Notes: generated by a model not told the origin, from the letters alone. DNA of 64,000 nucleotides from Alphaproteobacteria bacterium (GCA_963665325.3 CAXXWS020000002.1:800001-864000); one strand, 5' to 3'. Shown: positions 1 to 64,000, counted from the stretch's first letter. Numbers and translations are program-made.

Positions 1-404
1 GGCTCGTCGCGGTCTACGATCTCCCGCATCCGCTGTTCCAGTAGCGCAAGGTCGTCGGGCGTGAACGGCTCGGCGCGCGAGAAGTCGTAGTAGAAGCCGT
101 TCTCGATCACCGGGCCGATGGTGATCTGGACCTCCGGATAGAGCTCCTTCGCAGCCTCGGCGAGCGCATGGGCGGCGTCGTGGCGTATGAGGTCGAGGCC
201 GTCGGCATCGGTGCGCGTCACGATCTCGACCGCAGCATCGGCGGTAAACGGTTCCGACAGGTCGCGCAGCGCACCGTCCACCCTGACGGCAACGGCCGCC
301 TTCGCGAGGCTTCTGGAAATGGCCGCCGCAAGGTCGGCGCCGGTGCCGCCATGCGCGAAGGGGCGGACGGAACCGTCGGGCAATGTCAGGGCGATCTCGC
401 TCAT
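1..404 (-). CDS. thrS: Threonine--tRNA ligase, N-terminal part (runs off window; absent from ORF track)
   Basis: Manual translation from ATG at 404: [16 protein letters not shown]...[37 protein letters not shown] (TGS and editing-domain motifs of ThrRS). Confidence 0.95.
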
Positions 405-444
405 CGGAGTGGCAAATGTCCCGGAACTCGGAAAGGAGGCCGCA

Positions 445-472
445 ATCTAGAAAGCGCCGCTGCTGCGTCAAG
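445..472 (-). promoter_or_regulatory. Putative sigma70-type promoter of thrS
   Basis: Minus strand CTTGAC-N16-CTAGAT about 40 nt upstream of the thrS ATG; resembles the alphaproteobacterial CTTGAC..CTATAT consensus. Confidence 0.45.
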
Positions 473-507
473 CGAGGAGAAGCGCCCCCATCCGGTCGCC
501 GCGGCTC

Positions 508-1389
508 TTACGGCATGACCTTTACATCCGCGTTGCGCTCGACGGTGCGCAGCAGCTCGGTCACATCAGCCTCGCGGCCCAGATGGGCGAGCGAGGCCTG
601 GTGCAGCTCGCGCACGACATTGGCGACGAACATGGGCGCGGCGCTGTCGGAGCCGAGCTGGGTCGCCAGGCGTACATCCTTGTGCATCAGCGCCAATGCG
701 AAATCGAAGGGCTGCGGGCCCTCTGTCTGCGCGGCCAGCATGGCCTCCGACATGAAGCTTCGGCCCGAGCTCTTGTTCAGCACCTCGACGGCCCTGGCGA
801 AGTCGAGCCCGTTCTTGACCCCCATCGCGACCGCTTCGCAGGCAGCCGCATATGCGGAAGCGGCGGTCACATTGTTCACCAGCTTCATCACATGGCCCGT
901 CCCGACGCCGCCGCAATGGAAGACGTTGGGGCTGATGGCATGCAGCATCGGCAGCACCTCGGCGTAATCGGCATCCTCCGCGCCGACCATGATCGCGATG
1001 GTGCCGGCGTCCGCCCCCTTCTTGCCGCCCGAGACCGGCGCGTCGATCAGCCGGATGCCGCGCTCCGCGAGTTCCGCCGCCATGGCGCGCGTCGCATTCG
1101 GGTCGCCGGTCGTCTGGTCGAGGATGATGTTGCCCGGAGCCATACCCTCGGCAAGCCCGCCCGGCCCGAACACCGCCTGACGCACATTATCCGAGGTCGG
1201 CAGGCAGGTCAGCACGGTTCCGCACTCCGCGCCGAGTGCTGCGGCAGACTGGACCGGCGTGCAATTGTTGTCTGCCAGCGCCTGCATCGCCTCGGGGCGC
1301 AGGTCGAAGACGCGCAGCGGATGGGTGAGGGCGAGGCGGCGGGCCAGCGCGCCTCCCATGTTGCCGAGGCCGACATAGCCGATGCTCAT
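508..1389 (-). CDS. NAD(P)-dependent beta-hydroxyacid dehydrogenase (3-hydroxyisobutyrate dehydrogenase family)
   Basis: GYVGLGNMG Rossmann motif, DAPVSGG, catalytic MKLVNN, MHKDVRL. Confidence 0.9.
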   Translation of the reverse strand: MSIGYVGLGNMGGALARRLALTHPLRVFDLRPEAMQALADNNCTPVQSAAALGAECGTVLTCLPTSDNVRQAVFGPGGLAEGMAPGNIILDQTTGDPNATRAMAAELAERGIRLIDAPVSGGKKGADAGTIAIMVGAEDADYAEVLPMLHAISPNVFHCGGVGTGHVMKLVNNVTAASAYAAACEAVAMGVKNGLDFARAVEVLNKSSGRSFMSEAMLAAQTEGPQPFDFALALMHKDVRLATQLGSDSAAPMFVANVVRELHQASLAHLGREADVTELLRTVERNADVKVMP

Positions 1390-1488
1390 GGGGACGGTTC
1401 CTTCGTTTCCGATTTTCAGGCTATCCTATGCAGAATTCGCGCGCCGGAAAGCAGGATGGCCCCAAGGGGTGTCCGAGGAGTTCAGTCT

Positions 1489-2259
1489 ATGCCCGATTCC
1501 CATGCTGCCGACTATTCGATGCAGGACCGCGTAAGCCCCGAGGAATGGGCCATTCGCGTCGATCTCGCCGCGCTCTACCGCCTCTGCGCCCGGCACGGCA
1601 TGACCGACCTCACCTACACGCACCTCTCCGCGCGGGTGCCGGGCGACGAGGATGCGTTCCTCCTCAACCCCTGGGGCCTGCTGTTTGAGCAGGTGACAGC
1701 CTCGAACCTGGTCAAGGTCGACACGGAAGGCAATCTGCTGGGCGAGAACCGCTACGGGGTCAATGCCGCCGGTTTCACCATCCACTCTGCGGTCCACATG
1801 GCGCGGCACGATCTGATTTGCGTCGCGCATACCCACACCCGCACGGGCATTGCGATCTCGGCGCTGCCGCAGGGCCTCCGGCCGGTGAACCAGAAGGCGA
1901 TGCAGTTCCACGGGCGCCTCGCCTACCACGACTATGAGGGCATCGCCTTCGACCTCGGAGAGCGCGAGCGGCTGATCGCGGATCTGGGCGACGCGGATGC
2001 GATGGTGCTGAGGAACCATGGGTTTCTTGTCGGCGGACGCAGCATTCGCGAAGCCTGGGCGCGGCTCTACGACCTCGAAAAGGCTGCAAAGACGCAGATG
2101 CTCGCCGAGGCCTCCGGCGCGCCGCTCGCCACGCTCTCGGATGCATTCCTCGACGAGCAGAAGAACCGGCCGCGGCTGAACCGCAGCTACAATCCCTATG
2201 ACGGTTGGGAATCGCAGCTTCGCCTGCTGGACCGGGCCGACACCTCCTACCGGCACTGA
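1489..2259 (+). CDS. Class II aldolase/adducin family protein (paralog 1)
   Basis: GAGGAG SD before ATG 1489; RVDLAALYR, THLSARVP, IHSAVH, HTHT, LRNHG motifs. Confidence 0.9.
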   Translation: MPDSHAADYSMQDRVSPEEWAIRVDLAALYRLCARHGMTDLTYTHLSARVPGDEDAFLLNPWGLLFEQVTASNLVKVDTEGNLLGENRYGVNAAGFTIHSAVHMARHDLICVAHTHTRTGIAISALPQGLRPVNQKAMQFHGRLAYHDYEGIAFDLGERERLIADLGDADAMVLRNHGFLVGGRSIREAWARLYDLEKAAKTQMLAEASGAPLATLSDAFLDEQKNRPRLNRSYNPYDGWESQLRLLDRADTSYRH

Positions 2260-2278
2260 AACGGGAGCGCGTAGTCTC

Positions 2279-3046
2279 ATGCCCGACATCCGTTCCCGCG
2301 TCTCCGAGGCCGAATGGCAGGCGCGCACCGACCTGGCGGCCGTCTTCCGGCTGGCGGCGAAGCACGACCTTTCCGACTTGGCACTCACCCATTTCGCGGC
2401 GCGGGTGCCGGACGAACCCGACAGCTTCCTCCTCAACCCCTACGGGCTGATGTTCGAGGAGATGACCGCCTCCTCGCTGGTCAAGACAGACCGCGACGGC
2501 GGCGATCCGCTGGACACGGGCAGTCCGCTGAACGCGGTCGGGATCATGCTGCATTCCGCCGTGCTCGATGCTCGGTCGGACGTGGCCTGCACCGTGCATA
2601 CGCACACCGTGCCCGGCATGGCGATTTCTTCCCTGGACACCGAACTGCTGCCGGCTTCGCAGACCGCGCTGATCTTCCACGGGCGCGTCGGCTACCACGA
2701 CTGGGAGACCGACGAGACGGAGCTGGACGAGCGCGAGCGGCTCGCGCGCGATATCGGCTCCAACGGGCGGGCATTGATCCTGAAGAATCACGGCCTGTTG
2801 GCCGCCGGCCCCTCGATCCCGACAACCTGGATGCTGCTCCACGCTCTGGAACGGGCCTGCGCCTCGCAGCTGGACGCGATGGCGGCGACCCGCGCCGCCG
2901 GCGCCGGGCTCGAAATGCCGCGGGCGGAGGTTTGCGAGAGCACCGCCAGGCAGTTCGACGAGTTCCTGGCCCGGCCCAGCCGGGACGACGACTGGCCGGC
3001 CTATCTGGAACTGCTCGACCGGGAAGACCCGAGCTACAGGGAATAA
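2279..3046 (+). CDS. Class II aldolase/adducin family protein (paralog 2)
   Basis: RTDLAAVFR, THFAARVP, LHSAVL, HTHT, LKNHG motifs. Confidence 0.9.
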   Translation: MPDIRSRVSEAEWQARTDLAAVFRLAAKHDLSDLALTHFAARVPDEPDSFLLNPYGLMFEEMTASSLVKTDRDGGDPLDTGSPLNAVGIMLHSAVLDARSDVACTVHTHTVPGMAISSLDTELLPASQTALIFHGRVGYHDWETDETELDERERLARDIGSNGRALILKNHGLLAAGPSIPTTWMLLHALERACASQLDAMAATRAAGAGLEMPRAEVCESTARQFDEFLARPSRDDDWPAYLELLDREDPSYRE

Positions 3047-3101
3047 GCCGCCGAACGCCACCTAGCAGGGGAGAGCAGCCGCAAGGCTGCGCCGTCAAGC
3101 C

Positions 3102-3944
3102 ATGAACATGACCGAATCGAAAGTCGCGATGGACTATGCCCGCGACGGTTTCGTCTTTCCGCTCGATATCGTGACGCAGGCGGAAGCCGCGGAACTGCGC
3201 GCCGACCTGGAGAAGGGTGAGGCCGAGCTGGCCGATGACCGCAAGCGCCTCGGCCTGCTGCGCGGGTTCCCGGCGCGGTTCCTGCCGTCCTTCGACCGCC
3301 TCGTGCGCCATCCGAAGATGGTGGAAGCGGCTAAGGCGGTGCTCGGGCCGGATGTCATGGTCTGGGGCTCCGGGCTGTTCATCAAGGAGGCGAACACGCC
3401 GAGCTTCGTTTCCTGGCACCAGGACCTGACCTATTGGGGCCTCGACAAGGCCGAGGAGACGACCCTCTGGGTCGCGCTCTCGCCGACGACGCAGGAGAGC
3501 GGCTGCATGCGCTTCATCCCCGGCAGCCACCGGGAGCGCATCGTGCCGCATGCCGACAGCTTCGCCGCCGACAACCTGCTGACGCGCGGCCAGGAAATTC
3601 AGGTCGAGGTGGACGAAGAGGCCGCCGTCGATGTGGTGTTGAAGCCGGGCCAGGCCTCGCTGCACCATGGCCACCTGTTCCACGCCTCTGGCCCCAACCG
3701 CACGGGCGACCGGCGCATCGGGGCCGCCATCCGCTACATCGCGCCCTCCATGAGTGCGCGCTCCGGTCCGGAAACCGAGGTCGCGCTGGTGGCGGGCGAG
3801 GATCGCTTCGGGCACTTCGCCATCGTGCCCCCGCCGGCCCGTCGGATGGACGAAGCGGACTTCGAGACGGTCGCGGCCGATGCCGAACGGCGCGAGCAGA
3901 TCCTGTTCGACGGCACGGGCGGCCGCCGGCGCAAGCCGCGATAG
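3102..3944 (+). CDS. Phytanoyl-CoA dioxygenase (PhyH) family Fe(II)/2-oxoglutarate dioxygenase
   Basis: SWHQD (HxD), GCMRFIPGSH, LFHASGPN (distal His), DRRIG (2OG-binding Arg). Confidence 0.9.
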   Translation: MNMTESKVAMDYARDGFVFPLDIVTQAEAAELRADLEKGEAELADDRKRLGLLRGFPARFLPSFDRLVRHPKMVEAAKAVLGPDVMVWGSGLFIKEANTPSFVSWHQDLTYWGLDKAEETTLWVALSPTTQESGCMRFIPGSHRERIVPHADSFAADNLLTRGQEIQVEVDEEAAVDVVLKPGQASLHHGHLFHASGPNRTGDRRIGAAIRYIAPSMSARSGPETEVALVAGEDRFGHFAIVPPPARRMDEADFETVAADAERREQILFDGTGGRRRKPR

Positions 3945-4000
3945 CGGCGGCGGGACGCCCGGCCTCTCGATGTCGCCCGCGTAACGGGAGGGGAGTCGCG

Positions 4001-4912
4001 GTGACGGGCGCCGACTTGCCGAAGGCGCAGCCCGCGTTGACCTTCGCCGGATGCCGGTCTGCAACCCTTGAGGATATTCGCGCCGGTCTCGTGGTCTTCA
4101 GCGGGGTCGGCGGGGAACAGGCAAGCGCCAGCGGCGTCGCCGCGCGCCCATACGGATCGGCGGCATCGTCGGTGCGCGCGGCATCGAACGGCCTGCTGCG
4201 CCCCTATCGGGAGTCGCCCTCCGGCGTTGCGGTCGATCTCGACACGGGCCGGCGTTCAAGGTTGCGCGCCCCCGGTTCCTGCATCGATCTCGGCGATCTC
4301 GTGTCGTCCGGGGACCGGAACGACGCCTGCGCAACCCTCAGCGGCCGAATTGCCGAGGCGGGAGCGCGGCCTCTGTTCGTCGGCGGAGGCGATGAAGCAG
4401 CCCGAGGGTTGGCCGCCGGCATTTGCGGCGCACATTCGATGGTCGGTGCAATCGAAATCGGCGACCGCTGCCTCGCCGGACGCCTGGGCATTGCCGGACC
4501 GGTTCTTTCCCTCGGCGTCAGCGGGTTTCAGGACGTCGGGGTCTGGCGCCGGCAAATCGCGAACGGCGGCAGGATCGTGACGGCCGAACAGCTGCACGAC
4601 AACGGCCTCAATGCAGCGCGGGAGGGTTTGTCGGACTATGGCGGCGGCGATGCCGGACCTGTTTGCATCCTCGACTGCCGGGCGGTCGATATCGGCTACG
4701 CTGCCGGATGCGACAGCTTCACGGTCGGCGGCCTGACCCCGGAGCAGTTCGTTTCCCTGGCCGAACTGGCGGGCGCCTCGTCGCCACCCTCCGCAGCAGC
4801 GGTCATCCACCTCGATCCGGCCCGGGACCCGCGCGGCCACATGGAAAGCCTGGTCGCGGAGGCACTCCTTGCCCTCTTCCGGGATGCGCTCTTCCAGGAA
4901 ATCGAACCGTGA
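4001..4912 (+). CDS. Ureohydrolase (arginase/agmatinase)-fold protein A, metal ligands degenerate
   Basis: GTG start after GGGAG; TFAG, DLGD, FVGGGDE, ILDCRAVD, GGLTPEQ, HLDPARD follow the family motif order, but GGDH, DAHxD and DxD are absent; start codon inferred. Confidence 0.7.
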   Translation: MTGADLPKAQPALTFAGCRSATLEDIRAGLVVFSGVGGEQASASGVAARPYGSAASSVRAASNGLLRPYRESPSGVAVDLDTGRRSRLRAPGSCIDLGDLVSSGDRNDACATLSGRIAEAGARPLFVGGGDEAARGLAAGICGAHSMVGAIEIGDRCLAGRLGIAGPVLSLGVSGFQDVGVWRRQIANGGRIVTAEQLHDNGLNAAREGLSDYGGGDAGPVCILDCRAVDIGYAAGCDSFTVGGLTPEQFVSLAELAGASSPPSAAAVIHLDPARDPRGHMESLVAEALLALFRDALFQEIEP

Positions 4913-5826
4913 CGGTTGAAGCAGGGCGCGCGCCGGTCCCGGAGTCACTCTCCGGGGTGCCGACATTCTTCAATGCGCCGGTCGCCGATCTCGAAGATGT
5001 CGGACCCGGAGACGTGGCGGTCGTCGGCATCTACTGCGACCACTATGCCGAAGGCGAACCGGGCGCCCGTTTCCTTCCGCGGCAATTCCGCTATGCCTGC
5101 GCCCTCGACGGACGCGAGCCGCCGTCGGGCGTCTTCGATCTGGGCGATTTGAGCGTCTTTCCCCTCGAACCGGAGCGGTGCATGGAGGTCCTCTCGGATC
5201 AGGCCCTGCGGCTGACCGGAACGGGCGCGCACATGCTCGCAATCGGCGGGGATTACGGGCTGACGCCGGCGCTGCTGGCCGGTCTGCGTGCGGCGCGGCC
5301 TTCCGGGACGCTGGGCGTATTGCGCATCTCCGGTTCGGCCGACTTGGCCCCGAGCGGCACATCGGTTCTCGCGCGCACCGCCGCCAGCACCCGGATCCGG
5401 GCGATGGGAGGGGGCTTAGACGTTGCATTCGCCTGGCTGTCCGGCCCGGTGCCCGAGGCCGAAGCGGGCGCGCTCGCGGAAACGATATTCATCCCCGCGC
5501 GCGGCTGCCTCGGCGAAACGCCCGCCGGGATCGCGCCGCTTCGCGCCTGGGCCGAGAGCCAAGACCGCATCTATCTCAGTGTGGACGCCGATGTCCTGTC
5601 GCCCGCCTGCGCACGGACGGCGAGGGCCCGGCGACAAGGAGGCCTGTCTCATGGAGACGTGCTGAGGCTTCTCGATGCGCTCGGCCCACTGCATCCGGTC
5701 GGTGCTGAGTTCACCGGCCTTGTGCCGGACCTGGATGTTGCGGGACGCGGGCGCAGGACCATGTGCCTGGATTTGGTCGAGGCGCTGCTTTCCGGGGTGA
5801 TTGCGGGGCGCGACTCATGCCGCTGA
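4909..5826 (+). CDS. Ureohydrolase-fold protein B, metal ligands partly lost
   Basis: GVPTFF, GARFLPRQFR, DLGD, IGGDYG (H->Y), ISGSADL in place of DAHxD, LSVDADVL retained, GGLS; GTGA overlap with previous gene. Confidence 0.8.
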   Translation: MTVEAGRAPVPESLSGVPTFFNAPVADLEDVGPGDVAVVGIYCDHYAEGEPGARFLPRQFRYACALDGREPPSGVFDLGDLSVFPLEPERCMEVLSDQALRLTGTGAHMLAIGGDYGLTPALLAGLRAARPSGTLGVLRISGSADLAPSGTSVLARTAASTRIRAMGGGLDVAFAWLSGPVPEAEAGALAETIFIPARGCLGETPAGIAPLRAWAESQDRIYLSVDADVLSPACARTARARRQGGLSHGDVLRLLDALGPLHPVGAEFTGLVPDLDVAGRGRRTMCLDLVEALLSGVIAGRDSCR

Positions 5827-6752
5827 GGACGGCACCCCTGCCGCGCATGGCCGGACACCTCACCTTCATGCGTGTCGAGCATGCGGCGGCCGATGCGCTG
5901 GCGACCGGCAGTATCGGCCTCGTCGGCATTCCGCGCGAAGACACCGATACGCGCACAACCGGCGCCCGGTTCGGCCCGAATGCGATTCGCGAGACCTCCG
6001 TCTATTTCGGCTGGCATGCCAACCCGCAGTTCAGCCGTCCGATCGCTATCGGTGACCGCATGGCGATTGACACATCGTCGATACAGGCATGCCTCTTCGA
6101 TCTCGGGGACATCCCCGTAGGCGGGCTGACCGCGGAAGCCGGCGACGACCTCATCCGCGCAACGCTCGGACAAATTGCCCGTTCCGGAGCGTCCGCACTC
6201 GTTCTCGGCGGGGACAGCGGCATCGTGGTGCCGGCGCTGGAGGGCGTTGCCATGGAAACGCCGGCTGCCCGGGTCCAGATCGGAGGGTTCGCAAGCATGG
6301 CGGGGAGTGGCGGCCCTGCGCTCCATTTCGCTCCGCGCAGGATTGCTCCCGCCAAGGTAGCGCCGGATCGCGGCGCATCCCGCCCGACGATCGTGAGCGC
6401 CCGGCAACTGGCCGGCCTCGACGACGGCGCGATAAGCCGAATGGCGGAGCGCGCCGCCGGCGGACGTCCCCTGGCGGTGCATCTCGATCTCTCGGCGCTC
6501 AATTCCTGCTGGCACGGAGCCTCCGACATGCCGCGCTTCGACGGTCTGGCCCTGTCCAGGCTCAGGCGGGTGCTGACCGGGCTGGGCCGCCTTCCCGTTG
6601 CGATGCTCGTCGTGACGGGCCTGAACCCGACGCTCAGCGGCCTCGCAACGGTCAAGACCGGTCAGCGCCTGCTGGTGACCGCGCTGCTCGATTACATCTG
6701 CGCACGTCTGGGCGCGCCGGAGGACCGCAACCGCGAAGGGCGGACGGCATGA
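5817..6752 (+). CDS. Ureohydrolase-fold protein C, metal ligands degenerate
   Basis: GHLTFMR, GARFGPNAIRETS, DLGD, LGGDSG (H->S), VQIGG in place of DAHxD, VHLDLSAL in place of DxD. Confidence 0.8.
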   Translation: MPLRTAPLPRMAGHLTFMRVEHAAADALATGSIGLVGIPREDTDTRTTGARFGPNAIRETSVYFGWHANPQFSRPIAIGDRMAIDTSSIQACLFDLGDIPVGGLTAEAGDDLIRATLGQIARSGASALVLGGDSGIVVPALEGVAMETPAARVQIGGFASMAGSGGPALHFAPRRIAPAKVAPDRGASRPTIVSARQLAGLDDGAISRMAERAAGGRPLAVHLDLSALNSCWHGASDMPRFDGLALSRLRRVLTGLGRLPVAMLVVTGLNPTLSGLATVKTGQRLLVTALLDYICARLGAPEDRNREGRTA

Positions 6753-7750
6753 CGGTCCTGTCGTTCCAGCTGGCGGAACCGACGCTCTTCGATGTCGGGC
6801 GCTGCGATGCCGACCGGATCGAACCGGGGGAGGTCGGCGTCGTCGGCATGCCGTCGGACTGGACGCACGGGAGTCGAATCGGCACGCGCTTCGGGCCTTA
6901 TGCCGCACGCCGGGCCACAACCGGGCTCATGCGCTGGAGAGCGGCTAAATGCGCGGGCGGCGATCTGGTGGATCCCGTCGCTGGAACCCTTTGGCGGGGT
7001 CGGGACCGTCCTGCGATCCGGGATCTCGGAGACGCTCCCATCGATGCTCAGTCGGTGCAGGCCACGACCGCTTCGATTGCCGCGCTCACCCGGGCCGTTC
7101 GCGCCCGCGGCGGCGTCCCCCTTGCGGTCGGGGGCGACCACTACAACAGTTTCCCCGCCTGCCTCGGCTATGCGCGCGGCCTTGCCGAGCGCCATCCCTC
7201 CCGCCGCTTCGGGTATGTCCAGATCGACGGCCATCTGGACTTTTCCGACCGGCTCGGGGCCTGGGGCACGCACAATCATGCGACCAACGCCCGGCGCATA
7301 TCCGAGATCGGGAACATCGTGCCGCAGAACATGGTGTGGATCGGTATCGAGGGTTGGGTCGATGGTGGCGACCTCGCGCTGATCGACGAGATGGGCGGCC
7401 TGGTGCTCTCCGCCGCGGATGTCCACCGCCTCGGACCCGACGAAACCGTGGCGCGCGCTCTGGCCCATGCAACCCGCGGGTGCGAGAGCCTCTATCTGTC
7501 CATAGATATCGACGCGATGGACGCGGGCTTCCTTCCCGGAACCGGATCGATCGTCCATAGCGGCATTACGCCGAGGCAATATTGCCGCATGTTGGCCGCA
7601 CTCGCCTTCGCTCCGGTCGACGGGCTGGATATCGTTGAGCTCTCTCCGCCGCTCGACCCGTCCGGCCGCAGCGAGCGCATCGTGGCGCAGATGCTGGAGC
7701 ATGTGCTCCGTCCCTATCTCTACGAACGAGTCGAGGGGCGTCTTGCATGA
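6749..7750 (+). CDS. Ureohydrolase (agmatinase/guanidino-hydrolase family) D, catalytically intact
   Basis: GTRFGP, GGDHY, IDGHLDF, NHAT, LSIDIDAMD, PGTG, DIVELSPPLD give the full binuclear metal-site signature; ATGA overlap. Confidence 0.9.
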   Translation: MTVLSFQLAEPTLFDVGRCDADRIEPGEVGVVGMPSDWTHGSRIGTRFGPYAARRATTGLMRWRAAKCAGGDLVDPVAGTLWRGRDRPAIRDLGDAPIDAQSVQATTASIAALTRAVRARGGVPLAVGGDHYNSFPACLGYARGLAERHPSRRFGYVQIDGHLDFSDRLGAWGTHNHATNARRISEIGNIVPQNMVWIGIEGWVDGGDLALIDEMGGLVLSAADVHRLGPDETVARALAHATRGCESLYLSIDIDAMDAGFLPGTGSIVHSGITPRQYCRMLAALAFAPVDGLDIVELSPPLDPSGRSERIVAQMLEHVLRPYLYERVEGRLA

Positions 7751-7814
7751 TCCGGCGCAAGACGTCTCCCGCTTACACCCGGCTGCCCGACAATTTGCAC
7801 TGAGGAGCGCGACC

Positions 7815-8798
7815 ATGCGTATCGCCATCGAAGACGCCCACGTCCTGCTGACCGGCGTGATGGCGAAGCTCGGCTACGAGGCGGGCGACATCCCCGCCAT
7901 CGTGGACCATCTGATCGACAGCGAGCTTCGCGGGCTCTCATATGGCGGCCTGGCGCGGGCGGTGTCGATTACCGAGCGCATCGGGCGCACCGGGATGCCC
8001 TCCCGGCCCATGACGGTCACGCACGAGACGCCGGTTTCGGCCCGGATCGACGGCTCGGACCATCTCGGCTACCTCGTCGGCCAGCGCGCGACCGACATGG
8101 CCATCGGGAAGGCCAGTGCGATGGGCCTCTCGGCCGTCGGCGCGATCGATACCTGGTACACGGGCATGCTCAGCTACTTCGCCGAGCAGGCGGCGGCCCG
8201 CGACCTCGTGACGATGATCGCTTCCAACGCTTCGCCCTGGGTGGCGCCACACGGGGCTGTAGAGGGTCGATTCGGCACCAACCCGATGTGTTTCGGCTTT
8301 CCTTCGACTGGCCACCCCATCGTCTGGGATATAGGCACCAGCAACATCATGCATGCCGAGGTGCTGCTCGCCCGCCGTCAGGGCGTTCGGTTGCCGGAAG
8401 GCCGCGCCTTCGGTCCCGACGGCCGGCCGACCACCGATCCCGACGCGGCGCTGGCAGGCGCGTTCACGAGCTGGGGCGGGCACAAGGGCTCCGGCCTCGG
8501 CCTGGTCGTGCAGATGCTGGGGGTGCTGGCCGGCTCCGATGGCATGACTCCCGACCTTGCCGGGTTCGGCATGGTCATCGTCGCCATCCGCCCCGATATT
8601 TTCGGCGACACGGACGGATTCAAGCAGCGCATCGCTGACTATGCGGAGGCGGTGCGGACGGCGAAGCCCGCCGATCCGGCAAAGCCCGTCCGAATGCCCT
8701 TCGACCGCTCATGGGCCGTGCGCGAGGCCGCGAGGGCCTCGGGCGCCTTCGAGGCGGACGAAGCCATCGTCGAGCAGCTGCGGGCGTTCGTCGGCTAG
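7815..8798 (+). CDS. Ldh_2 family (AllD/DpkA/ComC-like) NAD(P)-dependent oxidoreductase
   Basis: GAGGAG SD; FGTNPMCFGFP, WDIGTS, PTTDP, GGHKGSGL, VRMP motifs. Confidence 0.88.
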   Translation: MRIAIEDAHVLLTGVMAKLGYEAGDIPAIVDHLIDSELRGLSYGGLARAVSITERIGRTGMPSRPMTVTHETPVSARIDGSDHLGYLVGQRATDMAIGKASAMGLSAVGAIDTWYTGMLSYFAEQAAARDLVTMIASNASPWVAPHGAVEGRFGTNPMCFGFPSTGHPIVWDIGTSNIMHAEVLLARRQGVRLPEGRAFGPDGRPTTDPDAALAGAFTSWGGHKGSGLGLVVQMLGVLAGSDGMTPDLAGFGMVIVAIRPDIFGDTDGFKQRIADYAEAVRTAKPADPAKPVRMPFDRSWAVREAARASGAFEADEAIVEQLRAFVG

Positions 8799-8810
8799 GA
8801 GCGCCTGAAG

Positions 8811-9299
8811 GTGGGCGGGGAACCGATAGCAATTGTCGAGGCCTCGCGGGCCGATGAAATCGCCGAAATTCGGGCGCTCTTCGCGGAATACCAGCAATGG
8901 CTGGGCGAAGACCTCTCCTTCCAGGACTTCCCGGCGGAACTGGACTCGCTGGCGGAGTTGTATGCGCCGCCGGAAGGGCTGCTGTTGCTCGCCCGCGCCC
9001 CTGACGGAGCGGTGGCCGGCGGCGTCGGCATGAAGGGGCTGGAACCCGGCATCTGCGAAATGAAACGCCTCTTTGTCCGCCCGTCCTGGCGCGGCCACGG
9101 CTTGGGACGCTCGCTGGCCGAGGCGGTCGTGCAGGCAGGACGGGATGCGGGCTACGCGTTCATGCGCCTCGACACGCTGGCCCGCCTGGAAGAGGCGGTC
9201 GCGCTCTACCGGTCGATCGGCTTCTACGAGATCGCGCCCTATTACGAGAACCCGATGGACGGCGTGTTCTATCTGGAAAAGGCGCTGGGCCGAGGGTGA
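8811..9299 (+). CDS. GNAT family N-acetyltransferase
   Basis: CEMKRLFVRP, RGHGLG acetyl-CoA motif, RLDTL, ALYRSIGF. Confidence 0.9.
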   Translation: MGGEPIAIVEASRADEIAEIRALFAEYQQWLGEDLSFQDFPAELDSLAELYAPPEGLLLLARAPDGAVAGGVGMKGLEPGICEMKRLFVRPSWRGHGLGRSLAEAVVQAGRDAGYAFMRLDTLARLEEAVALYRSIGFYEIAPYYENPMDGVFYLEKALGRG

Positions 9300-9377
9300 C
9301 GACGGCGGGCGAAACGATGCAGAATGGCCGCAATCGAACGGGATGGCGGCAGAATTGCCGCGAACTGGGGGAAGCGC

Positions 9378-10160
9378 ATGGAATTCGAGGGCCGGACCGT
9401 CATCGTGACGGGAGCGGGCACCGGTGTGGGAGCAGCTGCCGCGCAACGTCTCGCCGGGGGCGGCGCGAAGGTGATCGTCAACTACTCCCGCAGCCGGGAC
9501 GAGGCGGAGGCCGTGGCGGCCGCTTGCCGGGAGGCGGGCGGCGAGGCCGCGGCGGTGCAGGGCGATGTGGCGGACGAGGACGATTGCAAGCGCCTGGCCG
9601 GGGAAGCCGTGTCGCGCTGGGGCCGGATCGACGGCCTCATCAACAGCGCGGGCACCACGGTGTTCCGGCCCGGCAACGACTTCGACACACTCTCCCAGGA
9701 GGACTTCCAGCGCATCTACAGCGTGAATGTGGTCGGGGCCTTCCTGATGACGCGGGCGGTGTCGGCGCAGATGAAATCCCAGGGCCGGGGCAGCGTCGTC
9801 AATATCTCGTCGATTGCCGGCGTGATGGGCGTGGGCAGCTCCATCGCCTATGCCGCATCGAAAGGCGCGCTCAACACCCTGACCCTGTCGCTCGCGCGTG
9901 CGCTTGCGCCTGAAATTCGCGTCAACACGGTGGCGCCCGGTTTCATAACCGGCCGCTGGTGGCGGGAGAAGATGGGCGAGGGTTACGACAAGATGGTCGC
10001 TAACACCGAGGCGGCGACGCCGCTCAAGCGAGCCGGGACTCCCGAGGACATGGCGGCAGCGGCGGTCTGGCTGCTCTGCGGCGATGTCAACATTACCGGC
10101 GAAATCCTGATCTCGGACGCCGGGATGCACTTGGGCGCGGCGCCGTTGAAGGCGCGGTAG
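9378..10160 (+). CDS. Short-chain dehydrogenase/reductase
   Basis: TGAGTGVG, NSAG, SS, YAASK, RVNTVAPG. Confidence 0.92.
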   Translation: MEFEGRTVIVTGAGTGVGAAAAQRLAGGGAKVIVNYSRSRDEAEAVAAACREAGGEAAAVQGDVADEDDCKRLAGEAVSRWGRIDGLINSAGTTVFRPGNDFDTLSQEDFQRIYSVNVVGAFLMTRAVSAQMKSQGRGSVVNISSIAGVMGVGSSIAYAASKGALNTLTLSLARALAPEIRVNTVAPGFITGRWWREKMGEGYDKMVANTEAATPLKRAGTPEDMAAAAVWLLCGDVNITGEILISDAGMHLGAAPLKAR

Positions 10161-10185
10161 GGCACGTCCGGAACGCGCCTCGGAC

Positions 10186-10797
10186 TCAGAGCGCGGCCGC
10201 GCGGGCGAAGGCGGGGCGGGCTGTCGTGCGGTCCCAGTAGGCCTGGATGTTCGGCGTGAAGGCTTCTGCGATGCCGAGCCGCCCGGCGAAATGCAGCGCC
10301 CAGACGATGGCGATATCGGCAATGGTGAAGCGCCCGGAACAGAGGTAGTCGCGCGTTTCCAGCGCGGCCTCCAGCACGCGCAGCCGGGCGAGGAACCAGA
10401 CCCGGTAATCCTCCACGACCTGCGGCAGGCGCCGTTCCTCCGGCTCCAGGTCGCGGTAACGGAACACCAGCGTCTGCGGGAAGGTCAGGGTTGCGTCGCT
10501 GCGGTGCAGCCAGTCGAGCCAGAGGGGAAAGTCCGGCTCGTGCGCCGCAACCCGGAGCGGCGTCGGGCCGTAGCGGTCCACCAGATAGTGGCAGATGGCC
10601 CCGGACTCCGTCATCCAAGCGTCGCCGTCGATCAGGCAAGGCACCGTGCCAAGCGGATTGACCTGCTTGTAGTCCTTGTGATGCGCGCGCGGCGGGAACT
10701 CCAGCGTCACCAGCTCGTAGTCGAGCTCCATCTCCTCCAGCGTCCACACACACCGCATCGAGCGCGCATGCGCGCAGTGGTAAAGCTTGATCGCCAT
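10186..10797 (-). CDS. Glutathione S-transferase family protein
   Basis: ARSMR, NPLGTVP, ESGAI, FTIADI motifs. Confidence 0.92.
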   Translation of the reverse strand: MAIKLYHCAHARSMRCVWTLEEMELDYELVTLEFPPRAHHKDYKQVNPLGTVPCLIDGDAWMTESGAICHYLVDRYGPTPLRVAAHEPDFPLWLDWLHRSDATLTFPQTLVFRYRDLEPEERRLPQVVEDYRVWFLARLRVLEAALETRDYLCSGRFTIADIAIVWALHFAGRLGIAEAFTPNIQAYWDRTTARPAFARAAAL

Positions 10798-10972
10798 GGC
10801 CTGTATTCCCGTACGCCACCGGGTCTCGTTGTTGCAAGATTAGAGCGGGATCATTCAATTGAGAATTGGAAGGGAAATCTCCCAAATCCTTTGCCTGAGT
10901 CAATACGTCCACACGGCCTCGCGACACCGGATTGCCCCCGGTCGCGGCAGGCCATTGGACGGAGCGGCGGCT

Positions 10973-11536
10973 TTAACGGTTTGCGCCGGGAACCCAGAGA
11001 ATGTCGGCCCCGCCCTTGTCGTTGACCAGCCGGGCGGCGACGAAGAGGTGGTCCGAGAGGCGGTTGATATAGTGCCGTGCGGCTTCGCCTACCGGCTCTT
11101 CCCGCGCCAGTGCCGTCATCGAGCGCTCCGCCCGCCGGGCCGTCGTGCGAGCAAGGTGCAGCGCCGCCGCCGCCGCCGACCCACCTGGCAGCACGAAGGA
11201 GTTGAGCGGCGCGAGGCCGGCGTTCATGGCATCGATCTCGGCCTCCAGCCGGAGAACCTGTTCGGGCACGACGCGCAGGGCGCCGGAGCGCCGTTCGCCG
11301 CCCTCCGGCGTGCAGAGGTCCGCGCCCAGGTCGAACAGGTCGTTCTGGATGCGCGCCAGCATCTCATCTATCTCCCCGGATGTATGGAGGCGCGCGAGGC
11401 CGATGCAGGCATTGGTCTCATCCACCGCGCCGAATGCCTCGACGCGAACGCTGTCCTTTGCGACGCGCGCACCGTTGCCGAGCGAAGTCTCGCCCCTGTC
11501 GCCGCCCCGTGTGTAGATTTTCGTGAGCCGGACCAT
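10973..11536 (-). CDS. PduO-type ATP:cob(I)alamin adenosyltransferase
   Basis: MVRLTKIYTRGGDRGETSL, FVLPGG, ARRAER, INRLSDHLF. Confidence 0.93.
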   Translation of the reverse strand: MVRLTKIYTRGGDRGETSLGNGARVAKDSVRVEAFGAVDETNACIGLARLHTSGEIDEMLARIQNDLFDLGADLCTPEGGERRSGALRVVPEQVLRLEAEIDAMNAGLAPLNSFVLPGGSAAAAALHLARTTARRAERSMTALAREEPVGEAARHYINRLSDHLFVAARLVNDKGGADILWVPGANR

Positions 11537-11721
11537 CAGGTTCCGGCCAGCAGCGCCGCCGCAGCGATCAGGACAATTGCGAGGAATTGCAGGCCGACGC
11601 GAAGCTGCATCAGCTTGTTGCCGTACTTCCGGTTGAAGTCGCCACCCCGCATCATCCCGAAAATCCCGGTGAACAGGACGAGCGCCACCGCAGCAAGGGC
11701 AATCGGGATGAGGAATGACAC
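11536..11721 (-). CDS. Twin-transmembrane-helix small protein (HIG1-like)
   Basis: Two hydrophobic helices flanking NKLMQLRVGLQ; usual position directly upstream of the adenosyltransferase in Alphaproteobacteria. Confidence 0.85.
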   Translation of the reverse strand: MSFLIPIALAAVALVLFTGIFGMMRGGDFNRKYGNKLMQLRVGLQFLAIVLIAAAALLAGT

Positions 11722-11733
11722 GCGACGGCTCTT

Positions 11734-12027
11734 CTATCTCGCTGGCGCGGCGGGCCCGGTGCGCTCGATCAATGTCCTCAGCGCCGTCATGGACTCGGTA
11801 TGCAAGGCCCGAAGCGTTGCCATGGCCTCCTCGTTCCGGCGGATGTCGGCGTCCCGCCATTCGGCGAGCTCGGCGGCGGCCGCCTCGCGGGCGCGGGTGC
11901 GTTCGTCCGACGACCGGTGCATCTCGCCAATACCGCGCCAGATGAGGAAGCAGGCGGCCCCGCCGACCAGCACTGTCGATCCTGCGATGGCGACGGTTGC
12001 CCAAGCTGTTATCAGCGCGGGGTCCAT
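11734..12027 (-). CDS. Small hypothetical protein, N-terminal TM helix plus helical C-terminus
   Basis: MDPALITAWATVAIAGSTVLVGGAACFLIWRG...AMATLRALHTESMTALRTLIERT; fills the gap between co-oriented genes; start inferred. Confidence 0.6.
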   Translation of the reverse strand: MDPALITAWATVAIAGSTVLVGGAACFLIWRGIGEMHRSSDERTRAREAAAAELAEWRDADIRRNEEAMATLRALHTESMTALRTLIERTGPAAPAR

Positions 12028-12092
12028 GGCGGCACTGTTCCCGTAACCGACATTCGGTTGCGAACGTAACCTATGGCCCGCCCCGGGGTGCG

Positions 12093-13271
12093 TCAATCGG
12101 AACGCGCCGCGAGCGCCGCCTCGGCGTCGTAGCCGTAGAGCCAGATCTGGCCGGGCGGAAAGCCGCCGCGATACTCCGCGCGGTCCTTCGCCAGCTTGGC
12201 ATTGCGAACAGCAACTTCGGCTGGGTCCGCGAGCAGGCAGTGGCGCTCGATGGCGCGGGACCAGCCCTGCACCCGGTTGGCGCGGTCGCGGCGCAATGCC
12301 TCGTAGCGGGCGAGGCCGGTCTCACCCTTGTCCTCGGCGAGGCAGCCGGCCAGCACCCAGGCGTCCTCCAGACTCATCGCGGCGCCCTGGGCATGGTAGG
12401 GCATCATGGCGTGCGCTGCGTCGCCGATCAGCGTCGTCCGCCCGACGGTCCAGGCCGGCAGACCCTCGCGGTCGAACAGCGCCCATTCGTGCACGGCCTC
12501 CGTGCGTTCCACCATGCGCGTGACCGTGGCTGGGAAGGGCGCCATCGCCGCAGCGGCGTCCTCCACGCGGCCGAGGCGGGACCAGGATTCCGGCGTCTCG
12601 CGGTCGATGCGTGCAATCGCGATCCAGTTCATCAACCGCCCGGCCGAGACCCAATAGCGCACCATGCACGAGTCCGGCCCCCACCAGACGCCGGACTCGC
12701 GCGGAATGTCCAGATCGGCCAGGCGCTCGGCCGGAACCAGCGCCCGCCACGCGACCGAGCCCGAGTCCCGCGCATTGCCGGTGCCGAATAGATGCCGGCG
12801 CACCGGGCTGTGGATTCCGTCAGCACCGATGACGACATCGGCCTCGACGGTCTCGCCGTCCGCAAGCGCGAGGCGTCCTTCGTCCATGGCGACGACCTGC
12901 GATCCGAGCCGTATCCTCCCCGGTGGCTGGCGGTTGAGCAGTCCGTCCAGCAAATCCGCCCGGTGGGCGTGGTAGTAGGGATAGCCAAAGGTCTCGCGTG
13001 CTTCCCGGCCGAGCGGGGCCTCCACCAGGGTCTCGCCTTCATGGCTGCGGATCGCAAGCCCGCCCGGCTCGACGCCCCACCCGGCCATGTCGTCTTCGAG
13101 GCCGAGCCAATTCAGGATACGGGTCGCGTTCGGGCTGAGCTGGATGCCGGCGCCCACGGGCTCGATACGCGGCGCCTGCTCCAGCACCAGGGCGTCGATG
13201 CCGCGCTTTGCGAGGGAGAGGGACAGGGCCAGCCCGCCGATGCCGGCGCCGACGATAACGATCCGTGACAT
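12093..13271 (-). CDS. FAD-dependent monooxygenase (salicylate-hydroxylase-like, group A)
   Basis: GAGIGG, GAGIQLSPN, IGADGIHS, LIGDAAHAMMPYHAQGA. Confidence 0.9.
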   Translation of the reverse strand: MSRIVIVGAGIGGLALSLSLAKRGIDALVLEQAPRIEPVGAGIQLSPNATRILNWLGLEDDMAGWGVEPGGLAIRSHEGETLVEAPLGREARETFGYPYYHAHRADLLDGLLNRQPPGRIRLGSQVVAMDEGRLALADGETVEADVVIGADGIHSPVRRHLFGTGNARDSGSVAWRALVPAERLADLDIPRESGVWWGPDSCMVRYWVSAGRLMNWIAIARIDRETPESWSRLGRVEDAAAAMAPFPATVTRMVERTEAVHEWALFDREGLPAWTVGRTTLIGDAAHAMMPYHAQGAAMSLEDAWVLAGCLAEDKGETGLARYEALRRDRANRVQGWSRAIERHCLLADPAEVAVRNAKLAKDRAEYRGGFPPGQIWLYGYDAEAALAARSD

Positions 13272-13290
13272 GCAAATGCGCTCCGGGGGC

Positions 13291-14922
13291 TCAGTTGCGG
13301 CGTTCCAGAAGGCCGCGCGCGATGACATGGGCCTGTATCTCAGCCGCGCCCTCGAAGATGTTGAGGATGCGGGCGTCGCAGAGGATCCGCCCCACCTCGT
13401 ATTCCTGCGCGTAGCCGTTGCCGCCATGCACCTGCACGGCATTGTCGGCATTGGCCCAGGCGGCGCGCGCCGCGAGCAGCTTTGCCATGCCGGCCTCGAT
13501 GTCGCAGCGCCGTCCGTTGTCCTTCTCGCGCGCGGCGAAATAGGCGAGCTGGCGGGCGATCTGGGTTTCGACCGCCATCCAGGCGATCTTGCCGGCGACG
13601 CGCGGGAAGCCGAGGATCGCCTTACCGAACTGCCTGCGGCCGGCAGCGTAGTCCAGCGCAAGCTCCATCGCGCGCTCCGCTACGCCCACTGACCGCGCCG
13701 CGGTCTGGATGCGGGCGCTCTCGAAGGTCGCCATCAACTGCTTGAAGCCCTGTCCTTCCTCGCGTCCGAGCAGGTCTCCGGCATCCACCTCGAAGCCGTC
13801 GAAGCCGATGTCGTATTCCTTCATGCCGCGATAGCCGAGCACCGGAATCTCGCCGCCGTCGATGCCGGGGTCGGGGAAGGGGTTGCCGTCGTCGCCGCGC
13901 GTCTTCGGGGCAAGGAACATGGAGAGGCCCCGATAACCGGGCGTGTCGGGGTCGGTGCGGGCGAGCAGGGTCATCAGGTCGGCGCGCGCCGCATGGGTGA
14001 TCCAGGTCTTCGCGCCGGAAATCCGGTAGGTGCTGCCGTCCCGGACCGCGCGGGTGCGCACGCCGCCGAGGTCCGAGCCGACGTCGGGCTCGGTGAACAC
14101 GGCGGTCGGCAGCACGGCGCCGCTCGCAATGTCCGCGAGCCAGCGTTCCTTCTGCTCCTTTGTGCCGCCGAGCCGGATCAGCTCGGCCGCGATCTCGGAA
14201 CGGGTGCCGAGCGAGCCGACGCCGATATAGCCGCGCGACAGCTCTTCGGTGACCACGCACATGGCCACTTTGCCCATGCCGAGCCCGCCCCATTCTTCCG
14301 GCACGGTGAGGCCGAACACGCCCATATCCGCCATGTCCCCGACAACGGCCATCGGAATGAGCTCGTCGCGGCTGTGCCATCCGTGGGCCGGCCCGACGAT
14401 GCGCTCGTCCGCGAATCGGCGGAACTGGTCCCGCACCAGGGCCAGCGACTCGTCCTCCAGTCCGTCGGACGGCCTCTGGCCCTCGGCAAGCAGGGCGGCA
14501 ATTTCCATGCGTGCGGCGTTCGAATTGCCCTCGGCTGCGACGCGCTCGACGGCAGGACCGCGCAGTGCCGCGCCGTCGAGGCCGAGGTCCGCGGGCCGGA
14601 CCACTTCTCCCTGCGAGACCGCGATGCCGCCGGAAAGCTGCGCCAGATACTCCCCGAAGGCCGCTTGCAGGACGAGCCGGTCCAGCTCCGTGAGGGCGTC
14701 GGAGGCTTCGAGTCGCCGCCCCCAGCCGAGCATTTCGCGCAGGCCCGCGACATAAGTTGCGATCCAGGCAAAACCGTGGGCGGCGAACTGATCGCGTTCC
14801 AGTGCGGCGGGGTCGGTCCGACCGCCGGCCTGCACACGCGCCGCAACGCCGCCGCGCGCGTCATCGAGATAGGCCTCGGCTGCGGCGAGTGCCTCTTCGA
14901 GGAGGGAGATCGGGAGGGTCAT
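13291..14922 (-). CDS. mcd: Acyl-CoA dehydrogenase, probably (2S)-methylsuccinyl-CoA dehydrogenase (ethylmalonyl-CoA pathway)
   Basis: 543 aa with N-terminal extension QFAAHGFAWIATY; GSLGTRSEIA, VLGYRGMKEY, FESARIQTAAR, IFEGAAEIQ. Confidence 0.8.
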   Translation of the reverse strand: MTLPISLLEEALAAAEAYLDDARGGVAARVQAGGRTDPAALERDQFAAHGFAWIATYVAGLREMLGWGRRLEASDALTELDRLVLQAAFGEYLAQLSGGIAVSQGEVVRPADLGLDGAALRGPAVERVAAEGNSNAARMEIAALLAEGQRPSDGLEDESLALVRDQFRRFADERIVGPAHGWHSRDELIPMAVVGDMADMGVFGLTVPEEWGGLGMGKVAMCVVTEELSRGYIGVGSLGTRSEIAAELIRLGGTKEQKERWLADIASGAVLPTAVFTEPDVGSDLGGVRTRAVRDGSTYRISGAKTWITHAARADLMTLLARTDPDTPGYRGLSMFLAPKTRGDDGNPFPDPGIDGGEIPVLGYRGMKEYDIGFDGFEVDAGDLLGREEGQGFKQLMATFESARIQTAARSVGVAERAMELALDYAAGRRQFGKAILGFPRVAGKIAWMAVETQIARQLAYFAAREKDNGRRCDIEAGMAKLLAARAAWANADNAVQVHGGNGYAQEYEVGRILCDARILNIFEGAAEIQAHVIARGLLERRN

Positions 14923-15016
14923 GGGGTGGGGCGGACGCCTTTTTCGAGTGGCGCGTTATAGCAAGACGGCCGCTCCGGCTATACACTGGCGGCCCATAAA
15001 CTGCGTGGTCACCGCG

Positions 15017-15976
15017 ATGCCGCTTCTCGACCCGAGCCCGACCTACAAGCCCTTCCGCTATCCTTGGGCCTACGACGCCTGGCTGACGCAGCAGCGCATC
15101 CACTGGCTGCCGGAAGAGGTGCCGCTTTCCGACGACGTGACCGACTGGCGGCGCATCCTCACGCTCGCCGAGCGGAACCTGCTCGCCCAGATTTTCCGCT
15201 TTTTCACCCAGGCCGATGTCGAGGTGAACAACTGCTACATGAAGCACTATGCCCGCGTCTTCGAGCCGACCGAGGTGCAGATGATGCTGGCGGCCTTCTC
15301 GAACATCGAGACGGTGCATATCGCGGCCTACAGCCATTTGCTCGATACGGTGGGGATGCCGGAAGTCGAGTATTCGGCCTTCATGCACTACAAGGCGATG
15401 CGCGACAAATACGATTACATGAAGCAGTTCGGCTCCGACTCGAAGGAAGACATTGCGCGCACACTCGCCGTGTTCGGCGCCTTCACCGAGGGGGTCCAGC
15501 TCTTTGCGAGCTTCGCGATCCTGCTGAATTTCCCACGCTTCGGCAAAATGAAGGGCATGGGGCAGATCGTGGCCTGGTCGGCGCGCGACGAGACCCTTCA
15601 TACCGAGAACGCGATCCGCCTGTTCCGCACCTTCATCGGCGAATATCCCGAAGTGTGGACCGATGCGCTCCGCCGGGACCTGACGGACGCCTGCCGGACG
15701 GTGATCGAGCATGAGGACGCCTTCATCGACCTTGCCTTCGAGATGGGCGGCGTCGAGGGCCTGGAGGCGGAGGAGGTCAAGGCCTATATCCGCTTCATCG
15801 CCGACCGGCGGCTGGAACAGCTCGGCCTGGAGGCGATCTTCGCCGTGGCGGAGAACCCGCTTTCCTGGATGGACGAAATGCTGAACGGCGTGGAGCACGC
15901 CAACTTCTTCGAGAACCGCGCCACCGAATACGCCAGGGCCGCGACGCGCGGCAGCTGGGAAGAGGCATTCGCCTGA
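15017..15976 (+). CDS. nrdB: Ribonucleotide reductase class I beta subunit
   Basis: HWLPEEV, FFTQADVEV, ETVHIAAY (radical Tyr), EGVQLF, RDETLH, NFFENRATEY. Confidence 0.93.
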   Translation: MPLLDPSPTYKPFRYPWAYDAWLTQQRIHWLPEEVPLSDDVTDWRRILTLAERNLLAQIFRFFTQADVEVNNCYMKHYARVFEPTEVQMMLAAFSNIETVHIAAYSHLLDTVGMPEVEYSAFMHYKAMRDKYDYMKQFGSDSKEDIARTLAVFGAFTEGVQLFASFAILLNFPRFGKMKGMGQIVAWSARDETLHTENAIRLFRTFIGEYPEVWTDALRRDLTDACRTVIEHEDAFIDLAFEMGGVEGLEAEEVKAYIRFIADRRLEQLGLEAIFAVAENPLSWMDEMLNGVEHANFFENRATEYARAATRGSWEEAFA

Positions 15977-16038
15977 GCCGGGAAAGGAGGCGGACCGGCA
16001 TGGCCGGCATCGCGGCCGTGCCGGAGGCGCGCTGAGCG

Positions 16039-16767
16039 ATGGCGTTCCTGTCTCCGGAGTTGTTCCTTGCCATGGGCGTTGCGGCCGCGGCCGGGCTGAT
16101 GCGGGGTTTCGCCGGCGTCGGCTCCGGCATGCTGATGGCGCCGGTCTTTGCGATCCTGTTCGGCCCGGTCCAGACCGTCGCGGTCATCATCCTCATGGAA
16201 ATCGTGGTCACCGGCCAGCTCCTCCCCGGCGTGCGCCGGGAGATCGACTGGAAGGTGATTGCCCCGATGGGGATCGCGGCCGCCCTTCTCATGCCGGCGG
16301 GAAGCTGGCTTCTCGTGACGCTCGATCCCGACCTCATCGCGCGGGGGATCGCACTGGTCGTGGTGGCCTTCTCGGTCGTCCTGATGGCCGGGTGGCGCTA
16401 TGAGGGCGAGAAGAAGCTGTGGGCGACCGTCGGCGTCGGGGGGCTATCGGGCGTATTGATGGCTTCGACCAGCCTCGGAAATCCTCCGGTGATGGCCTAC
16501 CTGCTCTCCAGCCGGGATTCGGCGGCGACCAACCGCGCAAATTTCACCGGCTACTTCGCGGTCACGCTGGTGGCGCTGATCGCCATGATGGCGGTTGCAG
16601 GGCTGATCGACGGCAATGCCGTCGTAACGGCGGCGATATTGCTGCCGGTGTTCATGGCAGGGGCATGGGCCGGCTCCCGGCTCTTCCGGCAGTCGAGCGA
16701 AACGCTCTACCGCCGCGTCGCCCTCGGCCTCCTGTTCTGCGTCGGGCTCTACGGGCTGCTGCGGTAG
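16039..16767 (+). CDS. TauE/SafE family membrane permease
   Basis: AGLMRGFAGVGSG, GNPP, hydrophobic 242-aa protein. Confidence 0.85.
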   Translation: MAFLSPELFLAMGVAAAAGLMRGFAGVGSGMLMAPVFAILFGPVQTVAVIILMEIVVTGQLLPGVRREIDWKVIAPMGIAAALLMPAGSWLLVTLDPDLIARGIALVVVAFSVVLMAGWRYEGEKKLWATVGVGGLSGVLMASTSLGNPPVMAYLLSSRDSAATNRANFTGYFAVTLVALIAMMAVAGLIDGNAVVTAAILLPVFMAGAWAGSRLFRQSSETLYRRVALGLLFCVGLYGLLR

Positions 16768-16851
16768 GTTCCGAAGCGTTCGTGGCAGTGGACAGTGGCA
16801 CCGGCACCGGACTCACGGGGACGCTTCAGACGGTACGGATATACGCCAAGT

Positions 16852-17973
16852 TCAAAGCAGCGGCTGCTGGCCGCCATTGTCGCCGAAGGCCTGTTCGCGG
16901 TAGAGGCCGAGGGCGCGCATGACCGGCAGGTCGGAGAGGCAGAACAGGCAGGTGTCGTCGGTGTCCGAGGCGTTGGCGTGTTCGTGCCACGCCCAGGACG
17001 GCACGCAGAAGATGTCGCGCTCGGTCCAGTCGTAGCGCTTGCCGTCGATGACCGAATGGCCGCTGCCCTTCGCGACCTGATAGAGGAAGCTGCCGGTGTG
17101 GCGGTGCGCCTTCGTGCGCTCGCCCGGCCGCAGCAATTGCATGCTGGCGCCTATTGTCTGCATCACGGGGCCGTTGGTCGCCGGGTTCACATATTCCATC
17201 AATACGCCGTCATGGGGTGAGCCGTCAGTGCAGGAGGCGTAGTTGCAGAGCGCTTCGTAGGTCCGCCGCCACTCATACTTGAACAGCGGCGAATAGCCCT
17301 TGCTCCAAGTGCCACCGCCCGGCGTCAGCCCCGGATTTCCCCAGGTGCTCGTCACGTCGTCGACCTCGTACGCCACGGCTTGCGCGAGGTCGGGATGCAC
17401 CTCGTAGAAATTCGCCTCCATGGCGTTGACGAAGGGGATGTCCAGACCGTCCTGCCAGATGCAGGGGCTGCCCGAGGCCTCGACCCCGTGCTCATGCCAG
17501 GTGCCGTTCGGCGTCAGTACGAAGTCGTTTGCGCCGAGCGTGATCTTGTGCCCGTCGACGACGGTGTAGGCGCCTTCGCCCTCCATGATGAAGCGGATTG
17601 CGGAGGCCGAGTGGCGATGCGCGCTCGCCGCCTCTCCCGGGTTCATCGCCTGCAGCCCGGCATAGATCCAGCCCACAGCCGCCGCGACCTCCGTGCGGCC
17701 CGGATTGTTGAGATAGACGACCCGGCGGCCCGCCTCTTCCGGCGTCACCAGATCGAGGGACCTCAGGACGTGTTCGCGGAGGTCCCGGTAACGCCAGACG
17801 ACCGGGATCGATTGCGATACCGGCTCCCACGGTTCGATCTTGTTGGCGACCGTCCACAAGGCACCCGCGCGATGCCTGTCGAGTTCGTCGTAGTAAGCCA
17901 GCAGTTCCGGCGTATCCCGGACATTCGCCCTGCCGGGAACGTCTTCACGGTAGTTCTCGTGCTTCCTGCCCAA
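16852..17973 (-). CDS. Bicupin ring-cleavage dioxygenase, gentisate 1,2-dioxygenase family
   Basis: RRVVYLNNPG, AHRHSASAIRF, WHEHG, WQDGLDIP, second cupin AHRHTGS / VPSWAWHEH; TTG start uncertain. Confidence 0.85.
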   Translation of the reverse strand: MGRKHENYREDVPGRANVRDTPELLAYYDELDRHRAGALWTVANKIEPWEPVSQSIPVVWRYRDLREHVLRSLDLVTPEEAGRRVVYLNNPGRTEVAAAVGWIYAGLQAMNPGEAASAHRHSASAIRFIMEGEGAYTVVDGHKITLGANDFVLTPNGTWHEHGVEASGSPCIWQDGLDIPFVNAMEANFYEVHPDLAQAVAYEVDDVTSTWGNPGLTPGGGTWSKGYSPLFKYEWRRTYEALCNYASCTDGSPHDGVLMEYVNPATNGPVMQTIGASMQLLRPGERTKAHRHTGSFLYQVAKGSGHSVIDGKRYDWTERDIFCVPSWAWHEHANASDTDDTCLFCLSDLPVMRALGLYREQAFGDNGGQQPLL

Positions 17974-18016
17974 ATGCCGCGCCTCCCGTCGATGAGCGGC
18001 TACCGGCCTCGCCGCA

Positions 18017-19174
18017 TCACTCGGCTGCCGCCTTGCGGGCCTCTTCCCTCGCGATTTCGGCGGCGATGGCTTCGGCGGCGGTGCCGACGAAGAGTTCGCG
18101 GTTCTCGTGGCTGTAGTCGTAGGACTCGCGTCTCAGCGCATTGGAGCCCTGGAAATGCGGCATCACATAGCGCTGCACCAGCTCGAAATGGCGCTTGGTC
18201 TCGGGGAAATCGGCCCAGTTGTGGGCAAGCTCCAGAAACGCGCCGAAGCCGCCGGAGCCTTCCTGCAGGAGCTCGATATGCTCGATCATGTCGTCGGGCG
18301 TGCCGATGACCGCCATGCGGTTCTCGGTGAGATAGGCCACCGGGTCGTCGATCTCCGGCGGCACGATGGGGAAGGTCGCGATCTCGCGGAAATATTTGGC
18401 CCAGAGTTCGAGGCCGAATTCGACATTGCGGTAGGCCTGCTCGCGCGTCTCGGCGATATGGGCGAGCGTGACGATGCGCCAGTTGGCGCGGTCCACGGTC
18501 TTGCCGTTCTCGGCCGCCGCCCGCTCGCAGAGTTTCCAGTTGTTGGCGTGCGCCTCGAGCGCCTCGGGCGAGGTGCCGCCGATGGACAGCATGCCGAGCC
18601 CGTGCTTGCCCGCCGCCAGCCCGCCCGCCGGCGAGCGCGCGCAGGCCACCGCCATCTCCATATGCGGCCAGCTGTAGTTCGCCATCTGGAGCTGGGCCTC
18701 GCGCAGCTCGAACCAGTCGGTCTTCATCGAGACCCGCTCGCCGCGGAGCAGCGCCATCAGCGCGTCGATGGCCTCGTTCATCATGCGGCGCTGTTCGCGC
18801 GGGTCGATGCCCATGCGGAAGGCATCGCCGGCCAGCGCGCCCGGCCCCACGCCGAACATGCTGCGCCCCTTGGTCATGTGGTCGAGCTGCACCATCCGGT
18901 CGGCGAGCGCGAAGGGATGGTGGTAGGGCAGCGAGACGACGCCCGTGCCGAGCCGGATATGGCGTGTTCGCTCGGCCGCCGCGGCTATGAACATTTCCGG
19001 GCAGGCGATGATCTCGAAGCCGCCCGAATGGTGCTCGCCTATCCATGCCTCGTGGTAGCCGAGCCGGTCGAGATGCTCGACCAGTTCCATGTCCCGGTCG
19101 AGGCAGGCGGTCGGGTTCTCATTCACGGGATGGAAGGGGGCGAGGAAGATGCCGAAACGAAGCGGGGCGGGCAT
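18017..19174 (-). CDS. Luciferase-like flavin monooxygenase (limonene monooxygenase LimB-like)
   Basis: FGIFLAPFH, WIGEHHSGG, LGTGVVSLPYHHP, GVGPGAL. Confidence 0.88.
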   Translation of the reverse strand: MPAPLRFGIFLAPFHPVNENPTACLDRDMELVEHLDRLGYHEAWIGEHHSGGFEIIACPEMFIAAAAERTRHIRLGTGVVSLPYHHPFALADRMVQLDHMTKGRSMFGVGPGALAGDAFRMGIDPREQRRMMNEAIDALMALLRGERVSMKTDWFELREAQLQMANYSWPHMEMAVACARSPAGGLAAGKHGLGMLSIGGTSPEALEAHANNWKLCERAAAENGKTVDRANWRIVTLAHIAETREQAYRNVEFGLELWAKYFREIATFPIVPPEIDDPVAYLTENRMAVIGTPDDMIEHIELLQEGSGGFGAFLELAHNWADFPETKRHFELVQRYVMPHFQGSNALRRESYDYSHENRELFVGTAAEAIAAEIAREEARKAAAE

Positions 19175-19255
19175 GGGAATGCAGGTCCTTCTGGCAGGTC
19201 GCCGCGCATATTGCCCCTGCGGTTCCGATAAGGAAAGGCGCAGGCCTGTTGCCGC

Positions 19256-20497
19256 CTACGGCGCCTTGAGCGCGCGCCACGGACGGACCGCGGGAATGGC
19301 GAGCAGGACCAGGGCCATACAGGCGAGCCCTTCCGCAGCCATGATCCCGACCGCGGTCTGGGCGCCGAAATGCTCCGCCATGAACCCGACATGAAGCGTG
19401 CCGACCGGCCCGCCCGCGCCGATGGAAACGGTCATTACTCCCATGACGCGCGCGCGGAGCGCCGGCGCGGCGCTGTACAGAATCAACGCGCCCTGCATGG
19501 CCGCGAAACCCGCGAAGCCGATGCCGCTCGCCAGCAGTACGGCCATGGCCTCGGGATAGCCCGGGGTGAAGGAAAAGCCGACGATGCACGCGAGGAACGC
19601 TGCGCCCGAAACGACATAGAGGCACAGGAAATGCCGGGGTCGGACGAACGCGGCTATGACCAGCGCGGTAGCGAATGCGGTCACCGCCTCGGCGGACATC
19701 AGCGAGCTGGTCGCGAGCGCATCGAGCCCCAGCACTGCCTTGCCGATAACCGGGATCATGTTGAGATAGGGGAAGCCGAAAACATTCATCGTCACTGTCA
19801 GCAGGATCGTGCCCAGCACCACCGGCACATGCGGCAGATAAGCGAAGGCATCGCGGACATCGGAGAAGATGCCCCGGCCGGCGGGCGGCGCGGGCGGCCT
19901 CCGGTAGGAGGTGAAAAGCAGGAGCAGCGCGCCGCCGCCGAAACAGGCCACGCTTGCCAGATAGGCGCCCGAAATGCCGATAGTGAGCATCAGCGCGCCG
20001 CCGGCGAGCGGCCCCAGCATCCGGGTAAGGTTGGCGGTGGCGCTGTCCAGGGCCATGGCGGTGCCGAATCGCGACGGTCCGGCGAGGTCCCCCAGCATGG
20101 TGCGCCTGACCGGGAAGTCGAGCGCCCAGATGACTCCGCTGCAAAAGACCCCGGCCGCAACGTGATAGACCGTCAGATCGCCGAGGAACGCCAGGAGGGT
20201 CAGCAGGCCCATGACGGCAGCCATGGCGGCGAAGGCAATGACGAGAATCCTGCGGCGGTCGCCGCGTTCCGAGATCGCGCCGGCAAAGGCGCCAAGCAGG
20301 AACATCGGCGCCTGACGGAGAAACAGCACCAGCGCAACCGCCATCGGCGAGCCCGTTTCTTCGACGACGAACCAGCCTACGGCCAGCACTTCAAGCCAGC
20401 GCACGCTGCCGGCCAGCGCACCGGCGGCCCAGGCGCGGCGGAAGCGCTTGCGGGACAGCAGGCGCAGCGGGGCGGCAGCTACGAGCCGGCGGGGCAT
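19256..20497 (-). CDS. MFS transporter
   Basis: About 12 hydrophobic segments; GAISERGDRRR motif A; LRARVMG. Confidence 0.88.
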   Translation of the reverse strand: MPRRLVAAAPLRLLSRKRFRRAWAAGALAGSVRWLEVLAVGWFVVEETGSPMAVALVLFLRQAPMFLLGAFAGAISERGDRRRILVIAFAAMAAVMGLLTLLAFLGDLTVYHVAAGVFCSGVIWALDFPVRRTMLGDLAGPSRFGTAMALDSATANLTRMLGPLAGGALMLTIGISGAYLASVACFGGGALLLLFTSYRRPPAPPAGRGIFSDVRDAFAYLPHVPVVLGTILLTVTMNVFGFPYLNMIPVIGKAVLGLDALATSSLMSAEAVTAFATALVIAAFVRPRHFLCLYVVSGAAFLACIVGFSFTPGYPEAMAVLLASGIGFAGFAAMQGALILYSAAPALRARVMGVMTVSIGAGGPVGTLHVGFMAEHFGAQTAVGIMAAEGLACMALVLLAIPAVRPWRALKAP

Positions 20498-20533
20498 CCG
20501 GGCGCCCTCAAGCCCCGCAGCCGGGGCTTATCG

Positions 20534-20564
20534 AAAAAAGGCCCGGCGCTCGGCCGGGCCTTTT
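20534..20564 (-). terminator. Rho-independent terminator downstream of tRNA-Ala (possibly bidirectional)
   Basis: AAAAGGCCCGGC-N5-GCCGGGCCTTTT; T6 tract after the hairpin on the minus strand. Confidence 0.85.
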
Positions 20565-20572
20565 GGATGGGT

Positions 20573-20648
<76 letters not shown>

Positions 20649-20744
20649 TAAGGTGTCGGCGCGGCGCGCGAACCGGCTTCCGGCGCGCCGGAAGCGGGCA
20701 ATATAATCGCCGACCTCGATTGCGGGCAAGTGCGAGTCGGCGGC

Positions 20745-21062
20745 TCAGACCTCGCCCTCCCCGTCCTTCTTGGTGCCGGCAGGAACAACCTCGCCGATAT
20801 CGTCGTCGTCCAGATCCTCAACGTCCTCCTCGTCCTCGTTCTCGTCATCGAGATCGATATCGTCTTCGGCCTCTTCCTTCGGCGCCGGCTTCTTGGGCGC
20901 CGGGCGCGGGGCGGGCGGCTTGACACGGCGGGGTTTCTGGAAATTCGCCTGCGGATGCTCCGCCCCGCATTCAGGGCAGACCGCAGGGTCCCTTCCGAGG
21001 TCGTAGAACTTGGCATTGCATGATGCACAGACACGCTTGCTGCCGAGGTTCGGTCGGGCCAC
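20745..21062 (-). CDS. TIGR02300 (FYDLN acid) family protein
   Basis: [28 protein letters not shown] plus acidic tail; usual position between tRNA-Ala and aroA. Confidence 0.9.
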
Positions 21063-21173
21063 GGGCGGTCTCCAGAAAGCGGACAAACGAAAGCGGCGAG
21101 CGTTTGCCAGAAGGCCGGCGGAGTGTCAAAACGAATTCGACCGAACGGCGGACCGGATAGGGAGGATGAACCT

Positions 21174-22487
21174 GTGACGGGGACAGGCGGGGCGGTATCG
21201 CGCCCGTGCGGCGCTCTTGAAGGAGAGGTCAGCGTGCCGGGCGACAAGTCCGTTTCGCACCGGGCGCTGATGCTTGCCGGCGTCGCGGTCGGCGAGACGA
21301 AAATCGACGGCCTCCTCGAAGGCGAGGATGTGCTGGCGACTGCTGCAGCGCTGCGTGCGCTGGGTGTGGAGGTGGAGCGGACAGGACCGGGTCGCTGGCA
21401 GGTTCACGGGCGCGGAGTCGGCGGGCTGGCGGAGCCGGAAAATGTACTCGACATGGGCAATTCCGGAACCGCCGCGCGACTTCTGCTCGGTTTGCTGGCG
21501 ACCCATCCGCTGACAGCGACGCTGACCGGCGACGCTTCGCTCAGGTCGCGTCCGATGCGCCGGGTGAGCGAGCCGCTCTCTCGATTCGGCGCAGCGTTCC
21601 ATGGTCGAGCGGGCGGCAGGCTGCCGCTCACTGTCGTCGGCACCCGCAGTCCCGTGCCGGTGCGCTATGAACTGCCGGTCGCCTCGGCGCAGGTGAAATC
21701 GGCAGTGTTGCTCGCCGGGCTGAACACACCGGGCGAGACGGTGGTGGTGGAGCCGTCGCCAACGCGCGACCACACGGAGCGCATGCTGCGGCATTTCGGA
21801 GCATGCGTGCGGCAGGAGGAGGGCGGCACGGTGCGGCTTACCGGCGAGCCGGAACTGACCGCAAGCGCGATCTCGGTGCCGGGCGACATTTCATCGGCGG
21901 CATTCCCGCTTGCGGCTGCCGCCATCGTGCCGGGCTCGCGAGTTGCAGTAACCGGCGTTGGCCTCAATCCGGGCCGCATCGGGCTCCTCCACACTCTTCG
22001 CGAAATGGGCGCCGCACTCGCTGTCGCCAATGAACGGGTCGAGGGCGGCGAGCCGGTCGGCGATGTCACCGTGGCCTGGAGCCCACTCACTGCTGTCGAT
22101 GTGCCGCCGGAGCGCGTGCCGAGCATGATCGACGAATTCCCTATCCTCGCGGTCGTGGCGGCATTCGCCGAGGGAACCACGCGCATGTCGGGCCTGGCCG
22201 AGCTTCGCGTCAAGGAAAGCGACCGCCTGGGCGCTATGGCGGCCGGGCTGGAGGCCTGCGGCGTCAGCGTGCGGGAAAGCGCCGATACCCTGGAGGTTGC
22301 GGGCGGCCAGCCGCACGGCGGCGTCGAGATCGCAAGCCGGCTCGACCACCGCATCGCCATGGCCTTCATGGTGCTGGGCATGGGCGCGCGCGAGGCCGTG
22401 CGCATCGACGATATCGTACCGGTAGCGACTTCCTTTCCCGGTTTCGTCGGGCTGATGAACCGGCTCGGTGCGGCGGTCGAGGCGTGA
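21174..22487 (+). CDS. aroA: 3-phosphoshikimate 1-carboxyvinyltransferase
   Basis: [43 protein letters not shown]; start chosen after GGAGG. Confidence 0.96.
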
Positions 22488-23140
22488 TCGTCACCATCGA
22501 CGGGCCGGCAGCGGCCGGCAAGGGCACGCTGGCGCGCCGGCTCGCGGCCGCCCTCGGCTATGTGTATCTCGACACGGGCGCCCTCTACCGCGCGGTCGCC
22601 AAATCGGTCCTGGACGCAGGCGACAACCCGGACGATGCCGGGGAGGCCGCCGCGCATGCGGAAGCGCTGATCCCGACCGCGCTGGAGGATCCCGGCCTGC
22701 GGGACGAGGAGGTGGGCGATGCCGCCTCCCGCGTGGCCGCCCTGCCGGCGGTGCGGACCGCCCTGCTGGCGTTTCAGAGGCGGGTGGCGGCGACGCCGCC
22801 GGGAGCCGTGCTGGACGGGCGCGACACCGGGACCGTCGTCTGCCCGGAGGCGGAGCTCAAGCTGTTCGTAACGGCGAGCATCGAGGAGCGTGCGCACCGG
22901 CGCCTGGAAGAGTTGCGTTCCCGGGGGCAAGCGCATAAGTTACCGCAAGTTCTGGCCGAGGTTGCCGCGCGCGATTCGAGAGACCGTGCCCGGCCGACCG
23001 CGCCACTGCGGCCGGCAGACGATGCCGTCGAGATCGACACTACGGGAATGACCCCGGAGGCGATCTTCGAGCGGGCGTTGCTGCTGGCGGGTGAGCGTCT
23101 CGCGAAGTTTGAAGGCGGGTTGGGCCCGAGCGGACAATAA
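22484..23140 (+). CDS. cmk: Cytidylate kinase
   Basis: [29 protein letters not shown]. Confidence 0.96.
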
Positions 23141-23218
23141 GGAAGGACTGGCCTGTCGTTCGCTGAGAAGGCGCGGGTGGCCAGCCGGTTTGCAGTTGGA
23201 AAGGAACGCAGCAGCCGA

Positions 23219-24994
23219 ATGGCTACTTCTCTTGCCGAAACCGGCGCGGCGGGCGCCGAAAAGGAAAACTTCGCAGCCCTGCTGGAAGAGTCGCTGGATG
23301 CGACCAAGGGCTTCGAAGGAACGGTCGTCAAAGGCAGGGTCATCGCGGTCGAAAACGACATGGCGCTGATCGATGTCGGACTTAAGGCGGAAGGGCGGGT
23401 GCCCCTCAAGGAGTTCACGACGCCCGGCCGGCCGGCGGAAATCTCGACCGGCGACGAAGTCGAGATCTATGTCGAGCGCCTTGAGGACAAGAACGGCGAG
23501 GCGGTACTCAGCCGCGACAAGGCGAAACGCGAGGAAGCCTGGAGCCATCTGGAAAGCGCGTTCAAGGACAGCGACAAGGTCTCCGGCGTTATCTTCGGCA
23601 AGGTGAAGGGCGGGTTCACCGTCGATCTTTCCGGGGCGGTCGCCTTCCTCCCGGGCAGCCAAGTCGATATCCGCCCGGTGCGCGACATCGGACCGCTGAT
23701 GGGTGCCCCGCAGCCCTTCATGATCCTCAAGATGGACCGTTCGCGCGGCAATATCGTGGTGTCGCGGCGCGCGGTGCTGGAGGAGAGCCGGGCCGAGGCG
23801 CGCAACGAACTCATCGCGAATCTGCGCGAAGGGCAGGTGTTGAACGGCGTCGTCAAGAACATTACCGACTACGGCGCCTTCATCGACCTGGGCGGCGTGG
23901 ACGGGCTGCTGCATGTCACCGACATCGCCTGGCACCGCATCAACCACCCGAGCGAAGCTCTCCAGATCGGCCAGACGGTTGAGGTCCAGGTCATCCGGTT
24001 CAACCTCGAAACCCAGCGTATCTCGCTCGGCATGAAGCAACTCCAGGTGGACCCCTGGGAAGGTGTGGCGCTCAAATATCCGGTGGGCGCGAACTATCGC
24101 GGCCGCGTCACCAACATCACGGACTACGGTGCGTTTGTTGAACTGGAGCCGGGTGTCGAGGGGCTTGTCCATGTCTCGGAGATGAGCTGGACCAAGAAGA
24201 ACGTCCATCCCGGCAAGATCGTGTCCACCAGCCAGGAGGTAGATGTACGCATCCTCGACCTGGACCTAGAGAAACGCCGTATCAGCCTCGGTATCAAGCA
24301 GACCCAGGGCAATCCCTGGGAGAGCTTCGTGGAGCAGTTCCCGCTCGGCAGCACTGTCGAAGGCGAGGTCAAGAACATCACCGAGTTTGGACTGTTCGTT
24401 GGCCTTCCAGGCGAAATCGACGGCATGGTGCACCTTTCGGACCTCGCTTGGGGACGCCAGGGCGACGACGCGGTGCAGGACTTCTCCAGAGGCGACACGG
24501 TCGAGGCGAAAGTGCTGGATGTGGATGTCGAGAAGGAGCGTATCAGCCTCGGCATCAAGCAGCTTTCCGAGGACCCGTTCGAGAGCGCGACGCGGAGTGC
24601 TGCGCGTAGCGGCGGCGGCGGCATACGCCGCGGTACGGTGTTGACCGTGACAGTAGCGTCCGTTCTGGAAAATGCTCTTGAGGTGACGCTGCCGGGCGAG
24701 CTGACGGGCATTATCCGGCGCAGCGAGCTCGGAAGGGAACGCTCTGAGCAGCGCCCAGACCGTTTCGCGGTCGGCGAGCGCATCGATGCCAAGATCACCC
24801 AGGTGGACAAGGCCGGCAGGCGTATCCAGCTTTCGATCAAGGCGTTGGAAATCGAGGAGGAACGCTCGGCGATGGAGCAGTTCGGCTCGTCCGACAGCGG
24901 CGCCAGCCTGGGCGATATCTTGGGCGCGGCACTCCGCAACCGGGTGCAGCAGGACGAAGCCGACGACAAGCAGGACGAAGCCGACGACAACTGA
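23219..24994 (+). CDS. rpsA: 30S ribosomal protein S1
   Basis: Six S1 repeats, AFLPGSQVD, NITDYGAF, SLGDILGAAL. Confidence 0.97.
   Translation: MATSLAETGAAGAEKENFAALLEESLDATKGFEGTVVKGRVIAVENDMALIDVGLKAEGRVPLKEFTTPGRPAEISTGDEVEIYVERLEDKNGEAVLSRDKAKREEAWSHLESAFKDSDKVSGVIFGKVKGGFTVDLSGAVAFLPGSQVDIRPVRDIGPLMGAPQPFMILKMDRSRGNIVVSRRAVLEESRAEARNELIANLREGQVLNGVVKNITDYGAFIDLGGVDGLLHVTDIAWHRINHPSEALQIGQTVEVQVIRFNLETQRISLGMKQLQVDPWEGVALKYPVGANYRGRVTNITDYGAFVELEPGVEGLVHVSEMSWTKKNVHPGKIVSTSQEVDVRILDLDLEKRRISLGIKQTQGNPWESFVEQFPLGSTVEGEVKNITEFGLFVGLPGEIDGMVHLSDLAWGRQGDDAVQDFSRGDTVEAKVLDVDVEKERISLGIKQLSEDPFESATRSAARSGGGGIRRGTVLTVTVASVLENALEVTLPGELTGIIRRSELGRERSEQRPDRFAVGERIDAKITQVDKAGRRIQLSIKALEIEEERSAMEQFGSSDSGASLGDILGAALRNRVQQDEADDKQDEADDN
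24948..24989 (+). repeat. Perfect 21-bp tandem duplication at the rpsA 3' end
   Basis: AGCAGGACGAAGCCGACGACA x2, encoding QDEADD twice. Confidence 0.9.
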
Positions 24995-25013
24995 CCCGGA
25001 GCCGCGGTCCTGA

Positions 25014-25928
25014 ATGGCCGCTATCCCGGAGCCCCGGCTTTACTATGCGCGGCTGAAGCGCCAACTTCGCCTGTGGCGGTTCGCGGCCCTGTTGGTCGCG
25101 GCGGCCGCGCTCGGGGCCGCTCTGTACGTTGCAACGGGCCCTGCCGGTGGCGGCAGCGACCATGTCGCGCGGATCAATATCGAGGGGTTCATTCGCGACG
25201 ACCGCACGCTGCGGCGTCAGCTGGATGAGATCGCTGCGGACGAGCGTGCCAGGGCGCTGCTGGTCGTTATCGACAGTTCCGGTGGGTCCGCGGCCGCGGC
25301 CGAAGCGCTCTATACGGCAGTCAGGAAGGTCGGCGCGGCCAAACCGGTCGCCGCCGTGCTGGGCTCGACGGCGGCGTCGGGAGCGTATTTGGTTGCCATT
25401 GGCGCGGACCGTATTTTCGCGCGCAACGCCACGCTGACGGGCTCCATCGGCGTCATTCTCCAGGCGCCACAGGTCGTGGGGCTGCTCGAAACGCTCGGTG
25501 TCGGTGTGGATGTCGTGCGCAGCGGTCCACTGAAGACGGTGCCGAACCCGGCCGAACGGTTGACGCCCGCTGGCCGCGCTGCCGTCCAGGCTCTCGTGGA
25601 CGAAATTTTCGAAATGTTCGTCGATATGGTGGCCGATCGCCGCCCACTCAGCCGGGCAGAAGTCCTGGCCGTGGCGGACGGCCGCGTTTTCACCGGACGG
25701 ACGGCTGTCGGAAATGGCCTCGCCGATGCGATTGGCGGCGAGGCAGCGGCGCGCGACTGGCTTGCCGAGGAGCATGGCATTGAGCGTGGCCTCGCAGCGA
25801 TCGATCGGGACCCTGAACGCGATGCCGGCCTGCTGGATCGGCTGGTCGGTCGTTTGTTGGGGAAAAGCACCGCTGCGGAAAGTCTTTTGCTTGACGGGCT
25901 GATGGCAGTTTGGCATCCTCCTCTTTAA
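25014..25928 (+). CDS. sppA: Signal peptide peptidase SppA (S49)
   Basis: IDSSGGS, AASGAY, TGSIGV, DGRVFTG; rpsA-sppA-ihfB synteny. Confidence 0.9.
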   Translation: MAAIPEPRLYYARLKRQLRLWRFAALLVAAAALGAALYVATGPAGGGSDHVARINIEGFIRDDRTLRRQLDEIAADERARALLVVIDSSGGSAAAAEALYTAVRKVGAAKPVAAVLGSTAASGAYLVAIGADRIFARNATLTGSIGVILQAPQVVGLLETLGVGVDVVRSGPLKTVPNPAERLTPAGRAAVQALVDEIFEMFVDMVADRRPLSRAEVLAVADGRVFTGRTAVGNGLADAIGGEAAARDWLAEEHGIERGLAAIDRDPERDAGLLDRLVGRLLGKSTAAESLLLDGLMAVWHPPL

Positions 25929-25960
25929 TTCTATCATGCTGGTGATTGGGGGTTTGTATC

Positions 25961-26248
25961 ATGACACGTTCCGAACTCATCAGGCGAATAGCAGAACGGA
26001 ATCCCGAATTAGCGTACAGCGATGCTGTGAAATTAATTGCAACATTTTTCGACGAAATCTCGGGAGCGTTATCGCGCGGCGATCGTATCGAATTGCGTGG
26101 CTTCGGCGCATTTTGGACCAAACGAAGGGGCGAGCGTATTGGACGCAATCCCGCTACCGGTGATCCGGTGCCGGTCGAGGCGAAATCTCTTCCCGCCTTT
26201 AAGGCGGGGAAGCGCCTTCGCGAACGGTTGAACAGCGAATCGAAATAA
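25961..26248 (+). CDS. ihfB: Integration host factor beta subunit
   Basis: [38 protein letters not shown]; synteny. Confidence 0.92.
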
Positions 26249-26261
26249 AGGCGGGCGGATC

Positions 26262-26570
26262 GTGGCGTTCCTCCGGGCAGCTTGCATTCTGGTGATCGCC
26301 CTGATTGCGGCTCTCTTTGCAGTCGAGAACATGCATGAAGTCGCTATCGGTGTTTTTCCGGTTGCATCGACCGTATCGCTGCCGGTTTACCTGATCGTTC
26401 TGGCACCGCTGGCGGCCGGCCTGATTGCAGGCTGGGCGTTTGCCAGGATTTCCGGTGGCGGGGTACGCAGCCGGCGACTGCGCCGGAAAGCCAGGCAGCC
26501 GGCGCACCGGAAAGAAACGGGGGCGGTGCGCAGAACCGGGGAAAACACGGTACTGCCAGCCACTCCGTGA
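26262..26570 (+). CDS. lapA: LapA (DUF1049) family membrane protein
   Basis: LFAVENMHEV, two TM segments, basic tail; follows ihfB. Confidence 0.75.
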   Translation: MAFLRAACILVIALIAALFAVENMHEVAIGVFPVASTVSLPVYLIVLAPLAAGLIAGWAFARISGGGVRSRRLRRKARQPAHRKETGAVRRTGENTVLPATP

Positions 26571-27211
26571 TGCCGGTCCCGGTCAAGATTTGCGGCATCC
26601 GGAATCGACCGGTTCTGGACGGCGCCGTGGAAGGCGGCGCGGCGGCGGTGGGCTTCGTCTTCGCCGGCGGAAGCCCGCGAGAGGTGTCGCCGGAGGATGC
26701 GGCGAGGCTCGCACCGCATGTTCCGCCTGCCGTGCTCAAGGTCGGGCTCTTCGTGGACGCGGGCGACGAGGCTATCGACGCGGCGGTGAAAGCGTGCGGG
26801 CTCGATGTGCTGCAATTGCACGGCAAGGAAACGCCCGAGCGGGCCGCGGGGGTCCGCCGGCGCTTCGGTTGCGAAGTATGGAAGGCACTGCCCATCGCGG
26901 AACGGGCGGATGTTGCGGCAGCCTTTGCCTTTGAGAAGGCCGTGGACCGGCTTCTGTTCGACTCGCGGCCGCCGGCCGGCGCGCGCCTGCCGGGCGGCAA
27001 CGCCGTAGCCTTCGACTGGTCGCTGCTGGCCCCGCCCTTGCCGAAGCTGCCCTGGCTGCTGTCCGGAGGGTTGACGGCCGTCAATCTCGAGGAGGCGGTG
27101 CGCGTCTCCGGCGCCCGCATGGTCGATGTATCGTCCGGCGTCGAGCGAAGCCGGGGCGTCAAGGACCTGGAGTTGGTTCGCACCTTTCTGGAGAAGGCGG
27201 CGGCGCTTTGA
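26567..27211 (+). CDS. trpF: Phosphoribosylanthranilate isomerase
   Basis: [30 protein letters not shown]. Confidence 0.95.
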
Positions 27212-27269
27212 TTCCGCCGTTCCGGCGCGTATGGTCCGATGCGATTGCGTGATCCGGGGAACGAACGCG

Positions 27270-28490
27270 ATGAGTCCCGATACCGCGGCCAACAGCTACC
27301 GCCTGGGGCCAGACGAGCGAGGCCATTTCGGCCTCTATGGCGGCCGCTATGTCGCCGAGACGCTGATGCCGCTCATCAGCGAGGTCGGCGCCGCCTATAA
27401 GCAGGTGAAAAACGATCCGGCATTCCACGAAGAGATGGGCCGGTTCCACAAGCACTATACCGGGCGCCCGAGCCCGCTCTATTTCGCCGAGCGGCTGACG
27501 GCGCATTTGGGCGGCGCGAAAATCTACTTCAAGCGCGACGAGCTGAACCACACCGGCTCGCACAAGATCAACAACTGCCTCGGGCAGATCCTGCTCGCCC
27601 GCCGCATGGGCAAGACGCGGATTATTGCAGAGACCGGCGCAGGGCAGCATGGCGTAGCGGCGGCGACGGTCTGTGCGCGGTTCGATCTCCCTTGCACGGT
27701 CTATATGGGCTCGGTCGATATCGACCGGCAGGCGCCGAACGTCTTCCGCATGCGCCTCCTCGGCGCGGAGGTGAAGGCGGTCGAGAGCGGCTCGCGCACC
27801 CTCAAGGACGCCCTCAACGAGGCGCTCCGCGACTGGGTCGCCAATGTCCACGACACCTTCTACATCATCGGCACGGCCGCGGGCCCCGCGCCCTATCCCG
27901 AGATGGTGCGCGACTTTCAGTGCGTCATCGGCGAGGAGGTGCGCTCGCAGATCGTGGAAGCCGAAGGCCGGTTGCCGGACACGGTGGTCGCCTGCATCGG
28001 CGGCGGATCGAACGCGATCGGCCTCTTCCACCCCTTCCTCGACGAGCCCGATGTGCGGATTGTCGGGGTGGAGGCGGCGGGGCGGGGGCTGGAGAGCGGC
28101 GAGCACGCGGCCTCGCTCACCGGCGGCGCCCCGGGCGTGCTGCACGGCAACCGCACCTATCTCCTCCAGAACGACGACGGCCAGATTACGGACGCGCATT
28201 CGATCTCGGCCGGTCTCGACTATCCGGGAATCGGGCCGGAGCACGCCTGGCTGAAGGATGCCGGGCGGGCGGAGTACATGTCGGCGACGGACGCGGAAGC
28301 GCTGGAAGCCTTCCAGCTCTGCGCCCGGCTGGAGGGCATCATCCCCGCGCTGGAGCCCGCGCATGCGCTCGCCTGGGTGATCCGCGCCGCGCCCGACCTG
28401 CCGCGGGACCATATCCTGGTGATGAACATGTGCGGACGCGGCGACAAGGATGTCTTCAGCGTCGGCGACGCGCTGGGGATCGAACTGTGA
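27270..28490 (+). CDS. trpB: Tryptophan synthase beta chain
   Basis: [41 protein letters not shown]. Confidence 0.97.
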
Positions 28491-29290
28491 GCCGGATCGC
28501 GGCGCGTTTCGAGGCCCTGCGGAAGGCGGGCCGGGCGGCATTCATGCCCTTTGTCAGCGGAGGCGACCCGGACTTCGACACCAGCCTCGCCATTCTGCGC
28601 CGCCTGGCGGATGCCGGCGCGGACATGTTTGAGATCGGCGTTTCGTTCACGGACCCGATGGCGGACGGGCCGACGGTTCAGGCGGGCGGCGCGCGCGCCC
28701 TTGCGGCCGGCATGAACATGGGGCGCGTCCTCGACCTCGTGCGCGCCTTCCGCGCCGAGGACGATGAAATGCCAATTGTGCTGATGGGGTATTTCAACCC
28801 GATCTACCGCTATGGCGCGGAGCGCTTCGCGGCGAATGCGAAGGCGGCGGGTGTGGACGGGCTGATTACCGTCGATCTGCCGCCGGAGGAGGAGGAGGAG
28901 TTGCGCGGGCCGGCCGAGCGCGCAGGCCTCGATATCGTCCGCCTCATTGCGCCGACGACGGATGAAGACCGCCTTCCGCTCGTGCTCGAGCGGGCAAGCG
29001 GCTTCGTCTATTACGTGTCGATAGCCGGCATCACCGGCACACGGTCGCCGACCATGGCGGATGTGGAATTCGCCGTCGACCGCCTGCGCCGCTTCACCGA
29101 ACTGCCGGTCGCGGTCGGCTTCGGCATCAACACGGCGGAACAGGCCGGCGCGGTAGCCCGCGTTGCCGAAGGTGCGGTCGTCGGGTCCGCTATCGTTCGC
29201 GAGATCGGGGCCGGCGGCCCGGACATGCTGGACCGCGTCGGCGCGCTCGCCCGCGAGCTGGCGGAGGGCGTCGCGGGAGCGCGCGCATGA
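28487..29290 (+). CDS. trpA: Tryptophan synthase alpha chain
   Basis: [37 protein letters not shown]. Confidence 0.96.
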
Positions 29291-30246
29291 ACTGGCTCAC
29301 CGAATTCGTCCGGCCGCGCCTTCGCAGCCTCGTCCGCAAGACGGACGTGCCGGAGAACCTCTGGCTGCAATGCGACAATTGCGGCCAGATGATCTTCCAC
29401 CGCGAGCTGCACGAACTGATCAATGTCTGCCCGCATTGCGACCACCATATGCGTCTCGATGCGCCGGGCCGCCTGGCCATGCTGTTCGACCACGGTATCT
29501 ACGAGACCATCGAGCTGCCGGATGCGCCGGTCGATCCGCTCAAATTCCGCGACCGGCGCCGCTATACCGACCGCCTGAGGGATGCCCAGGCGCAGTTGAA
29601 GACGAAAGACGCCATGCGCGTGGCGCACGGCACCATCGACGACCAGCCAGCGGTTGCGGCGCTGCTCGATTTCGCTTTCATGGGCGGCTCGATGGGCATT
29701 GCCGTCGGCGAGGCGTTCCTGGCCGCGGCGCGGCTGGCGGTCGTACAGCGGGCTGCGCTGATCGCGGTCACGGCTTCCGGGGGCGCCCGGATGCAGGAGG
29801 GCATCCTGTCGCTGATGCAGATGCCGCGTACGACGATTGCGGTCGCCGAGGTCAAGGAAGCGGGGCTGCCCTATATCGTGCTGATGACCGACCCAACCAC
29901 GGGCGGCGTCTCGGCATCCTTTGCCATGCTGGGCGACATCGCCATCGCGGAGCCGGGCGCTGCAATCGGCTTTGCCGGGCAGCGGGTCATCCAGCAGACG
30001 ATCCGCGAAACCCTTCCGGAGAACTTCCAGCGCGCCGAATATCTGCACGAGCACGGCATTATCGACATGGTGGTGCACAGGCGCGAACTGCGCGGCACGC
30101 TCGGCCGGCTGCTCTCGATGCTGATGCAGCCCAAACCCGCGCCGGTCGAGGTTGACGGCGCGCCCCTGCTGGCCAATCCGGAGATCGTCGAAACGGCGGC
30201 AGCGAACGACTCCGGCGGCACCAACCCGGAGCAGATCGAGGGTTGA
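29287..30246 (+). CDS. accD: Acetyl-CoA carboxylase carboxyltransferase beta
   Basis: CxxC...CxxC zinc finger, FMGGSMG, SGGARMQEG, PTTGGVSASFA. Confidence 0.96.
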   Translation: MNWLTEFVRPRLRSLVRKTDVPENLWLQCDNCGQMIFHRELHELINVCPHCDHHMRLDAPGRLAMLFDHGIYETIELPDAPVDPLKFRDRRRYTDRLRDAQAQLKTKDAMRVAHGTIDDQPAVAALLDFAFMGGSMGIAVGEAFLAAARLAVVQRAALIAVTASGGARMQEGILSLMQMPRTTIAVAEVKEAGLPYIVLMTDPTTGGVSASFAMLGDIAIAEPGAAIGFAGQRVIQQTIRETLPENFQRAEYLHEHGIIDMVVHRRELRGTLGRLLSMLMQPKPAPVEVDGAPLLANPEIVETAAANDSGGTNPEQIEG

Positions 30247-31469
30247 GCACGCTCGATCCGGTGCTGGCGCGGTTGACGGCGCTGCATCCGAAGCTGATCG
30301 ACCTCAAGCTCGACCGGGTGCTCCGCCTTCTCGAGCGGCTGGAGAATCCCGAGCGACGCCTGCCGCCCGTCATCCATGTCGCCGGCACCAATGGCAAGGG
30401 TTCGACCGTCGCCTTCATGCGCGCCATGCTGGAAGCGGCGGACCGGCGCGTGCATGTCTATACTTCGCCGCACCTGGTCAGGTTCAACGAGCGCATCGTT
30501 GTGGCCGGCGAGATGCTTGCCGACGGCGAGCTCCTGGCGTTGCTGGAAGAGTGCGAACGGGCGAACGAAGGCAGGCCGATCACCTTCTTCGAAATCACGA
30601 CCGCGGCGGCGTTCCTCGCCTTTTCCCGCGCCCCCGCCGACGTGCTGCTGCTGGAGGTCGGCCTGGGCGGGCGGCTCGACACGACCAATGTTGTCGAACG
30701 CCCGGCGGTGACGGCGATTACGCCGGTTGCCCGCGACCACACGCAGTTCCTCGGCGAGACCCTGGCGGACATCGCTGCCGAGAAGGCGGGCATCGTCAAA
30801 CCCGGCGCGCCATTGGTTCTCGCCCCGCAGGAGGCGGAGGCGAAGGCCGTCATTCTGGCAAAGGCGGCGGATAGTGGCGCGCCGGTCTATGACGACTGGC
30901 GGGTGTCTGAAGGCGTGTTTCACGGACGCCGGATGACGCTTCCCCTGCCGAAGCTCGGCCTTGCGGGCCCGCACCAGGCGGGCAATGCCGGGCTCGCCCT
31001 TGCCTGTCTCGAAGGGTTCGACCTGCCGGAGGCGCCGCTCGTTCGCGGCCTCGAAACCGCGCACTGGCCGGCGCGGCTTCAGCGCCTCTCGGAGGCGCCG
31101 GAAATCTGGCTCGACGGCGGCCACAACCCGGCTGCGGGCCGCGTGCTGGCGGACTGGCTCGCCGGGCGGCGCCAGCGCTTCGACCTTATCGTGGGCATGC
31201 TGGACACCAAGGACCGCGACCGCTTTCTGGCTGCGCTGGCGCCGCACGTCGAGCGGGCGGTAGCGGTGCCCGTGCCCGGCAGCGATGCTTCCGTGCCGGC
31301 CGAAGCGCTGGCGGAAACGGCGCGAGCCGCCGGCATGGATGCAACGGCGGCCCCGAATGTGGAAATGGCACTGGAACGCCTGGGCGGCGCGCGGCCGGTG
31401 CTGATCGCCGGCTCGCTCTACCTTGCAGGCGCGGTGCTCGCCGGGCGCGGCGCCCGATGTTCTCTATAG
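30243..31469 (+). CDS. folC: Folylpolyglutamate synthase/dihydrofolate synthase
   Basis: HVAGTNGKGS, YTSPHL, EVGLGGRLDTTN, DGGHN, AGSLYL. Confidence 0.95.
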   Translation: MSTLDPVLARLTALHPKLIDLKLDRVLRLLERLENPERRLPPVIHVAGTNGKGSTVAFMRAMLEAADRRVHVYTSPHLVRFNERIVVAGEMLADGELLALLEECERANEGRPITFFEITTAAAFLAFSRAPADVLLLEVGLGGRLDTTNVVERPAVTAITPVARDHTQFLGETLADIAAEKAGIVKPGAPLVLAPQEAEAKAVILAKAADSGAPVYDDWRVSEGVFHGRRMTLPLPKLGLAGPHQAGNAGLALACLEGFDLPEAPLVRGLETAHWPARLQRLSEAPEIWLDGGHNPAAGRVLADWLAGRRQRFDLIVGMLDTKDRDRFLAALAPHVERAVAVPVPGSDASVPAEALAETARAAGMDATAAPNVEMALERLGGARPVLIAGSLYLAGAVLAGRGARCSL

Positions 31470-31742
31470 AGATTTATTTCCTGAATATGCTTGCAATCTG
31501 CCGGATCCGGACTATCTTCGCTCTCGCAGGAAGAACCGGAAACGAGAGCATGACCTGAGAACGATGGGCGGGGACTTACCTCCCTGGCGGCCCCAGATGC
31601 GAACCCGTAAGCGAATCGACCGCGCCGGCCGCGGACAGAACAGGTGCGCCCGCAAACGGAAAAGGTCCGGTGAGGTTTGCACGGTTTGCGCGGAAAGTGT
31701 CCGAACGGGTTGAGTCGGTCCGGCGCGAATTTGACGCCAGCG

Positions 31743-32135
31743 TCACGGTCTGCGCAGCGCTGCGGCGCGGCTCCGGCCGGGCGGCCGGCCGATCCTGCGC
31801 CTGACGCCGTGGCGCCTGAGGAAGCGCTTCATCGCGCTGTGGCTGAAAATGAGGCCGTGCTCGCAAAGCGCCGCGCACAACGCATTCACGGGCATGTCCG
31901 GGTCCGCCTCCAGAAGGCCGAATATCCGGTCCCGTTCCGCCTCGATGCGCCAGGAGCGGGTCCTGCCGGTTCCGGTCTTCGGCCGCAGGTGGCCGCGCTC
32001 GCGCTCCAGGCGTCGCCAGCCGGCGATGGTGCCCTCGCCGACGCGGAACAGCCGGGCCGCCTCCGCGCGGGTCATCCCCTCCGCCAGCGCCGCCATCACC
32101 CGAACACGCAATTCAACGGGCAGCGCTTTCCCCAT
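31743..32135 (-). CDS. Stand-alone IS630-transposase-like N-terminal HTH protein (no DDE domain)
   Basis: MGKALPVELRVRVMAALAEGMTRAEAARLFRVG...W...PD....L...L...G...S.SA..RFLRRHG matches the IS630 ORF-A pattern; GGAGG SD; no downstream DDE frame found. Confidence 0.75.
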   Translation of the reverse strand: MGKALPVELRVRVMAALAEGMTRAEAARLFRVGEGTIAGWRRLERERGHLRPKTGTGRTRSWRIEAERDRIFGLLEADPDMPVNALCAALCEHGLIFSHSAMKRFLRRHGVRRRIGRPPGRSRAAALRRP

Positions 32136-32176
32136 ATCCGCCGAACCTCCCCTGCCTGTTGGCGGTAAGCAGAATA

Positions 32177-32197
32177 GAACATTATTAGAACATTATA
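32177..32197 (-). promoter_or_regulatory. Alphaproteobacterial LexA (SOS) box abutting a TATAAT -10 hexamer
   Basis: Minus strand TATAAT-GTTC-TAATAAT-GTTC (GTTC-N7-GTTC, 32177-32191), 42 nt upstream of the HTH ATG. Confidence 0.75.
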
Positions 32198-32218
32198 AAG
32201 ACATCGCGCAGGCGGCTG

Positions 32219-32254
32219 CCCCTCTCTGTCTCTTCCCGCAAGCGGGGAGGGGGG
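32219..32254. repeat. REP-like palindromic element
   Basis: CCCCTCTCTGTCTCTTCCCGCAAGCGGGGAGGGGGG hairpin resembling the CTCCCGCAAGCGGGAG-type intergenic repeats of Alphaproteobacteria; single copy in window. Confidence 0.45.
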
Positions 32255-32273
32255 TTCCACGGCGCAGGCCGCG

Positions 32274-32678
32274 TCACGGCCAGAGCGCGTCAAGCGGGAA
32301 GGCCACCGGCTCGAAGGGGAAAGGACTTCGCACACCTAGTCGGGCGCCAGGGTCAGGTAAGCCGCGTCCGGCGGCTCCGGCATCTGCTCGCGGCGCCAGC
32401 CGGTGAGGTCGGGCACCAGGATGTCCTCGCCGAAATGGAGTTCCGGCTCGAAAACGATCCACCAGCCCCCCGGCCCGCGGCGTCCCCGCTGGAGGGGATT
32501 GTCGATTTTCTATGCCGAGAGAGGAACCGACGATGGCGTGGCGAAAGGCCGGCCGCGGCTACGTGTGCGACGCCCCCCGGACGATCTCCGCCACCATATG
32601 CGCCGGCGCGTCCAGAACGTCCCGGTAGGTCACCTTGCGGGCCGGTCCGGCCCGCCGCAACGCCGCTTTTGCGTTCAT
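32274..32678 (-). pseudogene. Uma2 (DUF820) family endonuclease pseudogene
   Basis: Reconstructed: MNAKAALRRAGPARKVTYRDVLDAPAHMVAEIVRGASHT*PRP...(+1 A at ~32506-32509)...GPGGWWIVFEPELHFGEDILVPDLTGWRREQMP...LAPD*VCEVLSPS / PFEPVAFPLDALWP*; two TAG stops, one frameshift, internal deletion. Confidence 0.85.
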
Positions 32679-32945
32679 GCTGTCCACTCCGCTCCCCGGT
32701 GACGCCACACACTACGCCCGCGCGGTCGGGCTGGCACGGCGGCGGAGCGGAGCTAAAGAATTCAAGGCAGCCTGAGAAGAGTCACCTGAGAGACCGTCGG
32801 AGAATCGTATTGGGCTAAAATCCGGTCCGGCCCTGCGTCGTGCCCGGACTCGTTCCATTGCGGTTCGGTTTGCCCGTTGGGCGAAGCCGGTTGGGGATTT
32901 TGGGGGCGCGGCGGCCCGTCGATACGCGGCCCGCCCGTCCCGCCC

Positions 32946-33266
32946 TCAGACCACCGAGTCGAGCCACTGCTTCAGCGCACTCTTGGGCATGGCGCCGACG
33001 CGCTGGGCCACCATCTCCCCGTCCCGGAACACCATGAGCGTCGGGATGCCACGCACGCCGAGCTCGCCGGGGGTCTTCGGGTTGTCGTCGATATCGAGCT
33101 TCACGACATCGAGCCGCTCTTCCATCTCGGCCGCGATATCCTCGAGGAAAGGCGCGATCTGCTTGCAGGGGCCGCACCACTCGGCCCAGAAATCGACCAC
33201 GACGGGCTTGGCCGCCTGCTTTACGTCTACGTCGAAACTTGCATCCGTCGTGTGCCGAGTGGCCAT
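32946..33266 (-). CDS. trxA: Thioredoxin
   Basis: WAEWCGPCK, GIPTL. Confidence 0.97.
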   Translation of the reverse strand: MATRHTTDASFDVDVKQAAKPVVVDFWAEWCGPCKQIAPFLEDIAAEMEERLDVVKLDIDDNPKTPGELGVRGIPTLMVFRDGEMVAQRVGAMPKSALKQWLDSVV

Positions 33267-33328
33267 TCCCGTCTCTCCTGTGGAGTCGTCCGATCTGCAC
33301 CTTCAAGTGGCTGCAAAGCGGGGTAGCG

Positions 33329-36300
33329 TCAAGGCATATATGGCGCAAGGCAGCTTTCGGGAATCGGCATCAGCAGGGGCTCGTCGGTCCAGAGCAGGGC
33401 CGCGCGCACCGGACGCTCGGGCCGCATCTGCCGCAAGAGTGCGACATAGCGCGCCAATTGCCGCAGATAGCCCACGGGCGCGTCGCTGGGACCGGCCGGC
33501 GGTGCGCGACCGCTCTTGAAATCCACGATCAGGGTTTCCTCCGGCAAGATCGCCAGCCGGTCGATGCGTGCGTTCGCGATCTCGCCGCCGATTCGGCCGA
33601 CCAGCGGCGCTTCCGCCCGGCTGCCGGGGCCGAACACGCGGCGGAAGACGGGATCGTCGAGCACGGCCAGCGCCTCGCGGGCCGTCGCCTCGGCATCGTC
33701 CGCCAGCTCCGGCTCGGCGGCGAGGAACCTGCGGGCGGTTTCGAGCCGCCGGTCGGGCGCAACATCGGGCAGCAACTCCAGCAGCTTGTGGATAGCCTGC
33801 CCCCGCCGGAACCGGCCGGCGGACCTGCCGCGCAGCGGGGAGGCGACCGTGAACGCTTCCTCGTCGCCACCGGGTGGCGCCGCGATCCGACCCGGCGCGG
33901 CGAGCCGCCGCGCCCAGCCAGGCAGGGGAGGGAGAGACCCGCGGTCCCCGGCGGGCTTCTCCGCTTCCGCTTCGGCCGCGCGCCGTTCCATGACCAGAAG
34001 GGCCTCGCCGAAGTCCGGGTCCTCTTCTTCGCTCAGAAGGTCCTGCAGCTTGCCCGACACGACGTTGTACCAACAGTCGTCGGGCAGCTTCCTGCCGCTG
34101 TTGTTCCAGCCGCAGACCACCAGCCGGTCGGCCGCACGCGTCATGGCGACATAGAGCAGGCGTCGATATTCCGCCTCGTCCTCCTCGTCGGCCCTGTCCA
34201 GCAATTCCCTGGAATACGGGTCGATCCGGTCCCTGTTCGTGGATGGCGGCCAGAGCAGTAGATCGCCGTCGCGGTAAAGGGTCCGGCGGCGGCTCGGATG
34301 GGCCGGGGCGGCGGCGGTGTCCGGCAGGATCACCACCGGCGCTTCCAGCCCCTTGGCGCCGTGGACGGTGCTCACCCTCACCTCGTCACGGTCCCGCTGG
34401 TCGAGTTGCCGCTTCACCTCCGCCTCGCCGCTCCGCAGCCATTGCAGGAAGCCCTGAAGGCTCGGCGGGTGGCGGCGCTCATAGTCGAGCGCGGCATTCA
34501 GGAACTCGTCTATCGGGTCGTTGGCCTCCTCGCCGAGGCGCGCCGCGATCTTCCGGCGGAGGCCGCCTTCCGCCAGCAGGTCCGCAAAGAAGGCATGGAC
34601 GCCGACATAGTCGGCCTTGCCGAGCAGCGCGCTGAGCGCCTCGAAGCAGGGACCGAAGCGCGCCGTCTCCCGGCACTTGCCGAGCGCGGCCCAGAGTGTG
34701 CCCTTCCGGCCGTGGGCCAGCTCGAACAGCGCCTCGTCGTCGAACCCGAACAGCGGTCCTTTCAGCACCGTCGCGAGCGTCAGGTCGTCATCCGGCAGCA
34801 GGACGAAATCGCCGATGGCGGCGAGGTCCATCACGGCAAGTTCGTCGGTCAGCGTCATGCGGTCCACGCCGGCGACGGGCACGCCCGCCTGCTTCAGCGC
34901 CGCAATGACGCGGGGGATGAAGGCCCGGCCCGAGCGGCGCGGGAGCAGGATCATGATATCGCCCGGCCGCATGGGCCGGCCGCCGGACGCTACCGGCTCG
35001 CCGTGCGTGAGCCAGCTTGCAATGCGCCGGGCGACACGGTCGGCAAGGGCGGTTTCTGCAGCGTCCTCGCGGAGATAGTGAGTGGGCGGCTCGAACGGGT
35101 CTCCCGCTTCGCCCTTCTCGCCCATTTCAAGCGGCCAGACCTCGACGCGGCCGCCGGCGCCGCTGCGGCTCGGCTTGTGGACGGGCGCCGGGCCTTCAAG
35201 GCCGAGTCCGTGCTCGCCGGAGAACACCGCGTCCACGGCTTCCAGAAGGACGGGCGCAGCGCGGAAGGAGACCTCCAGCGGGACATTCTCCCAGCGCCGC
35301 CCGGCGTCCAGCGCACGCGTCTCGAAGCGCTGGCGCATCTCCTCGAATTTCTTCGGCTCAGCGCCCTGGAAGCGGAAGATCGACTGCTTAGGGTCGCCCA
35401 CGGCGAAGAGCGTGCGCGTCTCTTCGCTCGCACCCTCGCCGGCGAAGAACTCCTGCGTCAGCGCCCCGACAAGCTCCCATTGCGTGGGGCCGGTGTCCTG
35501 CGCCTCGTCGATCAGCACATGGTCGATGCCCCGGTCCAGCTTGTAGTGTACCCAGGCGGCGGAATAGGTGCGCAGCAGGCTGAGCGCGCGTTCGATCAGG
35601 TCGTCGTAGTCGAGCAGCCCGGCCCGGCCCTTGGACCGCCGGTATTCGCTGTCCACGGCCTCGCCAAGCGCCAGCGCCGCCTCGGATGCCCTGAGCGTGG
35701 CTTCGATCCGGCGGTATTCGTGCAGCCGCTCGATCCGCTTGCGCTCGTCGGTCAGCAGGCCCGGCAGGGCTTCGCCTCCGGCAAGCTTCGCCGAACCGAT
35801 CCTGTCCCGCCGCTCGCCGTCCGACTTGAAGAAGACCTTGTAGACCTCCTCGATATCGTCATTGGAAGGCTCGTCGGTCTTCGCCCAGTGCCGCAGCCTT
35901 GCGGCGTGCTGCTTGTCGGTTACGCCCCCGCCCGCCAGGACAGACGCGGCTTCCCGGAGCGCCTTTATCCCTTTCTTGGTACGCTTGGGAACGTCCGGCA
36001 GGACCAGCTTCGCTTCCAGCGCGGCGAGGGCTTGCGGACCGAAGGCGCTGCGATTGCCCAGCAATTCGGCGATGAAGGCGCGGATATTGTATTCCGACAG
36101 ATTGTCGGCGATCTCGGCGATGGCTTCGTCGATTTTTTCGTCATGCCGTTCCAGCACGGCGTCCCGCGCGCCCGCCTGTCTCGCCTGTGTCTCGCGCTCG
36201 TCGGCAAGCTGGAACCAGGGCGAGATTCCAGCCTCGATGGGGAAGCGCCCGAGCAGGCCCTGGCAGAAGGCGTGGATCGTGTCGATGCGAAGCCCGACCG

Positions 36301-36661
36301 GCGCATCGACCGTGCGGGCGAAGAGACGTCTTGCGCGGTTCTTCGTTTCTCCGTCCGGGGCCCTGGCGCCCAGCCGGGCCAGAGCCGTGTCGAGCTCTTC
36401 GTCCGGGGCCGTTGCCCAGCCGGCCAGCTCGCGCTCTATGCGGATGCGCATTTCGGCAGCGGCGGCGCGGGTGTAGGTGAGGCAGAGGATGCGTTCCGGC
36501 AAGACGCCCCGGAGCAGCAGCGCCAGCACACGGTCCGCAAGCACCTTGGTCTTGCCGGAACCCGCATTCGCGTCCACCCAGGCGGACGCCTCCGGATCGG
36601 CGGCCCGGCGCTGCTGTGCGGTCGCGGCCTCGACGGCCGGGTTCAGACCCGCCTGGACCAT
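33329..36661 (-). CDS. addA: Double-strand break repair helicase/nuclease AddA
   Basis: ANAGSGKT, DEAQD, VGDPKQSIFRFQGA, TVHGAKGLE, YVAMTRA, IDRL..VDFKS. Confidence 0.95.
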   Translation of the reverse strand: MVQAGLNPAVEAATAQQRRAADPEASAWVDANAGSGKTKVLADRVLALLLRGVLPERILCLTYTRAAAAEMRIRIERELAGWATAPDEELDTALARLGARAPDGETKNRARRLFARTVDAPVGLRIDTIHAFCQGLLGRFPIEAGISPWFQLADERETQARQAGARDAVLERHDEKIDEAIAEIADNLSEYNIRAFIAELLGNRSAFGPQALAALEAKLVLPDVPKRTKKGIKALREAASVLAGGGVTDKQHAARLRHWAKTDEPSNDDIEEVYKVFFKSDGERRDRIGSAKLAGGEALPGLLTDERKRIERLHEYRRIEATLRASEAALALGEAVDSEYRRSKGRAGLLDYDDLIERALSLLRTYSAAWVHYKLDRGIDHVLIDEAQDTGPTQWELVGALTQEFFAGEGASEETRTLFAVGDPKQSIFRFQGAEPKKFEEMRQRFETRALDAGRRWENVPLEVSFRAAPVLLEAVDAVFSGEHGLGLEGPAPVHKPSRSGAGGRVEVWPLEMGEKGEAGDPFEPPTHYLREDAAETALADRVARRIASWLTHGEPVASGGRPMRPGDIMILLPRRSGRAFIPRVIAALKQAGVPVAGVDRMTLTDELAVMDLAAIGDFVLLPDDDLTLATVLKGPLFGFDDEALFELAHGRKGTLWAALGKCRETARFGPCFEALSALLGKADYVGVHAFFADLLAEGGLRRKIAARLGEEANDPIDEFLNAALDYERRHPPSLQGFLQWLRSGEAEVKRQLDQRDRDEVRVSTVHGAKGLEAPVVILPDTAAAPAHPSRRRTLYRDGDLLLWPPSTNRDRIDPYSRELLDRADEEDEAEYRRLLYVAMTRAADRLVVCGWNNSGRKLPDDCWYNVVSGKLQDLLSEEEDPDFGEALLVMERRAAEAEAEKPAGDRGSLPPLPGWARRLAAPGRIAAPPGGDEEAFTVASPLRGRSAGRFRRGQAIHKLLELLPDVAPDRRLETARRFLAAEPELADDAEATAREALAVLDDPVFRRVFGPGSRAEAPLVGRIGGEIANARIDRLAILPEETLIVDFKSGRAPPAGPSDAPVGYLRQLARYVALLRQMRPERPVRAALLWTDEPLLMPIPESCLAPYMP

Positions 36662-39552
36662 TCGTCCTTCCTCGAAAGATGCCGGTAGTCGTTCCAGGTT
36701 CCGGCGAATTCCGGCCTCGGCTCCGCAAGATAGGGCATGGCCTCCTCGTCGAAGGCGGCAACGAAGCGTCGGAGGCCTTCATCCGTCGCCTCGACGAGCG
36801 CCCCGGCATTGTAGGGCGCGCGCTGCTTGCCCTCGGCGGCCTTTGCCGTCGCAATCACGGTCGGCGCGGGCCGGTCGGACCTGCCGCCGCCGGTGCGCCA
36901 GTATTCGAGCGCAGCGGCGTCACCGGCCGGGCAATCGGGAAAGCCGCCGGCTGCGGCGATCATGGCTTCAATGGGCAACTGCCGCGCCGTTCCCGTGACG
37001 ACAGCTTTTGCCGAGGGCGGATTGCCGGACTTGTAATCGACGATGACGAGCCCGCCGCCGGCCCGCAGTTCCACGCGGTCCGCGCGTGCCGTGAGGATGA
37101 AGGGACCTGCCGGGCCATCGAGCCGTGTCTCGCCCGCGATTTCGGTCAGGATACGCTCGATGCCGGGCCGGCGCTCCGTCTCGACGGTCCAGACGTTCCG
37201 CGCCGCGCGTTCGAACCGTCGGTTCCAGAACGTGTCTGCCAGCGGACGGTCCCGGAACCGGGCGAACGCCTCTTCGCCGATGACGAGCAGACGGTTCCAG
37301 GCCTGGTCCGGCAGGTCCGGTCCCGGATATTCGCGCATGAAGCGCTCCAGCGCCTCGTGGATCGTCGAACCGAACTCGCGCGCCTCCGGGTCGGCGTCGA
37401 TGGGGTCGAGCGGGCGCAAGCCGAGAATCTGCCGAGCGTAGATGCTGTAGGGGTCCTGGAGCCAGGTCACGACGCGGGTGGCGGAAAGCTTGCGGGGGCG
37501 GGCCGCCACGGGCGGGCAGGGCTTCGGCGGGCCGGCCGGCTGCACGCTTTCCGGCCTGTCCAATTCCGCCTGCCAGGCGGCCCAGCGCCGGTCCTCGATA
37601 TCGCGCCCGAGGGCCCGAGCCACGGTTTCCAGCCGTTGCAGCCAGGGGGAGGGCACGGTCGGGTCGGTGCCCACCCGTTCGGAGCGCGTCAGGATGACCT
37701 CCCCCGAGTGGAGCGCCTGGGCGAAGTCGTGCGCCGCCAGACCCTGCCGGGTTTCGGCCGCCGGCAGGCCGAATTGCGCGCGCATTTCGCGGCTCATCCA
37801 CGGGTCGGCCGACGGCTCGGCTGGCCATGCGCCCTGGTTCAGCCCGGCGAGGATCAGGCGGTCGGCGCGCTGCAGCCGCGCTTCCAGAGGACCCAGAATG
37901 GCGAAGGCCGGATGGCGGGTGCGCGGCATGCGCACCGTCTGCCCGGCGGCCAGCTCGTCGAACAGCGCGGCATAGTCGGCGGACTCGACCGACGGCCAGA
38001 CGGCCGCCGCCGCCTCAAGGTCCGCCAACAGCGCCGCCGCCGCTTCTCCGTCGGCGCCGCGCCAGAGGCGGGTTTCGCCCGCGAGGTTCTCGGCCACGCC
38101 GACATGCGCCGCCAGCAGGTCCGCTAGCGGCGCCTCTCGCCGTTGCTGGAGCGCTCGCAGCGGCTCGAAGGCGCGGGCAATCCGGCGCGCCGTCTCCGCA
38201 ACCCGTTCGTCCTCCGAGGCGTCTGCGGCTTTCAGCAGCCCGTCCAGCCCGTTGCCGGGGCGCGGGCCGCGCAGCAGCTTGCGCTCCAGTCTGCGAACCG
38301 CGCGCCGAAACTGCACAGGCTCCACGCCGCAGGCCGCAAGCGGATGCTTGAGCGCGGCGAGCAGTTCTGCGGGAGCGAAATCCGTCGCCGCTGCGTGGGC
38401 GGTGAGGCGCAGGAAAGCGCCTGTGGGTGTCCTGCCGAGCGGTATGCCGGCGCTGTCGTCCGCCATCAGGCCCCAACGGCCGAGTTCCACGGATACCCGC
38501 CGGGCGAGGTCCCGGTCCGGTGTCACGAGGGCGGCGCTCTCGCCGCGTTCCAACGCCTCGCGCAGCATGAGGGCGATGGCGCCGGCTTCTGCGGCGGGAT
38601 TGGCGAAGCGTGCGGCGGTCATCCCTTCCGCGCCTTCGCCGAGTTCCGGCGCGAGGCTCTGCCAGGCTTCGGTCGTCTCCGCCGGCCGCATGGCTTCCGC
38701 GACGAGCAGGCTACGGGGCAGGGGGCAAGGCGCCGGCCAGTCCGGCACCGCGGCGCGCTCCACATCGAGCCGGTCGAGCAGCTGTTTCAGTGCCCATTGC
38801 GGGTGCCCTTGTTCGAGCGCCTCCCAGCCCGTGTCGTCGAGATGGCGGTCGAGGCCCGGCAGCACGACGAGGCCTTGCGGCATGGCGGCGATGCAGGCCA
38901 GCAGGTCCGCCGTTGCCGGCATGATGCCGGTGGAGCCGGCGGCGATGACGCGCCCCGTCGGCGGCGTCTTCCGCCAGAGCGCGATCTGGGCCTCGTAGAG
39001 CCTGTTGCGGCGGTCGATGGGGTCGAGCCGACCCTGCTCCTCCAGGATCGCCGGCCAGGCCTTCGTGACGATGGCGAGAAAGTCCAGTGTCTCCTGCCAG
39101 TGCTCCGCAAACTCCTCCGCCACCAGCGTTTCGAGGCCGCTGAAATCCAGTCGGTTGAATTGCACCTCGTCGATCAGCCGGGCGAGCGCTCCGGCAAGTT
39201 GCAGGGCGCGGTCGGGGGGGATTGCGCCTTCCCGCTGCATGACCAGCCGGGCCAGCAGCAGGCGGCGGTTGAGCGCCGGGATCGCAGGCTTCAGGCTGAG
39301 GTCGTCGGCGAGCCCGGGTTCGGCTTCGGCGCGGATGGCGATTTCGTCGGCGTCCAGCTCCCCGAGGGAGAGGATGCGCGGCAGCAGCAGCGTGTCGCCG
39401 CCCGCCGCATCTGCGAACGCCTCGACGAGCGCGCGCCCGGCGCGGTGCGTCGGCAGGAGCACCGTGTCCTCCGCCAGCGTCGGGCTATCGATCAGCGCGC
39501 CAGCGAGGGTTTCCAAGAAGGATGCGCCGGCGGGGATGGAAACGACATTCAT
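36643..39552 (-). CDS. addB: Double-strand break repair protein AddB
   Basis: LLPTHRA, AAGSTG, LPGLD, ALVTPDR, GPLEARL, DPYSIYAR, RADRVE..IVDYKSG, DYRHLSR. Confidence 0.93.
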   Translation of the reverse strand: MNVVSIPAGASFLETLAGALIDSPTLAEDTVLLPTHRAGRALVEAFADAAGGDTLLLPRILSLGELDADEIAIRAEAEPGLADDLSLKPAIPALNRRLLLARLVMQREGAIPPDRALQLAGALARLIDEVQFNRLDFSGLETLVAEEFAEHWQETLDFLAIVTKAWPAILEEQGRLDPIDRRNRLYEAQIALWRKTPPTGRVIAAGSTGIMPATADLLACIAAMPQGLVVLPGLDRHLDDTGWEALEQGHPQWALKQLLDRLDVERAAVPDWPAPCPLPRSLLVAEAMRPAETTEAWQSLAPELGEGAEGMTAARFANPAAEAGAIALMLREALERGESAALVTPDRDLARRVSVELGRWGLMADDSAGIPLGRTPTGAFLRLTAHAAATDFAPAELLAALKHPLAACGVEPVQFRRAVRRLERKLLRGPRPGNGLDGLLKAADASEDERVAETARRIARAFEPLRALQQRREAPLADLLAAHVGVAENLAGETRLWRGADGEAAAALLADLEAAAAVWPSVESADYAALFDELAAGQTVRMPRTRHPAFAILGPLEARLQRADRLILAGLNQGAWPAEPSADPWMSREMRAQFGLPAAETRQGLAAHDFAQALHSGEVILTRSERVGTDPTVPSPWLQRLETVARALGRDIEDRRWAAWQAELDRPESVQPAGPPKPCPPVAARPRKLSATRVVTWLQDPYSIYARQILGLRPLDPIDADPEAREFGSTIHEALERFMREYPGPDLPDQAWNRLLVIGEEAFARFRDRPLADTFWNRRFERAARNVWTVETERRPGIERILTEIAGETRLDGPAGPFILTARADRVELRAGGGLVIVDYKSGNPPSAKAVVTGTARQLPIEAMIAAAGGFPDCPAGDAAALEYWRTGGGRSDRPAPTVIATAKAAEGKQRAPYNAGALVEATDEGLRRFVAAFDEEAMPYLAEPRPEFAGTWNDYRHLSRKDEWSRRV

Positions 39553-40256
39553 GAGCTTGCAAGCATAGCCTCGGCATGGGCGAGGCGCACCGGCGTGCCG
39601 GCGTCCAGCCAGATGCCCTCGCACACCAGCCCGAAAAGCCGCCCGTCCCCTTCAGCCTTGTCATAGGCGCGCGTCAACCGCCAGGCGCCGGCCGGCGGAT
39701 CGTCGAACAGGCAGGGAGCCAGGATTTGCGCGCCGGTGAAGAGGTAGGCGGCCCTCTCCGGGTCCCGCCGCCGGCAAAGCCGCCCGTCGGAGGCGAGGTG
39801 GAAGTCGCCCGCTCCGTCGTAGCGGACAGCCCGACCGGTCGGGTAGAGCAACAGCAGCGCGTCCATCCGGCGGGGGTCGAACCCGGCAGCAAGCCGCAGA
39901 AGCCATTCGGCGCCGTCCGGCCCCCACACGAGGTCGGAGTTGATGACAAGAAACGGGCCGGCGCCAAGCAGCGCGCGCGCAAGGGCGACGCCACCGCCGG
40001 TCTCCAGCCGCTCCGGCTCGCGGGAGATGCGGATTTGCGGCCGCGTCCGCGCGGCCAGATGGGCCTCGATCTCCTCCGCGCGGTGGTGGGTGTTGACCAC
40101 GGCGCGTGCGACCCCGGCCTTGTCGAGCAGGTCAAGCGCGCGGTCGATCAGCGCCCTGCCGCCCACCTGCCGGAGCGGCTTCGGCGGCCCGTCCCCCAGC
40201 CGCGAGCCGAGCCCTGCGGCCAGCACCATGGCGGTATCCGGCACCGCACCCGTCAT
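39549..40256 (-). CDS. murU: Nucleotidyltransferase, MurNAc-1-phosphate uridylyltransferase-like
   Basis: MVLAAGLGSR..PKPL, VVNTHH, LETGGG, NSD, WLDAGTP; adjacent to amgK-like kinase. Confidence 0.8.
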   Translation of the reverse strand: MTGAVPDTAMVLAAGLGSRLGDGPPKPLRQVGGRALIDRALDLLDKAGVARAVVNTHHRAEEIEAHLAARTRPQIRISREPERLETGGGVALARALLGAGPFLVINSDLVWGPDGAEWLLRLAAGFDPRRMDALLLLYPTGRAVRYDGAGDFHLASDGRLCRRRDPERAAYLFTGAQILAPCLFDDPPAGAWRLTRAYDKAEGDGRLFGLVCEGIWLDAGTPVRLAHAEAMLASS

Positions 40257-41230
40257 TCGGAAACCGGCGGAATGCGGAGATCGGCGGAGACATTGCGGCG
40301 GAACCAGGCCGCCAGCGGCTCCAACGCGGGGTGAGCGAGGTTGCGCTCCAGCATCCGCCGCAGCCGGGGCAAGTGGCGCATATAGCCGGGTTTGCCGTCG
40401 CGCCGCGCAAGGCGCATGAAGGTGCCGAGCACGCGGATATGCCGCTGGGCCCCGAGAACCGCGATGTCGCGGTCCAGCTCCACGGCGCCCGGAAAGGCCG
40501 CGCGGTAGCGCGCCAGGACAGCCTCGCGAACGCTCTCGTCCACATCGCGCCTTGCGTCCTCGATCAGCGAGGCGAGGTCGTAGGCGGCCGGGCCGCGGGC
40601 GGCGTCCTGAAAGTCGAGCAGGCCACAGGCTGCCGTGCCGATCCTCCCGTCCAGCCGGATCAGGTTGTCCACGTGGTAGTCGCGCAGCATCAGGGTCTCG
40701 GGTCCGGCCAGCGCAGGCGCCAGCGCCTGCCGCATGGCCGCACGGAAACTTTCGCGGTCGGGCGCCTCCCTTCCGGCAGCCGGCAGGTACCAGTCCAGGA
40801 AGAGCTCCGCACCGGCCAGGAACCTGTCTTGGCCGAAGGCCGGGCATCCGTCTGCCGCGTCGGGACGGCGTTGCAGGGCGATCAGCGCGTCGGCCGCGAG
40901 CAGGTAGAGCTCTTCCTCGCTTTCGCCGCGTTCCAGCAGCCGGGTAAAGGTGTCGTCGCCGAAATCCTCCAGCAGCAGCAGCCCATGCTCGGAATCGGCC
41001 CGAAAGACCTGCGGCGCGGAAAGATCGAGTTCCCTGAGCCGGGCCGCGACCGCCACGAAAGGCCTCACATCCTCCTCGGGCGGCGGCGCGTCCATCAGCA
41101 TGGCGGTCTCGCCATTTCGCCTGAGCCGGACATAGCGGCGGAAGGAAGCATCGCCCGCCAGGGGCTCGCGCCGGGCGTTGACCCAGCCGGCTTCCGCCAG
41201 AAAGGCCGAGACGACCGCCGACCGGTTCAC
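40253..41230 (-). CDS. amgK: Aminoglycoside-phosphotransferase-fold kinase, AmgK-like
   Basis: LAGDASFRRY, LMDAPP, LLEDFGD, RDYHVDNL, LDFQDA, YDLASL. Confidence 0.82.
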   Translation of the reverse strand: MNRSAVVSAFLAEAGWVNARREPLAGDASFRRYVRLRRNGETAMLMDAPPPEEDVRPFVAVAARLRELDLSAPQVFRADSEHGLLLLEDFGDDTFTRLLERGESEEELYLLAADALIALQRRPDAADGCPAFGQDRFLAGAELFLDWYLPAAGREAPDRESFRAAMRQALAPALAGPETLMLRDYHVDNLIRLDGRIGTAACGLLDFQDAARGPAAYDLASLIEDARRDVDESVREAVLARYRAAFPGAVELDRDIAVLGAQRHIRVLGTFMRLARRDGKPGYMRHLPRLRRMLERNLAHPALEPLAAWFRRNVSADLRIPPVSE

Positions 41231-41667
41231 CGGCGGTCCTCGATCCGCGCCCGCCTCGCCTCTCCGCAGGCGATCTCGAAGGCAATATCCAGCCGCCGGT
41301 CCGGCAGGAAGCCGCCGAGGCGCTCCGGCCACTCGACCAGCGCCATGCCCTCGCCGAGCGCCTGTTCCAGCCCGAGTTCCACCGCTTCCTCGGGCGCGGC
41401 AAGCCGGTAGCAGTCGAAATGCCAGACCGGCGGCGCCGGAAACTCATAGACCTGCACCAGCGTGAAGGTCGGGCTCGGCACGGTTTCGGGCTCGATGCCG
41501 GCGTCCCGCTGGCGGCCCTGGATGAGCGCGCGCGCAAAGGCCGTTTTGCCAACTCCGATACTGCCGATCAGACCCACGGCGTCGCCTGTCCGCAGCGAGG
41601 CCGCGACCCGCCGGGCGAGCCGACCGGTCGCGGCAAGATCGGGTAGATCGACGGCTTCGGGCAGCAT
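41227..41667 (-). CDS. tsaE: tRNA threonylcarbamoyladenosine biosynthesis ATPase
   Basis: GSIGVGKTAFAR, VPSPTFTLVQVY, HFDCYRL, VEWP. Confidence 0.93.
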   Translation of the reverse strand: MLPEAVDLPDLAATGRLARRVAASLRTGDAVGLIGSIGVGKTAFARALIQGRQRDAGIEPETVPSPTFTLVQVYEFPAPPVWHFDCYRLAAPEEAVELGLEQALGEGMALVEWPERLGGFLPDRRLDIAFEIACGEARRARIEDRR

Positions 41668-41744
41668 GGCGGCGGGACTTGATCGGGCGAGATGCGGCTT
41701 CCATGATAGTGGGCGCGGCGGCGCCCTCCAATCCCGGAGCATGT

Positions 41745-42752
41745 ATGGAACACGAGACCGATGCGGTGATCGTCGGAGCGGGACCGGTCGGTCTCTTCGC
41801 CGTGTTCGAGCTCGGCATGCTCCGCATACGCGCCCATGTGGTGGACTCGCTGGAAGCCATCGGCGGCCAGTGCACGGCGCTTTATCCTGAGAAGCCGATC
41901 TACGACATTCCCGGCTTCCCGAGGGTGGACGCCGGTGACCTGATTGAGCGCCTGGAGGAGCAGGCGGCGCCCTTTTCGCCCGTCTATCACCTGGACCAGC
42001 GGGTCGAGGCGCTGACGCCGCTGGAGGACGGCTGGCGGGTCGAAACCGCAAAGGGCACCGCAATTCGCTGCAAGGCGGTCATCGTCGCGGCCGGAGTAGG
42101 CGCGTTCGGCCCCAACCGGCCGCCGCTCGAGGGGCTGGCCGCCTATGAGGGCAGGAGCGTCTTCTATGCCGTCCGCCGGCGCGAGGACTTCCGGGACAAA
42201 CGGGTGGTGATCGGCGGCGGCGGCGACAGCGCGGTGGACTGGGCGCTCTCGCTCTCGGATGTCGCGGCCTCGGTTGCGGTGGTCCACCGGCGCCCCAAAT
42301 TCCGCGCCGCGCCGGAAAGCGTCGCGCGCATGAAGGCGCTGGAGGCGGAAGGCAAGTTGGAATGCGTGATCCCGTACCATCTGGACGGGCTGGAAGGCGC
42401 GGACGGCCGGCTCGAGGCGGTGCATGTGAAGACGCTGAAGGGCGAGATGCGCCGGCTCGAAGCCGATGTGTTGCTGCCCTTCTACGGCCTCGCCATGAAT
42501 CTGGGGCCCATCGCCGAATGGGGTCTCGGCCTGGACCGCAACCATATCGCCATCGACCCCTCGACCTCGATGACCGACCGCGACGGCATCTACGCCATCG
42601 GCGATATTGCCACCTACAAGGGCAAGCTGAAGCTGATCCTGACCGGTTTCGCCGAGGCGGCGGCGGCGGCCCATGACATCCATCCTCGCGTCTTCCCGGA
42701 CGAGGTGCTTCATTGGGAATACTCGACGACGAAGGGCATACCCGAGCCATGA
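41745..42752 (+). CDS. Thioredoxin-reductase-type ferredoxin--NADP+ reductase
   Basis: GAGPVG, GGQCTALYPEKPIYDIPG, GGGDSAVDWA, GKLKLILTGF; no CxxC. Confidence 0.9.
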   Translation: MEHETDAVIVGAGPVGLFAVFELGMLRIRAHVVDSLEAIGGQCTALYPEKPIYDIPGFPRVDAGDLIERLEEQAAPFSPVYHLDQRVEALTPLEDGWRVETAKGTAIRCKAVIVAAGVGAFGPNRPPLEGLAAYEGRSVFYAVRRREDFRDKRVVIGGGGDSAVDWALSLSDVAASVAVVHRRPKFRAAPESVARMKALEAEGKLECVIPYHLDGLEGADGRLEAVHVKTLKGEMRRLEADVLLPFYGLAMNLGPIAEWGLGLDRNHIAIDPSTSMTDRDGIYAIGDIATYKGKLKLILTGFAEAAAAAHDIHPRVFPDEVLHWEYSTTKGIPEP

Positions 42753-43645
42753 CCCGTCCGCCCGTGCCGATAATCCCGACCTGCACGCTGCCGGGCGTGC
42801 TGACCATGCTCGGACCGACCGGCCCGGTGCGGCCGCTGCTGCTCGATTCGCCCCATAGCGGCACCGAATACCCGGCCGATTTCGATGCCGCGGTGGACCG
42901 CGACACTCTGCTCGACGCCGTGGACACGGCCGTGGACGACCTGTTCGGCGCGGGGCCGGAGCTGGGCGCGGCGCTGCTCAAGGCGCATTTCCCGCGCACC
43001 TATATCGACCCCAACCGCGCGGCAGACGATCTCGACGCCCGCATTCTCGACGGCTGCTGGCCCGGCCCGCTCTCGCCGACAGAGAAGACCCGGCGGGGCA
43101 ACGGGCTGATCCGGTGCACCATCGGTGACGACGACCGGGCGCTTTACGAGCGCCGGCTCGGCGTCGAGGAGGTGCAGGAGCGAATCCGCCGCTATCACGC
43201 GCCTTACCACCGCGCGCTCGGCGAGGCGCAGGACCGGCTGATGGAGCGGTTCGGCGCGGTCTATCACCTGAACTGCCATTCCATGGGCTCGCGCAGCCGC
43301 GAGGACATGACCCGGCGGCCGGACATCGTGCTCGGCGACCGCGACGGCACCACCTGCGAGGCGGAGTTCACGGTACTCGCCGCCGAGGTGCTGTGCGGCC
43401 TCGGCTACCAGGTGCGGACCAACCACATCTTCAAGGGCGTGGAGCTGGTCCGCGCCTTCTCCGCTCCGGGCGCCGGTCGCCACTGCCTCCAGATCGAGAT
43501 CAATAAGGACCTCTATATCGACGAAGCGACGCGGCGCCTCAGGCCGGATTTCGCGTCGGTGCAGGCCGATCTCGCGCAACTGATAGACCGGCTGGCCGCC
43601 TTCGCCGAAGAGCGCGCAGTCGAAGCGGGGAGGGACGTAGCATGA
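42749..43645 (+). CDS. N-formylglutamate amidohydrolase family protein
   Basis: DSPHSG, PRTYIDPNR, YHAPYH, NCHSM, DIVLGDRDG, QIEIN. Confidence 0.88.
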   Translation: MTRPPVPIIPTCTLPGVLTMLGPTGPVRPLLLDSPHSGTEYPADFDAAVDRDTLLDAVDTAVDDLFGAGPELGAALLKAHFPRTYIDPNRAADDLDARILDGCWPGPLSPTEKTRRGNGLIRCTIGDDDRALYERRLGVEEVQERIRRYHAPYHRALGEAQDRLMERFGAVYHLNCHSMGSRSREDMTRRPDIVLGDRDGTTCEAEFTVLAAEVLCGLGYQVRTNHIFKGVELVRAFSAPGAGRHCLQIEINKDLYIDEATRRLRPDFASVQADLAQLIDRLAAFAEERAVEAGRDVA

Positions 43646-46068
43646 AGACCCATGCCGAGGTCGTCATTATCGGCGGCGGGGTAATCGGAGCGTCGGTGCT
43701 CTATCACCTGACGAAGCGCGGCTGGAAGGATGTCGTGCTGGTTGAGCGCGACGAGCTGACTTCCGGGTCGAGCTGGCACGCCGCGGGCGGCATGCACACC
43801 ATCAACGGCGACCCCAATGTCTCCATGCTGCAGAAATACACCATCGACCTCTACCCGGAGATCGAGGCGGCATCGGAGCAGTCTGTGGGCCTGCATATGT
43901 CGGGCGGCTACATGCTGGCCGGCACGCCGGAGCGCCTGGAATGGCTGAAGCTGGCGCATGCCCGCGGGCGCTATCTCGGCCTGGATACCGAACTGGTCTC
44001 CGCCGAGGAGGCCCATGCGCATATGCCGCTGCTCGATCCCCGGCAATTCGTCGGCGCGCTCTGGAATCCCAGCGACGGCCATGTCGACCCCTCCGGTGCG
44101 ACCCATGCCTACGCCGCGGCGGCGCGCAAGCAGGGGGCGGAAATCTACCGCTTCACGAAGGTCGAGGCGCTGGCGCCCCTGGCCGGCGGCGGCTGGCTGG
44201 TGACGACCGACAAGGGGGAAATCCGCGCAGAGCATGTCGTCAATGCGGGCGGGCTCTGGGCACGGGAGGTCGGCCGCATGGTCGGCCTCGAACTGCCGAT
44301 CCTGGCTATGGAGCACATGTATCTCGTCACCGACGACATGCCGGAGGTGGAGGCCTTCAACCGCGAGACGGGCCGCGAGATGCTGCATGTCGTGGACTTC
44401 GAGGGCGAGATCTATTTGCGCCAGGAAGGACGCGGCATGCTGATGGGCACCTATGAGGCGGCCTGCAAGCCGTGGTCGCCGGTGGATACGCCCTGGGATT
44501 TCGGCCACGAGCTGCTTCAGCCGGACCTCGACCGCATCGCGCCGTCGCTCGAAGTCGGTTTCCAGCATTTCCCGGCTTTCCAGGAAGCCGGCATCAAGCG
44601 GGTCATCAACGGGCCGTTCTGCTTTGCGCCGGACGGCAATCCGCTGGTCGGGCCGGTGCGCGGCCTGCCGGACTTCTGGTGCGCCTGCGCCGTGATGGCG
44701 GGCTTCAGCCAGGGCGGCGGCGTCGGCCTCGCGCTCGCCAACTGGATCGTCGATGGCGATCCCGGTTTCGATATCCACGCGATGGACGTGGCCCGGTTCG
44801 GCGCCTGGGCGACGCCCGCTTATACCGACGCCAAGGTCCGCGAGAACTATTCCCGCCGCTTCTCGATCCGCTTCCCGAACGAGGAACTGCCGGCGGCGCG
44901 GCCACTCCGCACGACGCCGGCGCATGACCGGCTGGCGGGCATGGGCGCGGTGTTCGGCGATGCCTGGGGGCTGGAGCAGCCGCTCTGGTTTGCCCCGCCC
45001 GGCGTGGAGGACCGGTTCTCCTTCCACCGCTCGACCGATTTCGAGCATGTCGGCGCGGAATGCCGGGCGGTACGCGAGGGCGTCGGCGTCGCGGAGACCA
45101 GCGGCTTCGCCGCATACGATGTGACCGGGCCGGGCGCGGAAGCCTGGCTCGACCGGATCCTGGCAAGCCGCCTGCCGCGCGAAGGGCGCATGGGCCTGGC
45201 GCCCATGCTGAACGAGGCCGGCAAGCTGATCGGCGACTTCACGCTCTCCAATCTCGGCGGCGGGCTCTGGCGGCTGGTCGGTTCGGGCCCGGCCGAGGAG
45301 TACCATATGCGCTGGTTCGACCGGTATCTGCCGGCGGACGGCTCGGTCGTGCTCGCGCCGCTCGGCGCCGCGCTTACCGGGCTTACGATAGCCGGGCCGA
45401 AAGCGCGCGACGTGCTGGCGGCCCTGGTGCGCGAGGATGTCTCGACTGAGGCGTTCCGCTTCATGGACGTGCGCCGGATGACGCTTGGCGCGGTGCCGGC
45501 CCTGGTCGGCCGGGTGAGCTATACGGGCGGGCTCGGCTACGAAATCTGGGTTACGCCGGATTACCACCGCCCCTTGCTGGACCTGCTGCTGGGGGCGGGA
45601 GAGGTGCACGGTATCCGGCCGTTCGGAAGCCGGGCGCTCAACGGGCTTCGCGTCGAGAAGCAATACGGCTCCTGGGCCAGGGACTACCGGCCCCTCTACG
45701 GCCCGATAGAGGCGCGGTTGGACCGCTTTGTGGCGTACGGCAAGACGGCGGACTTCATCGGCAAGACGGCGGCGATCCGGGAGCGGGACTCGGGCGGGGC
45801 CGTCCGGCTCTGCTTCTTTTCTGTGGACGCGGACGATGCCGACGCCATGGGCGACGAGCCGATCTGGCGCGGCGGCGAGGTCGTTGGCGCCATCACTTCC
45901 GGCGGCTACGCCCACTGGTCCGGCGTCTCCGTGGCCTGCGGTTATGTGCCGAAGGAGTTGGCGGTCGAAGACGACGGCTGGGAAATCGAGCTCCTCGGCG
46001 ACCGCCGCCCCGCCCGCCTGCAGCGGGTGCCGCTCTTCGACCCGAACGGAGCGGCGATGCGGGGATAG
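43642..46068 (+). CDS. GcvT-family FAD-dependent amine dehydrogenase (dimethylglycine dehydrogenase-like)
   Basis: IGGGVIG, SGSSWHAAG, INGPFCFAPDGNPLVGP, C-terminal GcvT domain (RVSYTG.LGYE, TSGGY). Confidence 0.9.
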   Translation: MKTHAEVVIIGGGVIGASVLYHLTKRGWKDVVLVERDELTSGSSWHAAGGMHTINGDPNVSMLQKYTIDLYPEIEAASEQSVGLHMSGGYMLAGTPERLEWLKLAHARGRYLGLDTELVSAEEAHAHMPLLDPRQFVGALWNPSDGHVDPSGATHAYAAAARKQGAEIYRFTKVEALAPLAGGGWLVTTDKGEIRAEHVVNAGGLWAREVGRMVGLELPILAMEHMYLVTDDMPEVEAFNRETGREMLHVVDFEGEIYLRQEGRGMLMGTYEAACKPWSPVDTPWDFGHELLQPDLDRIAPSLEVGFQHFPAFQEAGIKRVINGPFCFAPDGNPLVGPVRGLPDFWCACAVMAGFSQGGGVGLALANWIVDGDPGFDIHAMDVARFGAWATPAYTDAKVRENYSRRFSIRFPNEELPAARPLRTTPAHDRLAGMGAVFGDAWGLEQPLWFAPPGVEDRFSFHRSTDFEHVGAECRAVREGVGVAETSGFAAYDVTGPGAEAWLDRILASRLPREGRMGLAPMLNEAGKLIGDFTLSNLGGGLWRLVGSGPAEEYHMRWFDRYLPADGSVVLAPLGAALTGLTIAGPKARDVLAALVREDVSTEAFRFMDVRRMTLGAVPALVGRVSYTGGLGYEIWVTPDYHRPLLDLLLGAGEVHGIRPFGSRALNGLRVEKQYGSWARDYRPLYGPIEARLDRFVAYGKTADFIGKTAAIRERDSGGAVRLCFFSVDADDADAMGDEPIWRGGEVVGAITSGGYAHWSGVSVACGYVPKELAVEDDGWEIELLGDRRPARLQRVPLFDPNGAAMRG

Positions 46069-46135
46069 TTTCGGGGGAAGCGCAGCTTTTCTGCCCCTCA
46101 TCTTGTGCGGGCCGAGGCCGCTGTATCGCGCCCCG

Positions 46136-46480
46136 TCAGGCGGCGCGCATCAGGTCCACTTCCATGCGGACGCCGTCATAGGGGAAGTTCATGCGCCCGC
46201 CCTCGCCCCGGTCGAGAAGGCCGGCACCGACGAGCGCGGCCATGTCGCGGTGCACGGCCTTCACGTCCCGGCCCACCCGCCGCGCGACTTCGCGCACGGG
46301 CAGGGGCCCCGCACCGGCCATCGCGCGCAGGATCGACAGGCGCTTCGGCGCGCATATCCGGTGGAGCAGGTCGATGGAGGCGAAGGCGATGCGCGGCGCC
46401 GTCCGCCGGCCCGCTAGAGCCGCGTCCATCCGCGCGACTTCGTCCCTCGGCGTTACCGTCAGGGTTACTGTCCGCGCCAT
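46136..46480 (-). CDS. HVO_A0114-like winged-HTH DNA-binding protein (predicted antitoxin type)
   Basis: IAFAS.DLL...APKRLSILRAM, VREVARRVGRDVKAVHRDMAAL, FPYD. Confidence 0.7.
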   Translation of the reverse strand: MARTVTLTVTPRDEVARMDAALAGRRTAPRIAFASIDLLHRICAPKRLSILRAMAGAGPLPVREVARRVGRDVKAVHRDMAALVGAGLLDRGEGGRMNFPYDGVRMEVDLMRAA

Positions 46481-46492
46481 TCCGCTTACAGG

Positions 46493-47179
46493 CTAAACCA
46501 CCTTCACCTCAATCCGCCCCACACCCTCGACTTCGCCTTCGAGGCGGTCGCCGGTGGAGACGGCGGCGACGCCGGCGGGGGTGCCGGTCATGATGAGGTC
46601 GCCCGGCATGAGGGCGAAGAGTGCCGAAATGTGTGCGATCACCTCCGGCAGGCTCCAGATCATCTGCGAGATGTCCCCGTCCTGCCTGAGCTCGCCATTG
46701 ACATGCAGGCGCACCGCACCCGTCTCGGGATGGCCGATCTCGCTCGCCATAACCACGGGTGAGCAGGGCGCGGCGTGGTCGAACGCCTTGCCGATCTCCC
46801 AGGGCCGGCCGAGCTGCTTGGCGACGCCCTGGAGGTCGCGTCGCGTCATGTCGAGGCCGGCGGCATAGCCGAAGACATGGCCGAGCGCGTCCTCTTCGCG
46901 GATGTCCCGCCCGCCGGTGCCGATGGCGGCCACCAGCTCCATCTCGTGGTGCAGGTCAGCCGTGCCGGGCGGGTAGGGCATGTCGCCGCCGCCTGCGACG
47001 ATGGAAGTCGCGGGCTTCATGAAGAAGAAGGGCGGTTCGCGGTCCGGGTCGTGGCCCATCTCGCGGGTATGCTCGGCATAGTTGCGGCCGACGCAGAATA
47101 TCCGGCCGACTGGAAAGACCGCCTCCGATCCTTTGACCGCCAGGACCGTCATGGCCGGGGCCGGAACCGCATAAGTCAT
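46493..47179 (-). CDS. Fumarylacetoacetate hydrolase family protein (acylpyruvate hydrolase-like)
   Basis: IFCVGRNYAEH, PFFFMKP, HHEMEL, DMTRRDLQ, GKAFD, TGTPAGV. Confidence 0.92.
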   Translation of the reverse strand: MTYAVPAPAMTVLAVKGSEAVFPVGRIFCVGRNYAEHTREMGHDPDREPPFFFMKPATSIVAGGGDMPYPPGTADLHHEMELVAAIGTGGRDIREEDALGHVFGYAAGLDMTRRDLQGVAKQLGRPWEIGKAFDHAAPCSPVVMASEIGHPETGAVRLHVNGELRQDGDISQMIWSLPEVIAHISALFALMPGDLIMTGTPAGVAAVSTGDRLEGEVEGVGRIEVKVV

Positions 47180-47333
47180 GATGCCGCTTCCTTCGCTTAC
47201 GGGACGCGCCGCATCTTGCCCGCCGCCAGCAGGCAGTCAAGCAAGTGCCCGCGCGTTTTTCATTGCCCAGCGTGTCACCGCGTGGAAACATTGGGCACCG
47301 GTCGACGGGACGGACCGGCAGTGGGGAGGGAGA

Positions 47334-49346
47334 ATGAGCACGAACGCGCGGTGCGTGGCCCTTGTGGGCCCTTATCTCAGCGGCAAGACCAGCCTGATGG
47401 AAGCCATGTTGCACGCCGCCGGGGCCGTGACGCGCAAGGGCACGGTCAAGGAAGGCAACACGGTCGGCGACGCCTCGCCCGAATCACGCGACCGGAACAT
47501 GAGCACGGAGATCCTGCCGGCGCGCTTCAACTATCTGGGCGACGACTGGACGGTGTTGGATTGCCCGGGTTCGGTCGAATTTCTGCAGGAGGCGATGCAC
47601 GGCGCCGTCGTCGCCGACATTGCGGTGGTGGTCTGCGAACCGGACCCGGCGCGCGCAATCATGCTGGCGCCCATCCTGCGCTTCCTCGACACGCGCAACA
47701 TCCCGCACGTCATCTTCATCAACAAGGTCGATACCGTGACGCAGGGTCTGGCGGAAACCATGGAGGCGTTGCAGGGGGTCTCCAGCAAGTCGCTGGTGGT
47801 GCGCCATATTCCCGTGGTCGAGGGCGAGGTCGTGTCGGGCTATGTCGATCTCATCAGCGAGCGCGCCTACAGCTACAGCGAAGGGGGGCCCTCGGAACTC
47901 ATCAGCGTGCCGGAAGCGCTGGGGGACGACAGCGAACTCGCACGCCAGGAGCTTATGGAGGAGCTTTCGAACTTCGACGACTCGCTGCTCGAGGCGCTTC
48001 TGGAAGAAGCCACCCCGGCGCGGGACGAGATCTATGCCTACTTCAAGGCCGCGCTGGCGGAAGGCCATGTCGTGCCGGTGATGCTGGGCGCCGCAGAGCG
48101 CGACCACGGCGTCCGCCGTCTCCTGAAGGCGCTCCGCCACGACACGCCGGATGTCTCGCGCGCCGCTGGCCGGTTCGGGGCCGGCGAGGACGCCGCGGTG
48201 CAGGTTTTCAAGACCTATCACGCGCAGCACCAGGGCAAGCAGAATCTCGGGCGCGTCCTGTCCGGCGCACTCCGCGAGGGCGACCACCTGGGCGGGGAAC
48301 GCATCGGCAATCTCTCCACAATGCATGGCGCCGCGCTGACGAAAGTGGCCTCTGCGGAGGCGGGCGACGTCGTCGCCATCGGCCGGCTGGACGCCTTCGA
48401 GACCGGGCAGATGCTGACCGCCGGCGGCGCGGAGAAGCCCGGCGCCTGGCCGGCGCGGCTCAGCCCGATCTACGCCATAGCGCTCCATGCCGAAAAGCGC
48501 AGCGACGAGGTGAAGCTGTCCGGCGCCCTGCAGCGGCTTGTCGAGGAGGACTCCTCCTACCGCATCGAGGCCAATCCGGAGACGCATCAATTGCTGCTCT
48601 GGGGCCAGGGCGACCAGCAATTGCAGGTCGGCGTCGCGCGGCTGCAAAGCAAATACCACATCGCCGTCGAGACCGAGCGCCCGCAGACCCCCTATTGCGA
48701 GACCATCCGCAAGGCGACGCAGCAGCATTCGCGTTTCAAGCGCCAGTCGGGCGGGCACGGGCAGTTCGGCGATGTGCTGGTCGATATCGCGCCGCTGCCG
48801 AGGGGCGAGGGTTTCGCCTTCGAGGAGAAGGTGGTCGGCGGCTCGGTGCCGCGCCAGTTCATCCCCGCGGTGGAAACCGGCGTTCGTGAGTTCCTGTCGC
48901 GCGGGCCGCTCGGCTTCCCGGTCGTGGACGTCGTGGTGACGCTGAAGGACGGCAAGCACCATCCCGTGGACAGCTCCGAGCAGGCCTTCAAGACCGCCGG
49001 GCGGCTGGCCATGAGCGAGGGGCTGCCGAATTGCAGCCCGATCCTGCTGGAGCCGATCCTGAAGGTGCAGGTGCATGTGCCTTCGGAATACACGGCGAAT
49101 ATCCAGCGGCTGCTGGCCGGCCGGCGCGGCCAGATACTCGGCTTCGACGCCCGCGAGGGCTGGGCCGGATGGGACCGGGTCGATGCCTTCCTGCCTCAGT
49201 CGGAAATGTCCGACATGATTATCGAACTGCGCTCGCTCACGCTGGGCGTCGGCACGTTCGACTGGGAATTCGACCATCTCCAGGAACTGTCCGGAAAGCT
49301 CGCCGACGATATCGTCGAGGCGCGCAAGCAAGCGGAGGCGCATTGA
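47334..49346 (+). CDS. Elongation factor G paralog (EF-G II type)
   Basis: GPYLSGKT, DCPGS, NKVD, KRQSGGHGQFG, HPVDSSE, LLEPI, domain V; 670 aa. Confidence 0.9.
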   Translation: MSTNARCVALVGPYLSGKTSLMEAMLHAAGAVTRKGTVKEGNTVGDASPESRDRNMSTEILPARFNYLGDDWTVLDCPGSVEFLQEAMHGAVVADIAVVVCEPDPARAIMLAPILRFLDTRNIPHVIFINKVDTVTQGLAETMEALQGVSSKSLVVRHIPVVEGEVVSGYVDLISERAYSYSEGGPSELISVPEALGDDSELARQELMEELSNFDDSLLEALLEEATPARDEIYAYFKAALAEGHVVPVMLGAAERDHGVRRLLKALRHDTPDVSRAAGRFGAGEDAAVQVFKTYHAQHQGKQNLGRVLSGALREGDHLGGERIGNLSTMHGAALTKVASAEAGDVVAIGRLDAFETGQMLTAGGAEKPGAWPARLSPIYAIALHAEKRSDEVKLSGALQRLVEEDSSYRIEANPETHQLLLWGQGDQQLQVGVARLQSKYHIAVETERPQTPYCETIRKATQQHSRFKRQSGGHGQFGDVLVDIAPLPRGEGFAFEEKVVGGSVPRQFIPAVETGVREFLSRGPLGFPVVDVVVTLKDGKHHPVDSSEQAFKTAGRLAMSEGLPNCSPILLEPILKVQVHVPSEYTANIQRLLAGRRGQILGFDAREGWAGWDRVDAFLPQSEMSDMIIELRSLTLGVGTFDWEFDHLQELSGKLADDIVEARKQAEAH

Positions 49347-50134
49347 TGTCGAGAGCCGAAACAGCCGCAGCCTTCCTGCGCGAGGCGCGCCTCGCCGGGC
49401 GCCGCGAGCCGGCGATCCCCGAAGCCTGCGCGCCTCGGGACGAGGCGGAGGCCAAGGCCGTCTGGCAGGCGCTGCACGCCATGGAGGACCGCAGGATCGT
49501 CGGCTGGAAGATCGGCGCGACCGCAACGGCAGCGCAGCAGGCGATGGGGCTTTCCGGGCCTTTCGCCGGGCATATCTGCGAGGGCATGGTCGATGAGGGG
49601 GCCGAGATCGAATACCGGTTGGCCGACCTGCTGGGGCCGATCTACGAAAGCGAATACGGCTTCCGGCTGTCCGCCGACCTGCCGGCGCGCGAGCAGCCCT
49701 ACAGCCGGGAGGAGATCGAGGGCGCCATCGGATCGCTGATCGCAGGAATCGAGCTTCCGGAGCGCCGCCTTGCCGACGACCAGCCGCTCGGCCCGATCGG
49801 CACCATCGCCGACCATGGCGGCACCGGGCGCTACATCGTCGCGCACGAGTTCGAGGACTGGCGGGGTATCGACTGCGTGGACCAGGAGGTAAGCCTGACC
49901 TTCAACGGCGTGGAGGCCGGGCGCGGCACCGGCCGGGCGATGATGGGCCATCCGGTCGAGGCGGTGCGCTGGCTTGCCAACCACCTCTCCGGTCTGGGCC
50001 TCGGCATGACAGCAGGCCAATTCGTGACCACGGGGTCCTGCACGGGCGTGCTGCCGGTTCCGGGACCGGACACGCTGGCGGTCTCCGATTTCGGGCCTCT
50101 CGGGCTTGTCCGGGTGAACTTCGCGGGGTCGTAG
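49346..50134 (+). CDS. 2-keto-4-pentenoate hydratase family protein
   Basis: GWKIGAT, ESEYGF, GIEL, GHPVEAVRWLAN, VTTGSCTG. Confidence 0.85.
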   Translation: MSRAETAAAFLREARLAGRREPAIPEACAPRDEAEAKAVWQALHAMEDRRIVGWKIGATATAAQQAMGLSGPFAGHICEGMVDEGAEIEYRLADLLGPIYESEYGFRLSADLPAREQPYSREEIEGAIGSLIAGIELPERRLADDQPLGPIGTIADHGGTGRYIVAHEFEDWRGIDCVDQEVSLTFNGVEAGRGTGRAMMGHPVEAVRWLANHLSGLGLGMTAGQFVTTGSCTGVLPVPGPDTLAVSDFGPLGLVRVNFAGS

Positions 50135-50176
50135 CCGGCTGGATTTTCAGCCTGCCGCTGCTATGGTCGCGGCCCC

Positions 50177-50962
50177 ATGAGAATACCGCTTTACCAGGTG
50201 GACGCCTTTGCGGACCGGGCGTTCGCCGGCAATCCGGCCGCCGTCTGCCTGCTGGAGCAATGGCCCGAGGATTCGCTGCTGCAATCCATCGCGCTCGAGA
50301 ACAATCTTTCGGAGACGGCCTTCCTGGTGCCCGAGGGCCTGGTCTGGCGGTTGCGCTGGTTCACGCCCAGGGTCGAGGTCGATCTGTGCGGCCACGCAAC
50401 GCTTGCCTCCGCCCATGTCGTGTTCGAGAACATCCAGCAGCAGGCGCAGAAGGTCGAGTTTGAGACGCGCAGCGGTCGGCTGACCGTCTATCGCAACGGC
50501 CCCGTGCTGAGCATGGAATTCCCCGCGAACCCTCCGAAGGCGGCGCCGGAGCCGCAAGGCCTGGCGGAGGCGCTGGGAGCAGCTCCCGAAGCGGTCCTGA
50601 CGGCGCAATTCATATGGGTGGCGGTGTTCGGCGACGAGGCGGCGGTCCGTGCGCTCGATCCCGATTTCCGGCGGCTTGCCGCCCTGAACGGCGGGATTAC
50701 CGCAGCCACGGCGCCGGGCGATGAGGTCGATTTCGTATCGCGCTGCTTCGCGCCGGGCAAGGGGATCGACGAAGATCCGGTGACGGGCTCCGCGCATTGC
50801 GCGCTCGCGCCCTACTGGGCGAACCGCCTTGGCAAAACGGCATTGACGGCCCGGCAGGTGTCGGAGCGCGGCGGGCGGCTGGCCTGTACCCTGCAGGGAG
50901 ACCGTGTGCTCATTTCCGGACGCGCGGCGCCATATCTCAGCGGGACGATAGAGCTGCCATGA
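50177..50962 (+). CDS. PhzF family isomerase/epimerase
   Basis: QVDAF, GNPAAV, NLSETAF, EVDLCGHATLA, EDPVTGSAHC. Confidence 0.92.
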   Translation: MRIPLYQVDAFADRAFAGNPAAVCLLEQWPEDSLLQSIALENNLSETAFLVPEGLVWRLRWFTPRVEVDLCGHATLASAHVVFENIQQQAQKVEFETRSGRLTVYRNGPVLSMEFPANPPKAAPEPQGLAEALGAAPEAVLTAQFIWVAVFGDEAAVRALDPDFRRLAALNGGITAATAPGDEVDFVSRCFAPGKGIDEDPVTGSAHCALAPYWANRLGKTALTARQVSERGGRLACTLQGDRVLISGRAAPYLSGTIELP

Positions 50963-51906
50963 CACTGCCCGGAAAGACGGAAATCGAGGCGGCGGCCGAA
51001 CTGGTTTACGGCGCCTTCCCGGCGACGCCGGAGCGGGTCTGGCCGCTGCTGGCCGAGCGCGCTGGCGCGGAGGTGTGGGTCAAGCACGAGAACCACACGC
51101 CCATCGGCGCCTTCAAGATTCGCGGCGGTCTGGCCTACATGGCCCAGTGCGAAGCCGACGGCATGGTGACCGCGACGCGCGGCAATCACGGGCAATCCGT
51201 CGCCTATGCCGCCCGGCAGGCCGGTAAGCGGGTTACGGTCGTGGTGCCGGAGGGCAACAGCCGGGAGAAGAATGCTGCCATGCGGGCCTTCGGGGCCGAC
51301 CTCGTGGTGCATGGCAGCGATTTCCAGGATGCCTTCGAGCATGCCCGCGCGCTTGCCGAAGGCGAGGGCCTGCATTTCCTGCCGTCCTTCCACCCGGCGC
51401 TTGTGGCCGGGGTGGCGACCTACAGCTACGAACTGCTGCGGGCCGCGCCGCATCTGGACACGATCTATGTCCCGATCGGTCTCGGCTCAGGCATTTGCGG
51501 AGCGATTGCCGCCCGCGAGGCGCTGGGGCTCAAGACGGAAATTGTCGGCGTCGTCGCCCGGAAGGCGCCCTGTTATGCGTTGAGCTTCGAGGCGGGCCGG
51601 GCGGTTTCCACCAACAGTGCCGACACGATGGCCGACGGCATGGCCTGCCGCACGCCCGACCAGTCTGCGCTTGCCATCGTCCTGGAGCACGCGGCGCGCG
51701 TCGTCACCGTGGACGACGGTGAGATCGAAGCGGCGATGCGCCACTATTTCACCGACACGCATAATGTGATCGAGGGCGCCGGCGCGGCGCCGCTGGCGGC
51801 GCTACTGAAGGAGCGCGACCTTATGGCCGGCAAGACGGTCGGCCTGGTGGCGAGCGGCGGCAATATCGATATCGAGGTCTATCGCCGGGTGCTGGCCGGC
51901 GGATGA
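50959..51906 (+). CDS. PLP-dependent threonine/serine dehydratase-like protein
   Basis: KHENHTPIGAFKIRGG, TRGNHG, PIGLGSG, EGAGAA, SGGNID. Confidence 0.9.
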   Translation: MTLPGKTEIEAAAELVYGAFPATPERVWPLLAERAGAEVWVKHENHTPIGAFKIRGGLAYMAQCEADGMVTATRGNHGQSVAYAARQAGKRVTVVVPEGNSREKNAAMRAFGADLVVHGSDFQDAFEHARALAEGEGLHFLPSFHPALVAGVATYSYELLRAAPHLDTIYVPIGLGSGICGAIAAREALGLKTEIVGVVARKAPCYALSFEAGRAVSTNSADTMADGMACRTPDQSALAIVLEHAARVVTVDDGEIEAAMRHYFTDTHNVIEGAGAAPLAALLKERDLMAGKTVGLVASGGNIDIEVYRRVLAGG

Positions 51907-51934
51907 GCCGGGGCGCGGGGGAGGACAGGAAACC

Positions 51935-52963
51935 ATGAAGGCGTCGATAAGCGTCGGCGGCTACGACCGGAGCGGTGGCGTCGAACTCACGGAGTTCGTG
52001 CAGGAGGCCGAGCGGCTGGGCGTGGACACCGCCTGGTCGGCCGAAGCGTGGGGGGCGGACGCCGCGACCTCGCTCGCCTTCCTCGCCGGCCGGACAGAGC
52101 GCATCCGCCTCGGCACGGGCATCATGCAGATCAGCGCCCGCGCGCCTTCCATGACCGCGATGACGGCGCTCTCGCTGCACCATCTCTCCGGCGGGCGGTT
52201 TGCGCTGGGGCTCGGCGTCAGCGGCCCGCAGGTGGTGGAAGGGCTGCATGGCGCGGCCTATGCCCGGCCGCTCTCGCGGCTCAGGGAAACGGTCGCCATC
52301 ATGCGCATGGCGTTCGCAGGCGAGAAGCTGCAGTTCGAGGGTTCCGAATACCGCCTGCCGCGGCCGGGCGGCGAGGGCAAGGCGATCCGGCTGGACTTTC
52401 CGCCGGCGGACATCCCGATCTACCTGGCGACGCTCGGGCCGCGCGCGCTCGAATATACCGGCGAGGCGGCCGACGGCTGGCTCGGCACCTCCTTTTCGCC
52501 CGACTATCCGGCAGCCCATCTCGACTATCTCCGCCGGGGCGCCGAGCGGGCGGGGCGCACGCTCTCCGACATCGACCTGGAGACGGCCTGCGCCGTCGCC
52601 ATCGACGAGGATGTGGAGCGGCTGATCGAGGAACGCCGGCCCGGCGTCGCCTTCCAGATGGGCGCCATGGGGTCCGCGCGGACCAATTTCTACAATGACG
52701 CCTTCCGCCGTGCCGGCTTTGAGGACGATGCACGCGCGATCCAGCGACTCTGGATCGAAGGCAAGCGCGAGGAGGCCGCAAAGCGTGTGCCGGACGAGAT
52801 GATTACCGCCTTCGGCGCCGTCGGATCGCCGGATATGGTGCGCGCCCGCTTCGAGACCTACCGCGATTGCGGCATTGACGGTCTCAACCTGCGCTTCGAT
52901 GCGCGCCTCGACCGACGCGCCCGGCTCGCGCAACTGGAACAGGCCATGGACCTGCTACCATGA
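51935..52963 (+). CDS. LLM-class oxidoreductase, resembling the F420-dependent Rv3520c-like group
   Basis: [43 protein letters not shown]. Confidence 0.8.
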
Positions 52964-53652
52964 CGACGCTCGTCCTGCTGCGCCACGGACAGAGCGAGTG
53001 GAACCGCGAGGACCGGTTCACCGGCTGGGTGGATGTGGACCTGACCGAGGACGGCTTGGCGGAGGCCGAAAGGGCCGGCGACGCGCTCCGCGCGGGCGGG
53101 TTCGACTTCGATATCGCCTACACCTCGGTGCTGAAGCGCGCCGTGCGCACGCTCTGGATCGCGCTCGACCGCATGGACCGGATGTGGCTACCGGTGATCC
53201 GCGACTGGCGGCTGAACGAACGCCATTACGGCGGGCTCACCGGCCTCAACAAGCAGGAGACGCGCGAGCGCCACGGCGAGGAGCAGGTTCACATCTGGCG
53301 CCGCAGCTTCGACACGCCGCCGCCGGCGCTGGGCCACGACGATCCGCGCTGGCGGGAGCAGGCGGCGGACCGGCGGTATGCGGATGTGCCGGGCGGGGTG
53401 CCCACCTACGAAACGCTGAAGCTGACCATCGAACGGGTCCGGCCCTATTGGGACGCTGAGATCGCGCCCAGGGTCGCGCGCGGCGAGCGGGTGCTGATCT
53501 CCGCGCACGGCAACTCGCTGCGCGCGCTCATCAAGCATCTGGAAGGCATTTCCGACGAGGACATCCCCTCGTTCGAGATCGCGACCGGACGGCCGCGGAT
53601 CTATGAACTCGGGGACGACCTGAAACCCCTCAAAGTTTACGACCTGGATTGA
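52960..53652 (+). CDS. gpmA: 2,3-bisphosphoglycerate-dependent phosphoglycerate mutase
   Basis: [35 protein letters not shown]. Confidence 0.95.
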
Positions 53653-53653
53653 G

Positions 53654-54442
53654 ATGAAGCTCAGCCGCCGCCCGACCGTCGCCGTGCTGCCGCTCACGGG
53701 CATCATCGGCGTTCCCGGACGCAGCGGCGCCCGCGCGCTCACCTATGAGGCCGTGGCGCCGGCTATCGAACGCGCCTTTGGCTACCGCCGGCTGAAGGCG
53801 GTCGCGCTCTCTATCAACAGTCCGGGGGGCAGCGCCGTCCAGTCCGCGCGGATCGCAGACCGTATCCGCACGCTCGGCGAGGAGAAGGGCGTGCCGGTGC
53901 TGAGCTTCGTGGACGATGTCGGGGCCTCCGGCGGATACTGGCTCGCCTGCACCGGCTCGGAGATCTTCGTGCACGAGGCGTCCATCCTCGGCTCCATCGG
54001 CGTCATCTTCGCCGGCTTCGGCTTCGACGGGGCGCTGGAGCGTCTCGGCGTCGAGCGCCGGGTGCACGCGCTGGGCGAGCGCAAGGGGATGTTGGACCCC
54101 TTCAGGCCCGAAAAGCCGGAAGACGTCGCCGCACTTCATGCCATGCAGGAAGACATCCACAATGTCTTCATCGAGTGGGTGCGCGAGCGCCGCGGCGTCC
54201 GGCTCCGGGAAGACGGCGACGAGCTGTTTTCCGGCAAGGTGTGGACGGGTCGGCAGGCGGTAGCGCTCGGCCTGGCCGACGGCGTGGGCGAGATGCGCCA
54301 GGTCATCCGCGAGCGGTTCGGCAAGAAGGTCCGGATGCGGGTCGCGCTCCGGCGGCGCCGGCGATTCCCGCTGCTGCCCGCGCTGCCGGGCCTCGCCGAT
54401 GCGCTGGAGGAGCGGTTGCTTTGGGCGCGCTATGGCCTATGA
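53654..54442 (+). CDS. S49 family peptidase
   Basis: INSPGGS, ASGGYWLA, GSIGV, LFSGKVWTG. Confidence 0.9.
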   Translation: MKLSRRPTVAVLPLTGIIGVPGRSGARALTYEAVAPAIERAFGYRRLKAVALSINSPGGSAVQSARIADRIRTLGEEKGVPVLSFVDDVGASGGYWLACTGSEIFVHEASILGSIGVIFAGFGFDGALERLGVERRVHALGERKGMLDPFRPEKPEDVAALHAMQEDIHNVFIEWVRERRGVRLREDGDELFSGKVWTGRQAVALGLADGVGEMRQVIRERFGKKVRMRVALRRRRRFPLLPALPGLADALEERLLWARYGL

Positions 54443-54469
54443 AGGGGGCAGCGAAGGGAGGACCCGCCC

Positions 54470-54658
54470 ATGCTCTGGAAATTGCTGCTTCTCGCCGCCG
54501 TCATCTTCATGGTGTTTGTTGGCTGGAAGCGGATCGAGGGCATGGCCCGCAAGGCCAACAAGCTCGTGAACAAGGCGCGGGACGAGCAGGACGGCGAGCC
54601 CATCGACCTCGAACGCGACCCGGACAGCGGGTCTTACCGGAGGCGGGACCGGGACTGA
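54470..54658 (+). CDS. Small hypothetical membrane-anchored protein
   Basis: GGGAGG SD; N-terminal hydrophobic helix; C-terminal [11 protein letters not shown]. Confidence 0.65.
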
Positions 54659-54707
54659 TGCGGAAGGCCGTTGTTGCCGAACGGCGCGGCCGGGCTGCTG
54701 CCGCCCC

Positions 54708-55586
54708 ATGAAGTCCGCGCCGAGCTTCCAGGAGCTAATCCTGGCTCTCCAGCGTTTCTGGGCGGGGCAGGGTTGCGCCGTGCTGCAGCCTTACGACATG
54801 CAGGTGGGCGCCGGCACCTTCCACCCGGCGACGACGCTACGCTCGCTCGGGCCGGAGCCGTGGCGCACCGCCTATGTGCAGCCCTCGCGCCGACCGACCG
54901 ACGGGCGCTACGGCGAGAATCCCAACCGCCTCCAGCACTATTACCAGTTCCAGGTGCTGCTGAAGCCGAGCCCGCCGGACATACTGGACCTCTATTTCGC
55001 CTCGCTCGCGGCAATCGGCATCGATGCGCGCGAGCACGACCTGCGCCTCGTCGAGGACGACTGGGAGAGCCCGACGCTAGGCGCCTGGGGCCTCGGCTGG
55101 GAGGTCTGGTGCGACGGCATGGAGGTGAGCCAGTTCACCTATTTCCAGCAGGTCGGCGGCTATGACTGCAACCCGGTCTCGGGCGAGATCACCTACGGGC
55201 TGGAGCGCCTCGCCATGTATGTGCAGGGGGTAGAGAATGTCTACGACCTCGATTTCAACGGCGCGGGCCTTTCCTATGGCGATGTCTTCCTCCAGGCCGA
55301 GCGCGAGTTCTCCGCATACAATTTCGAGCATGCGGACACCGAAGCGCTGTTCCGCCACTTCGCCGATGCCGAGCGCGAGTGCGCGGCGCTCGTGGAGGCC
55401 GGGCTGGCGCTGCCGGCTTACGACCAGTGCATTCTGGCCAGCCACGCTTTCAACATGCTGGATGCGCGCGGCGTCGTGAGCGTGACGGAGCGGGCGGCCT
55501 ATATCGGGCGCGTGAGGGCGCTTGCCCGCGCGTCCGCCGGGGCTTGGCTCCGGTCGCGCGGCTATCTGGATGCACCGGCGGCATGA
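54708..55586 (+). CDS. glyQ: Glycine--tRNA ligase alpha subunit
   Basis: [51 protein letters not shown]. Confidence 0.97.
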
Positions 55587-57634
55587 GCGAACTGCTCGTC
55601 GAACTGTTGTCGGAGGAGATCCCGGCCCGGATGCAGGACCGGGCGCGGCGCGATTTCGAGCGCCTTGTTCTGGAGAGCCTGAAGGAAGCCGACCTCTCGC
55701 ATGGGCCCTCGCGAGCCTTCGCCACGCCGCGCCGGATCGCGCTTGTCGTCGAGGGCCTGCCGGAACGCCAGCCGGATCGCACCGAGGAGCGCAAGGGGCC
55801 GCGCGTCGGCGCGCCGGACCGGGCTATCGAGGGGTTCCTGAAAGCCGCAGGTCTCGCGAGCCTGGATGAGTGCGAGCGTCGGCAGCAGGGCAAGGCCGAG
55901 TTCTGGTTCGCGGTGCGCAGCGTGCCCGGCCGGCCGGCGCGCGAGGTGCTGGCGGAAATCGTCGCGGACGCGGTGGGGCGGCTCGCCTGGCCCAAGTCGA
56001 TGCGGTGGGGCGATGCGCCGATGCGCTATGTGCGGCCGCTGCGGAACGTACTGGCCCTCTTCGGCGGCGAGCCGCTGCGCGGCGGCGTCGAAATCGGCGG
56101 CACGGAAGGACGGCTCGACTTCTCGGACCGCACAGAGGGCCACCGCTTCATGGCGCCGGAGACGTTCTCCGTCGCCGGGTTCGCCGATTACGAGGCGAAG
56201 CTCCGGGCGGCCTTTGTCCTGATCGATGCAGAAGAGCGCGTGCAGCGTATCCGGGAGGGGGCCCCGGAGGGCGCCCGCCTCTCCGAACGCCTGCTGGCTG
56301 AGAACGCGGGGCTCACAGAATGGCCCGTGCCGGGCGTCGGCGATTTCGACCCGGCCTTCCTCGAATTGCCGCCCGAAGTGCTGGTGACAAGCATGGAGAC
56401 GCACCAGCGCTATTTTCCCGTGGACGATGAGGCCGGCGGCCTGGCGCCACGCTTCGTGTTCGTTGCCAATATCGAGGCCGGGGACGGTAATGCGGCGGTG
56501 CGCGCCGGCAATGAGCGCGTGCTGCGCGCGCGGCTCGCGGACGCCAAATTCTTCTGGGACCAGGACCGGACGCGCCGGCTCGAAGACCGCGTTGCGATGC
56601 TCGATGCGGTGGTGTTCCACGCGAAGCTCGGCAGCGTCGGAGACAAGGTCCGGCGGCTGGAACGCCTGGCGGACCGGCTCGCTGAGTTCGTGCCCGGCGC
56701 CGACTCCATGCGCTGCCGGCAGGCGGTCGGTCTGGCCAAGGCAGACCTCGTGACCGGCATGGTCGGAGAGTTCCCGGAGTTACAGGGCCTGATGGGCCGC
56801 TACTACGCCCTCGGCGAGGGACTGGACCCGGAGGTAGCCGATGCGCTGGCCGAACACTACAGGCCGCAGGGACCGGGCGACGAGGCGCCGGTTGCGCCGG
56901 TCTCAATCGTTGCGGCGCTCGCGGACAAGTTCGACACGCTGGCCGGGTTCTTCTCCATCGACGAGCGGCCGACGGGTTCGCGCGATCCGTTCGCGCTCCG
57001 CCGGGCGGCGCTCGGCATCGTGCGGATCGTGCTGGAGAACGCCCTGCGCCTTCCGCTGCGGGAGGCAATTGCTTCGGCGCTGAAAGGCTACGGCACCGAG
57101 GAAGGCGGCGAGGCGCTGTTCGCCTTCTTCGAGGATCGCCTCAAGGCGCATCTGCGCGAGCGCGGCGCCCGGCACGACCTGGTGTCGGCCGTATTCGCGC
57201 TCGGCGACGAGGACGACCTGACGCGGCTGATGGCCCGCGTTGCCTTCCTCGAACGCTTCGTGGACGAGGAGGACGGCGCCAACCTGCTGACGGCTTACAA
57301 GCGCGCCGGCAGCATCCTCGCCATTGAGGAGAAGAAGGACAGCGCCTCCTATGGCGCGGAGGCGGACCCGGCGGCCTTCGCGGTCGAAGCCGAACGCGCT
57401 CTGCACGAAGCTCTGGCGCGGGCGGGCGCGGCGGCGTCCCGTGCCGTCGAAGCGGAGGACTTTTCCGCCGCAACCCAGGCATTGGCGACCCTGCGCGCGC
57501 CGGTGGACCGGTTCTTCGACGAGGTGACTGTGAACGCCGACGATGCCGCACTCCGCGTCAACCGCCTCCGGTTGCTTGCAGGCATCCGCGCCGCGACCGC
57601 CGGCGTCGCGGACTTTTCCAGGATCGAGGGCTAA
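55583..57634 (+). CDS. glyS: Glycine--tRNA ligase beta subunit
   Basis: [50 protein letters not shown]. Confidence 0.96.
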
Positions 57635-57637
57635 GCG

Positions 57638-60301
<2,664 letters not shown>

Positions 60302-60357
60302 ACGCCCTTGTCCTGTCGGACGCCGCGAGCATCCGCTGATCCGCCGACAGCTCCGGC

Positions 60358-60993
60358 CTACCCGCCCAAGATCCTGGCCCTCTGTCTCTTGGCTTCGAGA
60401 TCGGCAGTTTCCGAGTCCCGGGCGGTTTCGACGGCCTTTATCCTGTTGCGGCAATCGCGCGTAAGCGGCTCAGTGCATTTCCTGTCGATTCGAGCAATTG
60501 CAGCCGCTGCGTCCCCCCGGACTTTCGCCTTCAGGCGGTCGTAATGCCGGTCCCGTTTCCTTGTGCTGTCGAACGAGAGGGGCGCAAGGAAGAGCGTTAT
60601 CGAGGGCGGGTATTCGTGCGTCGCGCTTGTGCCGGCATCCAGGGCAAGGCCGATCGGACCCTTGACCACGACCTCGCCGACGGTCAAATCGCGGCGGGAT
60701 GCAGCCAGCACAGCGGTTTCGTCTTCGTGCAGCGCCTTGGAACAACGAACCGAAATATGGTGTCGGCTGTTCTCCACATGCAGAAGGCCCGGAGACGGGG
60801 TGACAACGCCGACGGTAGCGCCGTTCCGGCTCAGCACGCAATAAGCGCCCGGTGGGTCCGTAAAGACCGTAACGGGCTGTTCTGCACGGTCTATGACTCC
60901 GAAACAGGCCGGAAGGAAAATCACGCCGGCACAAGCCGCAATCCTGCAAAGAACCGGCACGGCACGACGGACGGGAAGAAGCGGCCTTTTCAT
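60358..60993 (-). CDS. Hypothetical lipoprotein
   Basis: Basic N-terminus, hydrophobic stretch, lipobox-like LPAC, then TDPPGAYCVLSR beta-rich domain; start inferred. Confidence 0.65.
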   Translation of the reverse strand: MKRPLLPVRRAVPVLCRIAACAGVIFLPACFGVIDRAEQPVTVFTDPPGAYCVLSRNGATVGVVTPSPGLLHVENSRHHISVRCSKALHEDETAVLAASRRDLTVGEVVVKGPIGLALDAGTSATHEYPPSITLFLAPLSFDSTRKRDRHYDRLKAKVRGDAAAAIARIDRKCTEPLTRDCRNRIKAVETARDSETADLEAKRQRARILGG

Positions 60994-61120
60994 CGTCTCT
61001 TGCCGACGGGCAGCGGTTACTAGGATCGACCGCCGGAACCTAGCAACGATTCGCCATATCGGCGCCACCCCTTCGGCGCAGGGGCGGCTCCGGCATCGGC
61101 CCAAGGTGACGAAAGAGGAT

Positions 61121-61981
61121 TCAGCGTCCCGGCCGGGCTTCGCGCATGGCGATGTAGATCGCGCTCGCGAAGACGAGGATGCCGCCGGCAACGGTCCAGA
61201 CGTCGGGGATTTCCGCGTAAAGCAGGAAGCCGTTCAGCGCCGCGAAGGGCAGCCGGAGGAAGTCGAACGGCATGACGGTGCCGGCTTCGCCAGTTGCGAG
61301 CGAGCGCGTCAGGCACATATGCGCAGCGAAGCCCGAGCCTGCAAGCAGCGCAATCCAGGGCAACGCTTCCGGCGTCGGCGTTGTCCACACGAATGCCGTC
61401 GGGACGGCGGAGAAGACGAGCAGCAGCAGATTTACGGTGAAGACCATGCGGGTCGGGGATTCCGTGTCCGCCATCGTCTTCACGCAGATATTGCTGACTG
61501 CGTAGAACAAGGCCGCTCCGAGCAGCATGGCCGTAGGCAGGCCGACGGCTGCGAAGCCCGGCCGGACGATCACCAGTACCCCGGCAAAGCCGGCAAGCGT
61601 CGCCAGCCAGCGGCGGATGCCGGGGCGCTCGGCGAACAGCAGCATCGCCAGCAGGATGGTGAACAGCGGATAGGCCGACTGGATCGCGACCGCGTCGGCA
61701 AGCGGCACGACCCCGATCGCATGGAACCACATAGTCATGGCGGCGAAGGTGCTGACCCCGCGCAGCAAATTTGGCCAGGGCCGCCGGATGCGCACCGCGT
61801 CCCGGCCGGCCCGGAGCGCCCAGGGAACCAGCAGGGCCGTCGAGAAGAGGCAGCGGAAGAACAGGATTTCCGGCGTCGGCAGGCTCGTCGACAGCTCGCG
61901 AACGCAAACGACGAGCAGGCTGAAGGACGCCGCGGCGCCGATCATCCAGGCAACGGCGCCAAGATTGCGTTGAGGCGGCAT
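61121..61981 (-). CDS. DMT/EamA family transporter
   Basis: About 10 TM segments; EILFFR, LLFAERPGIRRW, GVLVIVRPG, PFDFLRL. Confidence 0.9.
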   Translation of the reverse strand: MPPQRNLGAVAWMIGAAASFSLLVVCVRELSTSLPTPEILFFRCLFSTALLVPWALRAGRDAVRIRRPWPNLLRGVSTFAAMTMWFHAIGVVPLADAVAIQSAYPLFTILLAMLLFAERPGIRRWLATLAGFAGVLVIVRPGFAAVGLPTAMLLGAALFYAVSNICVKTMADTESPTRMVFTVNLLLLVFSAVPTAFVWTTPTPEALPWIALLAGSGFAAHMCLTRSLATGEAGTVMPFDFLRLPFAALNGFLLYAEIPDVWTVAGGILVFASAIYIAMREARPGR

Positions 61982-62002
61982 GAAGGTGGACCGTCAGGCC
62001 GC

Positions 62003-63217
62003 TCAGTGCCGCCCCAGAGTCCCGCTTTCGCGCAGTGAGGCGATCCGGGCGTCGTCGTATCCGAGGCCGCGCAGCACCGCTTCGGTGTCGTTGCCGTGGA
62101 GCGGTGGCGGCGCGGAATCGATGCTGACAGGCGTGTCGCTGAAATGGATGGGGGAGCCCAGTATCCGGATCGGCCCGGCGGAGGGGTGTTCGATGGTTCG
62201 CACCATGCCTCGATGGCCAACCTCCTCCGATTCGAGCGCTTCCGCGATGGTCCGCACGGGCCCGGCGGGCAGGTGGCGCATCTTCGACAGCCAGTGCTCT
62301 CGCGATTCGGAGCCGAAGATATCGTTCAGGAGCGCGAACAGTTCCGGCCGGTGCGCTAGCCGTGCAGCCGGTGAAGCGAAGCGCGGATCGTCCGGCAGGT
62401 CGGGGCGGTCAAGCACGTCCCGGCATAGCTGGCCGAACAGCCGGTCGGTGCCGAGCGCCATGTAGAGCGGGCCGTCGGCCGCCTGGAACAGATTGGTGGG
62501 CGTCGAGGTGATGTGGCTGTTGCCTGTACGGGGCGGTGGTTCGCCGCTGCACAGATAGTAGAGGCCCGCATTGCCGAGCGCGGCCACGGCGACATCGGCG
62601 AGCGCGAGCTCGATATACTGGCCCCGGCCGGTATCCCGGCGCGCGAGCAGGGCCGCATTGACGGAGGCGGCGGCATAAAGCGCCGTCATCGTGTCGATGA
62701 GCGAGAGCGGGTGGCGCATCGGCCGTCCGTCCGGCTCGCCGGTCAGCGACATCATGCCGAATTCGGCCTGCAATACCGGGTCGAAGCCGGGGCGGTCCGC
62801 CATCGGCCCGTCCTGCCCGTATGCGGAGACGGAGAGATAGATCAGCCGCGGGAACCGTTCGGCGAGGGAGGTGTAGTCGAGGCCGAAGCGCTTCATCACG
62901 CCCACGCGGAAATTCTCGACCACGATATCCGCATCCGCCAGCAGGTCGAACACGACTTCCTTGCCTTCCGGCGTGCGGACATCGAGGGCGATGCTCTTCT
63001 TGTTGCGGTTGAAGGCGAGGAAGAAATGGCTTTCTCCCGCCGCGCCGGGCTCCGCCATGCGCCTCGTGTCGTCGCCGGTCGCCGGGTTCTCGATCTTGAC
63101 GACTTCGGCGCCCATATCGGCGAGAACCTGCGTGCAGAGCGGCCCCGCGATGATGCGCGAGAAATCCACCACCTTGATGCCCCGGAGCGGGGGCGTGCCC
63201 GATTGCGGCACTGGCAT
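62003..63217 (-). CDS. CaiB/BaiF family (class III) CoA transferase
   Basis: VVDFSRIIAGP, GDDTR, NRNKKSI, ENFR, GFDPVLQA; start could be 63232. Confidence 0.92.
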   Translation of the reverse strand: MPVPQSGTPPLRGIKVVDFSRIIAGPLCTQVLADMGAEVVKIENPATGDDTRRMAEPGAAGESHFFLAFNRNKKSIALDVRTPEGKEVVFDLLADADIVVENFRVGVMKRFGLDYTSLAERFPRLIYLSVSAYGQDGPMADRPGFDPVLQAEFGMMSLTGEPDGRPMRHPLSLIDTMTALYAAASVNAALLARRDTGRGQYIELALADVAVAALGNAGLYYLCSGEPPPRTGNSHITSTPTNLFQAADGPLYMALGTDRLFGQLCRDVLDRPDLPDDPRFASPAARLAHRPELFALLNDIFGSESREHWLSKMRHLPAGPVRTIAEALESEEVGHRGMVRTIEHPSAGPIRILGSPIHFSDTPVSIDSAPPPLHGNDTEAVLRGLGYDDARIASLRESGTLGRH

Positions 63218-63270
63218 GTCGTATCCGTTCATGTTCCGGGGAATGGGCTGGCGGTACGAGGCGGCCGGCG

Positions 63271-64000
63271 TCAGCCGAATTCGTTGTCGTGCCGGGCCAG
63301 ATAGCTGACAATGCGGTGCAGCGCGGTTTCCAGCTGCTCTCCGGAGCGCGCGAAACAAAGGCGGAAGTTCTCTTCGTTGCCAGGTCCGAAGGTGAAGCCG
63401 GGCGCGGTGCCGACATCCTCCTCCGCCAGCAGGCCCTGCGAGAAATCCATGCTTGAGCGAAGCCCCCGCAGGCGCGGGAAGGCGTAGAACGCGCCCTCCG
63501 GCATGTGCAGGTCGATACGCGGGTGGGGGGCGAGTATCTCCATCACCGAGTCTCGCCCGGCGCGGTAGCGTTCGCGCAACTCCCGCACCAGCGGTTCGCC
63601 CTGTTCGAGCGCGGCGATCCCGGCGCTCTGCACGATGGGCGGCGCGCCGGTATTGGCGCATTCCGAATAGGCGGCCATCTGCTCCCGGTAGCCGGAGGGC
63701 ACCACCATCCAGCCGAGCCGCCAGCCGGTCATCGCAAACGCCTTGGAGAAGCCGTTGACGACGATCAACGGGTCGTCCGGAGCCGCGATCTGGAGGAAGG
63801 AGGGCGCGGCGTCGCCGTCGAATATGTTGCGGTGATAGACCTCGTCCGCGAGGATGACGATGCCCCGCTCCCGGCAGAAGTCGAGCAGGCGCCGCTGTTC
63901 TGTCGCCGGCATGACCCATCCGGTCGGGTTGCAGGGCGTGTTGATGAACAGCGCGCGGGTGTTCGGGCGCGCGGCGGCGTAAACGTCTTCCAAATCCAGC
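63271..64000 (-). CDS. Class I/II PLP-dependent aminotransferase, C-terminal part (runs off window)
   Basis: NTPCNPTG, ADEVY, NGFSKAFAMTGWRLG, GAFYAF, RLCFA. Confidence 0.92.
   Translation of the reverse strand, partial: LDLEDVYAAARPNTRALFINTPCNPTGWVMPATEQRRLLDFCRERGIVILADEVYHRNIFDGDAAPSFLQIAAPDDPLIVVNGFSKAFAMTGWRLGWMVVPSGYREQMAAYSECANTGAPPIVQSAGIAALEQGEPLVRELRERYRAGRDSVMEILAPHPRIDLHMPEGAFYAFPRLRGLRSSMDFSQGLLAEEDVGTAPGFTFGPGNEENFRLCFARSGEQLETALHRIVSYLARHDNEFG

Follow-up and report, generated by a model that had tools for sequence, protein, structure and literature searches.

Does a run of four overlapping arginase-family genes, of which only one retains a full set of metal ligands, encode a single hydrolase with three different non-catalytic subunits? 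The genes, here called A to D, lie in a 64 kb stretch of DNA from an Alphaproteobacteria bacterium, which we refer to as the window. Heteromeric ureohydrolases have, to our knowledge, been recognized only from 2024, and as pairs only. In MefH/MetCaCb, an alpha2beta4 dimer of alpha-beta2 trimers, the metal ligands are kept in alpha alone, alpha alone or beta alone is inactive, and beta contributes an N-terminal loop as a cap over the alpha pocket; the partner in metformin/dimethylguanidine hydrolase has lost three to five ligands and is an essential non-catalytic subunit, according to the available text of the two reports (PMC11399263, PMC11271267). The precedent invoked in the preliminary description of this locus, an active and a ligand-deficient subunit encoded by paired genes (MefH/DmgH), is borne out by the same text (PMC11399263, PMC11271267), and our literature search for a four-paralog ureohydrolase system returned gene pairs alone, as that description had supposed. 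The available text of Li et al. (2024; PMC11271267) reports 56 'paired arginase family proteins', bacterial, widely distributed and with substrates mostly not known; it also links HypA/HypB-type nickel chaperone genes to 'most' MetCaCb-like pairs, and records metal-less arginase-fold proteins without known function in prokaryotes and eukaryotes.

An overlapping array of four arginase-family genes

The array comprises the following features, defined by sequence (the first) or by Pfam and a ligand table (the genes).

3986-3995, + strand: Shine-Dalgarno-like GGGAGGGGAG, 5 nt 5' of the gene A GTG start
4001-4912, + strand: gene A, 303-aa arginase-fold protein with 1/6 metal ligands
4909-5826, + strand: gene B, 305-aa arginase-fold protein with 3/6 metal ligands
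5817-6752, + strand: gene C, 311-aa member of a metal-less arginase-fold family, 1/6 ligands
6749-7750, + strand: gene D, 333-aa ureohydrolase with 6/6 ligands

Gene A begins with GTG at 4001. The start of B overlaps the stop of A by 4 nt (GTGA, 4909-4912), B and C share 10 nt (5817-5826; ATG at 5817, TGA at 5824-5826), and the start of D overlaps the stop of C by 4 nt (ATGA, 6749-6752). Purine-rich stretches lie 9-14 nt 5' of the internal starts of B, C and D, the starts of A, B and C agree with the N-termini of their relatives, and none of the four frames contains an internal stop. All four proteins pass the 22-bit gathering score of the Pfam Arginase family (PF00491), with 32.4, 78.0, 58.4 and 178.9 bits for A, B, C and D respectively, and share an invariant DLGD motif. 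The preliminary description had reported these overlaps, the full length of A-C without stops and the family assignment; the overlaps recur here to the nucleotide, and the HMM search and reading frames agree with the rest.

Four adjoining genes of the same Pfam family with exact stop/start overlaps are a non-chance pattern, and the overlaps indicate that A-D are translationally coupled. GC3 is 0.773-0.788 in all four genes against 0.82-0.89 in eight flanking genes, which is consistent with one origin of A-D as a unit.

Metal ligands and structural relatives

The six ligands H101, D124, H126, D128, D232 and D234 are given in what we take to be rat arginase numbering. Gene D carries the full HDHDDD binuclear-metal set (H131, D160, H162, D164, D253 and D255) and additionally the E and NH motifs, its signature reading GGDH, DGHLD, NH, DIDAMD and VE. 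A retains one ligand of the six, the D232 equivalent (motifs GGDE and DCR); B retains three, equivalent to D128, D232 and D234 (GGDY, SGSAD, DAD); and C retains one (GGDS, IGG, DLS). Every motif first named for the four genes is present, and the ligand table (6/6 for D; 1/6, 3/6 and 1/6 for A, B and C) agrees with the earlier view that D alone is ligand-complete; judged by these residues, D and not A, B or C has the six ligands of a catalytically competent ureohydrolase.

The losses are fixed within each gene's own family (A 9-10/10, B 10-11/11, C 119-121/121). In the A family H126 is replaced by R in 10/10 members and D234 by R in 9/10; in the B family H101 becomes Y/F and D124 becomes S in 11/11, and the retained D128, D232 and D234 are kept in 10-11/11. 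In the C family, where the ligand and identity figures come from the best 120 of 213 matches, D124 is G in 119/121 and D234 is S/T and E277 is G in 121/121.

The best PDB matches of D are 3-guanidinopropionase (3nip, 1.4e-28) and GdmH (7esr, 4.6e-26); its matches to the MefH subunits (3e-14 and 4e-11) are 14-17 orders of magnitude weaker. Its closest solved relatives, GpuA (3nip), GbuA (3nio), GdmH (7esr) and a Nitrospira guanidinase (9fek), at E values of 1e-28 to 5e-18, share its ligand set and agmatinase-type N-terminal motif, but are single-gene homo-oligomers, unlike the array. Because D is nearer to such homomeric enzymes (GpuA, GdmH) than to MetCa, it could be active alone. D falls below all NCBIfam equivalog cut-offs (agmatinase NF002564, 113 vs 302; TIGR01230, 99.7 vs 174.3; hutG, 96.8 vs 229; rocF arginase, 68.7 vs 227.6), so that a substrate is not transferable from its homomeric relatives; A-C score far under D against the SpeB, HutG and RocF equivalogs and likewise miss the cut-offs. 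D is presumed to be the catalytic subunit.

The A-family profile matches formimidoylglutamase, guanidinobutyrase and GdmH structures in the PDB with E values of 3e-10 to 3e-8. TALE repeat proteins, the top PDB matches of this profile, were rejected as an artefact of a GLTPEQ-like motif summed over repeats, with no single stretch significant. An AlphaFold2 model of A (pLDDT 76.3, pTM 0.82) gave MefH, arginase and agmatinase as the best Foldseek matches in the PDB, and a model of C (pLDDT 78.9, pTM 0.82) gave agmatinase, MefH and GdmH, in both cases at a probability of 1.00 and TM 0.6-0.7; for B and D the fold is assigned from sequence. B matches agmatinase 1wog best (3e-13), MetCb at 1.3e-4 only, and PDB 4rhi and related 'Arginase' chains at 1.7e-5 to 1.2e-4. 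These last entries are presumably the Trypanosoma brucei arginase-like protein, which resembles A-C in lacking the binuclear cluster despite its arginase fold, and differs from the array in being eukaryotic, of no known function and without an adjoining live paralog. In the PDB searches A, B and C match MefH chains no better than they match other ureohydrolases; on these match scores the array lies outside the MetCa/MetCb clades, and it arrived at the same kind of arrangement as MetCaCb independently.

In the monomer model of C, the family-specific invariant loop E59-P75 is built at low confidence (pLDDT 60 and 46 in blocks 61-80), which may suggest a segment that becomes ordered only against a partner. 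A prediction of the D + C complex with family alignments, run without controls, gave no answer (score 0.01, mark 0.32) and counts neither for nor against binding.

Three conserved families

Among 5.8 billion proteins, A has nine relatives (93-30% identity, all 298-320 aa) with the family-specific invariant motifs RGH and GYAAG. B has ten close relatives (94-33% identity), below which there is a gap and then generic agmatinases at ~29%; GIYCDH is its family's own, near-invariant motif. C has 213 matches; all 121 sequences examined are without the ligands, and the family-specific motifs RETSVYFGWHANPQFS and VKTGQRL are invariant across 55 sequences. The B motifs (GIYCDH and the three retained aspartates) and the C motifs could mark new, non-scaffold functions. 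When C was searched against the ESM Atlas, every cluster recovered was an 'arginase family protein', chiefly from Pseudomonadota. The C family itself counts at least 213 clusters, some of which hold hundreds of marine member sequences. C relatives go under the source name 'agmatinase', given by automatic annotation, which is almost certainly a misnomer. Since relatives are so few for A and B (9 and 10) and so many for C (at least 213), most C-family proteins appear to occur, and to work, without recognizable A or B relatives, and the four would not be an obligate set.

In our tree the A, B and C families are each monophyletic, with short internal branches and stems measuring 1.0-1.24 substitutions per site. 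The preliminary description had proposed three pseudoenzyme subunits elaborated from a known kind of pair: three arginase-fold paralogs with dead metal sites are indeed present, but they are three old, separate lineages and not a recent elaboration of one pair. Full-length relatives of A-C reach down to 30-48% identity, and the only truncated one is a C fragment on a 989-bp contig (for C, among the matches listed). Identities to the window proteins in a matched tier of relatives are 68% for A, 73% for B, 69% for C and 64-69% for D fragments, and in the next tier 48%, 55%, 60% and 57%; tree paths from the window to the tier with A at 48% and D at 57% are 0.96, 0.93, 0.74 and 0.89 for A, B, C and D. 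A, B and C thus each seem to diverge about as fast as D. As separate, full-length, conserved families with fixed ligand patterns, A-C appear to be kept by selection and not to be decaying, in line with the earlier argument against simple decay.

Relatives of A, B and C probably travel together, as judged from six contigs matched by identical size. Clusters of A and B relatives share identically sized longest contigs of 16491, 58584 and 2514, those of A, B and C one of 17437, those of A and C one of 24594, and those of B and C one of 368860; with A (309 aa) and B (305 aa) both on a 2514-bp contig, no arrangement other than adjoining genes is left. The distant C relative P0065 is C-type over residues 1-323 (45% identity to C) and D-like farther on, with 47% identity to the N-terminus of D over 77 aa at residues 353-428 (E 6e-16); this suggests a fused or read-through ORF linking C to a D-type frame. 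Co-occurrence in other genomes is supported for A, B and C by the size-matched contigs; co-residence of D with A-C elsewhere would follow from the identity tiers and this one ORF and not from inspection of contigs.

Searches of 72,556 plasmids by tblastn gave no match to A and, for B, C and D, generic agmatinase-like genes only (at most 36% identity among the matches listed), so the A-D array appears to be absent from this collection. Two A-family peptide patterns, searched against genome contigs, did not lead to any representative genome that carries a gene of type A. The sole locus obtained from 32 A-pattern matches (L001) was discarded as a false positive, with a match of 21 residues and four scanned ORFs that lack an Arginase domain.

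Genomic context

The array is flanked on the same strand by genes identified with Pfam and NCBIfam.

1561-3046, + strand: two adjoining class II aldolase/adducin-family paralogs of the PRK07044 subfamily (NCBIfam NF005451)
3102-3944, + strand: hydroxylase-type Fe(II)/2-oxoglutarate dioxygenase of the PhyH family, HQD motif present (Pfam PhyH, 3.2e-34)
7815-8798, + strand: Ldh_2-family oxidoreductase, with GAGGAG 5' of it (Pfam/NCBIfam)
8811-9299, + strand: GNAT acetyltransferase (Pfam/NCBIfam)
9324-10160, + strand: SDR (Pfam/NCBIfam)

The PhyH gene ends 56 nt 5' of gene A, and the aldolase-like pair scores 311 and 261 bits against NF005451 (cut-off 207). From their spacing, the PhyH gene and the Ldh_2, GNAT and SDR genes may belong to the same operon as A-D. 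Together with the aldolase-like pair, these neighbors hint weakly, by spacing only, that an unusual guanidino compound, which may be hydroxylated, is broken down or tailored. Pfam found no HypA, HypB, UreG or urease domain among the 85 ORFs scanned in the window, so the initial impression that the chaperone genes are missing from it was right, and in this the array differs from most MetCaCb-like pairs. Rfam, run on the whole window, identified a single tRNA and no riboswitch, for guanidine or anything else. Over 1-11000, promoters and terminators were no more numerous than expected from shuffled sequence.

Discussion

The array resembles MefH/MfmAB/MetCaCb and DmgH in that adjoining genes encode arginase-fold paralogs, one with six ligands and a partner deficient in them. 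It differs in having three different ligand-dead paralogs where the known pairs have one; those enzymes are Ni-dependent heterohexamers. The 56 pairs in the available text of Li et al. likewise combine live and degenerate ureohydrolase genes, but are described only as pairs. By analogy with MefH/MetCaCb, we lean towards reading A-D as a conserved, translationally coupled set of subunit genes for a hetero-oligomeric ureohydrolase in which D does the catalysis and A-C are non-catalytic. D, as the sole subunit able to do so, would hold the binuclear metal center and, on the chemistry of its family, would hydrolyze a guanidino or amidino group to urea and an amine. A, B and C would fill the remaining positions of a trimer or dimer-of-trimers ring, where they would probably maintain the solubility of D and make up or cover the entrance to its pocket, and so set substrate specificity, as does the beta subunit of metformin/dimethylguanidine hydrolase. 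The wide distribution of C, and a distant C relative that continues directly into a D-type frame, point to C and D as the probable older core, to which A and B were probably added in particular lineages. A stronger version, which we regard as rather unlikely, places all four in one asymmetric particle, every ring position being taken by a different product (a catalytic subunit and three specialized pseudoenzymes), with the C family a general partner for D-type hydrolases that act on a common, unrecognized environmental guanidino compound. Four subunit types fit a threefold or 32-symmetric ring poorly, so a heteromer of some kind is more probable than one complex with all four.

The same symmetry, which suits two or three subunit types better than four, favors separate assemblies, in which an old C+D heteromer is the enzyme and A and B form another, for example regulatory, chaperone-like or ligand-binding, in the same pathway. 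The spread of C without detectable A or B (213 matches vs 9 and 10), the direct joining of C to D in P0065, and the presence of A and B together on four of the six shared contig sizes all point the same way; yet overlaps couple all four genes in a single run, GC3 is at one level throughout, the 17437 contig unites relatives of A, B and C, and no function is known for any A or B protein, and we consider this arrangement unlikely.

We give a similarly low probability to A, B and C each having a new stand-alone role, be it metal-independent or mononuclear catalysis or guanidino-ligand binding, as pathway steps or sensors beside D and without a complex. Motifs unrelated to the lost ligands are invariant in A (RGH, GYAAG), B (GIYCDH) and C (RETSVYFGWHANPQFS, VKTGQRL), B has held on to D128, D232 and D234 in 10-11/11 members, and metal-less arginase-fold proteins without known function do exist according to the available text (PMC11271267). 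However, the characterized metal-less paralogs that lie beside a live ureohydrolase act, in the available text, as partner subunits only (PMC11399263, PMC11271267), no alternative active site has been demonstrated, and where paralogs of a fold that is obligately oligomeric are so tightly coupled, co-assembly is favored. Decay of A-C as tandem copies of D, with frames still open by chance, would fit their lost ligands and a GC3 somewhat under that of the neighbors, but is refuted at the protein level and most improbable, given monophyletic families with long stems and short, conserved internal branches, full-length relatives down to 30-48% identity with fixed ligand-site substitutions, divergence no faster than that of D, and a GC3 that D shares.

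In its own right, and whatever the four genes do together, C represents an arginase-fold family that is large, metal-less and strongly conserved. If A-D do encode a hetero-oligomeric ureohydrolase, subunit differentiation in an old homo-oligomeric fold goes well past pairs, and the array would be a natural case of duplicated subunits specializing for ring positions and a pointer to an uncharacterized guanidino-compound pathway; one particle of all four products, if it exists, would be the first fully differentiated hetero-oligomer in the arginase superfamily.

Organization of the four-gene module

Four arginase-fold genes, designated A, B, C and D, are arranged head to tail on the + strand of the window, which has a G+C content of ~68%. 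Read directly from the sequence, the A/B junction is a GTGA at 4909–4912, B and C overlap by 10 nt at 5817–5826 (ATG at 5817, TGA at 5824–5826) and C and D share an ATGA at 6749–6752, which bears out the overlaps of the preliminary description. In the alignments, the N-termini of relatives agree with the start codons assigned to A, B and C.

Genes of the A–D module
4001–4912, + strand: A, 303 aa, GTG start 5 nt after GGGAGGGGAG
4909–5826, + strand: B, 305 aa, GTG start
5817–6752, + strand: C, 311 aa, ATG start
6749–7750, + strand: D, 333 aa, ATG start

The GC3 values of the four genes all lie between 0.773 and 0.788, against 0.82–0.89 in eight flanking genes; this common value fits a unit with a shared history. 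As a block, the cassette stands apart from its flanks in composition, possibly because it was acquired in one piece or is expressed at a lower level. Upstream, the two PRK07044-subfamily genes are a further case of paired paralogs within the putative operon.

Neighboring genes
1561–2259 and 2198–3046 (second start approximate), + strand, upstream of A: two adjacent class II aldolase/adducin paralogs, PRK07044 subfamily
3102–3944, + strand, upstream of A: PhyH dioxygenase with HQD
Upstream of A, opposite strand: HIBADH-like gene
7815–8798, + strand, after D: Ldh_2 oxidoreductase
8811–9299, + strand, after D: GNAT
9324–10160, + strand, after D: SDR
10186–10797, minus strand: GST/maleylpyruvate-isomerase-like gene
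12093–13661, minus strand: 3-hydroxybenzoate 6-monooxygenase-like FAD enzyme
16852–17973, minus strand: gentisate 1,2-dioxygenase
46493–47179: FAA-hydrolase

A gentisate-type aromatic catabolism set occupies 10186–17973. At 42713–46068 a gene of the N-formylglutamate amidohydrolase family runs into the beginning of one for a DAO + GCV_T fusion protein that resembles dimethylglycine/sarcosine dehydrogenase. Elsewhere the window consists of ordinary chromosomal genes, among them rpsA, RNR beta, addAB-like genes, glyQS, ppdK and trp genes. No riboswitch was found across the window, and a promoter/terminator scan of 1–11000 gave nothing informative.

Fold and metal ligands

The four proteins belong to the arginase superfamily, with Pfam Arginase scores of 32.4 (A), 78.0 (B), 58.4 (C) and 178.9 bits (D), each above the gathering score of 22 bits; none reaches an NCBIfam equivalog cut-off. 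D is 26–28% identical to each of A, B and C, and DLGD is among the few invariant columns of the four-protein alignment. AlphaFold2 models of the two weakest Pfam cases (pLDDT 76.3 for A and 78.9 for C, pTM 0.82 each) are of sufficient confidence, and Foldseek groups them with agmatinases, arginases and chains of metformin hydrolase. TALE repeat proteins rank top when the A-family profile is compared with the PDB; these matches are spurious, a GLTPEQ(F/V)V-like motif being summed over many repeats with no single stretch significant.

The six metal-ligand columns (rat arginase numbering) were read after alignment of each family's relatives to D, with sequences shorter than 250 aa excluded. The D protein of the window has all six (HDHDDD). 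The A family keeps one (D232, 10/10, including window A), with H126 replaced by Arg in 10/10 and D234 by Arg in 9/10. Three are retained in the B family (D128 in 10 of 11 sequences, including window B; D232 and D234 in all 11); D124 is Ser in 11/11, and the H101 column is a gap in the alignment, Tyr or Phe by eye. In the C family, counted on window C and the best 120 of 213 matches, only D232 persists (121/121), with D124 replaced by Gly in 119/121, D234 by Ser or Thr in 121/121 and the E277 equivalent by Gly in 121/121. The early observation that D alone is ligand-complete is upheld by these counts, and D alone could be a classical type of enzyme. Where G-x-P-x-D is usual, the B family has a near-invariant GIYCDH (Cys-Asp-His) and retains three Asp ligands; such a protein might conceivably have some residual metal site or an alternative one.

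Among 51 D relatives (those of at least 250 aa within the top 62 representatives), 36 have all six ligands and eight carry two or more substitutions, so degenerate paralogs are common around the D subfamily, and more such lineages exist near it. An HS(Q/R)DDD pattern in several D relatives (within P0231–P0292) recalls B; in the tree, P0272 adjoins the A family and P0286 adjoins B/C.

Maintenance of A, B and C

Only nine relatives of A were found in 5.8 billion clustered proteins (93–30% identity, each 298–320 aa). B has ten close relatives (94–33%, 286–305 aa), followed by a gap down to generic agmatinases at ~29%. The 213 matches to C include clusters with 143 and 491 marine-survey member sequences and MAGs labelled Gammaproteobacteria and Desulfococcaceae. 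Each family has invariant motifs of its own, those of C being RETSVYFGWHANPQFS and VKTGQRL. Source labels on the C family (P0014–P0133; window 5817–6752) read 'agmatinase' or 'arginase family protein'; the family is large, widespread and without the metal site, and the enzyme name is very probably wrong.

The tree comprised 72 sequences (A, 10; B, 11; C, 18 of 121; D-type, 21 of 52; generic agmatinases from the B search, 12). Each of the A, B and C families forms a clade of its own (SH-aLRT 100), with stem lengths of 1.03 (A), 1.18 (B) and 1.24 (C) substitutions per site; a tool warning marks the joining of B with C as possible long-branch attraction. Divergence was compared at matched levels, with the representatives of D and of A–C presumed to come from the same genomes: identities to the window proteins are 68% (A), 73% (B), 69% (C) and 64–69% (D fragments) in the first tier and 48%, 55%, 60% and 57% in the second, where the tree paths from the window proteins are 0.96, 0.93, 0.74 and 0.89. 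On these figures the dead paralogs would be diverging no faster than D. With full-length relatives and family-specific invariant motifs, this agrees with the initial view that A–C are not in simple decay, and the three genes are maintained.

Co-occurrence of the families

Clusters containing relatives of A and B have identical longest-contig sizes in three cases (16491, 58584 and 2514), as do those of A, B and C (17437), A and C (24594) and B and C (368860). The 2514-bp contig carries a 309-aa A and a 305-aa B, which must therefore be adjacent. These matching sizes are good, if indirect, evidence that relatives of A, B and C co-occur. A 440-aa C-family protein from a 4616-bp contig, P0065, is C-type over residues 1–323 (45% identity to C) and over residues 353–428 matches the N-terminus of D (47% over 77 aa, E 6e-16), including its VGMP(S/T)DWTH motif; a D-type frame thus directly follows C in a distant lineage, fused or read through. 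Its C-terminal 88 residues, a D-type N-terminus, may represent a true fusion, read-through or a frameshifted assembly. A search of genome contigs for related loci returned a single false positive, and the array was not found in a plasmid collection searched with each of A–D.

A putative hetero-oligomeric ureohydrolase

PMC11399263 and PMC11271267, on the metformin and dimethylguanidine hydrolases (MefH/MetCaCb and DmgH), describe a dimer of alpha-beta2 trimers in which alpha alone holds Ni, beta is without four to five of the six ligands, and a beta N-terminal loop caps the alpha pocket. Either subunit is inactive singly, alpha is poorly soluble without beta, and 56 alpha/beta-type pairs are known, according to the same papers, which match the precedent of an active and a ligand-deficient subunit cited in the preliminary description. 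That description knew of no four-paralog system; searches of article full text likewise turned up heteromeric ureohydrolases as pairs only, and the pairs tabulated in the supplement of PMC11271267 may be relevant here as well.

By analogy, the A–D module may work in the same way. It differs from MefH/MetCaCb in both clade and linked chaperones, and is therefore of independent origin; as first noted for HypA/HypB, no HypA, HypB, UreG or urease domain occurs in the 85 ORFs scanned in the window. We regard as most likely a hetero-oligomeric ureohydrolase in which D is the catalytic subunit and A–C are structural or specificity subunits, and we lean slightly towards D being part of some heteromer. 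The two beta positions of an alpha-beta2 trimer are non-equivalent, and we infer that occupation of these positions by different paralogs is a plausible next step. The invariant loop E59–P75, specific to the C family, is the low-confidence part of the C monomer model; a segment that becomes ordered against a partner could look like this, though it is no proof.

A single particle containing A, B, C and D is rather unlikely: it poses a symmetry problem, A and B are rare compared with C, and D is more closely related to GpuA and GdmH, which are homomeric, than to MetCa. That A–C have independent new functions is a little less probable still, and that they are decaying copies is scarcely credible. 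We consider the A–D module itself to be real, selected and unusual.
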